The translations under genes and the position numbers were made by a program. 52,622 bases of DNA from a virus. Its lineage: Duplodnaviria; Caudoviricetes. This document shows positions 1-52,622 of the stretch, in pieces (the first letter of the stretch is position 1; every line of letters begins with the position of its first letter). The DNA lies in the IMG/VR virus record IMGVR_UViG_3300031949_000053, positions 1 to 52,622 of that record; one strand, given 5' to 3'. The notes under the pieces are model-generated. The model saw only the letters and a list, made by a program, of their open reading frames with translations. It ran no database searches and was not told where the DNA came from.

Positions 1-126
1 CAGACGGCGTCCGACCTGTTCAAGGGGACACGCGAACTTCAACAGAGGCTCTATGAGCAATTCGACATCCGGAACCCGGAAGACGTTCTGGTCAACGCTG
101 CGGTCATCCTTGAGACGGCTGCGCGC
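1..126. repeat. Terminal direct repeat, left copy (circular overlap)
   Basis: cagacggcgtccgacc...gagacggctgcgcgc at 1-126 is identical to 52487-52612. Confidence 0.97.
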
Positions 127-249
127 CCCAACCCCATCGGACTCCTCGCCGGACTATCCGCTGGGGCTGACGGGGGCGGACCTGGACAACCTGCGTCGCC
201 TTCAGGCGCTTCCGGAATGGGCGGCGCACCAGAAGGCGCTGGAGAATAG
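1..249 (+). CDS. Portal protein, C-terminal part (continues from 50777 across the circular junction)
   Basis: The frame ...ILETAAR continues PNPIGLLAGLSAGADGGGPGQPASPSGASGMGGAPEGAGE to TAG at 247-249; a low-complexity tail is typical of podovirus portals. Confidence 0.8.
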   Translation, partial: QTASDLFKGTRELQQRLYEQFDIRNPEDVLVNAAVILETAARPNPIGLLAGLSAGADGGGPGQPASPSGASGMGGAPEGAGE

Positions 250-496
250 GTACGAACAGATCGCCAAGCGTTTGCTCGATTGCTCCTCGTTCGAGGAGTA
301 TCGGGAAGTTCTCGGACTCCTGAAGGGGTACGAGGAGATGTTCCATTTGAACGACCTCGTGGTCGGAAAGGCAGCAGAACTCGATGAGTACCGAAGGAAC
401 ACCGCAGAGCACGACCGCGCCCGAGCCGCCGTCGAGCGCGCCACCTTCCTCAACACCCGCCTCTGGACCCCCGGCGGAGTTCCGGTTCGGCAATGA
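53..496 (+). CDS. Small helical protein between portal and scaffold (start uncertain)
   Basis: Amphipathic helical sequence; AGAGG upstream of ATG53; typical position; overlaps both neighbours. Confidence 0.6.
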   Translation: MSNSTSGTRKTFWSTLRSSLRRLRAPTPSDSSPDYPLGLTGADLDNLRRLQALPEWAAHQKALENRYEQIAKRLLDCSSFEEYREVLGLLKGYEEMFHLNDLVVGKAAELDEYRRNTAEHDRARAAVERATFLNTRLWTPGGVPVRQ

Positions 497-1235
497 CATC
501 CCGCAGGAATGGGCGCGCGGGAAGTCTGCCAGCGAGATTCTGAACCTCGCGCAGCAGCAGGCGAACGTCCTCCAGGGCATGCTCCAGGGCCAGCCGTCGG
601 CCCCGGCCGCTCCGCCTCCGGCTCCGCCCGCGTTGCGGATGCCGACGGGCGACCAGTGGATCGTGGAGCCCGAGGTGGCCACGCGCAACGTGGCCGAAAG
701 CGTGATTGCCGACAAGCTCACGCCGATGGTGCAGGGGATGCAGATGCTCGCGGGACAGTACGCCTCCGTGGTGCGGATGAACGCGCAGAATCGGTATGCG
801 GACGACTTCCGGCGCTACGGGCCAGAGATTGACGCGCTGATGGCGCAGGCCGCACCCGAGCAGCGCACCTTGGAGAATTACGAGAAAGTGGTTACATATA
901 TACGGGGCCAGCATCGTGACGAGTTCGTGCGCGAAGAGGCGGAGAAGCTTATCGCGCAGGGTGGCCTCGGAGAACGGAGTGGTGGCGGTGGAGGTGTCGG
1001 GACGCCGCAATCGGGCGGGCTCGACTTCGCCAAACTCCCTCATGGGGTGGGAGAAATCGCCAAGCAGAAGGGACTGACCGAAGGCATGGTCCGCGACTAC
1101 TGCAAGGCAAACCACATCACGACCGATGACTGGATGAGGATGGCGCTGAATAACGAGATTGTGACCTCGACCGCGCCCTTCACCTTTGAAGTGAACGAGA
1201 AGACCCTGGGGGTGAATCGTGACTTCGGCTCCTAA
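384..1235 (+). CDS. Putative capsid scaffolding protein
   Basis: Pro/Ser-rich N-terminus and helical body; lies between portal and capsid genes. Confidence 0.65.
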   Translation: MSTEGTPQSTTAPEPPSSAPPSSTPASGPPAEFRFGNDIPQEWARGKSASEILNLAQQQANVLQGMLQGQPSAPAAPPPAPPALRMPTGDQWIVEPEVATRNVAESVIADKLTPMVQGMQMLAGQYASVVRMNAQNRYADDFRRYGPEIDALMAQAAPEQRTLENYEKVVTYIRGQHRDEFVREEAEKLIAQGGLGERSGGGGGVGTPQSGGLDFAKLPHGVGEIAKQKGLTEGMVRDYCKANHITTDDWMRMALNNEIVTSTAPFTFEVNEKTLGVNRDFGS

Positions 1236-1764
1236 GCCCTTGATCAGTGCCAGAGACCGCTCGGTCGCGGGATCGGCGCGGGAGTCCTCGGCCTTTCAGG
1301 CGAACCCCGACTTCGCGTTCGTCCAGGGGTACTCAGACAAGCGACGGCAGATTGATGCCGACCTCGCCCGCAACCGAGAGCCCTCGACCGGACTGACCCA
1401 CCGACTGCATTGGGCGCGGCATGCGCGTCCGAACGGGGGGGTGGACGCGGACCTCATGGGCTTCATGGCCCGTGGGTACGTTCCCGTGACGAAGGATACG
1501 CTATCCACGTTCGGCATCACCGAGATCATGCCGCAGTGGAGTTTCGCGGCCGATGGCTCGATCCGGATGGGGGATTTGCAGTTGATGGCCTGTGACGCCC
1601 AGCAGGCGCAGGCCAATGAAGCACAGGTGCGTCGCGCCGTTGATGCCCAAGCCTCGGACACCCAGACCTCTTCGGCCCTGCATCGCGCGGGCCTGGACCT
1701 GGACCGAGCAGGTGGACTGACCCACTCCGAGTCGGAGTCCCGACTGGAGATTACCAAGGGCTAG
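1219..1764 (+). CDS. Hypothetical head-module protein
   Basis: 181-aa ORF coupled to the scaffold gene. Confidence 0.6.
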   Translation: MTSAPKPLISARDRSVAGSARESSAFQANPDFAFVQGYSDKRRQIDADLARNREPSTGLTHRLHWARHARPNGGVDADLMGFMARGYVPVTKDTLSTFGITEIMPQWSFAADGSIRMGDLQLMACDAQQAQANEAQVRRAVDAQASDTQTSSALHRAGLDLDRAGGLTHSESESRLEITKG

Positions 1765-1803
1765 ACCACTTCCCGATGAACGCTTTTCCGACGGAGGTTG
1801 ACC

Positions 1804-2298
1804 ATGTCGGATTATGCGTTTCAGCCGGTGCGGGGCAATTGGCGAACGGTCGCGTTTAACACCGCGTCTGCCGCCACATTCGGCAAGGGCGCTCTGGTTG
1901 CGCTGAATACCGCGCGGACTCTTCAGGAGGCCACGGTCGGCTCCGAGAAGATTCTCGGTATCTCGCTTCACCGCAGCGTTGATTCGTTCCCCGCAGGATG
2001 TGTGCTCGTCGCAGTGCCGATGGACAGTTCGGCCGTCTTCACGGCCGCCATCGAGACGGACGTGACGGCGTCGCTGATTTCGGTCGGCGAGTCGTACACG
2101 TTCGAGAAGTCCGGCAATACCCAGCGTATTGACGTAGACTCGCAGGCGTCGGCCTACGTCGAACTCGTTGGTCCGCTCACCGCGAGCGGGGTGCTCGACA
2201 CCACGCTCATTTCCACCACCAGCAGGGTCGAAGCAGTGTTCTTGACCGGCATTCGCGGGTTCGCGTCTGCCGCGTCGCTGCTCACCCTGGCTCCATAA
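1804..2298 (+). CDS. Putative capsid decoration/cement protein
   Basis: GGAGG RBS; small Ala/Ser/Thr-rich beta protein directly upstream of the MCP. Confidence 0.6.
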   Translation: MSDYAFQPVRGNWRTVAFNTASAATFGKGALVALNTARTLQEATVGSEKILGISLHRSVDSFPAGCVLVAVPMDSSAVFTAAIETDVTASLISVGESYTFEKSGNTQRIDVDSQASAYVELVGPLTASGVLDTTLISTTSRVEAVFLTGIRGFASAASLLTLAP

Positions 2299-2318
2299 CG
2301 CAGAGAGGAGACTGAGCT

Positions 2319-3221
2319 ATGACCATGACCAGAGCGCAGTTCCAGATTCTGCTGGAGCCCAAGCTGCGCAAGATCAACAACGACGATTGGCCGTCGTATC
2401 CGCTGCTCTACACGCGGTTCCTGAAGGTCAGTTCATCCCAGAAGGCGCAGGAAACCGATGCCAAGATGACCGGGCTCGGTGCCATGCAGGCCAAGGCCGA
2501 AGGTGCGGACATCAGTTACTCCGACCCCATCAACGGGGGCACCAAGGTCTACACCCATGCCTCCAACGCGCTCGGCTATCGCATCACGGCCGAGATGATT
2601 CGTCACGAGCGGTACGGTCAGGTGAGCAAGCTGGAGCAGAGCCTGATTCGCGCCGCCGTGGACAAGCAGGAGACCGACGGGCACGGGGTACTGAACAACG
2701 CCTTCTCCACGTCGTTCGCCGGGTTCGTGTCGGGTGAAGCGCTGTGCGCCACCTCGCATGCACTCCTCGACGCGGGGACCGCGCAGTCCAACCGTCCTTC
2801 GACCGATGCGTCGCTGGGTATCACGGCGTTGCAGAACGCGGTGATCCAGTTCCGTCAGTGGAAGGATGACCGGAGTCGGCCCATCATGGCGATTCCGAAA
2901 CTCATCATCGTGACGCCGAACGACATCATGGTGGCGCGGGAACTCGTGGGCTCGGAGTACAAGCCGGGTACCAGCAACAACGAGATCAACGCGCTGCGCG
3001 CTGATGGCCTGACGTTCATGGATTCGCCGTATCTGACGGACACGAACGCCTGGTTCCTGCTCGGCAACACGCACGACCTCAACTTCATCTGGGACCTCCG
3101 TCCCACGATGGAAATGGACACCGACTTCGACTCCAAGGACATCAAGCGTTCGCTCGTCCAGGCCTACAGCCACGGCTTCGGCGATTGGCGCGGAATTTAT
3201 GGAAGCTCGGGCGTGTCCTAA
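2319..3221 (+). CDS. Major capsid protein (Mu gpT-like, HK97 fold)
   Basis: GAGGAG RBS; 300 aa with motifs EGADISY, PKLIIVTP, SPYLTDTNAWFL and GFGDWRGIYGS. Confidence 0.9.
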   Translation: MTMTRAQFQILLEPKLRKINNDDWPSYPLLYTRFLKVSSSQKAQETDAKMTGLGAMQAKAEGADISYSDPINGGTKVYTHASNALGYRITAEMIRHERYGQVSKLEQSLIRAAVDKQETDGHGVLNNAFSTSFAGFVSGEALCATSHALLDAGTAQSNRPSTDASLGITALQNAVIQFRQWKDDRSRPIMAIPKLIIVTPNDIMVARELVGSEYKPGTSNNEINALRADGLTFMDSPYLTDTNAWFLLGNTHDLNFIWDLRPTMEMDTDFDSKDIKRSLVQAYSHGFGDWRGIYGSSGVS

Positions 3222-3236
3222 GTCCTGACCTTTGAC

Positions 3237-3262
3237 GGGGTGGGGGTTTCGGCCCCCGCCCC
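3237..3262 (+). terminator. GC-rich hairpin with TTCG loop after the MCP (terminator or mRNA stabiliser)
   Basis: ggggtgggggt-ttcg-gcccccgcccc; no clear U-tract follows. Confidence 0.5.
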
Positions 3263-3277
3263 AAGGGGCCTCACAAC

Positions 3278-3730
3278 ATGACTGTCAACACGGCGCAGTT
3301 GGGTGACGGGCAGTATGTCACCACGTCGTCCATCAGCATCACGGGCGGGCCGAGCCGGAGCACGCTGAAGGCGGAAGACCTCGTCGGGACGAGCACGCTG
3401 TCCACGGCGGCGCTCACCGTCGCAACGCTCGTGGCGACCTCCACCGCGTCCATCGGCGGGGCGACGACCCAGACCGGCGCGCTGACGACCAACTCGACCA
3501 TCTCAGCGGTCGGGCAGGTGTCCGTCGGCAACTTCCAGGTGAACTCCAAGGCGACGTTCGCGGGCGCCATCATCAGTTCGGCGACCACGAACCAGTCGGC
3601 GTCAACGGCGAAGGTGCTGGCGGGCCAGCTCATCTTCTCCATCCTGTCGCTGACCACGAACGGTGCGGCGCTGTTTTACCGCTCCGGTAACTCGACGTTC
3701 GTTTTCGAGTCTTCCGGCGTTATCGGTTAG
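3278..3730 (+). CDS. Ser/Thr-rich virion structural protein
   Basis: Very Ser/Thr/Ala-rich 150-aa ORF after the MCP. Confidence 0.7.
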   Translation: MTVNTAQLGDGQYVTTSSISITGGPSRSTLKAEDLVGTSTLSTAALTVATLVATSTASIGGATTQTGALTTNSTISAVGQVSVGNFQVNSKATFAGAIISSATTNQSASTAKVLAGQLIFSILSLTTNGAALFYRSGNSTFVFESSGVIG

Positions 3731-3742
3731 CGGGAGGCTCTG

Positions 3743-4093
3743 ATGAGCCGGGTGAACCAGTATCACCGAGCCGCAAACGCCTTCACGGGGATTGCCGAGT
3801 CGGGCATCACGTCCAATGTGATGTTCATGGCCGATGCCGCGATGATTACCTACTCGTGGATCACCTCCTCAGCGACCGCGAGCCGGTTGACCCTTCAGGG
3901 ATACGAGGGGTTGGAGCAGGATGGGTTCCAGACTGCCCTGCCTGGCGCGACAGCGAGTGGGTGGAACACCGTGAAGGTGGTCACGGCGACCGGGTATCAG
4001 TCGGTGGACACCATCCCCCGGTGGGGGCGGTTCCTCCGGAACCCGTCGGCGTCCAGTTCGACGCTGTTCGTCACGATCCACGTCGGGCCGTAG
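3743..4093 (+). CDS. Small virion structural protein
   Basis: GGGAGG RBS; beta-rich 116 aa in the structural operon. Confidence 0.7.
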   Translation: MSRVNQYHRAANAFTGIAESGITSNVMFMADAAMITYSWITSSATASRLTLQGYEGLEQDGFQTALPGATASGWNTVKVVTATGYQSVDTIPRWGRFLRNPSASSSTLFVTIHVGP

Positions 4094-4096
4094 CGT

Positions 4097-4717
4097 ATGC
4101 CCGACCTGACGCTTCAGCGCCTCATGTCGGGGGCCACGAGCGCGATTGGCCAGCGATTGGACATCTCGCTGTCCGATTGCTCGCACGAAGCCAACATGGC
4201 GCAGCTCGAAGTGGCGCTCATGCTCCCACACACCGAACTCCTCGCCAGCCAGACCCTCGTGCTGGGCGCGGGGTCGAGCGCGACCGTCCTGCCCGCCGAT
4301 TTCGGTGAGATGGTGGACGTGTTCCGCGTCAACTCCTTCGACTCGTTCGGCTACCGGCTGCTGACGGCTGTGCCGCTGCGGGAGATTGACAACGCCTCGG
4401 AAGGCACCGCGACGGGGGTGGCGAACCGCTATGCCATCAGCGCGAACAGCATCGTGTTCTACCCGACCACAACGAGTCAGGACACCTTCACCATGCGGTA
4501 CGTCAAGGTGCCGTCGGACATGACGGCGCTGACCGCGAAGCCGAGTCTGCACACCCGCTACCATCCCGCCGTCCAGTACAAGCTGACGGAGAATCTGGCG
4601 GATCGGGTCGTGGACAACCAGCGCGCGGCCTACTACCGGAACAAGTTCCTGAGTGTGATGGGCAGCGTCCCGTCGCCCTCGGATTCCCTCAACAGGTCCG
4701 AACGGACCTACCCGTAA
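4097..4717 (+). CDS. Head-tail adaptor / tail tubular protein A-like, paralog 1
   Basis: Motifs LPADF, FYPT, YVKVPSDMT and RYHPAV typical of podovirus adaptors. Confidence 0.7.
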   Translation: MPDLTLQRLMSGATSAIGQRLDISLSDCSHEANMAQLEVALMLPHTELLASQTLVLGAGSSATVLPADFGEMVDVFRVNSFDSFGYRLLTAVPLREIDNASEGTATGVANRYAISANSIVFYPTTTSQDTFTMRYVKVPSDMTALTAKPSLHTRYHPAVQYKLTENLADRVVDNQRAAYYRNKFLSVMGSVPSPSDSLNRSERTYP

Positions 4718-4721
4718 CGCC

Positions 4722-5366
4722 ATGTCGTGGACGCTCAGGGACTTGATGTCCGAAGCAACCACGATGACGCGCTTCTCGCCGGATGACATCCAGCCGAGTC
4801 GCGTGTCGTTCTACGTCAACCTCGCCCAGCGGGACATCGCGAACCGCATCCAGCAAGTGGAGTTCGAGCGCATCGCGGTGAGTTCCACGTCGAGCGGGGA
4901 CGATAAAATGTTCCTGCCAACCGACTGCGAGAAGGTGCTGAGCCTGTCGTTCGATACGGGCGGGAGCCCGGTCGGGGGGCGGGGGATTCGCCAGACGAAC
5001 GTGTGGGAGTTCGACGCGAAGTCGGATGGCACCCAGACCGGCGTGCCCGACCGCTACCACTCCTACGCGACGTGGCTGGAACTCTACCCGAGCCCCAACA
5101 GCCAGTACTCGCTGCTGCTGCGCTATGTCGCGCGGCTCTCTGATATGACCAACCTGACGGCGATCCCGAGCATTGACACCCGGTACCACCAAGGTGTGCT
5201 GTTCAAGGCGGTGGAGTACCTGGCGCTGCGCAAGGGCGACCCGGTGATGGCGAACGTGTTCCGGAGTCGGTACGAGCAGGAGTTGAACGACCAGCCGAAC
5301 GCCTTGCAGCAGCGGCAGGCGAACAGGCTGGGGATGTCGGCCCGGCTCATCATGGAGGAAGAGTAG
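4722..5366 (+). CDS. Head-tail adaptor / tail tubular protein A-like, paralog 2
   Basis: Motifs LPTDC, LYPSP, YVARLSDMT and RYHQGV; clearly similar to the upstream gene. Confidence 0.75.
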   Translation: MSWTLRDLMSEATTMTRFSPDDIQPSRVSFYVNLAQRDIANRIQQVEFERIAVSSTSSGDDKMFLPTDCEKVLSLSFDTGGSPVGGRGIRQTNVWEFDAKSDGTQTGVPDRYHSYATWLELYPSPNSQYSLLLRYVARLSDMTNLTAIPSIDTRYHQGVLFKAVEYLALRKGDPVMANVFRSRYEQELNDQPNALQQRQANRLGMSARLIMEEE

Positions 5367-7160
5367 ATGCCGTGGGCTGATGGCGACCGGCTGAACTCGA
5401 CCAATCTGAACGCCAGGTTCCCCTCGTCCTTGGCGTTCAATGTCAAGGACGCCGCTTACGGGGCGGTGGGCGACGGGGCAACCGACGACATCTCCGCCAT
5501 TCAAACCGCGTGTACGGCGGCGAGTACGGCGGGGGGCGGAACAGTGTTCGTGCCCAAGGGCACTTACCTGCTCGGCCCTTCCGACGGGTCCGCTCCCGCC
5601 TCGGCCGGTGACTATTCCATCAAGCTTGACGACAACGTTACCCTGTGGTTGGATGATGCGGCTGTCCTTGTCCGGCGGTTTGCTTCGACCGACAAGGAAA
5701 ACGCGACGATCCGCAACGATGACATGGTGAACGGAAACACCAACGTCGTTGTCCGGGGTGGAAAAATCGAGACGCAGGCGGTGGCGAACACCGGGATGCA
5801 CATTTGTTTCTCGGCCGTGTCCGGCGGGCGCATCGAATCGGTCTGGGCGGTTGATGCCGAAAGCGCGTGGAACGTGTACCTGCGAGACTGTACCGACATC
5901 AGCGTGATTGGGCTGCGCGTCACGGAAAGCGATGAGACAACCGAGGACGGATTGCACATCGGCGGCGGGTCCCGTATCGTGGTCACGGGATGCGACATCC
6001 GTGCCGGGGACGACGCTATCGGCATTGTCCAAGAATCCTCGTTCGCGACGACGGATACGACCGACGTGGTCATTGCCAATTGCCACCTCGAAAGCGCGAC
6101 GGCGTCGGCCCTGAAGTTGGACTGCAAGGACAACATGACCCCGTCGAATCGCGCGATTCGACGGGTGGCAGTGAACAACTGTACCATGAAGTCCGGTGGT
6201 TCGGGGGTGGTCATTCGCGACCAGAACCACCTGTATCTCGTTTCCGATGTCGTGGTGAATGGCGTTGTGATGGACGGCTCGTCACTGACCGGCGAACTGC
6301 CGCTCGCCGTCGGCGTGGCGCGGGTCCAGGTGAGCGATTTCCTCCTGCGGCAACCACTGAGTTTCATTCAGGCCGATTGGGCAACGGACGTGGTATTTCG
6401 GAACATCTCGGTGTCCAGCGTTCGGTCCACGACGCAACCGGCGTTCAAGATGGGAACGTCAGGGGCGAACACTCGGCTGATGCTGGACGGGGTGGTATGC
6501 ACCGATGCCCACATTCGCGTGGAGAACACGACCGACCTGACACTGCAAAGTTGCTCGGTGGTAAGCGTACAGGCGGCCCTCACCCCGGCCCTTAGTATCG
6601 GGTCGAGCAACGCCTGTGCCAACGTGCGGATTCTGGGCGGCGTTTATAAGGGCGCAACGGGGGATGGCATACTCCTGGGGACGACGGGCACCGTGACGGA
6701 CGCCCTAGTTCAAGGCGCCTATGTGAGCACATCCGCGTGGAACGGGATTGCGGTAGCCAAGGCCATCGGCTGCGTGGTCGAAGGGTGTCGTATTCTCAGT
6801 GCAACAAGCTCCGGTGTCGAGGTGCTGTCTGGATGTCAGGCGGTCAGCCTCATCGGCAATGACGTGCGCGGGAACACGACCAGTGCCATCAGCGACGCGG
6901 GAACCGGCACGTTCCGCAAGGGCAACCGCACCAACAGCGCTACGGGAAAGATTGCGGGTCGTGCCGTCCTGTCGTCGGGGAACACAACCGTCGCAACCGG
7001 CGAAGCGCTCTCCGGCGACAACATCATTCTCTCGCGGGTTGTTTCTGGCGGTACGCACGGGATACTGAGCGTGGCGACCATCGTGGCGAGCATGTCGTTC
7101 CAGATTGACTCGACCCAAACGACGGACACTTCGACCATTTACTACGAGATCGTGCATTGA
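5367..7160 (+). CDS. Tailspike, right-handed beta-helix (pectate lyase/GH28-like depolymerase)
   Basis: FNVKDAAYGAVGDGATDDISAIQ...GGTVFVPKGTY start, DGLHI and GDDAI motifs, parallel beta-helix repeats. Confidence 0.88.
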   Translation: MPWADGDRLNSTNLNARFPSSLAFNVKDAAYGAVGDGATDDISAIQTACTAASTAGGGTVFVPKGTYLLGPSDGSAPASAGDYSIKLDDNVTLWLDDAAVLVRRFASTDKENATIRNDDMVNGNTNVVVRGGKIETQAVANTGMHICFSAVSGGRIESVWAVDAESAWNVYLRDCTDISVIGLRVTESDETTEDGLHIGGGSRIVVTGCDIRAGDDAIGIVQESSFATTDTTDVVIANCHLESATASALKLDCKDNMTPSNRAIRRVAVNNCTMKSGGSGVVIRDQNHLYLVSDVVVNGVVMDGSSLTGELPLAVGVARVQVSDFLLRQPLSFIQADWATDVVFRNISVSSVRSTTQPAFKMGTSGANTRLMLDGVVCTDAHIRVENTTDLTLQSCSVVSVQAALTPALSIGSSNACANVRILGGVYKGATGDGILLGTTGTVTDALVQGAYVSTSAWNGIAVAKAIGCVVEGCRILSATSSGVEVLSGCQAVSLIGNDVRGNTTSAISDAGTGTFRKGNRTNSATGKIAGRAVLSSGNTTVATGEALSGDNIILSRVVSGGTHGILSVATIVASMSFQIDSTQTTDTSTIYYEIVH

Positions 7161-7381
7161 CGTGGACCGTGCCCTCGGCGGGCGGGCCGTGCCCCTCGTT
7201 CGCGCCCGTCATCCCCATTGTGGGCGGGGAGATGGCCTACACGGTGGACGATGAAGCCCCAGCGGTGGTGTGCGACGAGACTTCGGCGGTTGTGGTAGAC
7301 GGCAACAGCATTCCCTCCAACTTCACCCTCTTCACATCCGCCACTACCGGATCGTGGGGGTCTGTCGTCGCGACGGCTTGA
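7157..7381 (+). CDS. Small hypothetical protein
   Basis: TTGA overlap with the tailspike stop; 74 aa. Confidence 0.4.
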   Translation: MTWTVPSAGGPCPSFAPVIPIVGGEMAYTVDDEAPAVVCDETSAVVVDGNSIPSNFTLFTSATTGSWGSVVATA

Positions 7382-7406
7382 CGGTGTCGTGACAGTGTTG
7401 CAAGTT
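7378..7406 (+). promoter_or_regulatory. Sigma70-like promoter with TGTCGTGACA palindrome in its spacer
   Basis: TTGACG-N17-CAAGTT; near-identical element at 13687. Confidence 0.65.
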
Positions 7407-7416
7407 GCCGCTGTGT

Positions 7417-9291
7417 ATGGAACCCTTTGCCACAGCGATTCTCTGCCGGAACGAGAAAGACCGATACCTCCCGCACGTGCTCGACTATCACGGCCAGTGG
7501 GGGCCAATCGTCGTCTTGGACGATGGGAGCACCGATGGCACCTATGAGCTTTGCCGAGCGCACCCGGCTGTGGCGATTTGTGAACGCCGTACAGGCACGG
7601 AAGCATGGGGTGCCGAAGCCCCCGCCCGCGCCCGTCTCTGGCACCTCGCCTCCGCTGCTGCTGAGTGGGTATTGGTCACAGACGCCGATCAGGTTTTGTC
7701 TGCTGACCCCCGACCGCTGTGCCAAGCCCTAAATGTCAACGCCTGGTCGTTCCCGCTCTACGATCTCTGGGACGATGACCACTACCGGGCCGACGCCTTC
7801 TGGCGCGGACACGAGTTTCCCCGGCCGTGGCTCTTTCGCCCGCTCCACGTCCCGCCAGGGTACGTGCCCGAGTGGCCGACTCGTGGCATCCATTGCGGCC
7901 ACGCCCCTGCCAACTTCCCGCTGGTGGCAGGCATTGCGCCGCCGGAGTATTACTGGCTCCACTACGGGTACGCCGACCCCGTGGACCGTGACCACAAACT
8001 CGCACGTTACAGGAGCCAGTACCATCAGATGACCGAGTTCGAGCAGGCCCACGCCGAGTCCATCGCGGACCCCAATCCCTCGCTCCGCATCCTGCCGTTC
8101 GCCCGGAAGGTGAAGGTGCTCGTCGGGGCACCCGTCAGGAAGCGGGCCGAAATCCTCAAGGTGCATCTCGCCAGTCTCGCCGCACAGGAACGCCCTTCCA
8201 GAGTCGCGTTCACCTACGCCTTCGTAGACGACTACCCGGAGTCCAACGACGGCTCGACGGTGCTCGCGGACTTCGTGGCGGAACACGGGGGGCAGGTGTT
8301 CAAGTCGCAGGAGACCCGCAGCGACGACTTCTCCGACTCCCATCCCGTGACCCACCAGTGGACCGAATCGGCCATGAGCCGGGTGGGGCGCATCAAGAAC
8401 GGGCTGCTCAAGCAGACGCTCGACGGCGGGTACGACTATCTCTGGCTGGTGGACTCCGATCTCATCCTCGACCCGACGACGTTCGCGAGTCTCTACGGGT
8501 GCAAGCGGGGGATCGTGAGCGCCGTCTACTGGACGCGCTGGAACGCCTCGCCGGAGATTCACGCCGCCCCCCAGGTGTGGCAGGCGCCGGTCTACCAGTT
8601 GGGACTTCCCCACTATCCCGAACACGAGTTCCGGGCCGACCTCGCCGCACGGGAACTGGTCAAGGTCGGTGGACTGGGGGCGTGTACGCTCATTGAGCGC
8701 AGCGTCATCGAGAAGGGGATTCACTTCGGGAAGCCGCCGGGCTTCCCCTCGGGTGGGCTGTGGGATGGCGAGGACCGGCACTTCTGCGAGTGGGCGCGAC
8801 GGCTGCATGTGGACCTATGGGCGGATGCGTGGCCCGACATCTTCCACGTCTACCACGACCGGGACATGGAACGGCTCCCCGCGATGCAGGCCCGGCTGTC
8901 GCAATCCCATCCCACGACTCCCGCGCTCGGGAACCTCGTGAGTCTGCGGTTGCAGAACGTCGAGGACGGGGTGGGGCCGCTGTGGATTCGGTGCAAGCTG
9001 GGGGACGGGACACTGCTACCCGAAGTCGAGAACCAGGTGCTCGCCATGAAGCGCGGCGACACGAACATCGTGCGGGTGCATTTCCCGGTGACGATGCCGA
9101 CGGTCAACACCCAGCGGGGCGTGCTGAGCCTTGGCGGGAGCGTGAAGCTCCTGCAAGTCGAGCTGCTGGACTGCAAACCCATGAGCATCGCCCCCGTACT
9201 GGCGGACGAGTTCCATGCGACGCCCGAGGGGCTGACACAGGATGCGACGATGCTGACGCCGGAACAGGCCAAGACGTTCGGGGCCGTATGA
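7417..9291 (+). CDS. Tandem GT2 glycosyltransferase with C-terminal trigger-factor-like FKBP domain
   Basis: First GT-A domain: LDDGSTDGT and TDAD. Second: VDD, LVDSD, GGLGACTLI and GED. C-terminus: LGDGTLLPEVENQVLAMKRGDTNIVRVHFP. Confidence 0.85.
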   Translation: MEPFATAILCRNEKDRYLPHVLDYHGQWGPIVVLDDGSTDGTYELCRAHPAVAICERRTGTEAWGAEAPARARLWHLASAAAEWVLVTDADQVLSADPRPLCQALNVNAWSFPLYDLWDDDHYRADAFWRGHEFPRPWLFRPLHVPPGYVPEWPTRGIHCGHAPANFPLVAGIAPPEYYWLHYGYADPVDRDHKLARYRSQYHQMTEFEQAHAESIADPNPSLRILPFARKVKVLVGAPVRKRAEILKVHLASLAAQERPSRVAFTYAFVDDYPESNDGSTVLADFVAEHGGQVFKSQETRSDDFSDSHPVTHQWTESAMSRVGRIKNGLLKQTLDGGYDYLWLVDSDLILDPTTFASLYGCKRGIVSAVYWTRWNASPEIHAAPQVWQAPVYQLGLPHYPEHEFRADLAARELVKVGGLGACTLIERSVIEKGIHFGKPPGFPSGGLWDGEDRHFCEWARRLHVDLWADAWPDIFHVYHDRDMERLPAMQARLSQSHPTTPALGNLVSLRLQNVEDGVGPLWIRCKLGDGTLLPEVENQVLAMKRGDTNIVRVHFPVTMPTVNTQRGVLSLGGSVKLLQVELLDCKPMSIAPVLADEFHATPEGLTQDATMLTPEQAKTFGAV

Positions 9292-9455
9292 GGCGGCGCG
9301 TGTTCATCCATCACAGCCCATTGCGACCCGTGGGCGGATCATTCCTCACCGTGAAGGGACCCACGGCGCGACTTAAGGACGGCGTGACGTTCGAGATGTT
9401 GGGGAAGACCTACTACGTCGGCAAGGGCGGCGAACTGCGGAGGCTCTACAAGTGA
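9288..9455 (+). CDS. Small basic hypothetical protein
   Basis: ATGA and GTGA coupling to both neighbours; 55 aa. Confidence 0.5.
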   Translation: MRRRVFIHHSPLRPVGGSFLTVKGPTARLKDGVTFEMLGKTYYVGKGGELRRLYK

Positions 9456-10288
9456 CGGCCCCCATCCAACTTCAGGTCCCCGTGGGGTGCGTGGTCGTGA
9501 CCACCTACGGGACCATTCAGTTCGAGACCGTGCAGGCCCTCGGCGAGATGCGGTCCACGGTCGAGGTGCAGGGCCTCCGGTTCCCGTGGAACTTCGTCCC
9601 CGGATCGCTCGTGGACCGAGCCCGAAACCAAGCCGTCGCGCAGTTCCTACAGCACCCCCAGAAGCTCGGCTGGCTCCTGTTCGTGGACGGTGATGCCGTC
9701 TTCCAACCCGACGCCCTGACTCGCCTCCTGATGACGGCCTACAGGGACCATCCCGAAGCGGATGCGGTGGGCGGGTACTGTACGCTGCGGGGCGACCCCT
9801 ACCTGCCGACGATTGACACGGGGACGGGGACATGGGAATCCGTCTTGCCGGGGCAGGGGGCGATGGAGGTAATGCGGACGGGTTCGGCGTTTGTCCTGCT
9901 CAAGCGGCACGTCTTTGAGAAGGTGCCGGGACCGTGGTACGGGACGCGAAACCCGATGCGCCCGATTGATGCCTTGGCCGAGGTAGACAACTTTGCGCGC
10001 ACACGCTTCGACGGCCAGAACCCGCTGTCCGAGACGCCGGAATGGCAGACGCTCGTCCAGTGCGCGAAGGACGATCCGTCAAGCCGTGTCCCGCCCGATA
10101 CCTCGGCGTTCGTGGGCGAGGACTCCAACTGGTGCGACACCATGCGGTTCCACGGGCTCCGCGTCTTCGTGGACACGGGCGTCGAGGTACATCACGTGGA
10201 CCGCGCCATTCGGAGCGCCGCCGACCACCGCCGCGTGATGGAGGAACGGGACAGTCTCATGCGTAAGTTCGTGGGGGCGATGAAGTGA
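9452..10288 (+). CDS. GT2-like glycosyltransferase
   Basis: ARNQAV, LLFVDGD (DxD), GSAFVLL and GEDSNWC motifs. Confidence 0.85.
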   Translation: MTAPIQLQVPVGCVVVTTYGTIQFETVQALGEMRSTVEVQGLRFPWNFVPGSLVDRARNQAVAQFLQHPQKLGWLLFVDGDAVFQPDALTRLLMTAYRDHPEADAVGGYCTLRGDPYLPTIDTGTGTWESVLPGQGAMEVMRTGSAFVLLKRHVFEKVPGPWYGTRNPMRPIDALAEVDNFARTRFDGQNPLSETPEWQTLVQCAKDDPSSRVPPDTSAFVGEDSNWCDTMRFHGLRVFVDTGVEVHHVDRAIRSAADHRRVMEERDSLMRKFVGAMK

Positions 10289-10440
10289 AGACCGCGTTCG
10301 ATTACGGCGATCTCGAACAAGTGGCCGAGCGGGTGATGGCCCTAGTGTATGAGCACGCCGAAGAACTCCAATGGGAGCCGAGTTGGAACAAAAGCCGTAT
10401 CCTGACCGACGCGGTGCAGTCGGTCGTGTTCCCCGAGTGA
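10285..10440 (+). CDS. Small hypothetical protein (51 aa)
   Basis: GTGA-coupled ORF VKTAFDYGDLEQ...VVFPE. Confidence 0.45.
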   Translation: MKTAFDYGDLEQVAERVMALVYEHAEELQWEPSWNKSRILTDAVQSVVFPE

Positions 10441-10613
10441 CTTCTGGGGTCACGTGTGGATGTTGCACGGGCTACGGCGGGCCGAGCGGGCGGGAGTATG
10501 TCAACCAGTGGCTCGTGTTCTCCGGGCGCTCGTCGGCCTACTGTGCGAACTGCGGGGTATCCTATGTATGGATGCCTTCACCCGCTGTCCGGAATGCGTT
10601 ATCTTCTAGGTAG
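10437..10613 (+). CDS. Small Cys-rich (Zn-ribbon-like) protein
   Basis: CGCC and CANC motifs; GTGA coupling. Confidence 0.4.
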   Translation: MTSGVTCGCCTGYGGPSGREYVNQWLVFSGRSSAYCANCGVSYVWMPSPAVRNALSSR

Positions 10614-10620
10614 TCGGCCT

Positions 10621-10733
10621 CGTGGCCTCACAACGGTTTGAGGGGCAGTCGGCGCGGCCCTGGCTGTAACGCCAGCATGACGTATCTCTGCCGCACCACC
10701 GAATTGCCCCTCACCCTCTCTCGGTGAGGCACG
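10621..10733 (+). ncRNA. Putative structured RNA (nested stems) ending at the tail-nozzle start codon
   Basis: 10621-10631 pairs with 10724-10733; 10639-10658 pairs with 10690-10713; inner hairpin ctggc-tgtaac-gccag. Confidence 0.55.
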
Positions 10734-12398
10734 ATGGCGTTCGGTACTCCGCTTGATCCCAACACCGCACCACCGAAGCCCGCGAAGGGCGGGGTCAACC
10801 CGCGCTACGGCGAGGCCGTACAGATGGGACCGCCCGCGAGCAAGGCGGCCGTGTTGCGTTCCGTGGCGTTGGGATACACGTCAGGTGCCGAAGCCCCGCA
10901 GCTCCCGCCCGGTGTGTCCAGTCGGGGAAGCAACTTCATTGGGGTGGGGGGCGGCCTCGTGCCGCGTCCCGGCCTGCGTTCGCTCGGCACGCCGGGGAGT
11001 TCCTTCACCTACGATCCTCCGACGTGGATTGGGCAACTCGACACAGTAGTTGTGGCCCTAGGCATGAATCCCATGCGTGCCGCTAGTGCCATCACCCAAT
11101 GGAGCCTGCTGTCGTATTTCAGTAGCACCTACACCACCGGGACGCTTTTCGGGGCGATGGATAACGGGTACTATTCCGCAACCCCGTACTATCATCCAAC
11201 GACCGACCGCAACGAACTGTTGATTTCCAACGTTCAGGGGTTTACGGGCTCCGATACTTGGACGTATAGTCCCAGCTCCTCTTCTGACGCTCTCGCCTAT
11301 TCCACCATGACCAGGACTGGAGCTACCCTCCGGGGCGGGTACGTTGTCTACTTTGACGACAGGCTCGTTTTCGCACGGGACGCAGAGGTTGAGTGGAGTA
11401 CCCGTGGAGCGCCGGAAACCTACACAACCCCGGACGGTGGCGTCGAACTGCTCTCAAATGCGCGGGGTGGAGGCATCACGGGACTCTTCGTGGACGGAGA
11501 CCGCCTGCTGGTACTGTTCCGCGATCAGGTGTGGGTAGGGTACAAGGCGCCGTTCCCGTTCAACTTCCAGTTCACCCTCCTGTCCGGGGAGGTTGGGTGT
11601 ATGGCGCCCAGAAGTGCGGCGCAAACACCGCACGGAATTGTGTTCCTCGGGTCAGACTACAACCTGTGGGTTATCCCGTCCGGGGGAGCGCCGAAACTGT
11701 TTTCGGATGATGTGTCGGCCCTTCTCAACGAGCAACTGACGGGTGACTGGTTTGGAAGGGCCTTCGCGAACGACGCGGCTGGCGGATGGCACGACGAACT
11801 CAACGCCTATATCCTGTCATGGATGGACGGGAACTTTAAGGCGCAGGGGCTTGCGGTACGCCTGACGGGCCGGGGCGTCGAGTGGAATCCGCTCAGCTTT
11901 GACGTGCAGTCCGCCAACTCGTGGCACATCCGCTGCTTCGGCCAGCTTTCCACGAGCACCAAGTTCAATATCGGCAACTATGGCCGTGGGCGACTGGTGG
12001 GAGCCAGTAGCCTTCGGTCGGGTAGTACGATGTCCACGGGCGACCTTTTCGAGTTCACTTCTTTGGCGACGGATGATCTCGGAAGCCGTATCAGTTGTAC
12101 GCGGTTTGTTATCGTTCCCAACGATAACCCGTCTGAGCGGCAGATCGTGCGGGAACTGCGCCTTGATTACCGTTGCGATTCGGCGTCGTCCCTGTCGGTA
12201 CGCATGACCCCGGATTTCGGAACGACCTATCCGGTGAGCGTGAACGTGGCGCTTCCCCCCGCGCCGCTTTCGGCACAGACCGCCATCCACGTTTCCATCA
12301 GCGCGGCCTATCCTGGTATCGAGCTTCGGCACGATTCGGGGCACACGTTCGCCCTCCAAGGGTTGACGGCGATTGTGGAGAGCGGCGGCAATGGCTAA
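10734..12398 (+). CDS. Tail nozzle / DNA stabilisation protein (P22 gp10 / T7 gp12-like)
   Basis: Beta-propeller-like 554 aa; LVPRPGL and GCMAPRSAAQTPHGIVFLG motifs; position in the tail module. Confidence 0.75.
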   Translation: MAFGTPLDPNTAPPKPAKGGVNPRYGEAVQMGPPASKAAVLRSVALGYTSGAEAPQLPPGVSSRGSNFIGVGGGLVPRPGLRSLGTPGSSFTYDPPTWIGQLDTVVVALGMNPMRAASAITQWSLLSYFSSTYTTGTLFGAMDNGYYSATPYYHPTTDRNELLISNVQGFTGSDTWTYSPSSSSDALAYSTMTRTGATLRGGYVVYFDDRLVFARDAEVEWSTRGAPETYTTPDGGVELLSNARGGGITGLFVDGDRLLVLFRDQVWVGYKAPFPFNFQFTLLSGEVGCMAPRSAAQTPHGIVFLGSDYNLWVIPSGGAPKLFSDDVSALLNEQLTGDWFGRAFANDAAGGWHDELNAYILSWMDGNFKAQGLAVRLTGRGVEWNPLSFDVQSANSWHIRCFGQLSTSTKFNIGNYGRGRLVGASSLRSGSTMSTGDLFEFTSLATDDLGSRISCTRFVIVPNDNPSERQIVRELRLDYRCDSASSLSVRMTPDFGTTYPVSVNVALPPAPLSAQTAIHVSISAAYPGIELRHDSGHTFALQGLTAIVESGGNG

Positions 12399-12666
12399 CG
12401 GTAACGTTCCACAGCGTATCTACTACCCCCCGCCGTCGGCGGCGACCGGGGAACTGTATCGGTTTCTCGTAACGGTCGCGGGTGTTCTCAACGCCATCCC
12501 GACGTTTTCCTATACGTCCTACGACGGTGGCCCCAACTCCAATCTCACGGGCAACGCGGGCGACATCTGCATCAACATCGTCACGAGCGCCCAGACCAAA
12601 CGCCTCTATGTGAAGGAACTCGGCTCCGGCAACACGGGCTGGGTATCCTTCTCCACGACCCCATGA
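12391..12666 (+). CDS. Small tail-associated protein
   Basis: GDICIN...LYVKELGSGNTGW fibre-like motif. Confidence 0.55.
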   Translation: MANGNVPQRIYYPPPSAATGELYRFLVTVAGVLNAIPTFSYTSYDGGPNSNLTGNAGDICINIVTSAQTKRLYVKELGSGNTGWVSFSTTP

Positions 12667-12860
12667 GGTACCTTGTCGCCGTGCTTCTGCTGGTGGGCTG
12701 CGCGTCGGCGCCGCGATGCGAGCGGTGGTACTACCATCCCGTGACAGACTCCACGGGTGCGACACGGCTTGTGATAACATGTAGCCCAACTTCTCCGCTG
12801 GCACATCTGACAGGGTTAAACTCGGGCGTTGAGCCCGCTACATTGCAGAGGGTTCCATGA
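12663..12860 (+). CDS. Small lipoprotein (possible o-spanin)
   Basis: Signal peptide with lipobox LVGC; adjacent to lysis genes. Confidence 0.5.
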   Translation: MRYLVAVLLLVGCASAPRCERWYYHPVTDSTGATRLVITCSPTSPLAHLTGLNSGVEPATLQRVP

Positions 12861-13075
12861 CTGAGGCGTCCATGACGGATTTCGATGAACTGCGGGAGCA
12901 CATCATGCGCTCGCTGGAACGGATTGAAGGCAAACTCGACCGGCACGCAGGCGACATGACGGTGTTTCGCGAGCGACTGGTACGGGTGGAGACCAAATCG
13001 GTGTTCTATGGTGCCGTGGCCGCCATCATCATCGCGCCCATCGTGACCGCCATTGTCGTGGAGTTGCTGAAGTGA
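12857..13075 (+). CDS. Holin-like membrane protein (coiled coil plus C-terminal TM)
   Basis: LERIEGKLD...LVRVE followed by one hydrophobic helix. Confidence 0.55.
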   Translation: MTEASMTDFDELREHIMRSLERIEGKLDRHAGDMTVFRERLVRVETKSVFYGAVAAIIIAPIVTAIVVELLK

Positions 13076-13305
13076 TCCCGCCCGTTAAGCGGCGCGAGAA
13101 GCGCAACCGCACAGTCCTCGGGGCACTCGTCTTCCTTGGCGCGTTCGTCCTTCCGCAACTCGGGTTCCCATATTGGGCCGCCCTTGCCGTGGCCGGGTTT
13201 GGGGCTCATGTGGCCAGCCGCGAACTCCTCAAGGACTACGCGACAACGTTGGCGAAGTTCATCCGGGCTGTCGTGGGCAAAAATGGGGCTCCGCATGCTG
13301 ATTGA
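13072..13305 (+). CDS. Putative holin (2 TM)
   Basis: Two hydrophobic segments; directly upstream of the endolysin candidate. Confidence 0.55.
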   Translation: MIPPVKRREKRNRTVLGALVFLGAFVLPQLGFPYWAALAVAGFGAHVASRELLKDYATTLAKFIRAVVGKNGAPHAD

Positions 13306-13690
13306 CGTGAAACGCAAGACCTTCACGGACACTTCAACCGTCGGGGAGCTGTGGGCGGATGGGAAGTTCGTCTGCTACACCTTGGAGGATAAGGTGCGCC
13401 CCGTGAAGGTGTACGGGGAAACCGCCATCCCCGCTGGAACATACCCGATTGTGGTGACATTCTCGGAGCGATTCAAGCGCGACATGCCTCTCGTGCAGCA
13501 CGTGCCCAACTTCGCCGGGATTCGGATTCATGCCGGGAACACGGCCAGGGACACCCGCGGCTGTATTCTCGTCGGACTTCAGCGGGGGAAGGACACCGTA
13601 CTCAGGAGTCGGGACGCCTATAGGGTTGTACTCGGTCTTATCCGCTCGGCTATCGGCAAGGGCGAGAAGGTCACGCTGACTATCGCTTGA
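13295..13690 (+). CDS. DUF5675-family putative endolysin
   Basis: CYTLED, TAIPAGTY and IRIHAGNTARDTRGCILVG motifs. Confidence 0.8.
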   Translation: MLIDVKRKTFTDTSTVGELWADGKFVCYTLEDKVRPVKVYGETAIPAGTYPIVVTFSERFKRDMPLVQHVPNFAGIRIHAGNTARDTRGCILVGLQRGKDTVLRSRDAYRVVLGLIRSAIGKGEKVTLTIA

Positions 13691-13715
13691 CAGTGTTGTG
13701 ACGGTGTTGCATCCT
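13687..13715 (+). promoter_or_regulatory. Sigma70-like promoter with degenerate TGTCGTGACA operator
   Basis: TTGACA-N17-CATCCT; spacer nearly identical to the 7378 element. Confidence 0.65.
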
Positions 13716-13764
13716 ACGGGCCATGTGGCGCACCAAGCGGTCACGTCAGCGGAAGCGGAATCGG

Positions 13765-13866
13765 GGAAACGCGAGTTCGACTCTCGCCGGGGCTAGGGTT
13801 GCTCCCAGACCCGTAGTTCAGCATGGTGGGCAAGGGACTGTACGGCCCTACCTGTCAGGAGAACGC
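13765..13866 (+). ncRNA. Circularly permuted tRNA-Tyr(GTA)-like RNA
   Basis: T-arm GCGAG-TTCGACT-CTCGC (13771-13787), then 3' acceptor strand CGGGGCT-A, linker hairpin, 5' acceptor strand AGACCCG, TA, D-arm GTTC-AGCATGGT-GGGC, anticodon arm AGGGA-CTGTACG-GCCCT and variable arm. Confidence 0.65.
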
Positions 13867-13991
13867 CCCAGCTCCCCCAAGGCGATGCGTGGGATGATGT
13901 CGAGACTTGTGTTCTCGTCACACCCGACCATCGAATACGTGGGACCGTGGCCCGTTATCTCGTCTAGGACAACTTTCATGGTGCGTTCTTG

Positions 13992-14615
13992 GTGAGCGTC
14001 GCGTGCGTTATCGCCACGAGCGCTCTTGCCCCCCATGCCTCGGTTGTCCGGTCCTCGGGTGGGGTGCCGTACAGCCAGCGGGCGTGGCTCCTGCGCAACC
14101 TGATTCTCCCTACCTACCGTTGGTCGGGTATCTTCTCCGAAGTCGTGGTCGTGGGAGAATGGGAGCCCTCGCCCGGCTGTACGGTTGTGCCGTTCGATTC
14201 CGTCTATCGCAACTGTGCCGATGCGCTGCTCAAGCGACAGGCGGGGTTCGACGCGCTGAAGCGCAAGGATGTGGAGTGGGTGTTGTTCCAGCACGATGAC
14301 CACGTCTACGACCCGACGAACGCCTACCCGGTCGGAGACTGTGACGTGATCGCGCCGGGACGGTACACCCATGCCCGGAACGCAATGGGCGAGCCGTTAA
14401 ACGACGGGAGCGCCTACGGCTATGTGAACGGGCATGCCTGCCTGATGCGCCCCGACTGCTTCCTCAAACACGGCTTCCGCTGGGACACGATTGCGCCAGT
14501 CTTCGAATGGGACATGGAAATGACCAAGCGTCTCGACGCACTGCAACTGACGTGGCTCTACGAGCCTGGTCTGAAGACGTGGGATGTCGAGATCGGAGCG
14601 CAGCCGTGGCTGTAG
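13992..14615 (+). CDS. Putative GT-A-fold glycosyltransferase
   Basis: WVLFQHDDHVY (DxD-like) motif; first gene of the sugar cluster. Confidence 0.5.
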   Translation: MSVACVIATSALAPHASVVRSSGGVPYSQRAWLLRNLILPTYRWSGIFSEVVVVGEWEPSPGCTVVPFDSVYRNCADALLKRQAGFDALKRKDVEWVLFQHDDHVYDPTNAYPVGDCDVIAPGRYTHARNAMGEPLNDGSAYGYVNGHACLMRPDCFLKHGFRWDTIAPVFEWDMEMTKRLDALQLTWLYEPGLKTWDVEIGAQPWL

Positions 14616-15562
14616 GCGTCTATGCGCCCGAACGGGTGTTGGTTACCGGGGGAGCAGGCTTCATCGGCCGTCATCTCGTCCGCAGGCTCATCAAGGACGG
14701 ACATCAGGTGACGATCGTGGATTCGCTCGACGCTCGGGTCCATCCGAGCGAGACCCTGCCCGCCTTCCCCGATGGGGTTGGGTTTGTCCGGTGCATGGTA
14801 GATGCCATCCCCTACAGCGTGCGCCGCGAACAGGACCGGGTGATTCACCTTGCTGCGCAAGTCTCGGTCGCGGATAGTATGACGGACTACCGCAGATACG
14901 TGGACCAGAACACCTACCAGACAGCCACGTTTCTCCAAGACATGCGGTGCAACCCTGATCTCAAGCGGCTCGTGGTGGCTTCGTCCATGTCGGTCTACGG
15001 GGACGGGGGGCCGAGGGTCCACGAACAGGCGCCTTGCGTCCCGACCTCCGTCTACGGCCTGACCAAGTACGACCAGGAACGGCTCTGTCTGATGTGGGGC
15101 GAGAGTCAGATGCGGCAGACGCTCGCGCTCCGGTTCTTCAACGTCTACGGACCCGAACAGGCGTTGCACAACGGATATACCGGGGTACTGGCGAACTTCG
15201 CGAACAAACTGCTCCACGACGAGGCCCCGGTCATCTTCGAGGACGGAAGCCAGACACGCGATTTCGTCTACGTTGGCGATGTGGTGGATGCGGTCATCCG
15301 GGCGGCGTTCGGGGATGTCCGCGCGCACGGGGCCTACAACATCTGCACGGGGTATCCGACCACCATCCTCTATGCCGCGACGGCACTCGCGCGGGCTCTC
15401 GGAAAGGGGCACATCGAACCGCACATCACGAGGAAGTGCCGAGACGGGGACATCAAGCACTGCACGGGCGATCCCTACCGGACCTCGGCCCATCTTGGGT
15501 GGACGAGTATGGTGCCGTTCGACCTTGGGGTTCGGGAGTACGCCAAGTGGCTTCTCCAGTAG
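14606..15562 (+). CDS. NAD-dependent nucleotide-sugar epimerase/dehydratase
   Basis: VTGGAGFIG, HLAA, SSMSVYG, YGLTK, RFFNVYGP and RDFVYV motifs. Confidence 0.93.
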   Translation: MAVGVYAPERVLVTGGAGFIGRHLVRRLIKDGHQVTIVDSLDARVHPSETLPAFPDGVGFVRCMVDAIPYSVRREQDRVIHLAAQVSVADSMTDYRRYVDQNTYQTATFLQDMRCNPDLKRLVVASSMSVYGDGGPRVHEQAPCVPTSVYGLTKYDQERLCLMWGESQMRQTLALRFFNVYGPEQALHNGYTGVLANFANKLLHDEAPVIFEDGSQTRDFVYVGDVVDAVIRAAFGDVRAHGAYNICTGYPTTILYAATALARALGKGHIEPHITRKCRDGDIKHCTGDPYRTSAHLGWTSMVPFDLGVREYAKWLLQ

Positions 15563-16086
15563 AGGAAGCGATTGCCAAGGGCAACGCCATCCTCCCGCCG
15601 TTCGATGGGGATGCGTGCGACATGAAAACGCTCACGATGCTCTTGGCCTTCGTGATTCACGAAGCGCCACGGGTTGTGGTGGAGGCGGGGACGTATCAGG
15701 GACACTTCGCGATTCAGACGGGTGGGATACTTAAGGCGTATGACTATGCAGGCCGAGTATGGACCGCTGATCCCGTGGATCATGGCGTCGCCCAGCGTAT
15801 CGTGGACGCCGGGCTGGCGGGACGAGTCTACTATCACCAGTCCACGTTCGAGGACCTGCTGACCGTGGTCCCGGCCCCGATTGACCTTGCCTTCATTGAC
15901 GCGACCGAGCCTGACGGCGACCCGCTGATGCGACTCAAGCATGTCTCGGCGGTACTTCCCCTGATGCGACCCGGCGGGCTGGTCGTGGTGGACGACACGA
16001 AGGCGGACTGGCACGGCGTCGAGACGATTCGGGCGATGGGCATGACGCTCGGCGGCGCGCGGGGACTGACGGTGATTCGTGCCTAA
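15547..16086 (+). CDS. Class I SAM methyltransferase (Methyltransf_24-like)
   Basis: VVEAGTYQG, DLAFID and LMRPGGLVVVDD motifs. Confidence 0.85.
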   Translation: MASPVEEAIAKGNAILPPFDGDACDMKTLTMLLAFVIHEAPRVVVEAGTYQGHFAIQTGGILKAYDYAGRVWTADPVDHGVAQRIVDAGLAGRVYYHQSTFEDLLTVVPAPIDLAFIDATEPDGDPLMRLKHVSAVLPLMRPGGLVVVDDTKADWHGVETIRAMGMTLGGARGLTVIRA

Positions 16087-16495
16087 GTGTTACGTCGGGG
16101 GGAGCTTCGATCTCTTCCATCGCGGGCACGTCGAGGTTTTGCGGCAAGCGTCGCGGTTCGGGAAGATCATCGCTGCGGTCAACGCGGATGCGTTCCACCA
16201 GTTCTATCGCGGGCGCCCGCCGATTGTCAGCGAGCAGGACCGGCTCGCGGTCGTGATGGCCTGTCGCTACGTCAGCCACGCCTTTCTCGTGCCCTCGCAC
16301 GATAAGCAGCGGGACATCATCAAGGCGTGGAGCCCGACGTACATCATCCACGGTGACGACTGGACGGGCGATTCCCTTCTGGCGCAGTTGGGGATTGACC
16401 AAGCGTTTCTGGACGAGTACGCCATCGAGATGCGCTATGTCCCCTACACGAAGGGCATTTCCTCGTCCGCGATTCGCGAACGGCTCAACGCATGA
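16079..16495 (+). CDS. Cytidylyltransferase (TagD-like, HxGH)
   Basis: GSFDLFHRGH, HGDDW and YTKGISSS motifs. Confidence 0.9.
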   Translation: MPKCYVGGSFDLFHRGHVEVLRQASRFGKIIAAVNADAFHQFYRGRPPIVSEQDRLAVVMACRYVSHAFLVPSHDKQRDIIKAWSPTYIIHGDDWTGDSLLAQLGIDQAFLDEYAIEMRYVPYTKGISSSAIRERLNA

Positions 16496-17055
16496 TCGCG
16501 ATTGCCCACCATCCCGTGCCCGAGACCGACTGGCTGACGCCGTGTGCGACGTCGTGCCAGCGGTATCTGCCACAGGAGGAACTGACGGTCTGCCAGACCC
16601 CGCACTACGAGACCGGGGCGTGGTGGCAGGCATGGAGAGACTGTCCCAAGGCCGAGCGGTTCTACTGCCTGCACGATTCGACCGTGCTCCAGGGAACGCC
16701 GCCGTTCTACGCGCCGGTGACCGTTGTGGGGTACATGGAGATATGGGAAGGATGCTCGTCGGAACACATCGCATGGGTGCGGAACGCGGTGCGCCCCATC
16801 ATCGGCGACGTGGACGAGCCCTTCACGGCGGTTCACGGCTCCATGTTCTTCTGTGAACGCGCTGTACTCGATGCACTGGATGATGCGGGGTGGTCGTCCA
16901 TCCTGCCCACGAACAAGTTCGAGTCACAGTGCATGGAGCGGGTCTGGGGACTGGCCTTCCAGAGCCTCGGCCTCGAACCCGTGTCGCTGGGTCGGGGCGA
17001 GGACTGCTATCGAGAGGATGCTATCGTGCGGAAGTTTTCGGGACGACGGACGTGA
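16492..17055 (+). CDS. Hypothetical glycan-biosynthesis protein
   Basis: YETGAW, CLHDS and ERVWG resemble GT/rhamnan-synthesis-like proteins; cluster context. Confidence 0.45.
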   Translation: MIAIAHHPVPETDWLTPCATSCQRYLPQEELTVCQTPHYETGAWWQAWRDCPKAERFYCLHDSTVLQGTPPFYAPVTVVGYMEIWEGCSSEHIAWVRNAVRPIIGDVDEPFTAVHGSMFFCERAVLDALDDAGWSSILPTNKFESQCMERVWGLAFQSLGLEPVSLGRGEDCYREDAIVRKFSGRRT

Positions 17056-17579
17056 TAGACCTGTCCATGTATCGGGATGGCTCGACGGAACCTTGGGTGG
17101 TGGACATTCTGTGTGCCCTGGTGCGCGCGATAAAGCCGACCACGATTGTCGAGACCGGTACCTACAAGGCGATGACGACCATCAAGCTCATCGAAGCGGC
17201 TGAGTCCTATCAGGATGAGCATGATTGTCGCATCTACACCATCGAATCAGACCTTGAGCGGGCGCGGGCGGCCGAGACGCTGTTGCGAACGCAGGACAGG
17301 GGCTACGCGACAGTTGTCGTAGGGATGGCAGAACAGGTTCTAGCCGGGATGGATATGGGTGTGGTGGATTTCATCTTTCTGGATGACGACCATACCGCTG
17401 CGCATGTGCGCGAGGAGATTCGGCTGGCGCTCAAGATTCTCCGGCCCGGCGGGATCGTCTGTGGCCATGACGTGGTCGGGCATTTCGGGTTGGGCGACGT
17501 GTTCAAGGAATACGGCGGGGTCGTGCTTGACCTTCCTCGCCTTCATCTCGCAGGCGGACTGGGAATCGTGGTTAAATGA
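17052..17579 (+). CDS. Class I SAM methyltransferase (Methyltransf_24-like)
   Basis: IVETGTY, DFIFLDDDH and LRPGGIVCGHD motifs. Confidence 0.85.
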   Translation: MIDLSMYRDGSTEPWVVDILCALVRAIKPTTIVETGTYKAMTTIKLIEAAESYQDEHDCRIYTIESDLERARAAETLLRTQDRGYATVVVGMAEQVLAGMDMGVVDFIFLDDDHTAAHVREEIRLALKILRPGGIVCGHDVVGHFGLGDVFKEYGGVVLDLPRLHLAGGLGIVVK

Positions 17580-18307
17580 TTGACGGTGGCGTGTTCAAGG
17601 CAGTGCCGTTGGGGGTGCATCTCGACCCCTCCAAACTGGAATACATCCTTGATCGGCTTGTGGAACACGAGACCGAGTGGTCGGATTTCCAGAAAGGACG
17701 GCGGGAAGTCGCCCTGTCGGTCCTCGCCGGGCACTACGCGGACCCGCCGAATGCCTTCATCTTTGAGGTCTGGCGCGTGGACGGTTCTCCGGAACTCTGC
17801 GGGCTCATCGGGTTCACGCACATTGTCCCGCAGGTAGATGCACAGTTCCATCCCGTGTTCTTCGACGGGAAACTCCGCAACCTCCTGGGGAAGCGCTCGC
17901 TCCTCTTGCGCAGCATGGATTGGGCGTTCCAGCGATGGGACTTGCACCGTCTAAGTACGAACCTTCCCGAAACCTCGTTCGCCTTGGTGGATTTCGCGCG
18001 CAAGAAGTTGGGCTTCCGGTTTGAGGCCGAATTGCGTACTATTCGTCAGCGTCGCGCTATCGAACACGGGCACATCAAGAGCCGTCGTTGGCTGACCATC
18101 ACCCCTTCGCCACGGGAAGCGGAATGGGGGAGTCGTCGGTACCAGGCGCTCTACAAAGACGGCCAGTGGCGCGACGTACTACTCCTCTCCACGACCCGCG
18201 ACGAGTTCGCCAACTTCGTGCGTGAGGATACATGTCCTTCCTCTTCAGCCGACCCGATCCCCAGCAAGCCGTCCCCCAAGACCTCGCCGGAGGCCGCAAC
18301 GCCATAA
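17576..18307 (+). CDS. GNAT-fold protein preceding the ejection proteins
   Basis: GLIGF, WAFQRWDLHRL and KLGFRFE RimJ/L-like motifs. Confidence 0.7.
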   Translation: MIDGGVFKAVPLGVHLDPSKLEYILDRLVEHETEWSDFQKGRREVALSVLAGHYADPPNAFIFEVWRVDGSPELCGLIGFTHIVPQVDAQFHPVFFDGKLRNLLGKRSLLLRSMDWAFQRWDLHRLSTNLPETSFALVDFARKKLGFRFEAELRTIRQRRAIEHGHIKSRRWLTITPSPREAEWGSRRYQALYKDGQWRDVLLLSTTRDEFANFVREDTCPSSSADPIPSKPSPKTSPEAATP

Positions 18308-18816
18308 TCCAAGGATTGTTCGGTGGGGCAACGCCAACCGGAAATCCCTATGCGCAATATCTGCGTGAATTGCAGCGTGGCGGCTCGCCCAATAACTCGC
18401 TCGGGGTAATGGGCGAACTTCTGGGATTGATCGGTAACCCCGGCGCCAATCTCGGCCCGCTCTCGGCGCAGTATCGGGACAACCTCGACTACGGTTTGTC
18501 GCAGATCAACGCCTCCAGTCCTGGCCGATTCTCGACGGCGAACGCTTACACGCAGGGCCAGTTCACCCAGCGCTCCCTGAACGATTACAACGTCCTCGCC
18601 CAACAGACGCTGGAGCAGGGCCGCAACCGGCAGTTGCAGGCCATCATGGCGTTGCTGGGTCCCGTGATGGGGCCGATGTTCGGCGGGCCGTTCACGCAGG
18701 GTGCGTCGCCGTGGGAGGACCTACTGGGTGGGGCGCAGGCCATTGCCGGAATGGGTATTCCGGGACTCGGCGGCGGGAGTGGGTTTGCCGGTCTTCCCGT
18801 GTCGCCAGGGCTGTAA
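18232..18816 (+). CDS. Putative internal virion / ejection protein
   Basis: Gly/Gln-rich with hydrophobic C-terminus; GAGG RBS; position. Confidence 0.6.
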   Translation: MSFLFSRPDPQQAVPQDLAGGRNAIIQGLFGGATPTGNPYAQYLRELQRGGSPNNSLGVMGELLGLIGNPGANLGPLSAQYRDNLDYGLSQINASSPGRFSTANAYTQGQFTQRSLNDYNVLAQQTLEQGRNRQLQAIMALLGPVMGPMFGGPFTQGASPWEDLLGGAQAIAGMGIPGLGGGSGFAGLPVSPGL

Positions 18817-20049
18817 ATGAGCTACCAACTGATTCAGCAGCCCGCTCCGCTTCAGCAACTCGCGGACGTGCTTGGGGCTATTCGCGCCCAGCGTGATGCG
18901 CGCATGGCGGCGGACGACGAACGGCGCATGGCGGCTACACGAGACCGTCGGGCCGAACGTTATCTGCAACTGGCGGAGGCCGACCGGGCACTGTCCGCAC
19001 AGATGCAACAGGCGAATCTTGAGGTCGCTCGTGCAACCCTGACTCTTCGGCAGGACGAGGCGCGTCGCGCCCAGCGTGTCGCCGACGTTCTGTCCAAGCG
19101 GCAGGCGGAAGTGTATCGGCTGTCGCAGTCCATCCCCGAGTCTATCCGGCGGCAGGTTGCTCCCGGCGAGGCGCTGACGCAGCGGCTCGCGCTCGCGGGT
19201 GCCAACAAGCAGTTCACGGCGGGTGTGAGCCCCGAAGTGCAGGCGGCTAATGTGCGTCCTCCGGTGGACCTCGTTGGCGAGCTTCGTGAAGCGCAGGGCG
19301 AATCCCGGACTGGCCAGTCCGGTTCGAGGCTGGTGGCCCCGCGCCTTGGCGTTTCGTCTGGTGGGCTGGTATTCGACCCGGGCACGGAGAACATCAATCT
19401 TCCGAGCGGTGGTGGGGCGAGTGGCGACCGCTACAACGACCCCAACCGCCTCCGACTGGGCAATACCGGATCGCTGGTAGATGCGGTGGCGGGCTTGGAG
19501 GCTATGGAGCGCGAGAACCCCAACGCGGCAGTGCGGCCGTGGACTGGCGTCCTGCTTCGGGGCGTGGCGATGCGAGCCGGGCGACTGGCGGCGGGCGATG
19601 AAGGCGCGGCGGCAGCGGAAAATGTCGGACGCACGAATGAGCAGACACGGTATCGCGGATTCGCGGAGCAATGGGTTCACAACTATATCCCGAACCTGCC
19701 CGGATTCCGGATGTCGGTGCCGATGTTCAACAGCGTGATGCGCGCCTTCTTCCCGCCACCTGGAGAGAGCAATCCCGAGGTTATCCGAAGTTACACCGAA
19801 CGGCGTCGGGCGGTGACGGCCGAACTGGTCGAATCGCGCCAGCGTGGCATCTCAGAGGAAGAGCTGGCCCAGAACATCATGCAGCGTCTCCGGGCTTCTG
19901 GGGCGGATGACGCGGCGGCAGAGATGGGACGCGAACTGAATCGTCTGCGGTATGGCGGAGAGGGAGCAACCAATGCGGCGGGTCGGCCGATTGCCGTGCC
20001 GGGCGTAGGGAGTCGTGTTCCCCGTCTGAATCCGAGGTTCACGCCATGA
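18817..20049 (+). CDS. Putative internal virion / ejection protein
   Basis: Ala/Arg/Gln-rich helical 410 aa. Confidence 0.6.
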   Translation: MSYQLIQQPAPLQQLADVLGAIRAQRDARMAADDERRMAATRDRRAERYLQLAEADRALSAQMQQANLEVARATLTLRQDEARRAQRVADVLSKRQAEVYRLSQSIPESIRRQVAPGEALTQRLALAGANKQFTAGVSPEVQAANVRPPVDLVGELREAQGESRTGQSGSRLVAPRLGVSSGGLVFDPGTENINLPSGGGASGDRYNDPNRLRLGNTGSLVDAVAGLEAMERENPNAAVRPWTGVLLRGVAMRAGRLAAGDEGAAAAENVGRTNEQTRYRGFAEQWVHNYIPNLPGFRMSVPMFNSVMRAFFPPPGESNPEVIRSYTERRRAVTAELVESRQRGISEEELAQNIMQRLRASGADDAAAEMGRELNRLRYGGEGATNAAGRPIAVPGVGSRVPRLNPRFTP

Positions 20050-21734
20050 CGCCGCCCGTCCAACCCATTAGCGGTGCGACCGATCCCGAGTTCGGCGACA
20101 TCGAGCTGTGGCGTCAGGCGGCACGCAATGCACAAGCCGCCCTCCGGACCAACGCGAACGACGCGGAGGCCCGCGAGCAACTAGAGGACGCACAGTTTGT
20201 GCTCCGCCGTCACGCGGCGTCGGTCGGCGCACGGATGAATCTGGCGAACGAGATGGAACGACAGAACATACGCGAGCAGATCGGCGCCGAACGCGCTGGC
20301 CCCGCACAGGCATATGCCGCCAACGTTCTCCACGGCGCTTCGCTGGGGCTTGGCGACGAACTCGCCGCCATCGGCGCTGTGCTCCCCGGTGGACTTTCTC
20401 CGGGTCAGGCGCAGGCGCGGTATCAAGCTGGGCGCGAGGAGTTGTATGCCGCTCAACCCGTGGCCTCGTTTCTTGGGGATATGACCGGGGCGGTGGGACT
20501 CGGTGTCGCCAGCGCGGGGGCCTTCCCGGGTCTTGCCGCGCGGATAGCAGCGGGTGGAACGCTGGCGGGTTCTGGTGCGCGGACAGGCGCCATGCTGGCC
20601 GGAGGCACAATCGGGGGTGGTGAGGGTGTGCTGCGTGGTCTGGCGGGCGAAGGGACACTCGGCGAACGTGGCCGGAGCGCGCTCGGACAAGGTGCCGTGG
20701 GATTCGGTCTCGGTGTCGGCGGTGTAGGCGCGACCAACGTCGTGCGTCGCCTGCGCGCTCGCAGCATCGCGAAGGACATCGAACTCGGAAACCGTGCGGC
20801 GGCAAGTCGGTTCGCCCCGGCACAGGCCGAGGAGTCCGCACGGTTCCACGCCGCCCGGGCTCGTCAGGCGGAGGTGCAGACGCAGATAGCGGAAGAGACC
20901 GCTCCGGCGCGCATCGTGAGTGCTCAGAATCAGGCGCAACTCTCGACCATTCGAGTCGGGGAAGTCGGCCAGCGAGCCGCGCAGACCGAAGCCAGAACGG
21001 CTGTTGCCCAGGCCCGTCGTACCGACATCCCGCTCGACCGGACGATGAAGGAAGACCGTGCATTCCTGCTGGCACTCCGTCGGGCCGAGGCGGAAGCGCG
21101 ACGGGCCGGGAGCACGACCGGAGCGACGGGGGTCGAACAGCGGTTCCGGGCTGGACTGGCGCGGATGCGCATGTCGCCCGAGGACATCGAGATCGCCGTG
21201 CAGCGCGCCCGCCAGACCGTGGGGAGTCCGCTCTACGGTGGTGGAGCCGCACCGTCCACGGCCATCCGCCCCGAGCCGGGGATCACTTCCTCCGAGGTGG
21301 ATGCGGCGCTTGTGGAGGGACGCGCGGGGTTGCAAGCCCAGCGGGCTACGCCGGTTTCCACGGCTCCGGTTGAAGCCCCGACGTTCGTGCAGGCGCCTTC
21401 GACCCAGCGTGGGACGCCGGGCGCGATGCCGGGTGCCGACCCGCGTGAGGCCGCTCGTGCGGCCTACGGACAGGTGTTCGCCGCAACGGGCGACGAGGCG
21501 CAGGCCGCCGCTGCCGCACGCCACGGGGCGGGGTTTGCGCAGCAGGCCGTCATCCAGCCTGCTGAGGACGCTTCGATGGCGCTCATGCGGCTCGCGCAGA
21601 GCGAACCGACCGATGCGGCGGTGTCGGAACTGACGGCGCTGGTGCGTCAACTGCCGCAGGCCCAGCGACGCCTCGCCCTCAACCAGTTGTATGCGGTGAA
21701 CCCTGCGTGGCGGGTGCGGATTTTCGGCCAGTGA
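20046..21734 (+). CDS. Putative large ejection protein
   Basis: GASLGLGDELAA motif and Gly/Ala-rich membrane-active segments. Confidence 0.65.
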   Translation: MTPPVQPISGATDPEFGDIELWRQAARNAQAALRTNANDAEAREQLEDAQFVLRRHAASVGARMNLANEMERQNIREQIGAERAGPAQAYAANVLHGASLGLGDELAAIGAVLPGGLSPGQAQARYQAGREELYAAQPVASFLGDMTGAVGLGVASAGAFPGLAARIAAGGTLAGSGARTGAMLAGGTIGGGEGVLRGLAGEGTLGERGRSALGQGAVGFGLGVGGVGATNVVRRLRARSIAKDIELGNRAAASRFAPAQAEESARFHAARARQAEVQTQIAEETAPARIVSAQNQAQLSTIRVGEVGQRAAQTEARTAVAQARRTDIPLDRTMKEDRAFLLALRRAEAEARRAGSTTGATGVEQRFRAGLARMRMSPEDIEIAVQRARQTVGSPLYGGGAAPSTAIRPEPGITSSEVDAALVEGRAGLQAQRATPVSTAPVEAPTFVQAPSTQRGTPGAMPGADPREAARAAYGQVFAATGDEAQAAAAARHGAGFAQQAVIQPAEDASMALMRLAQSEPTDAAVSELTALVRQLPQAQRRLALNQLYAVNPAWRVRIFGQ

Positions 21735-22102
21735 AGAAGATTCTGATTGTCGGTGGTCCCAAGACCGGCAAGTCCACACTGGCGGATACCCTCGGGCTTC
21801 CCGTCCGACGGGCGGATCAGCTCGTGGGGGAGAAATCCTGGGGCGAGGACTCGGCGGAAGTTGCACGCTGGATGAACGAACCGGGGGACATGGTGATTGA
21901 GGGCACGTCAGTCGTCCGAGGAATTCGCAAGTGGATGGCGCACCATCCCGACACGCGGATGGAGGGGATGGAGGTTCGACGCTGCGCCACACCGCACGGC
22001 TACTGTTCGGATGGCCAGTCTCGTATGGGGAAGGGCGTAGACACGATTTGGAACCAGATACGCCCCGACCTTGTGAAGCGCGGCGCCACCGTGCGCGACT
22101 GA
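21731..22102 (+). CDS. Small P-loop kinase (NMP/polynucleotide-kinase-like)
   Basis: ILIVGGPKTGKST Walker A; MVIEG. Confidence 0.7.
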   Translation: MKKILIVGGPKTGKSTLADTLGLPVRRADQLVGEKSWGEDSAEVARWMNEPGDMVIEGTSVVRGIRKWMAHHPDTRMEGMEVRRCATPHGYCSDGQSRMGKGVDTIWNQIRPDLVKRGATVRD

Positions 22103-22806
22103 TGACGCTGCCGTTTCTGTCCATTCCGCCGCAGGTTCCCGCTGATCGCACATCCGTCAGGCGAGGTCCACTCACGACGGGCTCCGTGGCTGGATTGCTT
22201 GACGTTCTCGGCCTCCAACCTCCCATCGAAGCGCGCGGCCCACGCTTCCATGAAGCGCTCCAATTTGTGCTTGGTCAAGAACTCTCACCCGGCCACCGGC
22301 AGAAGCCCGGTGGGGCTCTATATGTGAGCGGCGAAGGGGATGTTGGGATTGATCCTCCGGCCCAGCGGGAATTCGAGCGCCGGAATCCCGACGTGGCGCG
22401 GCGGATGCTGTCCGCGATTGATGTCTTAGGCGAACGGGGGCGCACCGACCCGCGGGCGCGACGGTTACGCAACTACCGGATGGCAGATTACTACCGCGCG
22501 GTCTATGCGGACATCTGGAATGCGGCGGGTGCCGACCGCTTGCCCCCCGGACTCGACGTACTGCATTTCGATACCGCCGTCAATCATGGGCCAGGCGTAG
22601 CGCGCCGACTTCTGCGAGAGAGCAACGGCGATCCGGACGCCTACCTGGCACTACGCGAGGCCGAATACCATCGCCTTATGGAAGGGCCGGGGGCTGATGT
22701 ACCGCAAGGCCAGTATGGCGAGGTTCCCCGCGAGCAGCAGGGCTGGCTCCGCCAGCGGATACCCGCACTGCGAGCGATGGTGCGCGCAGCTAGGACTCGG
22801 GACTAG
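22102..22806 (+). CDS. GH108-like lysozyme (peptidoglycan hydrolase)
   Basis: YADIWNAAGADRLPPGLDVLHFDTAVNHGPGVARRLL...GWLRQR. Confidence 0.75.
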   Translation: MTLPFLSIPPQVPADRTSVRRGPLTTGSVAGLLDVLGLQPPIEARGPRFHEALQFVLGQELSPGHRQKPGGALYVSGEGDVGIDPPAQREFERRNPDVARRMLSAIDVLGERGRTDPRARRLRNYRMADYYRAVYADIWNAAGADRLPPGLDVLHFDTAVNHGPGVARRLLRESNGDPDAYLALREAEYHRLMEGPGADVPQGQYGEVPREQQGWLRQRIPALRAMVRAARTRD

Positions 22807-22945
22807 CCGTCTCAACCTCGTTGCACAGTTTGCGTGCAACGCGCACTGCCTCTACGATTTCCTTGCTGTTCACCGTGTTCCCGCGTGCCATACGCGCGGA
22901 AAGCACAATCGCCGCCATGATGGCCAGCTTGTCGTTGTAGTCCAT
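22790..22945 (-). CDS. Small hypothetical protein
   Basis: MDYNDKLAIMAA...; last gene of the - strand arm, convergent with the lysozyme. Confidence 0.45.
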   Translation of the reverse strand: MDYNDKLAIMAAIVLSARMARGNTVNSKEIVEAVRVARKLCNEVETASPES

Positions 22946-23304
22946 CACACCCTCGCAATCTCGCGGTCGGTTTCGTCCGTGATGACGATGTGCCACTTCA
23001 GTGCCTCGGCGTACTTCTGCAACGTGTCTACCCTCAACCCCTGCCCGTACCGATGGGCGCGCACCGAACTCAACCCCACTCCGGTTAACGCCGCGAACTC
23101 TACCAGCGTTAACTCCATGCCCTCGCACTCGTCCACCAGGGCTTGAGCAATCTGCTGTGCAAGCGTCTCCCCTGTAGGCCGATTTCGCGCTACGGGGCGT
23201 TCTGGCGCCCGAACAGATACCGAAACGGGCGGAGGGGCGGGTTCCGGGAGTTCGGGCTTCTGCGGGGCGTTCCCCCACGCGCTCCGGTAGCCCTGTCCGG
23301 TCAT
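22945..23304 (-). CDS. XRE/Cro-type HTH regulator
   Basis: LTLVEFAALTGVGLSSVRAHRYG...VDTLQKYAEAL. Confidence 0.7.
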   Translation of the reverse strand: MTGQGYRSAWGNAPQKPELPEPAPPPVSVSVRAPERPVARNRPTGETLAQQIAQALVDECEGMELTLVEFAALTGVGLSSVRAHRYGQGLRVDTLQKYAEALKWHIVITDETDREIARV

Positions 23305-23603
23305 GCTTCCTCCAAGATGGCGACGATGTCCGCTTCGGTCAGGAAAAACTCCTTCTCGTCGTTCAGGTACACGCGGGCGAAGTCGGCGTGCAGAATCCAG
23401 GCGCCGGGCTTGAGGCGCGGGTCTACGGGGACGAAGCACTCGGCCTCCTCGTCCCGCGTACCCGGTCCCGCAGCGACGACTTCCGCGTGCTGTTTCATTT
23501 CCAGCGCTACCCGATCAGGGGTGAGAACGATAGGGGAGCCGGGGTAGTGATCCTCGGCTTCGACGGCGCGGCAGAGAATGCGATTGCCGAGAGGCTGGAT
23601 CAT
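23301..23603 (-). CDS. groES: Co-chaperonin GroES
   Basis: MIQPLGNRIL...AEVVAAGPG...LKPG...LTEADIVAIL. Confidence 0.85.
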   Translation of the reverse strand: MIQPLGNRILCRAVEAEDHYPGSPIVLTPDRVALEMKQHAEVVAAGPGTRDEEAECFVPVDPRLKPGAWILHADFARVYLNDEKEFFLTEADIVAILEEA

Positions 23604-23914
23604 GCGCTCCTCCGGATGGCGGTCAGGGCCTCGTGGCCATGCGCGCACATCTCCACCGTGCGCCCCATCCAGTCTAACCCCACGGCCACCAACGCCGCTC
23701 CACAGGAACAGACACAGGGACGGTCGGGGACGAGCGGCCCCGAGGCCAATATACCGCCCCGACCTCGGAGTTGGCGCGTCTGTCTCCGGCGCGCATTGGC
23801 GACTGATCGTTTGCACTGTGACGAGCAGTACGTCCGTTCCTTCCCACCGGGGTTGTCCTTGACGTAGGTGAACGGGCGTTTGCAGTTCTCGCAAAACCCT
23901 TGGTAGAAGGTCAT
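23600..23914 (-). CDS. Zn-finger hypothetical protein
   Basis: CENC...YCSSQC and CSC...CAH motifs. Confidence 0.55.
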   Translation of the reverse strand: MTFYQGFCENCKRPFTYVKDNPGGKERTYCSSQCKRSVANARRRQTRQLRGRGGILASGPLVPDRPCVCSCGAALVAVGLDWMGRTVEMCAHGHEALTAIRRSA

Positions 23915-24243
23915 GCGCCGAATTCTCCCAAGAGTGAGGCGAGGCTGATCGGTCCCGTGGGCTCGGCCCGTTTGACACGCAGCTTGCGGCTCTCCGCTAA
24001 CAGCAGCGGCGCGTATTTCACAATGACGCGACAGGAGAAGTTGGCACCCTTCGGTATCCAGTCGCACTCGCCGTCATCGGCTTGGGCGCGCAACGTTGCG
24101 CACATCATCACGATCTCCTCCGGGGTGTAGCCCTTGAGGAAGCGCTTGAGCACGCTGATGTCGCGCGACTGCATCACCCGGTCAGGAAGCCCTCGGGGAT
24201 AGCACAAGGGCTTGAGCGCACCGTACAGCTCGCCAAGGGTCAT
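23911..24243 (-). CDS. Hypothetical protein (possibly replication-related)
   Basis: Coupled 110-aa ORF; helical. Confidence 0.5.
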   Translation of the reverse strand: MTLGELYGALKPLCYPRGLPDRVMQSRDISVLKRFLKGYTPEEIVMMCATLRAQADDGECDWIPKGANFSCRVIVKYAPLLLAESRKLRVKRAEPTGPISLASLLGEFGA

Positions 24244-24568
24244 CGCGTTATTCGGTCAGCGCGGCACGCACCGCCGCGAAGAGGGGTGCCATTTCCTCCG
24301 CGTATCCCCCTGAACACTTTGTCTCAAGCGCGTCGAGGCTCGCGACATCAGCTAGTTGGGCAAGTGTGTTGTCGTCGTGCGTGCCAAAAATTGTAGGTGT
24401 CATCAGAACAGACTCCCAAAGAGGAGGCCGGCCACAAACCCGACCACGGCCCAGCCGGTGAGGGACAATCCTGTGCGCACCTTCACGTCAGCACTCCCAG
24501 GAGATAGCCCATGATGAATGCCGCGACGAGCCATGTCACGACGGTCGCGGGTTCCAGTTGACGGTCCT

Positions 24569-24724
24569 TCATCGTGCCCGTATCCGGCGCATCACTTGAC
24601 GGTTCGCCTCACGCCGATAGTCCGGCCCGCAGAACTTGTGGAGGTGATGGTGCGCGCCGAGCACGAACGGGTCGCCGCAGACGCGGCACGTCCGGTCCAC
24701 GACGGTTCCCCGCTTGCGCCGCAT
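24569..24724 (-). CDS. Small Zn-finger protein
   Basis: CRVCGDPF...KFCGP. Confidence 0.45.
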   Translation of the reverse strand: MRRKRGTVVDRTCRVCGDPFVLGAHHHLHKFCGPDYRREANRQVMRRIRAR

Positions 24725-24741
24725 GTGCTCAGTCTGTCGGT

Positions 24742-25110
24742 TCAATTGAGGTGGTGCGCTTGGGTGTAGTCGTGCGCCAGTTGGGTGAGGTCGAGACCGT
24801 ATTTCGCCTCGAACTCTGCGGTGCGACCTTCTTGCTCGTCGTGATGTCGCGGACAGGCAGGGAACAACTGGTAGTCGTCGCCCTTGCCTCGCGCCTTGGG
24901 TTCGAGGTGGCACGCCTCGATCCCGGGGCGTTCTGCGTAGAACCCGCAGGGCGTCGGACGGGTCGAATGGGTCGGCACCACACACCACAGTCCTCGGATA
25001 ACCACGCGCAACGGCCGATTGATCTTCTTCGGAAACCGTTCCTTCCCCTTGGCCTTGAGCGGGGTCTTGCGCTTCAGCGGGGTGCGCGCCTTCAACGAGC
25101 AGCGCTTCAC
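24742..25110 (-). CDS. HNH-like nuclease (DUF968/Ref-like)
   Basis: Basic N-terminus RTPLKRKTPLK; EACHL...DD...PACPRHHDEQ. Confidence 0.65.
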   Translation of the reverse strand: MKRCSLKARTPLKRKTPLKAKGKERFPKKINRPLRVVIRGLWCVVPTHSTRPTPCGFYAERPGIEACHLEPKARGKGDDYQLFPACPRHHDEQEGRTAEFEAKYGLDLTQLAHDYTQAHHLN

Positions 25111-25303
25111 GGCGTCCTCCGGGCGGGGTGGCCCTTGGGTGTCGGGGTGGTTCGCGTCTTATCCCTCGGTGGAAAGCGCTCCTCCTTACGGTGAGTGGTA
25201 ACCGGCACCCGCACCCCGCCTTTACAGGAGGTACACAGCACGCCCTTGCCCTTCACGATGTAGTAGCTCGTCACTTCGGCCTTGCACTTCACGCAGATGC
25301 GTG

Positions 25304-25498
25304 TCACAGCGGCAACTCGTCCGGGGCCGTGTGCGCCCACGAGATCGGGCATCCGCCGAAGATGTTCAAGGCGTTCCCGCAGACCGGGCAGTAGGCCGGG
25401 GGCTGGGGGCAGGCGTCGCACGTCGGTGAAGTTTTGAGCGCGCCGCAATCCGGGCAGTACGTCGGCCGCCATTCGAGGCCGTGCATCTCGGCGCTCAT
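25304..25498 (-). CDS. Small Cys-rich protein
   Basis: CPDC, CDAC and CPVC motifs. Confidence 0.45.
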   Translation of the reverse strand: MSAEMHGLEWRPTYCPDCGALKTSPTCDACPQPPAYCPVCGNALNIFGGCPISWAHTAPDELPL

Positions 25499-25810
25499 CC
25501 CTCGCTCCCGTTCAGGGCGGCGTTCAGTTCTGCATAGGCCACGGCACGCTTGTACTCTTCCAACTTGCGCGCATAGACCAGCGCCGCCTTCCGCACGTCC
25601 TCCATCGCCTCCGTCACGGCCACCGCGTCGTTGTCCTCGACGTGCTGGTCGAAATTGGCAGGGCCGGTCATCGCTTGACCTCCATGAAGGTGACGCGCAC
25701 CGAGGCCCCGTAGATGGCGCGCATCTGGCTCACGATGGCGTTGCGCGTGCCCGCCATCTTGCACGTCGCCACCCGACGCCCTCGGTCCCAGACTTCGATG
25801 GTGTAGGTGG

Positions 25811-26158
25811 TCATTCGCTGTCCACGTCCACTTGAACGTTTTCGGGGTGCGTGCGCCCCACGTTGACGCGCTGAAGCCAGAGTCGCGCGACCTGTCGGTC
25901 ATCGGCGTAGGCCAGTCCCTTGAGCGCATCAAGGATGGGCTTCGCCTTGTTGTCGAGGTCGCCACGTCGCGCACGGCGGAACCACGCGATGTTGACGAAC
26001 ACTTCACCCGTCAGGGGCTTCCCCCGGTACTGGTTCCGAATGAGGATACGCGCCTTCTTGAGCCACAGCCGGTACTCGGGACTGAGATACGTGCGCCCTC
26101 GGCCCACGCGCCATATACGGTTCGCGCTCGGCGGGACCGGCAACTCAAGAGAAATCAT
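25811..26158 (-). CDS. rusA: Holliday junction resolvase RusA
   Basis: LPVPPSAN...RRGDLDNKAKPILDAL...DDRQV. Confidence 0.9.
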   Translation of the reverse strand: MISLELPVPPSANRIWRVGRGRTYLSPEYRLWLKKARILIRNQYRGKPLTGEVFVNIAWFRRARRGDLDNKAKPILDALKGLAYADDRQVARLWLQRVNVGRTHPENVQVDVDSE

Positions 26159-26162
26159 CGTG

Positions 26163-26471
26163 CTACCATGCTAGGGCGTGAGCGATTGCGCCGATGCCGA
26201 GACACAGGGCACCTGCGAGCGCGCCTATAATGAACCGGCCCGTTACGTGTGCTCGCTCGGCCTCCGGCACCTCGCGGTCTGGGGTCTTGAAGACCACGAA
26301 GGACACGAGGACATCGAGCCCGACCGCCCACCACAGCGTGAGCGTGGTGACGCCGAGGGGCGCGACGAACCAGTTCCAGAGTTTCATCATCACGAACCCG
26401 CCCCACACGACGGCGGGGATGAACAACACTAGGGCGAGGAAGCCGTCCGCCATCTTCTCGTCTTCGGTCAT
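26163..26471 (-). CDS. Membrane protein (3 TM)
   Basis: Hydrophobic segments; KLWNWFVAP motif. Confidence 0.6.
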   Translation of the reverse strand: MTEDEKMADGFLALVLFIPAVVWGGFVMMKLWNWFVAPLGVTTLTLWWAVGLDVLVSFVVFKTPDREVPEAERAHVTGRFIIGALAGALCLGIGAIAHALAW

Positions 26472-26703
26472 CGTGCGCTCCGCATCGCGGTGAGACTGCG
26501 TTCAAAACCGTGTGCTTCGCAGACCGGCTCACCGTCTTCCGTAGAGTAAACGGCTTCACAGTCGTTGATCTCCGCCACAGCCTCGGGCAACCCTTCGGCG
26601 AGGCATACCACACAGACGAGGGGCGCAGAAGAGGGCGTGTGCGACTCCCCGGCACCGGACACGACCGGCTCGGGTTGCCCCTCTCCTGCGCGCACCTCGT
26701 CCG

Positions 26704-27057
26704 TCATGGCTTCTTCCCCGTCCGCATTTCGTAGGGCGATGGCAACCCTAGCTGCTTGACAAACCCCTTCCACGTATCGAGGTCAAACACCGCCCCGTCT
26801 TTCTTGTGTAAGGGTTCAATGCGCGTGATACGGGAATCGTCGTGGGAGACCCAACACGACCGTCCCTCAACCTTACGCAGCGGACAGTCGCCAAAAACGG
26901 CCAAGAAACGATAGAGGAACGAGGCGTCTATGCTGTACCCCAGCCCCTGACATCCTCCGTCCTCGTACTCGAAATGACCGAGCAGGACCAGGATGCCATG
27001 ATCCTCGATTGCCACGTCGAATCCGACGCATCGGGCCAGCGAACGCTCGTCCGTCAT
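26704..27057 (-). CDS. Hypothetical phage protein
   Basis: IEDHGIL...QGLGY; coupled ORF. Confidence 0.55.
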   Translation of the reverse strand: MTDERSLARCVGFDVAIEDHGILVLLGHFEYEDGGCQGLGYSIDASFLYRFLAVFGDCPLRKVEGRSCWVSHDDSRITRIEPLHKKDGAVFDLDTWKGFVKQLGLPSPYEMRTGKKP

Positions 27058-27227
27058 GTGTTCGGTTCCTCGCCGATGGCATCCAGTTCGGCGATGCGTT
27101 CCATGAGGAGCTGGTGCGCGACGGTGGACACCTTCACCTTCTCGTCCCCGGTCGCCTGGGCGGAGGCGAGGAGCTTGGCGTAGGTGTCATCGTCCACCCG
27201 CACCCCGACCACATGGGTCCGGCTCAT
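27054..27227 (-). CDS. Ribbon-helix-helix DNA-binding protein (57 aa, not in the ORF track)
   Basis: MSRTHVVGVRVDDDTYAKLLASAQATG...VSTVAHQLLMERI; ATGA coupling at both ends. Confidence 0.65.
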   Translation of the reverse strand: MSRTHVVGVRVDDDTYAKLLASAQATGDEKVKVSTVAHQLLMERIAELDAIGEEPNT

Positions 27228-27793
27228 CGCGCCCTCTGGATGTACAACGTCGAGGCGAGGGACTTCGCCGCCTCCACCACCGCCGCCGCGACCAGCGGGT
27301 CATGGAACAGGAGGTTTTCGATGCCGAGCCCGACCGCGATGCGCTGCGCCTGCGTGATCGCCTCCGTGACACACCCGCCCATCACGTCCGGGGCGGGTGT
27401 CCCGGTCGGGGTCGGTCGAGGCTCCACGGGGCGGGCAGGGGCCTTGGCGGGCTTCTCCGGCCCCCCGTCCTCGCCGGGCAGCGCGACTTCGATGTGCGCG
27501 TTCTTCTCCCCGGCTTCATGGACCTTCGTGATGACGATGTCCGGGGCACCCTTGAGCACGGTGTACTTGGGGTTCCCGTCGTCCCACTTGCCGATCTCCA
27601 CGACGCCGAGCGTCTTGAGGTCGTTGACGAGGTCCAAGGGAAGCCAGACGATGCTCTGCGCGTCCCCCTCCTTGACGGTGAGGATGAGCTTGGGGCCGTA
27701 CTTCGTCGTGACCCCCTTGGCCCGCCACGGCTTCACAATCACCGGGACGTTCGGGGCGAGTTCGAGTACGGGCAGTTCTTCGCGGTCAGCCAT
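27224..27793 (-). CDS. Putative OB-fold ssDNA-binding protein
   Basis: Beta-rich N-domain (TTKYGPKLIL) and Pro-rich linker; early region. Confidence 0.4.
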   Translation of the reverse strand: MADREELPVLELAPNVPVIVKPWRAKGVTTKYGPKLILTVKEGDAQSIVWLPLDLVNDLKTLGVVEIGKWDDGNPKYTVLKGAPDIVITKVHEAGEKNAHIEVALPGEDGGPEKPAKAPARPVEPRPTPTGTPAPDVMGGCVTEAITQAQRIAVGLGIENLLFHDPLVAAAVVEAAKSLASTLYIQRAR

Positions 27794-28003
27794 GTCAGCG
27801 GTCTCCGAGCATGTCGTGGGCGATATCGGCCAGGTCGCCCATGCACTCCGGGGACCGGCAGAAGGGTTCGAGGTTGTTGCGCGTCCCGACGGCCCCGCAC
27901 CGGGGGCAGGTATCGTCCGATTCTGCGCGCACATCATCCTCCTCGGGTTCGTCGTGCCCATAATGGGGTGTTCGGTTAACGCTGTCAAGCATCAGTTTGC
28001 GGC

Positions 28004-28477
28004 TCACCCGCCGTCCCTCCCCCCAACGCTTCTCGGGTTCGGCTCGAAGCCCGGACAGTCCTCGTCGCGTCGCTTGCCGCCCGTGTACCACGTCCGGCGG
28101 CACTTTCTCGGAGCATCAACCCATTGCTCGTTGTGGCAGTAGACGGCGTGCTCCTCGACGCGATGGCCGAAGGCGCATGGCTGGTCGAAGCCACACGCAC
28201 GCGGCTCGGCAAGTATCTCCACAACGTTCGGCATCGCGCCGCCCTCTGGCTCGATGAACTTCTCGTAGCGGAGTCCGAATCTCTCGGCGATCCACCTCGA
28301 CGGTTCGTCGGAATCCATCAGCGCGCGCCATTCGTCATGGTCAAGCGCCTCCACCCGATAGCCGGGGCAGTGCCGCAGTATGAAGTCGCCCGAGGACGGT
28401 AGCCGCTCACCCCATCCCCGGGGACCGCACCTCGCTGGGTCCGGATCGAACGCCACCCAGAATACCCCGTCACTCAT
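28004..28477 (-). CDS. Hypothetical protein
   Basis: ORF MSDGVFWV... with Cys-rich C-terminus. Confidence 0.45.
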   Translation of the reverse strand: MSDGVFWVAFDPDPARCGPRGWGERLPSSGDFILRHCPGYRVEALDHDEWRALMDSDEPSRWIAERFGLRYEKFIEPEGGAMPNVVEILAEPRACGFDQPCAFGHRVEEHAVYCHNEQWVDAPRKCRRTWYTGGKRRDEDCPGFEPNPRSVGGRDGG

Positions 28478-28512
28478 GGTCCCTCTTCCCAACAGCCGCC
28501 GGATAGAGCAGG

Positions 28513-28959
28513 TCAGTCCTCCCGTGTGGTGTGGGCGCTCGCCTCGCGGTCCTCGTGGCACTGGAGGTCGCCCCGCGCCTCGCGCCAGTCTGCGGCGGTC
28601 GGCCCCTCTGGCTGCTCCTCCTCGGCGGCTTCGAGGTCCCTGTGCGCATCCTCCATCTCCGTCATCGCCCGCTCGGCCTCACGCAACGCCTCGGGCGGGA
28701 GTCCCGCGAGTTCGCACAGTTTCCGGTGACTGATTTCCTGCCGAATCCAGCGCGGTAGGTTCTCTGCCATCGCGACCAAGCCCGCGTGCGTCGAGCGACG
28801 ATACCACTCGTTCGACGCTTCGGCGTCCCCGCAGCGACGCACCAAGTCGGCCACGATATCCCACACCTCCCGGTAAGCCCATGACCTGATTGGTCCCCAC
28901 CCGATGCGGCGCTCTACCTCAGCCCGCTCCTCCTCGGACAGCGGACGCGGCGCGCTCAC
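28513..28959 (-). CDS. Hypothetical protein
   Basis: Coupled 148-aa ORF. Confidence 0.5.
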   Translation of the reverse strand: MSAPRPLSEEERAEVERRIGWGPIRSWAYREVWDIVADLVRRCGDAEASNEWYRRSTHAGLVAMAENLPRWIRQEISHRKLCELAGLPPEALREAERAMTEMEDAHRDLEAAEEEQPEGPTAADWREARGDLQCHEDREASAHTTRED

Positions 28960-29174
28960 TTGCGCACCTTCCCTTTCGTGCGGGGCAGCGGTCGCACCTC
29001 TACCCGGATGATGCGGTCACCGAAGCCGCACCACAATGCCCGTTCCGCGTCGGGGCGGCTAGTGAAGACGAAGAGGCGATTGTCCTCGTCCCCAAAGGGT
29101 TCTTGGTCGGGATGCGCCTCGTCAATCACCGCCCATCCCGTCCACGGCTTCGGTGCCTTCGGCGTGCGGCTCAT
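28956..29174 (-). CDS. Hypothetical protein
   Basis: Coupled 72-aa ORF with GGAG RBS. Confidence 0.55.
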   Translation of the reverse strand: MSRTPKAPKPWTGWAVIDEAHPDQEPFGDEDNRLFVFTSRPDAERALWCGFGDRIIRVEVRPLPRTKGKVRK

Positions 29175-29614
29175 CGGCTCCCCCGGATGTCACAGGCGAT
29201 ATCGCGGGCGATGCGGAGCGAGTCGGAGGCGGTCGCGTCGCGGAGCAGTTGCGCGCACATCGTCCGACGCCCCGCGATCTCCTCGTCCCGTCCCGCGCTG
29301 TCCATGACCATCAGGCCGCCAGTAACGAAGGCCACCGTACACGCTGCCAACAGCAGCGCGAAGCAGAACTTGAGGATGTCGGCCGCCAGCTCGGCGATGG
29401 CGGCACACGCCGCGCACCGATACAGCGTCATCCATTGGCCGTCAGCCAGCGCCGTCACTCGGCAACAGCGCGATCCCGTAGGGATGGGGTTGCCGCACTC
29501 GACGCAGGCGTGGACGACCTTCGTGCGCCCCACGCGCGCCTCGCGCCAGATGGTCGCCGCATCACCGTCGTAGTCCGGGTCATAGCCATAGGTCCCGCAC
29601 CCGCACGTGCTCAT
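29171..29614 (-). CDS. Zn-finger plus TM hypothetical protein
   Basis: CVEC and CAAC motifs followed by a hydrophobic helix. Confidence 0.55.
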   Translation of the reverse strand: MSTCGCGTYGYDPDYDGDAATIWREARVGRTKVVHACVECGNPIPTGSRCCRVTALADGQWMTLYRCAACAAIAELAADILKFCFALLLAACTVAFVTGGLMVMDSAGRDEEIAGRRTMCAQLLRDATASDSLRIARDIACDIRGSR

Positions 29615-31041
29615 CGGCTCCCTCCGTCCTGGGGCGTCCCCCGCGCAGGAACAGCGGGGTGCATACCACGGTAGCGGTCACCGGTGTCGACGTACCGCAC
29701 ACACATCGCCACCACTTGACGTAGCTCTGCAAGAACCTCCTCCTGTGCAGCGTCCGTCTTGATGGCGTCCCACAGCTCCTCAACTTCTTCGAGCAGGATG
29801 GTGTTCGTGAACTCGATGAGCGACCTGTTCCACGAGGCGCTGCCCGATGAGGTGATCCGCAAGGTGTTCACCGTCATGGCGATGGCAGGGCGACACACGT
29901 TCCAGGTGCTCACGAAGCGGCCGGGGCGCATGGCTGCCCTGGTGCCGACGTTCGCGGAGCGGAACACCGCGCTCGACGGGTCCGGCTGGCCGCTGCCGAA
30001 CGTCTGGCTCGGCGTCTCCTTCGGGGTGAGTGACCAGCGCGCGAGCACCGCACGAGCGATGTTGCGCGCGAACGGGCTGACGAGCGACTCGTCGATGTCC
30101 GGTCCAAACTCTGCGCGATCTATCACGCGGGCCACCTCGTCCTCGCTCGGTTCGGTGGGCAGGCGGGGCGCGGGGGACGAGGCGATGGCTTCGGCGGCAC
30201 GCTGTCGGGCCGCGATCCAGTCCGCGACAGGCATCATCGTCGGGGGCTCCCCCGCGACGTAGAACGGCATGAACCACATCCCGTCATGGAACTCGGCACC
30301 GATGGCCGCCGCGAGGTCGTCAAACCGCATCGCATCCTCCTTGGAAAGTCGGGGCGCGGGGGCGCGCAACAGGTTCCGGTGTCTCAGTACGGCGAGTACG
30401 TCGCCTGCCGCACATGCCGCCGTCGTTGCATCCGACGCCCATCCCTGTAGCGCCTCTTCGACGGCCCGCAAGACCAGCCGTGCGGCCTCTCCCGGCGGGA
30501 CCGCCCCGGACGACGGCGCGGGCGGGCAGACCTCGCCACATCCGCCGCAGCGACGGCAGGTGCTCCGATCGTTCACGTCTTCTCCGGTGCCCGCACAGCT
30601 CGCGCACATCTCCATCTTCGCTTCCTCCGGCGCGGACGCAGGGGAGGGGGGAACACTGTCCGGCATCCCGTGAGACACCGGGGCCTCCACCTGCGCCGCT
30701 GTCGGCGGCTCCCCAGACTCCACCGCCGCAAGAGCCCTAGTAACCCGGTCCATGTCCTCAAACGCCATACCACCACGGGCGAGCCATCCCCGTGCCGTGG
30801 CGGCGGCGAGCGCCCGCACCCGCGCCAGCTCCGCCTCCAGCCGCATCCGCCCGTCGTTGGCGACTCGTTGCTGGTAGGCCGTGACGCGCTCTATGTCGTC
30901 GCGCCATTCTTGTAGCCGCGCCAGCTCCGCCTCCAGCGATGCCACCCGAGTGAACAGGTCCAGCGCGTCGCCAAGCCCTCCAGCGGTGGCGTCGGCGCCC
31001 GCGGGACACTGCCAAGTAGTCGCTCCAGCCGGCTTCTTCAT
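29611..31041 (-). CDS. Mosaic protein (coiled coil, DnaJ-type CxxCxGxG repeats, MazG-like C-terminal helices)
   Basis: CASCAGTG and CRRCGGCG; C-terminal EEVEELWDAIK...ELRQVVAM. Confidence 0.5.
   Translation of the reverse strand: MKKPAGATTWQCPAGADATAGGLGDALDLFTRVASLEAELARLQEWRDDIERVTAYQQRVANDGRMRLEAELARVRALAAATARGWLARGGMAFEDMDRVTRALAAVESGEPPTAAQVEAPVSHGMPDSVPPSPASAPEEAKMEMCASCAGTGEDVNDRSTCRRCGGCGEVCPPAPSSGAVPPGEAARLVLRAVEEALQGWASDATTAACAAGDVLAVLRHRNLLRAPAPRLSKEDAMRFDDLAAAIGAEFHDGMWFMPFYVAGEPPTMMPVADWIAARQRAAEAIASSPAPRLPTEPSEDEVARVIDRAEFGPDIDESLVSPFARNIARAVLARWSLTPKETPSQTFGSGQPDPSSAVFRSANVGTRAAMRPGRFVSTWNVCRPAIAMTVNTLRITSSGSASWNRSLIEFTNTILLEEVEELWDAIKTDAAQEEVLAELRQVVAMCVRYVDTGDRYRGMHPAVPARGTPQDGGSR
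29800..30018 (+). pseudogene. Inverted fragment of a DUF5131 gene
   Basis: Encodes VFVNSMSDLFHE...HTFQVLTKRP...PLPNVWLG; 33-bp and 30-bp exact inverted matches to 33899-33931 and 33808-33837. Confidence 0.85.
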
Positions 31042-31361
31042 CTGTTCTTCCGTGTGAGTGTGGAGTAATTGATGAGCAGCTCTTGGCCCGCTCGCACAAA
31101 CCGCAAGACGCGCCCCGACGCTGTGACGTTCGGTGTAGCAGAATGGTTCAAGTACCATCCCAGCGAGGGGCAGAGTGTGCGTCGGGGAACCCAATATCTC
31201 CCGTGATCATACACGGCGTAGTGCCAACGTTGGCCCCTCGGCGCACGCCGCACCGCTCGATAGTCGCCCTCAGCAAAGAGACGGATTCGCATACCCCGAC
31301 GCAGGTCCGACGTACTGAAAACGCCGATGCCGTGAATTGCCGAGGAACGGAGGACTAGCAT
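31038..31361 (-). CDS. SET-domain protein (putative lysine methyltransferase)
   Basis: SAIHGIGVF (motif I), YLNHSATPN (NHS motif) and GQELLINY (ELxxxY). Confidence 0.85.
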   Translation of the reverse strand: MLVLRSSAIHGIGVFSTSDLRRGMRIRLFAEGDYRAVRRAPRGQRWHYAVYDHGRYWVPRRTLCPSLGWYLNHSATPNVTASGRVLRFVRAGQELLINYSTLTRKNR

Positions 31362-31662
31362 TCCGCCGCCGCATAGCGCCTAGCGTAATCCTCGTTCATG
31401 CTGTCTCCTCTCTGGCGAGCGCGCGCACCCGCGCCAGCTCCGCCCGCACCGAACCCAGATCGTCAGTGGTCATTCGACCGCCATCATCTCGGCGTACAGA
31501 TCCGGCGTCCGCTCGCCGCATGGCGCGGACGGCCGCCTCGAAGGCGCTAGCCACGGGCTAGCCGCTCCCCGGTCGGGCATCCGCATGTCTGGAACGCGCC
31601 GTCGCCCGGATAGGCCGGAATCTCGGTTGGCTTGCCACAGTCGGGGCAAGTGACGGTCTGGC

Positions 31663-31985
31663 TCATCCTTCCGCTCCTCTCAACCCTGCTTCCCCCGGCT
31701 CCACGCCCTCTTCGCGCGCCTTTGCTTCGATCGCCGCCAAGGCGTCGCACCACCCGAAGTAGCACGCCAGCTCCGCTGGCACCGAGCCCAGGTCGTCGTT
31801 CACGCAGTCTCCTCTCCGGCGAGCACCCGCGGGGCCGCCCAAAGTCCGAGTTCGTTGCACTTGGAGCACATGGCATTCCAGTACCCGTGCTTCTCGCACT
31901 GGGGCGACGCGATCAGCGCCTCGACCGCTGCCGCCAGCCGCTCCGGCGTGATCTCGCGACCCACGAAGTACCGCGTCGCGTTCAT
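31663..31985 (-). CDS. Cluster of small hypothetical proteins
   Basis: Short coupled ORFs, e.g. 31800-31985 with CEKH/CSKC. Confidence 0.35.
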
Positions 31986-32064
31986 CGTGCCGCCCCTCCG
32001 GTGAGTGCGTCACCCCACGAGACCGGGGGCGCGCTGCTGCCCGTCTCCGCTAGCTGCCAGTGCG

Positions 32065-32406
32065 TCATCGGGTCTCCTTGCGTGCGAGGACCGCCATCCG
32101 CTGGCAGAACACTGTGCGCTCTCCGTAGCCCTCTGCGTCCTCCGGCCAGCTATTGTGTCCGAGTCGAAGAACCATTGTCCGCGCGAGTTGGGGTGAGAGA
32201 TGGCCACGCCTGACTAGGTGTCCCTTTCCCCATGACTCGTCCACATTAGGGCTGTAGCCGATGGCCCAACAAATGCCGCGTCTCACTATCGCACGGTCGT
32301 CCTCGATACGGATGCCTTCTTCGAGGTGATGCGCGCGCCACCAGAACGCGGCGGCGAGCCAGTCCCACGCCTCAGCTTCTGGGCAACGCGCGTCCTGCTT
32401 CGTCAT
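32065..32406 (-). CDS. Hypothetical protein
   Basis: Coupled 113-aa ORF. Confidence 0.45.
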   Translation of the reverse strand: MTKQDARCPEAEAWDWLAAAFWWRAHHLEEGIRIEDDRAIVRRGICWAIGYSPNVDESWGKGHLVRRGHLSPQLARTMVLRLGHNSWPEDAEGYGERTVFCQRMAVLARKETR

Positions 32407-32604
32407 GGTGCGCTCCGGGGGACGAAGTTGTGATGCCCCTGCGCCTCAAGGGCCGCCGCCACCTCGTCGGCGCGCTCCCGTGCCGCGCGCTCCGTCTTGA
32501 AGCCTTCGGCGCGGATCGTGACGACGTACTCGCGCACCGCGTCGAAGCCTCCCAGTGCAGCGAAAGACGGGAAGTCCGTCTTGAACTTCAGACGCGTCGC
32601 GGTC

Positions 32605-33237
32605 TCAACTCGTTCCGTCATGGTGTCCGTCCTCCCCGCCAGGGGCGGGCAACAGGGGTCCCCACTGCTCCGCCATTGCGTCCGCGATGCCTTGATAGGT
32701 GCGTGAGCGGTTCTTCCAGCGATCCGGGCCGGGGGGCTCGCGATGCACTCGCGCCGTGCGACCCTCGACAACGTTCGTCGGCGTCAACTTCGGCAGTCCC
32801 TTGAGCCACAGGCACGTCGCCTTGACTTCGCCGTGGCCGAACTGCCAGGGCTGGATGATCTGGTCCGGCTTGCGGAGGCGCGTGCTGATGACCCCGACCG
32901 GGTTCTCGATGGCGATGCGCGGGACCGGCGCGTCCATCAGGGCGCGCACGAACGCCAGCGCCTCGGCCTGCTCGCGCGCCTTGTCCTTGAACCACCGCGC
33001 CCCGCTGACGGCCAGGTGCGTGCAGGGCGGGAAGGCGACCATCAGGTCCCATCGGTCGTACAGCACCGGGGTTGCGGACGGCCCGCCGCCGTAGACGACG
33101 TAGCGCAGGATGTCGCCTCGGATGTGTGGCCCCGGTCGCTCGCACGGCAGCAGGTCGCACGACCACGCATCATGACCCCGCGCCCGGAACGCATCGCGCA
33201 CGATGCCCGAAAACTCGCAGGCGACGAGGACTCTCAC
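32605..33237 (-). CDS. Phage DNA cytosine methyltransferase (short type)
   Basis: MRVLVACEFSG, FPPCTHL, IENPVG and RSRTYQGIADAMAEQWG motifs. Confidence 0.85.
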   Translation of the reverse strand: MRVLVACEFSGIVRDAFRARGHDAWSCDLLPCERPGPHIRGDILRYVVYGGGPSATPVLYDRWDLMVAFPPCTHLAVSGARWFKDKAREQAEALAFVRALMDAPVPRIAIENPVGVISTRLRKPDQIIQPWQFGHGEVKATCLWLKGLPKLTPTNVVEGRTARVHREPPGPDRWKNRSRTYQGIADAMAEQWGPLLPAPGGEDGHHDGTS

Positions 33238-33255
33238 GCGGGGCTCCCGGTGGGC

Positions 33256-34173
33256 TCAACCACGGGGCCACTCGCGCACCCGCAGGTCTTCGGGCCACTC
33301 CGCCGGGTCGGAGCCCTTCCGGTCCCGGAAGGCGCGACGCCAGCCGGGGAGCGTCTTGTTCTGTCGGGTGTCTACGTAGCAGTTGGAGCCCATCTGCTTC
33401 GTGAACACCGGCACGGCGGCATCGCGGCATTGGCGCACGATGTCGCGAAGCCACGCCACGTCGCACGGCCGCGCGTTGGGGCCGCTCTCGCCGCCGACGA
33501 TGACCCAGTGAAGCCCGCCCCAGAACACCGACCCCGTACAAGGCAGCGGAAACCGTACCGGACCCAGCAGAGGCTCGACGCTCAGGAATCGCACCGCCGC
33601 CGGGGTCTCCAGGAGGAGCGGGATGCGCTCGTCCGCCGCGCGCTGGTCCTCAACCGACGTGCCCAGCCAGACGTTCGGCAGCGGCTCGTTGTCGGCCCAC
33701 CGTGGCGCCGCCGCAAGGTCCGTCTCGCCGTGCAGGAGCAACGCGGCCGCCCGAGCCCACGCGAGCTTGCGCGCCGGCAGGTCCGCCATGTAATCCCGCA
33801 TCCGCGACGGCCGCTTCGTGAGCACCTGGAACGTGTGCCGCGGCGCGAGCGCCATCACCGCGAACACCCCGTCAATCGCCTCGTCCGGCAGCGCCTCATG
33901 GAACAGGTCGCTCATCGAGTTCACGAACACCCGGCGCGGCCGACGCCACCGGAGCGGATCGGTCAGGTGCTTCTCCACCAGCTCGACCTTGCCGGTCCAT
34001 CGCGCCGGATCGCGCGTGGCGAGCCCCTGATACGGCTCGCCCTCGCCGGAGAACCGCGCCGCGACGTGCATGGCGTAGCAGTGCCGGCAGCCCTCGGAGA
34101 CCTTCGAGCAGCCGCGCACGGGGTTCCAGGTCTGCTCGGTCCAGGCGATGCCGCCGCCGCGCTGGTCAGCCAC
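33256..34173 (-). CDS. DUF5131 (phage Gp37/Gp68) family protein
   Basis: IAWTEQTWNPVRGCSKVSEGCRHCYA, VNSMSDLFH, WVIVGGESG and FTKQMG motifs. Confidence 0.92.
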   Translation of the reverse strand: MADQRGGGIAWTEQTWNPVRGCSKVSEGCRHCYAMHVAARFSGEGEPYQGLATRDPARWTGKVELVEKHLTDPLRWRRPRRVFVNSMSDLFHEALPDEAIDGVFAVMALAPRHTFQVLTKRPSRMRDYMADLPARKLAWARAAALLLHGETDLAAAPRWADNEPLPNVWLGTSVEDQRAADERIPLLLETPAAVRFLSVEPLLGPVRFPLPCTGSVFWGGLHWVIVGGESGPNARPCDVAWLRDIVRQCRDAAVPVFTKQMGSNCYVDTRQNKTLPGWRRAFRDRKGSDPAEWPEDLRVREWPRG

Positions 34174-35236
34174 GGGGAGATCCCGCCAGCACGGCGTACA
34201 TCGGCCCGACCCGTTGCACCGCAAGGTCGGCATACGCGGGGTTCAGCTCGCAGAGGACCGCGCGCCGGCCGTGGCCAATGGCGACCGCACCGACCGTGCC
34301 GGAGCCCGCGAACGGATCGAGTACCGTGTCCCCGGGGGCCGAGCCCCCGAGGATACACAGCCGCGCCAACCTCTCTGGCATGACGGCAAAGTGTGCGCCC
34401 CGATACTGCGCCGGCGCGATCCACCAGACAGAGCGCAACCGCGCCCCACCGGCAACCTGTTCCGACCGCTCCATCTCATCCCACCGCTCGTTGAAGCCCT
34501 GGTGTCGGCGCGAGTGGCCCCGCTGCTTGTCGCGGAGCGCGCCCAGCCGCGCCTGTGTCTCGGGAAGCGCCTTGCGTCCTACTGCCTTCATCGGCTTGCC
34601 CTTGCGTCCACCGTTGCCACGATCCGACCCCGCCTGCGCCTCTACGTCCTGCGCCAGCCGCGTCTCCGTGCTGGGAGCGGGCGGCGTCCTCATCGCCTCG
34701 TTGTCGTAGTAATAGGTGCCCGACTTACTGAGCAGAAAGACGTGCTCATGCGATACGCTCGGCCGATCCGTGACACTCTCAGGCATCCCGTTAGGCTTCG
34801 CCCAGATGATGTCCGAGCGCAGATACCAGCCGTCGGCTTGGAGCGCGAAGGCCACCATCCACGGGATGCCAACCAAGTCTTTGTCCTTCCTCGGCGAGCG
34901 CCTCACGCCGCGCACGCCGAGACTGCCCTCGTTGCTCGCTTGCTTGATGTGCGGCGAGTCTCCGGGATTGCCGCCGCGACCGTCACCGCTGTAGGAGTCG
35001 CCGAGGTTGAGCCACAGCGTGCCGTCGTCGGCCAGCACCCGCCGCGCCTCGCGGAACACCGCGACGAGGTTAACCACGTACTCCTCCGGCGTCCGCTCAA
35101 GCCCGAGCTGGCCCGCGCAGCCGTAGTCCCGGAGCCCCCAGTAGGGCGGGCTCGTCACGACGCACCGCACCGACCGGGTGTCCAGTGTCGGGAGCGTCGC
35201 GCGCACATCCCCCACGAGGATCCGGCAGTCGCTCAT
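34166..35236 (-). CDS. DNA methyltransferase, N4/N6 family
   Basis: VTSPPY, HFAVMP and VLDPFAGSGT motifs. Confidence 0.92.
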   Translation of the reverse strand: MSDCRILVGDVRATLPTLDTRSVRCVVTSPPYWGLRDYGCAGQLGLERTPEEYVVNLVAVFREARRVLADDGTLWLNLGDSYSGDGRGGNPGDSPHIKQASNEGSLGVRGVRRSPRKDKDLVGIPWMVAFALQADGWYLRSDIIWAKPNGMPESVTDRPSVSHEHVFLLSKSGTYYYDNEAMRTPPAPSTETRLAQDVEAQAGSDRGNGGRKGKPMKAVGRKALPETQARLGALRDKQRGHSRRHQGFNERWDEMERSEQVAGGARLRSVWWIAPAQYRGAHFAVMPERLARLCILGGSAPGDTVLDPFAGSGTVGAVAIGHGRRAVLCELNPAYADLAVQRVGPMYAVLAGSPRG

Positions 35237-35405
35237 GGGGTGCCCGCCAGCGCGGGGGGCCGGGGGACGGCGGGACGGGACGATGTGCGCGCAGAATCCG
35301 TCACAATCCAACCTTTCGTCTGCGTGGGGGCGGCGGGTTCACAGCCCCAGCCCGCTCTCAGTCATCACCTGTCGGGTTGTGTGGCACCCCCACACGCTAA
35401 CCGCC

Positions 35406-35433
35406 AATCTACGCACCCGATAACGCCCGTCAA
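35406..35433 (-). promoter_or_regulatory. Leftward promoter TTGACG-N16-TAGATT
   Basis: One of five similar leftward elements; upstream of the methylase operon. Confidence 0.65.
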
Positions 35434-35500
35434 GCCCCGAAGTTTTCGCGTTTTCGGAAAATGCTAAGTCGTTACGCGGCAACGCCAAAAGCTACTACAA

Positions 35501-35576
35501 CGACAGTGTCGTGACAGTGTCTGGCCGTTCGGTGGATGGAGGTGTGGCACTTCTGTCGTGACAGTATCACGACACC
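35501..35576. promoter_or_regulatory. Cluster of TGTCGTGACA-type operator sites
   Basis: gacagtgtcgtgacagtgtc and ctgtcgtgacagtatcacgacac; same motif as the 7378 and 13687 spacers. Confidence 0.6.
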
Positions 35577-35819
35577 TTTTCTGGCTACCCCATTATCCGG
35601 GGCAGCTACACTGCGGGGGGCTGCGGGCATGGTGAGAACAGGACTTACACAAAACGGCGCGCACCCAAAAAACGACGGTCTGCCCCGGCCAGGTCGTCAG
35701 GGGTAGGACGGTGCCTGGACTTTTGGTTGTGGTGCGCGTTCATCCCGTTCTTTGGACGTGCCCCCGTTGGCGCGCCCCCGGATCAACGGTGTCAGAAGCC
35801 GGTTCTACCTATACTGACA

Positions 35820-35894
35820 TAGCTGGGGCGGGGGTCGAACCCGCATTGGGCCAGGTTATGGGCCTGGTGAGGTCGCCGTCCCTCCCCCACAGCG
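35820..35894 (-). tRNA. tRNA with CAT anticodon (Met; possibly initiator-like), CCA not encoded
   Basis: Anticodon arm CCAGG-CCCATAA-CCTGG; T-arm GCGGG-TTCGACC-CCCGC; acceptor CGCTGTG/CCCAGCT-A with a C1:T72 mismatch. Confidence 0.8.
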
Positions 35895-35918
35895 TCGGTA
35901 TCGCGTCCTACGCGCCCC

Positions 35919-36536
35919 TCAGAAGGGCAAACGCACCCGTACCGTACATCCATACCCCCCCACCACGTCCGGCCCTCTCAGGCCGTATCCCGCCGTGGCG
36001 CTCACGCCACAGGAGAGGCGAGGGGTGCGCGCGGACAGCGCTTCCCGGAGCAAGCGTTGGGCGATGGCGAGCTGCGCGTCCTTCGCCACCATAACCGTAT
36101 CGCGCCAATACCGCATCCGGCTCGCGAGCCACTGGATCATGGAGTCCTGCGACACGATAATGCGCGTAGCGGCATGACGTTCGGCGGTCAGGGATGCCCG
36201 CAGCATTCCCATTTGGGAATCAAACGGGCTCGGAGTCCCGAATTGGGTGCGATCGTTCCCTAAAGGGAATCTGGCGAGTGAATCTACCGCGCTGTCCGTT
36301 TGTGCGATAGCATCAAGTCTGTTTGCTCGTAACATACGATTATATGCCTGGAGTGCATCTTGTTTGATGCTATCGGCGGTGCGCTGGCTGTCAGCGACCG
36401 TCTTGAGGTCTCTAATAGACACCGCGAGCGAATCGGCCTGTTGCACGAGATGTGCAACACGGCTGTTTCCGGCAACGACCGAGTAGGTCAGGGTGACGCC
36501 GAGGACGAGCGCGAGGAGCCAGCCGGTCAGGCGCAC
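35919..36536 (-). CDS. Spanin-like protein (N-terminal TM, coiled coil, C-terminal beta-hairpin ending in Phe)
   Basis: Hydrophobic N-terminus, long ADSL-type coiled coil, GVSATAGYG...GYGCTVRVRLPF. Confidence 0.5.
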   Translation of the reverse strand: MRLTGWLLALVLGVTLTYSVVAGNSRVAHLVQQADSLAVSIRDLKTVADSQRTADSIKQDALQAYNRMLRANRLDAIAQTDSAVDSLARFPLGNDRTQFGTPSPFDSQMGMLRASLTAERHAATRIIVSQDSMIQWLASRMRYWRDTVMVAKDAQLAIAQRLLREALSARTPRLSCGVSATAGYGLRGPDVVGGYGCTVRVRLPF

Positions 36537-36835
36537 GGTATATCCGGGGTGCTCTTTGTGTCTCCAGCGGACACGGTGAGCACGTTGGATGTCTCATGGC
36601 AGCAGCCGTCGCAGGTATGCACCCCGCCATGCCCGACGTTGTGCGTGCAAATCCATTCGGGATGTCCGTCCTCGCCGTGGCGCGAGAAGTCTATGGCCCA
36701 CGGTGGCGGGTCGGGGGTGCCGGGCGGGAGGAGGACGGGCAGGTTCCGCTCACCGCGAGACCACCGTTTGTCGAGTTGGGCGCAGAGGCGGCGATACTCG
36801 CTTGCGCTCTGGGTTTTACGCCATGTGGTATTCAT
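36527..36835 (-). CDS. Hypothetical protein
   Basis: His/Cys-rich EWICTHNVGH...CDGCC. Confidence 0.5.
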   Translation of the reverse strand: MNTTWRKTQSASEYRRLCAQLDKRWSRGERNLPVLLPPGTPDPPPWAIDFSRHGEDGHPEWICTHNVGHGGVHTCDGCCHETSNVLTVSAGDTKSTPDIPCA

Positions 36836-37107
36836 GCGTCGGCGCTCTCTCCGTAGGGTGGGAAGTCAAACCACTCGCTGATAGCGGATAGCACGGCCTC
36901 GACCACGGCGTCCTCGCCTTCGGGCCCGCTTCCGAGGTCGTGCTTGCCAATGCGATGGAAGCCGGAGCGAGTACCTTGCTCGACAGCCAGCCGGAGTACG
37001 TCCCATTCTTTCGGCTTCACGGGCACCTCACGGAACGGCTCGTCTTCGTAGGGGGTCCACTGGGAGTGATCGCGCACGACTCCAATATACGGCGGCACCG
37101 TGCGCAT
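36832..37107 (-). CDS. Hypothetical protein
   Basis: Coupled ORF ending AISEWFDF. Confidence 0.45.
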   Translation of the reverse strand: MRTVPPYIGVVRDHSQWTPYEDEPFREVPVKPKEWDVLRLAVEQGTRSGFHRIGKHDLGSGPEGEDAVVEAVLSAISEWFDFPPYGESADA

Positions 37108-37219
37108 GTCACGTCTTCGAGCAGATTTGTGATGTTGGGTCGGAACGTGCCGGTCCACTCGTTCGGGCGACAGGCGAACCGCTCCCCGCCCACTCGCCAA
37201 TGGACTTTGGCCTTGCGTC

Positions 37220-37573
37220 TCACTTGCATGCCTTGCAGGCCCGCGATATCTCGGGGAGCACGTCGGCTAGAAAGTGTGCGGCTCGCGCAACGGCCTCGGA
37301 AAACTGGTCGTGATTGGCGACGAACAAAAAACCGTCCGACGCATGGGCCGCATCGTAAGAGGGAACATACCGGGCCTGAATGTCAGCGTAGGCGTGTTCC
37401 AATGCCTCATGTAGCGCAATAGCAACAACGCAGTGCCAGTCCTTGGATGCTCCGCCAATTGTTATCGAGTGGGTTGTAAACTCTCCACCCGAGCGTTTGG
37501 GATCATAGTTCACTCGCACCTTGTACGGGCCAACGGTGTGCCATCCGAGGGAAATGGTTTTACGCGGCATCAT
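37220..37573 (-). CDS. HExxH metallopeptidase-like protein
   Basis: ALHEALEH motif. Confidence 0.55.
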   Translation of the reverse strand: MMPRKTISLGWHTVGPYKVRVNYDPKRSGGEFTTHSITIGGASKDWHCVVAIALHEALEHAYADIQARYVPSYDAAHASDGFLFVANHDQFSEAVARAAHFLADVLPEISRACKACK

Positions 37574-37818
37574 ACGGGGCGGTAGACGGTGACGGACACG
37601 ACGCGTCCCGCGCGATCCACGAACCACCGCTTGCCCATCTTGACTCGTCCCGCCTCGACACTCGCGGTGAGTTCGCGCCGAGCGCGCTGCTCGCCGCAGC
37701 CTTCGTGTTTGGCATATTCGAGCGGGGTCACGCCGGAGTCGGAGGGCGGGAGTTGACGCGAGGCGTGGCAGGCGTCCGCGATGGCAGCCATCATCTCGTC
37801 CATACTTAACTCGGTCAT
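37570..37818 (-). CDS. Small winged-HTH protein
   Basis: GVTPLEYAKHEGCGEQRARRELTASVEAGRV. Confidence 0.55.
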   Translation of the reverse strand: MTELSMDEMMAAIADACHASRQLPPSDSGVTPLEYAKHEGCGEQRARRELTASVEAGRVKMGKRWFVDRAGRVVSVTVYRPV

Positions 37819-38648
37819 GGCAGGTCTCGGATAGCGGGAAGCGAGGGACGCCAGGTCACGGGGTCCACAGATTCAACGCGCCCGTCCGCGATGCTCACGA
37901 GCGCACCCCCCATCGCGGCCCGTGATTCGGGGGCCACGCGATGCGCAAAGGCGGTCTTGAGTTGCCACGCGGGGAGCTGCAAGACGGGGACGCCGCCCAT
38001 CCCGACGCCGGAGTAGCCGTAGACGTGCCGGTCAGCGCGGATGGCGAGGGAGGGGAGCGGGTCCCCGGCTTCCAGGCACTCAATGTACATCTGCATGGAG
38101 AGGGTTTGGAGCGCGGAGCCACGAGTCCAGGGGCGGGAACCCGACCGGCCGTGATGCTGTGCATCAACCAGACAGCCTCCGACGTTGAGCCGTAGGTGCC
38201 ACGTAGACCATTCCTGCGAGGTCTCGCCCCGATCGGCGTTCACGGAGCGCGCGAGGGCGTTTTCTGACGCGCCTTCGGGGCCGACGTGCGTTTCCGTTCC
38301 CCGCACGATGTAGATGCGGTGGGGTTGGGCGGTCTCTTTGACGTGGCCGAGGACACGATGCGCGATGTACGATTGATGTTCAGGGTTGCGGGATACGATT
38401 TGACTGGTGCCGTGGTGGTCGCCGTCGGTGAGGTCGCCGACAAACAGGGCGATCAACTTGCGGCGTTCTTTCGTAGCGCGCTGTCTAGCGAGTGCCCAAA
38501 ACTCGGCCCATCGCTCCCACTGCCAGAGTTGGACCTTGGAGGGGTGGTACTTGGCGCCGGTATCAAACTCGACGCCTTCGGGTGGGCAGAGGCCGAGAAT
38601 GGAGCCGCAATGCGTGTCCGAGACAGCGGCGAGGAGGTAGCGGCTCAT
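37815..38648 (-). CDS. Calcineurin-like metallophosphoesterase
   Basis: SDTHCG, GDLTDGDH, RGTETH, QHHG and ADRH motifs. Confidence 0.8.
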   Translation of the reverse strand: MSRYLLAAVSDTHCGSILGLCPPEGVEFDTGAKYHPSKVQLWQWERWAEFWALARQRATKERRKLIALFVGDLTDGDHHGTSQIVSRNPEHQSYIAHRVLGHVKETAQPHRIYIVRGTETHVGPEGASENALARSVNADRGETSQEWSTWHLRLNVGGCLVDAQHHGRSGSRPWTRGSALQTLSMQMYIECLEAGDPLPSLAIRADRHVYGYSGVGMGGVPVLQLPAWQLKTAFAHRVAPESRAAMGGALVSIADGRVESVDPVTWRPSLPAIRDLP

Positions 38649-39196
38649 GCGCGCACCTGATAGCCCCTGCGGGGTTGGGGGACACCAGCCGTGCCCCAGA
38701 GGCGCCGGGTGAGGTCGCGGTAGGGCATAGAGTGGGCCGCTACGGTTCCCTTGGGCGGGTCGAGATAGCCGCGCAGGCCGACGGCCTTCCCGCTGTAGTC
38801 TCGCGTCGTCCGGTCGGGATGTATCAAGGTGAAGATTTCCCCGGCGGTCGGGGTGTAGCCGTGCTCGAAGATGAAGTCCCGGATCAGCCATACGCAGAGT
38901 CGGAAGCGCCAGGAATTGCGGTTGAGGCGCCGGGTCACGCGGCGCTCGGTCGTCAGCCCGGTTGCCTTGAGCAGTTCGGGGGGCGGGTCCACGAGCGATG
39001 TATGCTTGCCGTAGTGGCGTGCGGTGTATCCGGCGCGAGCGACGATCTGTCGCACTCGTTCGCGGGAGAGCCCCACCGCGTCCCCAATCTCTTGGAGGGT
39101 GCAACCGCTTTGATAGAGTCCCACCAACTCGGCCTCGCGCTGGAGATTGCGAGACGAGAACGGGCGGGGCGACGGGATTGGCGCGCACAAAGTCAT
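38645..39196 (-). CDS. Sigma70 region-4-type HTH protein
   Basis: TLQEIGDAVGLSRERVRQI; second LexA-like segment EHGYTPTAGEI. Confidence 0.75.
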   Translation of the reverse strand: MTLCAPIPSPRPFSSRNLQREAELVGLYQSGCTLQEIGDAVGLSRERVRQIVARAGYTARHYGKHTSLVDPPPELLKATGLTTERRVTRRLNRNSWRFRLCVWLIRDFIFEHGYTPTAGEIFTLIHPDRTTRDYSGKAVGLRGYLDPPKGTVAAHSMPYRDLTRRLWGTAGVPQPRRGYQVRA

Positions 39197-39203
39197 GTCC
39201 CCC

Positions 39204-39231
39204 AACGTACACAGTGGGCGTTGGCTGTCAA
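39204..39231 (-). promoter_or_regulatory. Leftward promoter TTGACA-N16-TACGTT (probably leaderless mRNA)
   Basis: The -10 element ends 7 nt before ATG 39196. Confidence 0.6.
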
Positions 39232-39486
39232 GAGTGGGGGTTGTCAATACGGGTGTATGGACAGGCGGGCGCCCCGTCGTGGGGACCGGGGCGCGGTGAT
39301 GAGAGGGCGAGGAGCCGGGGACGTGGGGGAGCTGAGGCAGAAAACTTAATTGTGCCAGCCCTAATCTCCGTGGCCCCCTCTCATCACCGCGCGTTTGCAA
39401 AGCCTTTCGACAAGTGACGGCGACAATTATCGCCGGTAGTCGAGGCCCTTGGGCACGCCAGGCGCTTCGGCACTGGTACAGTTTGA

Positions 39487-40284
39487 CTAGACGGGTGGCG
39501 CCGTGGGGGCTGGGCCGGTGGGCGTCTGTCCGAAGTCCGCGCGCCAAGCCTGGAGGGCGCGCCCGGCACCCTCAACGGCATTCTCATGGACTAAGCGTTC
39601 ACCGGGGGTCATTTCAACGGCCTTCCAGCCACCGTTCTTGAGCAGGCTCACAATCTGGATACTCCCCCCAATCCCACCCGATGGGTTGATTTCGATCACA
39701 TGCTTGAGGGTCCAGAAGGCGCTGAATTGGGCGTCAGCTACAGACGGGAGTTTCTTGGCGGGCCAGAGAGTGTCACGAATGAAGGCCAGGAACGGCTCCG
39801 CATCGCGCTGGCCGCTGCCAATGGCGACGAATGGCAAGTCGGCGGATGCGTACTCTACTGCACACGTTTCGAGTATCTGGAGCAGGCACGGCTGGTCTTG
39901 AAGGGGCATCGCGATCAAAGCGTTGGGGAGCGCGTACCCTACGACACCCTGATTGTGCGTTAGGTTGTAGACTGCCTGGGACATCTCAAGCTCTGCCTTG
40001 CAGACGGGGACGATCTTCTCCCTGATGTTCGACGCCATCGTCTCGGGCTTGGCACCTCTCAACTGCAATTGGTCCTTACAGGCGCCTTCGATGAGCGGCT
40101 TGAGGCGTTGGGAAAGCCCAACGAAGCCTGCGAAGCCCACAATCATCTTGTCGTGGTGGATGCTGAGCTTGTGGGCCGTTCGCTGGGCTGCGGTGTGACC
40201 CGCACCCGCATTGCCCATTGTCGCCTGTGAATCGGCGGCGAGGACGACGCCATTCTCGCACAGGATGCCGATGATGAGCGTCAT
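39487..40284 (-). CDS. Proteasome beta-subunit-like Ntn protease
   Basis: M-T1-LIIGILCENGVVLAADSQAT, conserved Lys (HKL), GFAG, AIGSG and GIGGSIQI motifs. Confidence 0.85.
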   Translation of the reverse strand: MTLIIGILCENGVVLAADSQATMGNAGAGHTAAQRTAHKLSIHHDKMIVGFAGFVGLSQRLKPLIEGACKDQLQLRGAKPETMASNIREKIVPVCKAELEMSQAVYNLTHNQGVVGYALPNALIAMPLQDQPCLLQILETCAVEYASADLPFVAIGSGQRDAEPFLAFIRDTLWPAKKLPSVADAQFSAFWTLKHVIEINPSGGIGGSIQIVSLLKNGGWKAVEMTPGERLVHENAVEGAGRALQAWRADFGQTPTGPAPTAPPV

Positions 40285-40286
40285 CT

Positions 40287-40736
40287 CTAGTCCTGGAAGA
40301 CGCTGTTCTTGCGCATCTCCGGGAATGCCTCGTATACGGCGCGTACCAGTTCGTTGAACGAGAGCTTCTGAGCCCAAGGCACGGCCTGACCGAGATACTC
40401 GACCCCTTCGCGTGGCAGGGCTTTCGCGAGTTTCTCCGCCTCTCTCCTGCCGGCGTCGGTAAGGTGATATGTGCGCCGACTTCGGCCCCAGGATGCGTCA
40501 AGCTCCACCAACCCGGCTGCAATTGCCGCATCCGCGTCGTCATAGACATTGCGGGAAAACGGCCCGTAGTTGTATGCGTCAAAGGAGTAGAAGCTCCTGC
40601 CAACCGCTTTGGCCCGGCGCTCCCCGAGAAGGAACATCACTTTCTGAAGCTGAACGGCGTTCAGGCCCGCATCTCCAGCCTTCAGTAGTGCGACCAGAAT
40701 CCAGTCTCGCGGCATCGTCTTGGCGGCCTGGGTCAT
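40287..40736 (-). CDS. Panacea/SocA (DUF4065/YwgA-like) antitoxin-type protein
   Basis: QLQKVMFL...YSFDAYNYGPFS...YHLTDAG...ELVRAVYEAFPEM. Confidence 0.8.
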   Translation of the reverse strand: MTQAAKTMPRDWILVALLKAGDAGLNAVQLQKVMFLLGERRAKAVGRSFYSFDAYNYGPFSRNVYDDADAAIAAGLVELDASWGRSRRTYHLTDAGRREAEKLAKALPREGVEYLGQAVPWAQKLSFNELVRAVYEAFPEMRKNSVFQD

Positions 40737-40879
40737 TCCTACCTTCCCTTCTGCTCTGCCGTGGCAACTTCCCGCGCGATAAGGAGGGACACGACTTCCG
40801 AGATGGTCCACACATGGTCAGCAACGCCTGCCGCCATCGCAGGCGTAGTATGCACCCAGGCGGGGCCGCAACGCAAGAA

Positions 40880-40924
40880 ACCGGCGGTTCAGGGGCATCC
40901 CGCGAAGGTGCCTGAACCGCCGGT
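40880..40924. repeat. Perfect 14-bp inverted repeat (hairpin) upstream of the Panacea/protease operon
   Basis: accggcggttcagg-N17-cctgaaccgccggt. Confidence 0.7.
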
Positions 40925-41138
40925 AAACCCCCAACAGGCGCAGTAGCGCCAGCCGAGGTGGTACATGGCAAAAGTAACTAGGCTGTAAAGAGCGTGGAGC
41001 GGCGGCGTCCCGTGAGCACACCGGGACGCCGTCGTGCGTCTACCCCTTCTTCCAGCGCACACAGCGTAGGGCGATGATCTTGGGCGTCTTCCGGGCATCG
41101 TCGGGTCGCATTTGTGGCAGCCCCCTCCCTTTCCCGTC

Positions 41139-41166
41139 AATTTATACCGTTATCGTTGCACGTCAA
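41139..41166 (-). promoter_or_regulatory. Leftward promoter TTGACG-N16-TAAATT
   Basis: Consensus-like hexamers; CGATAACG in spacer. Confidence 0.65.
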
Positions 41167-41227
41167 TAGGCGGGAGCCCCCGCTAACGGCTCGGGGGCTC
41201 GGGGGGCTGCGGCGAGGTGAGGCGGGG

Positions 41228-41641
41228 TCAGTCGGTGGCGGCCCGGTAGGTGGATTCGATCACGCCGCACTCGTCGAAGTCCGCGAAGATGTCGCAGAGG
41301 AGCGCGAAGTCCCGGCCCGTGCGCAGGGTGATGCGTGCCCCGTCCCACCAGTCGAGGAACCAATACTCAATCCGGACGGGCTTGCGGTTCTCGTCACAGT
41401 AGAACCGGAACTCATCCGCCGGGCCACCACAGGAGAGCTGGTATCGCCAGTAGCCGCGCCGGTTCTGGAAGGTGCCGGGGGCGACGTAGTCGAAGGACAA
41501 TCCGTACTCGTTGAAGGTGCCAATCTCGGGGTCGCCGGACTCGTTGCCGGACTGCCAGAGGGCGAACAGCTTGCGGAGGTCGGAGACGCGGCCCCGGTAG
41601 TGCTCGCGGATGCGGTCCTTGCAGGTGGGTTGCGTGGTCAT
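41228..41641 (-). CDS. Hypothetical early protein
   Basis: GGAGG RBS; YQLSCGGPADEFRF...YWFLDWWDGA; followed by hairpin gagcccc/gggggctc. Confidence 0.65.
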   Translation of the reverse strand: MTTQPTCKDRIREHYRGRVSDLRKLFALWQSGNESGDPEIGTFNEYGLSFDYVAPGTFQNRRGYWRYQLSCGGPADEFRFYCDENRKPVRIEYWFLDWWDGARITLRTGRDFALLCDIFADFDECGVIESTYRAATD

Positions 41642-41697
41642 GGTGCAGCCTCCGTCGGAGAAGCTAGGCCGGTCATCGGGGCCGGTACCGTAGAGCC

Positions 41698-41725
41698 AAG
41701 TTAACGCTATCCTACAGTGCATCAA
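41698..41725 (-). promoter_or_regulatory. Leftward promoter TTGATG-N16-TAACTT
   Basis: Same architecture as the other leftward promoters; contains GCGTTAAC. Confidence 0.55.
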
Positions 41726-41762
41726 TCCGTATTTCTACGGACGAACGGACACCGAAAAGCGG

Positions 41763-42760
41763 TTATCTGCGCGCACGGGTGCGCAGGGGAAGCCATTCGC
41801 GGCACTCGCCCCACGCCTTGGCGTAGTCCGGGCTCCCGTCGTGAAGCCAGCGCGAAGCGAAGACGCGGGCGCGATCCTGCTTACCGGCGATCCCCTTCAG
41901 GGTATCGAAGCGGTAGGGCAGGTGCGCGAAGGGGTTGGCCAGGATTTCGGCGTCCCGCTTCCGGTAGCGCTCCCATTCGACGGCGAAGGGCTCGCAAGCG
42001 GTGGGGTCGCCGCCCGGCTTGGCGGGGATGTGCGTTGTACCCCCGAACAGGGACGGGACTTCGATCACGGGCATGGCTACATCCCCTTTCTGAGGGACAG
42101 AGCCAGCCGTTCGGCGTACAGGGCTGGCGGGGGGAGGACGCCAACGAACGAGCCCGCACCGATAACCGCGCGATCTCCGGTTGGGGAGTGCTCGGCGTCG
42201 GGCGGGCTCCACCAGTAGGCGAACACGGCGTAGGCCGCGTGATATAGTTCCTCGCCCATCGTGACGGACAGGTCGGGGCGCGTCATGACACCCTCCGGAC
42301 CGATGTCCATAGGAGCACCATCCCGCACTCGCAGGGTAGGCGGTTGTCCGGTTCTTCGGCGCGACGTTCGGCCTCTTCGCGGGACGTGGCGAGCACGTCA
42401 CAGGGCGGGGTGGCGGGAACGCCAAGGGCGGCGTCTGGGTTGGACCGGGCAAAGATGACGTGGAAGCGCTTGCGGCGCTTGGGGGCAACGGGACAGGGCG
42501 CGCACATCACGTTAGCCCTCCAGATTGGCGAGGATGGCGCGGGCGGCGAGCATGGCCGCGTCGTACGTCTCCGGGGTGTCGGCGCTCACGATGCCCCGCA
42601 GGACGTCGGCCAACGCCGGGGCCAGGGCGATCAGCCGCGCGTTGGCGGCAGATTCACCGGCCTTACGGCCGAGGCGACGGGCGAGGCGCAGCATGTCACG
42701 GGTACGCATGTGGATAACCTCTTTCGGGTAAGGTTCACACTCACCGGAGACAGGGACCAA
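41763..42760 (-). CDS. Run of small early hypothetical genes (e.g. 42512-42709, 42283-42510, 42077-42286, 41763-42074)
   Basis: Short coupled ORFs with GGAG-type RBS downstream of the 42786 promoter. Confidence 0.45.
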
Positions 42761-42786
42761 TCTAGCGTACCGTTAACGAGAGTCAA
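42759..42786 (-). promoter_or_regulatory. Leftward promoter TTGACT-N16-TAGATT
   Basis: CGTTAACG palindrome in spacer; heads the early gene run. Confidence 0.65.
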
Positions 42787-42845
42787 TAGCGGCGTATCGC
42801 TAACAGCCGCAACAGGTTACATCCCTTCGGTGTCTGTTCGTCCCT

Positions 42846-42890
42846 CGGATGTCCGGATGCTGTCGGGATGCTGTCGGGATGCTGGCGGGA
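42846..42890. repeat. 11-bp tandem repeat GGGATGCTGTC (about 3.5 copies)
   Basis: cggatgctgtc-gggatgctgtc-gggatgctggc-ggga. Confidence 0.8.
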
Positions 42891-43536
42891 GGGGGACGAT
42901 GGCCGAGGACGTCCCTGCGTGCACCCTCCCACCACAAGAGAGGACAGACTACCCAAGGTGGCGAGGATCACGCCTCACCGAGCCAGCCAGACACGTTCGC
43001 GCCCAACCTCAGCAGCTCGGCCCACCGAGCTGAGCCCTGGAGGTAGCCGGACAGTCTAGCCTTGGAGGACCGCCCCACCCAACGGACGCGCGCATGTGAA
43101 AAGATTCACAAGGGCAGGGAACGGCCGTGTCATAACGACACACTGCGCATAATCTGCATTCTGTTAAGTGTTGCATCTGCGCCAACCCCTTGTCTCGCCT
43201 TGGGTTAGCCCAAGCCCACGGATTACCAGCCCCGATCCTGACCCGTACTGTGGCACCTTGCACCACGCAACCGCCGCGCCGAACCCGAATAAACCCCGGC
43301 ACCCCCCAACCCCCCGTCAACCCCCCAGGGCGGGGGGTCGTCTGCGCGGGCTACCCCTGTTGTGGCGCGCAATATAGTTTGGGAGTTGGCCGTTAACGGA
43401 GTAGGGATGGATGTATGGTTTGGGTGGGGGACTGCATAAAATGGGGTTGGGATACCCCGAATCGGGGTCTGGTATCGCTGTTTATGCAGTGGCCGATGCA
43501 TACTGAGCACGGGCGATGCATAAAAAGTGTATAGGG

Positions 43537-44550
43537 TTAGGTCAGGAGCCTTGTGATTCTGGGGGCGGTGTGCCCGTCGCCGAAGATGGTGGAGGGGGCG
43601 GGATGGAAGAATTGGGCGTAGCGGAACATCTCGGGGAGCCGGGCGCCGTCGCGGCCGACGAGGATGCTGTGGGTGGCACAGGCTTCGGGTCGTTCGGTCT
43701 TGTTCCGGGCGATGAGGCAGGGGATACCGAGGGTGGTGGCTTCTTCGACCACACCGCCGGAGTCGGTGATGACGAGGTGCGCGCCACACAGGGCCTTCAG
43801 GAACTCCGGGTAGGCGAGGGGTGAGGTGAAGAGGAGGTTGCCCGGAGCCTTCAGGGCGCGGATGGTATCGAGGACGTGGGGGTTCGGGTGGAACGGCCAC
43901 AGGAACGGGGTGTCGGGATGGGTTTCGGCGAGCTGGGCGATGCGATTGGCGCATGCCTGCATGTCCGCCCCGAAGGATTCCCGGCGGTGCAGGGTGATGA
44001 GGACGTGGGTAGGGGTGGTCTTCACAGCGCCCATGAGCCGCAGGGCGTCCGTGATGGGGTTGCCGGTGACAAATGCGTCGTTCTGGAGCCCGTCGCGGGT
44101 CAAATTGTCCAGATTGAGGGCCGTGGGGCAGCATTTGAGCTGTGCGCGGCGGTCAATCTCGACACGGAACCCTTCTTCGGGCCACGGATCGGTCGGATCG
44201 TGGCTCCTGAGCCCGGCTTCGAGGTGGCAGAGGGGGATACCGAGGCTTTCGGCGAGCCTACACCCTGCCAAGGCACTCCCGGTGTCGCCTTGGACGACGA
44301 TCCAGTCGGGCTTGGGTTGGTTTTGGGCCCATTCCTGGAGTTTCTGGGCGGCGTGGGTGACGTAGACATAGGGATCGTCGCAGCCGGGGACGCCGAGGTT
44401 GACATCGGCAGTCAGCGGCATGCCATCAGCGAGGGAGGTGTGCTGGCCGGTCGAAACGACGGTCACATCCCGCTGTTCCACGTGCAACTGCTGGATGACC
44501 GGGAACGCCTTGATGAACTCGGGCCGTGTGCCAAGGATGTACCAGATCAT
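43537..44550 (-). CDS. wecB: UDP-N-acetylglucosamine 2-epimerase
   Basis: GTRPEFIK, TGQH, VQGDT, HLEAGLRS, WPEE, TLHRRE and TDSGGVVEEA motifs. Confidence 0.93.
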   Translation of the reverse strand: MIWYILGTRPEFIKAFPVIQQLHVEQRDVTVVSTGQHTSLADGMPLTADVNLGVPGCDDPYVYVTHAAQKLQEWAQNQPKPDWIVVQGDTGSALAGCRLAESLGIPLCHLEAGLRSHDPTDPWPEEGFRVEIDRRAQLKCCPTALNLDNLTRDGLQNDAFVTGNPITDALRLMGAVKTTPTHVLITLHRRESFGADMQACANRIAQLAETHPDTPFLWPFHPNPHVLDTIRALKAPGNLLFTSPLAYPEFLKALCGAHLVITDSGGVVEEATTLGIPCLIARNKTERPEACATHSILVGRDGARLPEMFRYAQFFHPAPSTIFGDGHTAPRITRLLT

Positions 44551-44795
44551 GCGTGTACCCTGCACTATGGTCGTTGTTTTGTCCATTCCCCGCACAGGTA
44601 GTCCCAGTCACAGACCGGGAGCAGGGCGAGGGAATTAACGAACGGCACCCCGTAGGGAGTGGGCGGATAGCGACAACAGGTGCCCTGCGTGGATGTCACG
44701 GAGCGATGGGGCGCGCAGGAGGAACAGATCGAGACCATGTTGCCTCCTCTCGCGTGAAGTCTACCCGTTTGCGTGGATGTTGTGTAGGTTCGGTC

Positions 44796-45353
44796 ATGGC
44801 GTATTTCACGACCACTCCCGCCAAGGCGCTGAAGGTTTGGGACGGCAAGGACCCGCTCGAAGTCCTCACCCCCCACGAAGTCGCAGCGGCGGAACTCTAC
44901 GCGCGTCTCTACACCGACCCCACCATCCCGCGCGACCGACAGGGCCGGATTACGTGGGGTGGGGCGTTTCGGGAAACGTTCGGGTGCGACCTCGCCTCGA
45001 AGACGTGGAACAGCCTCCGGCGCAACAAGGCGTGGCAGCTCTACGTCACGCAACTGAGGACCCAGACGCGCGACACGGTATTGAAGAAGCTCGAAGGCGG
45101 CGCGATGGCCGCGCTCCAAGACTACATCTGGAGTCGCCAGACGGCGAAGGCGAAAGGCGACTACAAGGAAGTGCGGTTGGGCGCGCAGGACTATCTAGAC
45201 CGCTTGGGTGCGACGATGAAACCGACCGTGGTCGAGGAACGCAACGTCGTGGTGATTCTGCGCGGCGCAAACTTCGACCAGCACACGCTCGCCAAGCCCC
45301 TGCCCATGCTGGAAGCCGAAATCGTGCAGGAGGAACCCGATGGACGCGGTTGA
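44796..45353 (+). CDS. Putative terminase small subunit
   Basis: Helical 185 aa upstream of TerL; VRLGAQDYLDRLG. Confidence 0.6.
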   Translation: MAYFTTTPAKALKVWDGKDPLEVLTPHEVAAAELYARLYTDPTIPRDRQGRITWGGAFRETFGCDLASKTWNSLRRNKAWQLYVTQLRTQTRDTVLKKLEGGAMAALQDYIWSRQTAKAKGDYKEVRLGAQDYLDRLGATMKPTVVEERNVVVILRGANFDQHTLAKPLPMLEAEIVQEEPDGRG

Positions 45354-46143
45354 ACTTCGCGGCTCATACGCGCGTTATGGGCGCGAGTGGGCACAACGGG
45401 CGGTGCTTCTCGGCATCGCTGGTTCACACGCGCACGGTACACATGTGCCCCCAGACGAAGAACACGGTACCGACGATACCGATGTGGTGGCGGTGTTTGT
45501 GCATCCGATGGGCCACTACCTCGGCGTTTCGGGCTACAATCGGTATCAGGACGGATTCGACACCAACGGCCAGCACGTAGACATCTGCGCCTATGACGTG
45601 CCGAAGTTCGTTTCGTTGCTCGGCAAGGGGAATCCGAACGTCCACTTCTGGCTCTGGCAGCCCGACGACCTACCGTTGCTGTTGGATGAGGGCGGACAAC
45701 TCCTCGTTGCCGCGCGGGAACGGCTGCTCTCGCAGGCGATGTTCCCGGCGCTGATGGGGTATGCGGTTGCGCAACTCAAGAAGATGCGCCAGGGCCACAC
45801 GATGGGTTACATGGGGGCGAAGCGCAAGGAACTCCTTCGGGAGTACGGCTACGACATCAAGGATGCCGCCCACTGTTTGCGGCTCCTGCACGTCGGGCGC
45901 GTTCTCGCGGCCGAAGGTCGGTTGATGGTACGGTTGGAGGGCGACATCCTTGCTGACGTATTGGCGGTCAAGACGGGCAAGCGGTCGCTCCGCGAGGTTG
46001 AGGCGGCGGCAGAGAAGTTGTTCGCTGAGTTCGCTGACCATCGGAGTCGCACGGCGCTCCGCGAACGGGTGCCCGTCGAGGAACTGGACGCGCTTTCAGC
46101 GGCCGTGATTCACGCAAGTTGGGGACAGGGGACGGTTAGTTGA
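45340..46143 (+). CDS. Pol-beta-superfamily nucleotidyltransferase (RlaP/YcgL-like)
   Basis: GSHAHGT...DDTDVVAVF, KGNPN and GYDIKDAAHCLRLL motifs. Confidence 0.85.
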   Translation: MDAVELRGSYARYGREWAQRAVLLGIAGSHAHGTHVPPDEEHGTDDTDVVAVFVHPMGHYLGVSGYNRYQDGFDTNGQHVDICAYDVPKFVSLLGKGNPNVHFWLWQPDDLPLLLDEGGQLLVAARERLLSQAMFPALMGYAVAQLKKMRQGHTMGYMGAKRKELLREYGYDIKDAAHCLRLLHVGRVLAAEGRLMVRLEGDILADVLAVKTGKRSLREVEAAAEKLFAEFADHRSRTALRERVPVEELDALSAAVIHASWGQGTVS

Positions 46144-47819
46144 CCGAACTCACGCTGAAACAGGGCTCGCGCGAGTGGCAGGACATCCGCACCCGCGCAT
46201 TGAACGACCTGTTCTTCTTCACGGATACGATTCTCGGCTACGGCCCCCTCGTCCCGATGACGTTGCGCGCCCATTACCTCATGTGCCGCTTCGCCGAGCA
46301 GCAGACCGGGATTCCCGACCTCGACAACGCCTGGGTGCGGCTCATCAAGGTGCCCCGTGGCGTGGGCAAGAGCACCATCATCACGCAGGGCTTCATGCTC
46401 CAACGCGCGCTCAAGTATCCCGACATCGCGATGCTGGTGGTGAACGAGACCGAGCGGGGCGCGACGAAGTTCCTCGCCGCCATCAAGAACCAGATCATGG
46501 ACAACCAACTCCTGCGCGCCCTCTTCCCCGAACGCTGTCCGAGCGATCCGGAGAAGGAGTGCGCGAAGTGGTCGGAAAGTGAGATCATCCTGCCCGGCCG
46601 GACAGCGGGACGGAAGGAATCCACGATTCAGGCCATCGGCGTCGGCGGCTCTATCACGGGCCTGCACCCGGACCTCGCGGTGATTGACGACATGATCTCG
46701 GATGAAGCGGCGGAGAACGCGCGGGCCGGGCTGTTCTCTACGATGGAGAAGACGAACCGCTGGATCAGCCGCTTGCGGCCCATTGTGAACACGGGCCAGC
46801 CGCATTTCGGCCTGGTATGGGTCGGAACTCCTTGGTGGGAAGACGACTCGTACACCTACGTCGAGAAAGCCTTCGGCTACGGCGACCGGAAAACGCAGTA
46901 CATCCTGAAGCACGAAACCCCGAGCGGGAGGGTGCAAGTCCCGGCGTACCGGACGGGGGACATCGCGGTCTTTGCACGTCCGATTCTGGAGGACGGGACG
47001 AGCTGGTTCCCGGAACGCTGGCCGGACGAGAAACTGGCGAAGATGCGGGTGGATGACCCGCTCCTGTTCGCGGCGAACATGATGCTCGACCCGCGCGCCC
47101 CCGAGATCACGACGTTCAAGCCCGAGTGGCGACGCTATTACACCTGGGCCAACGGCACGACGTTGCAGTACCGGGACCATGCGCTGAAGGACTGCATCGC
47201 CACGGTAGATGACTTGAACGTCATTGTGAGCGTGGACCCCGCGTTCTCCGAGGTCGGCAGGCCGCAGGACGCCCGACAGGCCATCATCGCCACGGGCGGG
47301 ACGGAGGAAGGGTACCGGATGTTGCTGCGGGCCAAGGTCACGCGCCAGACCTTGGATGGGTTCATCGCGGACATCGTGGAGACGTGCAAGACGTTCAAAG
47401 CGAAGAAACTGCGGCTGGAGAAGGCGGGCCAGCAGGCCGCGTTCAACCAGCAGGTGCGCCGGGCGCTGAACGACGCGAACATCATGGTCAGCGTGCTAGA
47501 GGAAACGACCGGCTCCAAGAACAAGGACGTGCGCATCGAGGCGTTGAGTCCCTACTTCGAGCGTGGCATGGTGTACGGGGACCGCAACCAGCACGATTTC
47601 TGGCGTGAATACGACACGTTCCCCCGTGGGAAGCTCAAGGACTTGCTGGATGCGCTGAGCGCGCAGATCACCCATTGGCAGTCGGGACAGGTGGGGAGCG
47701 CGGTCGGGAACAAGCGGGTGCAACAGGAGCTGGATGCGCTGTATGCGCGCATGGGCGTCCCGGCTCCGGCAGGGAGCGCGAAGGACTGGCGCACCCGTGT
47801 AGACGGGAGTCGGCGCTAG
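46140..47819 (+). CDS. terL: Terminase large subunit
   Basis: Walker A PRGVGKST; ITGLHPDLAVIDD; VGTPW; nuclease SVDPA and DLLDAL. Confidence 0.93.
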   Translation: MTELTLKQGSREWQDIRTRALNDLFFFTDTILGYGPLVPMTLRAHYLMCRFAEQQTGIPDLDNAWVRLIKVPRGVGKSTIITQGFMLQRALKYPDIAMLVVNETERGATKFLAAIKNQIMDNQLLRALFPERCPSDPEKECAKWSESEIILPGRTAGRKESTIQAIGVGGSITGLHPDLAVIDDMISDEAAENARAGLFSTMEKTNRWISRLRPIVNTGQPHFGLVWVGTPWWEDDSYTYVEKAFGYGDRKTQYILKHETPSGRVQVPAYRTGDIAVFARPILEDGTSWFPERWPDEKLAKMRVDDPLLFAANMMLDPRAPEITTFKPEWRRYYTWANGTTLQYRDHALKDCIATVDDLNVIVSVDPAFSEVGRPQDARQAIIATGGTEEGYRMLLRAKVTRQTLDGFIADIVETCKTFKAKKLRLEKAGQQAAFNQQVRRALNDANIMVSVLEETTGSKNKDVRIEALSPYFERGMVYGDRNQHDFWREYDTFPRGKLKDLLDALSAQITHWQSGQVGSAVGNKRVQQELDALYARMGVPAPAGSAKDWRTRVDGSRR

Positions 47820-47845
47820 ACACCATCGCGACAGTGGCGTATGTT
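47817..47845 (+). promoter_or_regulatory. Promoter TAGACA-N17-TATGTT with operator-like spacer (leaderless)
   Basis: Spacer contains TCGCGACAGTG; ATG at 47852. Confidence 0.5.
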
Positions 47846-47851
47846 TCACCC

Positions 47852-48205
47852 ATGCGCCGACTTGTTGCATTCTACCGCAGTTGGGTGGAGGCGTTTCGCC
47901 TCGCCCGTCGGATTCAGCGGGGCGAACTCATTGCGGTTCGGCCTGGACTGCTCCAACCTGCCATCGTGCGGGTGCCCGCGCAGGAACCTTCTCCGGCTCC
48001 CCTTCCCGCCGTCGAGCCTGCCGGTGCCCCGCACGACCCCTCTCTGCGCTACGAGATTCGCCTGATCCGGAATGGGGTGCCGAAGACGCGCCTGCGCACC
48101 AACGATGTCAGCGAAGCCAAGGCGGCGTTCAATGCTCCGGCCCATGCCGGGGTCGCGGTCGAGTTCTACGACCACGCCCTGAAGCTTGTGCGCGGACGGC
48201 ACTAG
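47852..48205 (+). CDS. Hypothetical protein
   Basis: ORF between TerL and the structural genes. Confidence 0.55.
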   Translation: MRRLVAFYRSWVEAFRLARRIQRGELIAVRPGLLQPAIVRVPAQEPSPAPLPAVEPAGAPHDPSLRYEIRLIRNGVPKTRLRTNDVSEAKAAFNAPAHAGVAVEFYDHALKLVRGRH

Positions 48206-48733
48206 ATGGCGACGCATCAGATCAGCATCCTCGGCGCGAACACGGTGCCCGACACCAGCGGGAAGGTGTGGCAGGAACCCTACTCCATCCTCGCGACGAA
48301 CGATGTCTGGCCGTTCCTCATCTTCCGCATCAGCGAGGCCGGGGCCAACAACGCAGCTCTGACGACGCGCGTCGGTATCTATGGCCAGTTCGTGGTGCCA
48401 CAGAACTACGTCGGCACGGCGGCGATTGTGATCGTCTGGACGGCGACGGTCACGACGGGCAACAAGGTGTTCGACTTCGATTACCGCGCCATCGGCGGGG
48501 ACGATGCGGAATCGCTGGACCAGACGAGTAACAGCGAATCCGTGAGTGTGACCGATGCGGCTCCGAGCGCCGCACATGAGCGCAACATCCCCAGCGTGAA
48601 CCTCACGTCGGCGAACCTCGCAGCCGGGGACACGGTGGAGTTCTTCGCCTGCGAGGACGGCACGGACGCCGCCGACACCCATGCGGGCGATGCGATCCTG
48701 GTGGACGTGCTCTTTCAGTACGCGGACGCCTAA
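48206..48733 (+). CDS. Virion structural protein
   Basis: Acidic beta-rich 175 aa. Confidence 0.65.
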   Translation: MATHQISILGANTVPDTSGKVWQEPYSILATNDVWPFLIFRISEAGANNAALTTRVGIYGQFVVPQNYVGTAAIVIVWTATVTTGNKVFDFDYRAIGGDDAESLDQTSNSESVSVTDAAPSAAHERNIPSVNLTSANLAAGDTVEFFACEDGTDAADTHAGDAILVDVLFQYADA

Positions 48734-48735
48734 CG

Positions 48736-49515
48736 ATGGCGCTGACGTTCGGGGGCGCGACGACCGATCGGGTCAACTGCGGCAGCGGGGCCACGCTCGA
48801 TAGCCTGAACCCGCTGACGGTGCTGGCGTGGGTGTATCCCACGACGCTGACGGCGCTGCGGGAGGTTGCGTCCAAGCGGGGCGCAGCCGCGCAGGACTGG
48901 GTGTTTCGCGTGGCGGACGCGACGGACGAGCTGACGGGCTTCTACTCGATGTCCACGGGGTCGTTTCTCTACGACACGACCGACGCGAACATCACCACAA
49001 ACAAGTGGTGGCTCGTCGCCATGTCGGTCAATCCGGCCAACGGGGCCGGTGATCGCGTGAGGGTCTATGTGGGCGACCTCGCGACAGCGGCCCGACAGTG
49101 CGCGGTCTCGGCGGTCGTGGACACGGGCAGCGGCACCCACGACGATGCGGCCAACAACCTCCTGATCGGTAACTGGGACGGACTGGACAACGCCTGGCAG
49201 GGCCGCATTGCCTGTGCAGCCGTGTTCGGCGCGGAACTGACCCTGGCACAGGTGCGGTCGTGGCAATTCCACCCGCGCAAGATGAGTGGCTGCGTCGGGC
49301 TGTGGCACTTGGGATTCAACGGCACCGGCACGCAGCCCGACCTATCCGGGAACTTCAACGCGGGCACGGTGACGGGCGCGTCGGTGGGGGCGCACGTCCC
49401 CCTGCGTCCGCTGTTCGGCGCGGCACCGGGCTGGCGGGGGGCGTACACGGCTCCCGCGGCCAGCGCGTCGTTCGCCGCCTACTACCAGCAGTACTATCGG
49501 AGGCTCGTCGCGTGA
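48736..49515 (+). CDS. LamG/concanavalin-A-like domain virion protein
   Basis: LTVLAWVYP...WWLVAM...LLIGN...WQGRIACAAVFGAELTLAQV. Confidence 0.8.
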   Translation: MALTFGGATTDRVNCGSGATLDSLNPLTVLAWVYPTTLTALREVASKRGAAAQDWVFRVADATDELTGFYSMSTGSFLYDTTDANITTNKWWLVAMSVNPANGAGDRVRVYVGDLATAARQCAVSAVVDTGSGTHDDAANNLLIGNWDGLDNAWQGRIACAAVFGAELTLAQVRSWQFHPRKMSGCVGLWHLGFNGTGTQPDLSGNFNAGTVTGASVGAHVPLRPLFGAAPGWRGAYTAPAASASFAAYYQQYYRRLVA

Positions 49516-50612
49516 GTGTGCTCATTGAAAAAGACGAGGCCACCGCCGGACGGCGCCGAGTGCCGTTCCGTCTGTTCACGTCGAACGGGACCGCTCCCGA
49601 TACCGGGGCGTCGAACGATTCGGTTATCATGGGCGTTCTCTCGGCTACGACCATCGTCCCCGACGTGCTCGTGGTGGCATCCAACGCGAACCAGGGCATG
49701 TACTACATCACCCTCAATCAGTCGGATGTGTCGGTGCTCGGGGCGCATCCGATCTACCACACGCAGGGCGACTTCCCGCAGCATGTGGCGAACGTGGAAG
49801 TGGTGCAGTTCAATCCCTACTCGCGCTCCTCGGCCTTTACGTCGGCGGATTCGGTCGGGCTCAAGGCCGTGACCCATTCGGGTGCAACCGTGCGGGGCGT
49901 CGAGAACTATTCCAACTTCTCGGGCACGCTCTCGAACGTCACCGTGCAGGTATCGGGTGGCACCGTGGCTGGCGTGACGAACAAGGTGGACATCCGCGAC
50001 GGGACGTACTCGGCGGTGACGGTGCGGGGGCTGGAGAACTGGTCGAACCTTTCCGGGGCCTTCTCGGCGCTGTCCGTGCGGCTGGACGACAACGCGGCGG
50101 CGCCGGGCGTGTTCCAGGCGGGGGCGATTGACGCGGTCGGGTTCGACGTGATGAACCTCTCCGACGTGACGGTGCGCGTGCATCCGATGAACTACTCGGG
50201 CCTCACGGTCGAAGGGCTCAACAACTACTCGAACCTTTCAGGCAGCTTCTCGAACCTGTCGGTGCAGGTGAGCGGCGGGACCGTGACGGGCGTCACGAAC
50301 ATCGTCCAGTCCAACCTCACGACCATCTTCGGCAATCGGGAAGCGGTGATTCGCCTGCTGTCCCACCTGTCCAGCGTCGTGACGGGCGTGGCGGTGGCAG
50401 GACAGCTTTCGACCACGACCATGACGAGCGACGTGGCCGAAGCAACGGACGACCACTACAACGACCGTGTCATCGTGTTCCTCACGGGTGCGCTCGCGGG
50501 TCAGGCGACTTCGATCACGTCCTACTTCGGCCTGTCGGCGACATCGAGCCGGTTCGTGTTCCCGGCCCTGACCGAAGCCCCGACGGCCGACGACGAATTT
50601 GTGGTCGTATGA
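49512..50612 (+). CDS. Fibre-like virion protein with internal repeats and many N-x-S/T sequons
   Basis: Three repeats of V(R/E)G(V/L)(E/N)N(Y/W)SN(F/L)SG; C-terminal DDHYNDRVIVFLTGALAGQ. Confidence 0.7.
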   Translation: MSVLIEKDEATAGRRRVPFRLFTSNGTAPDTGASNDSVIMGVLSATTIVPDVLVVASNANQGMYYITLNQSDVSVLGAHPIYHTQGDFPQHVANVEVVQFNPYSRSSAFTSADSVGLKAVTHSGATVRGVENYSNFSGTLSNVTVQVSGGTVAGVTNKVDIRDGTYSAVTVRGLENWSNLSGAFSALSVRLDDNAAAPGVFQAGAIDAVGFDVMNLSDVTVRVHPMNYSGLTVEGLNNYSNLSGSFSNLSVQVSGGTVTGVTNIVQSNLTTIFGNREAVIRLLSHLSSVVTGVAVAGQLSTTTMTSDVAEATDDHYNDRVIVFLTGALAGQATSITSYFGLSATSSRFVFPALTEAPTADDEFVVV

Positions 50613-50773
50613 CCATCGCCGCGAACGCCATCACGCGCGTCGTGACCCACGGAGCCGGGGCGCGATTCGGCATCACCGCGTTCCGAGCGAAAGCACAAGC
50701 GCAGACCGGCGGCGGGCGCGGGGTGCGGTTCCCGCGTACCCGCAATCCGCGCCGTTACGGACCTCGGAGGTAG
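50609..50773 (+). CDS. Small basic hypothetical protein
   Basis: ATGA-coupled ORF MTIAANAITRVVTHG... Confidence 0.4.
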   Translation: MTIAANAITRVVTHGAGARFGITAFRAKAQAQTGGGRGVRFPRTRNPRRYGPRR

Positions 50774-50776
50774 CGC

Positions 50777-52612
50777 ATGCCGGAAGCCTGTCAGTTCGGC
50801 GGTGAGCAGGAGCAGGCGTTCGTGAGTTACATCACGACCGCCATGCAGACCGCACTGGCCGAACGGAGCACCCTAGAGACGAAGTGGCGCGACTGGCTGG
50901 AGGACTATCGGTCCCCCATGCCGACGGCCACCAAGCGCTTCCCCTACGAGGGTGCCAGCGACTACACCCTGCCTTTCGGCGCGATGACGGTGGACCCGCT
51001 GGTGGCGCGGTTCGTCACCACGCTCCACGCTCCGGCTAACATGTGGACGCTTCAGCCACTCAACGAGCGCTGGGTGCCCATCGCGAAGCCGATGCAGGAC
51101 TACCTCCAGTTCCTCGACCAGACGCGCCTCAAGCTGTTCGACGTGAACTACCGGGCCATCCTCGAACTGGTCAAACTCGGGACGACCATCTACAAGCACG
51201 GCTGGACCTACGAACGGCGCCGGGTGAACACCTACGATCCCGCGACGGGCCAGGTGCGCCCGGAGATGCGGGCCATCGGCGGGCCGTTCGTGGATCATGT
51301 CTCGCTGGTGGATTTCCTCATCCCGTCGGACAGCTACGAGATTCAGCCGGACGTGCAGGGCGGGGCGCCGTGGATCGCGGAGCAGTTCACGCTGACCAAG
51401 CCGCAGTTCCTCGCGCGCTCGGAAGGCCAGCAGCCGTTTCTGCCCGACTACTATCCCGAGGCCGTGACCAAGGTCAAGGCGTTCGAGGACTCGCATCAGA
51501 GCGCCGGGTCCATCGTGCGGGACAAGAAGTACGCGCTGGACAACTACACCCCGTCCGACCTGCGCAAGATTGAATTGTGGGAAGTGCATGCCCGGTTCGA
51601 TACGCAGGGCAACGGGAGCGTGGACGACGTAGTGGCGGTGATTCACCTGCCGAGCCGCACGCTCCTGCGAGCCATCTACAACCCCTACGCGCACAACGCC
51701 CGCCCGTACTCGGTCGCGCGCTACATGCGGGGCGACGGGTTCTACGGCATCGGCGTGTGCGAGCAGGCGGAGATGCCGCAGTCCGTGCTGTCCGAGCTGC
51801 TGAACGCGAACATTGACAACGTGCGCCTCGCCAACGCCCCGATGATTGCCGTGAAGCCGGGGGCGAACGTGGTGCCGGGCGAGCCCATCTACCTCCTCAA
51901 GATGTGGTCACTCGAAAACCCAGCGACCGACATCAAGGAGATCAAGTTCACGACCCCGTACCCCTCCATGCAGATGTTGGGGCCGCTGATTCAGGACATG
52001 GGCGAGCGGCGGACAGGGCTCTCGGACATCCAGCGCGGCAACGCGCAGGGGCTCCCCTCGCGCACCCCGGCGACCTCCATGCTCAGTCTGTTGCAGGAAG
52101 GCAATCGTCGGTTCGACCTGACGCTCAAGGACCTCCGGTACTGTCTGGACGAGGTCGGGAGACGGCTGCTCCAGAACCTCCAGCAGTTCATGTCCAACCC
52201 GGTGCAGAACCCGGATGCCGGGATGCAACTGGAAATGGCCATCATGGCGCTCGGGGAGCCGGAAGGGTCCTACGTCGCGCGCACGCTGGCGTTGCCGATT
52301 GATGACGTGGCGAGCGGACTCGGCGTCACGATCACGGCGACTTCGGGCAGCACGAACAAGGAACTGGAAAAGCAGTCCTTCATGGGCCTACTCCAGCTCC
52401 AGTCCCAGATGTTTGTGCCGCTCTATCTCCAGTTGGCCCAGATTCTCGGCAATCCGCAGATTCAGTTGATTGCTCCGGCCGTGGTACAGACGGCGTCCGA
52501 CCTGTTCAAGGGGACACGCGAACTTCAACAGAGGCTCTATGAGCAATTCGACATCCGGAACCCGGAAGACGTTCTGGTCAACGCTGCGGTCATCCTTGAG
52601 ACGGCTGCGCGC
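50777..52612 (+). CDS. Portal protein (continues to position 249)
   Basis: GGAGG RBS; FYGIGVCE...NIDNVRLANAP...ERRTGLSDIQRG podovirus portal motifs. Confidence 0.88.
52487..52612. repeat. Terminal direct repeat, right copy
   Basis: Identical to 1-126; the final 10 nt (tgatatccat) diverge. Confidence 0.97.
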
Positions 52613-52622
52613 TGATATCCAT

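Follow-up and report, generated by a model that had tools for sequence, protein, structure and literature searches.

A Panacea-like protein encoded next to a proteasome-family Ntn hydrolase: a recurrent gene pair of bacteria and phages

What would a small protein with Panacea-like motifs do directly upstream of a proteasome-type protease in a phage genome? The question is raised by two adjoining genes, here called A and B, of a Caudoviricetes record (IMGVR_UViG_3300031949_000053) that was analysed over its full length of 52,622 nucleotides, hereafter the window. A preliminary description had taken the two for a candidate new toxin–antitoxin, defence or targeted-proteolysis system.

The gene pair and its upstream region

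Both genes are located on the minus strand (Table 1) and form, as described previously, a two-gene unit with just 2 nt between them, the TAG stop codon of A occupying positions 40289–40287 and the ATG of B starting at 40284. Concerning the base composition, the GC contents of A (60.2%) and B (61.0%) lie within the range of the 1-kb windows across the record (59–71%). The codons of both are indeed poorer in GC at the third position (GC3 of 0.72 and 0.75, respectively) than those of the upstream gene (0.87), but values of 0.72–0.76 are seen also in other genes of the window, and the more AT-rich codons reported for the pair are thus borne out only in part. Neither the region nor B gave a match in DNA and protein searches of 50,697 records of cultured phages.

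Table 1 Features of the A–B locus in the window
Feature	Positions	Strand	Details
Gene A	40287-40736	minus	149 aa, predicted winged-helix core and three C-terminal helices
Gene B	39487-40284	minus	265 aa, predicted proteasome-beta/Anbu-like Ntn hydrolase
Candidate IS1-like transposase C-terminal relic (..TPAMAAGVADHVWTISEVV..)	40742-40888	minus	ends 3 nt upstream of gene A
Perfect 14-bp inverted repeat	40880-40893 / 40911-40924	minus	17-nt spacer pairing further in the fold
Second leader inverted repeat	41000-41034	minus	13-nt arms, 92% complementary, 9-nt loop
Non-coding leader	40737-41138	minus	402 nt, from the promoter-like site to gene A
Sigma-70-like promoter match TTGACG-16-TAAATT	41139-41166	minus	9/12 matches to the consensus
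GC-rich hairpin	41174-41200	minus	9-nt arms, 100% complementary, 9-nt loop

The promoter ascribed to the pair does exist as a consensus-like site, read from 41166 to 41139, but with one such site found within positions 39000–41800 (2.8 kb) and 0.6 expected from shuffles, it is not significant alone. Between this site and the stop codon of the upstream gene (position 41228; 165 aa) there is the 9-bp GC hairpin, which has no T run and may terminate the upstream transcription unit. The leader of about 400 nt and its 14-bp hairpin are likewise present as claimed, but they are not a feature of the module, since a leader of this kind, as well as enriched palindromes, is missing upstream of A at the other loci; the hairpin (40880–40924) is followed on the coding strand by TTTCTT and therefore looks like a terminator or attenuator. 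Two further ideas on this region were rejected: a structured RNA or riboswitch of the module, because the whole 402-nt leader folds no better than its shuffles (z = −0.06) and its Rfam search revealed no family reaching the threshold, and a conserved operator palindrome, because the arms are not enriched upstream of A across 49 loci (mean longest arm of 6.6 vs 5.8 in shuffled sequences; arms of at least 9 in only six of the 49).

The leader segment adjoining A is a possible relic of an IS1-like transposase, the weak match spanning 31–34 residues. Its counterpart is a 279-aa transposase-like ORF adjoining the pair at another locus (L002), which matches Pfam DDE_Tnp_IS1, shares 14 of 34 residues with the segment (E 2e-6; a single BLASTP comparison) and reaches it with an E value of 0.007 when aligned by tblastn against the whole window.

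Recurrence, co-inheritance and mobility of the pair

Whether the two genes belong together was to be judged from their recurrence elsewhere, and they do recur: at 54 of the 66 other loci (55 of 67 if the window is counted), B is immediately preceded by a homologue of A in the same orientation, and at 51 of these 54 the distance from the stop of A to the start of B is −4 to +25 nt. The paired loci cover at least 14 phyla according to the record titles. Among the viral loci found through A, 11 of 23 have B directly downstream, and 12 viral records, the window counted, carry the pair. Its recurrence in dozens of unrelated genomes exceeds chance. The distribution is sparse; in one class, B-like proteins are present in three of 151 genomes, two of them with close adjacent A–B pairs (G005 and G064), and two further divergent pairs of A and a Thr1 protease (G124 and G063) were found through A. 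Weak A-like matches were also seen in G031 and G041, and a fragment of B in G131; two loci (L068 and L082) run to the contig edge.

The pairwise identities of A and those of B are correlated (r = 0.61, with none of 500 permutations above 0.21), partly owing to shared ancestry. No third conserved gene and no ATPase partner emerged from clustering of the ORFs within 5 kb of B, the clusters other than A being only antisense shadows of B and a synteny block of Gemmatimonadota. With its two closely joined genes in one operon, its patchy mobile spread and the lack of an extra conserved gene, the pair corresponds to the layout of type II toxin–antitoxin systems. It should be pointed out here that a sub-branch of B with Ser1 instead of Thr1 (11 loci, mostly from Gemmatimonadota) is without A and, being embedded in conserved chromosomal synteny, looks like having a housekeeping role. 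A divergent coiled-coil/winged-helix gene beside this sub-branch was considered as a distant A, which hhalign did not bear out (21% probability over 18 columns).

Concerning the flanks, the immediate neighbours—on each side the closest ORF with a length of 100 aa or more, as called by a crude longest-ORF rule, with 92 of 181 candidates scanned—exhibit 85 different Pfam families, none of them in more than three, and many are metabolic or housekeeping genes. The enrichment in defence islands, proposed earlier as a check, is absent from these 92 neighbours according to both Pfam and PADLOC, the PADLOC matches being scattered. Nor is the pair a dedicated phage device, as most of its copies are found in bacterial chromosomes and insertion sequences. 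Within genomes, it occurs in repeated copies, namely as a 2385-bp unit that combines the two genes with an IS1595 transposase, and in another repeat of at least 6.7 kb that is present three times. The pair is thus conserved, co-inherited and mobile.

Decay affects B with A left intact at three loci—by an IS256-like insertion at the start of B (L023), a group-II-intron-type reverse transcriptase inside it (L028) and a frameshift (L057)—and the reverse, A altered and B apparently whole, at one (L055), where the C-terminal part of A is gone and the remainder runs on in frame into B; these counts are small, and errors in MAG assembly could account for L057. In phages, A is found alone in five records (L071, L076–L078 and L085) and fused to an extra C-terminal part in one (L074), with no B found anywhere in five of these A-only or fused-A phage records, only one of which is complete.

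The two proteins, their relatives and their predicted complex

The protein B passes the Pfam family PF00227 (35 bits vs a cut-off of 22.4), and its model (pLDDT 93) is closest to the folds of Anbu and the 20S subunits, which are tied at Z scores of about 19–21. The alignment with Anbu (5loy_A; Z 20.6) covers 212 residues, including the long C-terminal helix, and that with HslV has a Z score of 17.5. Its N-terminus, MTLIIG, presents Thr1 directly after the Met, without a propeptide, and B carries D18, K39 and G156-S157-G158; when aligned to solved beta subunits, the equivalents of Asp17, Lys33, Gly47 and the GSG motif are all conserved. Counted on the best 150 of 822 representatives, position 2 is occupied by Thr in 134 and by Ser in four, the N-terminus missing in the remaining 12, the equivalents of Asp17, Lys33 and Gly47 are present in 147, 149 and 149, and the three residues of the GSG motif in 150, 132 and 144, respectively. 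Sequence and model together identify B as a proteasome-family Ntn hydrolase whose catalytic set is intact and under selection, which agrees with its original assignment. It did not reach the cut-offs of the NCBIfam HslV models (21–22 bits vs 137–158), and no PADLOC model matched B (0/70).

Among the known families, B shares its fold and catalytic residues with Anbu, the 20S beta subunit, HslV and BPH, the exposure of Thr1 by removal of Met alone with HslV and Anbu, and the long C-terminal helix with Anbu. It differs from all four in an identity of just 15–23%, a longer H2 and an additional helix after H1/H2, and it ends with a Pro-rich tail. Its partner, too, is a winged-helix protein rather than the HslU-type ATPase; no HslU-type AAA+ protein is conserved near B. 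In Anbu operons, the partners are transglutaminase-like, ATP-grasp-type and Alpha-E genes, and at the A–B loci no family besides A recurs beside B. The survey of Fuchs, Alva and Lupas (2021; PMC8665760) gathers 22 uncharacterised proteasome homologues, including PHI and WPH, which, going by their descriptions there, B resembles in being near the proteasome and Anbu, in a longer insertion after H1/H2, in a long H5, and in being spread over many phyla of bacteria as well as some phages. The difference lies in the context: according to the survey, neither a genomic context nor a co-occurrence pattern was found (PMC8665760), whereas B has its partner at 54 of 66 loci.

Concerning A, it contains the motifs VQLQKVMF and YNYGPFS, and the residues Q31, K32, F35, F52, Y57, G58, P59, G96, F127, L130, Y135, P139, S145 and F147 are invariant, the last two lying in a strictly conserved C-terminal ..NSVF.. 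tail. The model (pLDDT 91) consists of a winged helix followed by C-terminal helices. Its residues ~5–110 match winged-helix regulators of the MarR/PadR type (Z ~8–9.6), with weak PadR and EarA matches in Pfam; the helix at the recognition position is acidic family-wide (mean net charge of −1.9), and the family, with a median pI of 6.3, is not basic overall.

PanAT systems combine an antitoxin of the Panacea domain with toxins of many kinds (Kurata et al. 2022, PMC8832971; Ernits et al. 2023, PMC10440598), the domain being described as five helices around a central one, accompanied by a three-strand sheet, with a conserved GPV motif (PMC8832971). Going by these descriptions, A appears similar in being small, stand-alone, encoded upstream and equipped with a ..LQK..F.. 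central helix (PMC8832971, PMC10440598), in having a small sheet that bears a G-P-hydrophobic motif ~20 residues after that helix and, in its model, six or seven helices with a three-strand sheet (PMC8832971), as well as in its tightly linked downstream partner and its occurrence in phages and mobile DNA (PMC8832971, PMC10440598). It differs in having GPF (G58 and P59 invariant, F60 in at least 90%) rather than GPV and in staying below the cut-off of the Pfam Panacea family PF13274 (14.5 bits vs 25.7; E 0.068), which only one of 48 members of the A family matches at E ≤ 0.01. In five pair-carrying genomes, PF13274 matched two other ORFs and no A gene, and the comparison of A by hhalign to two true Panacea ORFs resulted in probabilities of 0.1–0.2%, single-sequence templates making this a weak test. 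Panacea structures are not named among the solved chains listed for A; as a lead, an Atlas cluster scoring 0.96 to A has PF13274 on 21% of its members. A thus appears to have the motif arrangement and fold type described for Panacea, but the label Panacea/SocA-like stands for a resemblance rather than a proven membership, as A fails the Pfam model. The main texts of the two PanAT papers (PMC8832971 and PMC10440598) mention no proteasome, HslV or Ntn partner.

The best, and the sole near-full-length, solved match of A is a DarTG chain of the entry 7yk3 (Z 11.5, rmsd 4.1, 138 of 149 residues; Foldseek E 5e-4), A being 14–17% identical to chains B and D, which, judging from profile matches, would be the DarG part, the entry title being silent on this; A thereby resembles the toxin-binding antitoxin domain of DarG. 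In DarTG, a toxin–antitoxin system of phage defence, this domain is part of the antitoxin. A itself is not a DarG, which has a macrodomain and a DarT-binding domain and is found beside DarT: it is a protein of 149 aa without a macrodomain, and it is paired with a protease instead of an ADP-ribosyltransferase. A profile of the A family found nothing below E 0.7 among the PDB sequences. With PADLOC, all 48 members match PDC-M19A as well as the C-terminal portion of a model for Type I specificity proteins, 17 match DarG (over DarG positions 162–261) and four LmuC. The match to PDC-M19A is the strongest (best E 5.4e-19) and involves the N-terminal 125–130 positions; A covers positions 4–125 of a profile of ~294 residues, the C-terminal part of which it lacks. 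A full-length PDC-M19A protein was seen at one locus (L095; E 1.1e-78), beside ORFs that look methyltransferase-like from reading their translations, no family search having been made, and the C-terminal part of similar PDC-M19A-type fusions is, as an Atlas lead, DUF488. A proteasome-like gene is not part of PDC-M19A as far as seen, and no publication naming PDC-M19 was found in a search that reached a minority of the subscription journals. Taken together, the profiles and the model point to A as a putative antitoxin or binding partner, Panacea-like and similar to the C-terminal domain of DarG.

The modelled A–B complex scored 0.54, above the best of three controls (0.25), which the tool rates as 'weak support', with no interface given. 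Of 80 solved complexes, 58 attain this mark, as do two of 110 mismatched pairs; those passing with a score of up to 0.60 include just seven of the 80 solved complexes and both mismatches. The A–B runs shared at least 96% of contacts, with a pLDDT of the partner of at least 85. Binding of A to B is thus weakly suggested by the model.

Possible functions of the pair

The explanation that appears best—tentatively, as we would give it slightly less than an even chance—is that A and B constitute a mobile type II toxin–antitoxin or abortive-infection-like module with a protease effector. In such a module, A and B would be co-transcribed and probably coupled in translation, the initiator Met would be removed from B to expose Thr1 as the N-terminal nucleophile, no propeptide processing being needed, and direct binding by A would keep B inactive or restricted. 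When A is lost, titrated or triggered—by loss of the element or by phage infection—B would cleave cellular or phage proteins and growth would stop, whereby the carrier, an insertion sequence or prophage, would be stabilised or a competing phage excluded; the A-only genes of phages would then supply orphan antitoxins that counter the B proteins of their hosts. The toxicity of B, its neutralisation, the defence, the trigger, the substrates and the effect on phages are thus parts of the scheme that we infer. A freely toxic monomer of B would not be the default, since proteasome-family subunits are generally active only in assembled complexes; isolated subunits of the proteasome are described as inactive outside the complex (PMC8665760, section 3.3). 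The more far-reaching proposal, made with still a little more reserve, is that of the first toxin–antitoxin or abortive-infection family having as its effector an N-terminal-threonine protease of the proteasome family, restrained by a protein like Panacea and the C-terminal domain of DarG, spread by insertion sequences and phages over more than a dozen phyla, and used in its A-only form by phages as counter-defence. Observations that go against a conflict function are the Ser1 sub-branch of B without A, the A–B fusion at L055, the lack of enrichment in the flanks, the missing PADLOC matches of B and the failure of A to pass the Panacea model.

The main alternative, though a rather unlikely one, is that B is self-compartmentalising or helical, in the manner of Anbu or HslV, and harmless alone, A being a dedicated recruiting adaptor, comparable to SocA with ClpXP, or an activating cap; the proteins degraded would be host defence or regulatory proteins in the case of the phage copies and others in bacteria. 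The nearest folds of B (Anbu, 20S and HslV) do form rings or helices, the new proteasome homologues of the survey are described without an AAA+ partner (PMC8665760, sections 3.3 and 4), which leaves room for a non-ATPase one, the invariant S145/F147 tail of A could be a docking peptide, and the flanks are not rich in defence genes; the score of the complex suits an adaptor and an antitoxin equally. Nevertheless, a patchy spread, transport on insertion sequences and phages, and multiple copies per genome typify selfish or conflict modules rather than a pathway of proteolysis, the proteins that A resembles in profile and fold are parts of antitoxin or defence systems, and the orphan A of phages is hard to explain if A needs B.

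It is improbable that the pair works as a switch of the ImmR/ImmA kind, the role of which is described in PMC10440598, with A as a winged-helix DNA-binding regulator that is cleaved by B on a signal, turning the genes of the element on. The MarR/PadR-type match and the weak Pfam matches of A, its position upstream of the protease as in repressor/anti-repressor pairs and the perfect palindrome in the leader of the window would fit, but the helix that should recognise DNA is acidic in a family that is not basic, palindromes are not enriched upstream of A, no tyrosine integrase was found in the window, and the bacterial pairs are flanked by unrelated genes, which leaves no consistent regulon or element to control. 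A housekeeping pair carried by phages as a passenger, without any function in conflict, is equally doubtful: the many metabolic neighbours, the vertical inheritance of the Ser1 sub-branch in Gemmatimonadota and the survey's finding of no functional clue for such homologues (PMC8665760) agree with it, but not the presence of the close pair in just two of 151 genomes of one class, its variable flanks over at least 14 phyla, or the IS1595 carriage, the repeated copies and the viral records.

Concerning its novelty, a literature search covering mostly the main texts of open-access papers revealed no publication on the pairing, in accord with the original impression that it had not been described. 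Apart from HslV and the 20S core, the proteasome homologues of bacteria are not known to have a function, and the survey gave no gene context from which experiments could be designed (PMC8665760). One such homologue now gains a dedicated, co-inherited partner, which makes it testable whether the two bind, whether A inhibits or activates B, and whether B is toxic. If the preferred reading of a toxin–antitoxin or abortive-infection-like module is true, this would be the first functional context for an 'orphan' bacterial proteasome homologue, and the Thr1 Ntn protease would be a new effector class of toxin–antitoxin systems and phage defence, with the phages carrying A alone suggesting its use in counter-defence. 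The domain of A would moreover link the C-terminal domain of DarG, PDC-M19A, the appendage of Type I specificity proteins and LmuC as a recurrent module; as a further Atlas lead, its fold is also found fused to the antitoxin families UPF0175 and CopG.

Gene B and its family

The downstream gene of the pair, gene B, encodes a protein exceeding the cut-off of the Pfam Proteasome family (35 bits vs 22.4), the match being limited to residues 4–72. In the profile of its family, Thr2, Asp18, Lys39 and Gly53 align with Thr1, Asp17, Lys33 and Gly47 of the solved beta subunits and G156-S157-G158 with Gly128-Ser129-Gly130, so that the Thr directly after Met, the Asp17, the Lys and the GSG ascribed to B in the preliminary description all have their counterparts there. 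The model of B (pLDDT 93) adopts the proteasome fold. Among about 48,000 representative chains, Anbu ranks first (5loy_A; Z 20.6, rmsd 2.9, 212 residues aligned), with the alignment spanning residues 2–255, long C-terminal helix included; the 20S subunits tie with Anbu, lying within one Z unit, followed by HslV (Z 17.5), BPH (15.5) and connectase (13), with Foldseek in agreement. What sets B apart from all of these is that its H2 extends over 30 residues, that H1/H2 are followed by an additional helix and that its C-terminal tail is Pro-rich. Among the 22 new proteasome homologues of Fuchs, Alva and Lupas 2021 (PMC8665760), some of which occur in phages, PHI and WPH are described as carrying an extended insertion behind H1/H2 together with a long H5; compared by such published descriptions, B may belong to one of these clusters. 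According to the authors, neither a genomic context nor a co-occurrence pattern was found for the homologues.

The family of B counts 822 representatives at E ≤ 1e-3 (506 at E ≤ 1e-10) out of 1.84 billion. In the best 150 of the 822, the start codon is followed by Thr in 134 and by Ser in four, the N-terminus being missing in 12, while the remaining catalytic residues are retained in 147–150 and Ser129 in 132. Judged from sequence, the relatives of B are predicted to be enzymes under selection, in which removal of Met alone would expose the predicted nucleophile. None of 70 family members matched a PADLOC model.

Gene A and its domain class

Gene A had been described as a Panacea/SocA-like antitoxin. 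Membership in Panacea proper was not borne out by Pfam: A scores 14.5 bits, under the cut-off of 25.7, only a single relative out of 48 reaches E ≤ 0.01, and in five pair-carrying genomes the profile found other genes, never A. The A family is tightly conserved, with a ..LQK..F.. helix, about 20 residues on F.F.PYNYGPF, and a C-terminal LSF..LV..IY..YP....NSVF; the motifs named earlier for A and B are present. The model of A (pLDDT 91)—a winged-helix core into which a motif-bearing segment is inserted, plus three more helices—is in line, compared by description, with the Panacea fold as published (PMC8832971). The sole solved chain matching nearly all of A is 7yk3_D, which is 187 residues long and comes from the M. 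tuberculosis DarTG complex (Z 11.5, rmsd 4.1, 138 aligned; Foldseek E 5e-4), and which we take to be the C-terminal part of DarG because DarG profiles match A across DarG positions 162–261; the remaining structural matches cover the winged-helix part only (Z 8–9.6). All 48 members of the A family match the PADLOC profile PDC-M19A and the C-terminal end of a Type I specificity-subunit model, 17 match DarG and four LmuC, the latter being also a structural match (9ny5_C, Z 8.2). Based on these profile and structure matches, A belongs to a recurrent, conflict-associated domain class, which probably includes Panacea. A plain transcription factor is disfavoured, since the helix found where DNA recognition would take place is acidic (mean −1.9) and the family as a whole lacks basic character.

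Concerning more distant arrangements, the C-terminal part of a full-length PDC-M19A (L095) is possibly DUF488-like, from an Atlas lead on similar fusions, and the ORFs on both sides look methyltransferase-like, as judged by eye from their translations. In locus L087, a distant A-like gene (196 aa, acidic insertion) adjoining a serine-recombinase-like gene is followed by unrelated ORFs of 143 and 455 aa, which match no PADLOC family; the domain class of A may thus have another set of partners here.

Recurrence, spread and possible role of the pair

Pattern scans seeded with B yielded 66 loci, two viral and 64 from genomes, including repeats or near-identical genomes (L008/9, L014/28, L016/17/19, L041/42 and L023/24). 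A homologue of A is found in 54 of the 66, always upstream on the same strand, with a junction of −4 to +25 nt in 51, which answers the question of recurrence raised in the preliminary description. Damaged or rearranged among the 54 are L023, L055 and L057, the last with B split over two frames; L028, where B is interrupted, is counted in the 51. The sister loci of L028 and L023 (L014 and L024) are intact, and L055 either represents a natural A–B fusion or results from a deletion or an assembly error. The 12 B loci without A comprise one truncated B (L067) and 11 from a sub-branch starting MSLIVG.., with Ser in place of Thr1. This sub-branch, mostly from Gemmatimonadota, has conserved synteny: beside the protease lies a divergently transcribed gene whose 257–360-aa product contains a coiled coil and finishes in a winged-helix-like C-terminal portion; homology of that portion to A was not established (hhalign 21%).

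The A-seeded scan of viral contigs gave 23 loci, with B directly downstream in 11, a contig edge in two and no B in ten. Orphan A genes lie between portal and head-morphogenesis genes (L071), between terminase and portal with an extra C-terminal part (L074) or near terminase (L076–78), and B was found nowhere in five orphan-A phage records, one of them complete. The pair itself is held by 12 viral records, the window included. In a sample of 151 genomes from a single class, seven have A-like genes and three have B-like genes (E ≤ 1e-15). Two of these are close A–B pairs; two other A-like genes precede Thr1 proteasome-like genes of greater divergence, and one is the PDC-M19A-type fusion. Compared pairwise, the identities of A and B are correlated (r = 0.61, vs at most 0.21 in 500 permutations), and no third conserved gene was found beside the A–B loci.

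The record titles cover at least 14 phyla, and the immediate neighbours are mixed (85 Pfam families over 92 ORFs, at most three occurrences each, those reaching three including IS1595 transposase and phage integrase). Together with an IS1595-family transposase that has a zinc ribbon and an ISXO2-like DDE, A and B make up a 2385-bp unit resembling an insertion sequence with passenger genes; the same transposase also lies downstream of B in L014, L028 and L053, and a Latescibacterota MAG has three copies of a pair-holding repeat of at least 6.7 kb.

A full-text literature search returned no published account of the A–B pairing, and the main text of the Panacea and NetFlax papers (PMC8832971, PMC10440598) mentions no proteasome, HslV or Ntn partner. 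We tentatively favour a type II toxin–antitoxin or abortive-infection-like module, in which B would be the putative effector and A its putative keeper. Several observations are those of such a module: a small partner encoded upstream, a tight junction and no third gene; a patchy distribution on insertion sequences and phages; the kinship of A to antitoxin and defence proteins and the complete set of catalytic residues in B; phages with A but not B; and broken B outnumbering altered A by 3 to 1. As for the docking of A on B envisaged earlier, the modelled complex, each protein with its own alignment, reached 0.54, whereas three controls reached at most 0.25, with at least 96% contact agreement between runs and partner pLDDT of at least 85. 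It was rated 'weak support' and came with no interface; by the calibration, passes at or under 0.60 are wrong in most cases unless the pairing was likely beforehand. The main alternative, judged less likely, is that B is a protease assembling like Anbu and A its adaptor or activator; this would accord with the usual inactivity of proteasome-type subunits outside assemblies (PMC8665760) and with the pair's flanks, where the expected defence-island enrichment did not appear, PADLOC matches among the neighbours being few. A repressor–protease switch and a housekeeping role of the pair are each improbable.

The pair in the phage record

The 52,622-bp record is complete or nearly so (completeness estimate 98%); neither end repeats nor a tyrosine integrase were found in it. 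The pair lies in a minus-strand gene block at about 24 to 45 kb, where most surrounding genes match no family, the exceptions being the genes of a Sigma70_r4 protein, a DUF5131 protein, a DNA methyltransferase and a 2-epimerase-like protein. A long ORF (38645–39547) overlaps the end of B, its true start being probably further in. Cultured-phage records contain nothing resembling the pair region or B.

Gene coordinates confirm the two-gene unit with its 2-nt gap. As for a promoter of its own, one promoter-like site was found in 2.8 kb vs 0.6 expected by chance, preceded by a GC hairpin just past the end of the upstream gene; the pair may therefore plausibly be transcribed as a moron-like unit of its own. 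The claim of more AT-rich codons holds only in part, in that the GC of the pair is lower, the difference being real and mild. The leader measures 402 nt and contains the perfect 14-bp inverted repeat reported earlier, plus a second one of 13 bp; the former is followed by TTTCTT on the coding strand and so looks like a terminator or attenuator. The fold of the whole leader RNA is no better than that of shuffles (z = −0.06), and no Rfam family matched. A short frame closing the leader reads ..TPAMAAGVADHVWTISEVV.. and weakly resembles the C-terminal end of an IS1-like transposase adjoining the pair in viral locus L002; this frame may be a scar of the module's arrival.

Location of the features in the window and in other loci
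Feature	Location	Strand	Remarks
Gene A	40287-40736	-	149 aa
Gene B	39487-40284	-	265 aa
Promoter-like site	41166->41139	-	
Possible IS1-like transposase C-terminus relic	40742-40888	-	final 147 nt of leader, just upstream of A
Sigma70_r4 helix-turn-helix protein	38648-39199	-	184 aa, directly downstream of B; E 1.9e-7
UDP-N-acetylglucosamine 2-epimerase-like protein	43540-44595	-	Pfam E 3.3e-64
Glycosyltransferase-like match	7405-9291		
Tail spike	5367-7160	+	
Large terminase	46140-47819	+	
Portal	50777-52615	+	
IS256-like transposase between A and B	L023:4534-6000		452 aa; first codons of B lost
Group-II-intron-type reverse transcriptase interrupting B	L028:6597-8433	antisense	449 aa
A without conserved C-terminal helices, in frame into B without stop	L055:3311-4393		one Chloroflexota MAG; contig ends inside B
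Repeat with A, B and convergent IS1595-family transposase	L008:5451-7835 and L009:5451-7835		2385 bp, 99.9% identity; one Acidobacteriota MAG
Ser1 sub-branch loci	L040, L045, L051, L052, L054, L056, L058, L059, L060, L063, L064		protease about 290 aa
Two tandem A-like paralogues, no B anywhere	L085:2998-3432 and 3726-4229		complete 85.8-kb phage record, inverted terminal repeats
Full-length PDC-M19A	L095:1558-2439	+	293-aa ORF, A-like N-terminal domain and further C-terminal part; E 1.1e-78
Distant A-like gene and two ORFs	L087:2914-5289		

The 2-epimerase-like and glycosyltransferase-like genes of the window may form a set for surface-sugar or DNA-sugar modification.
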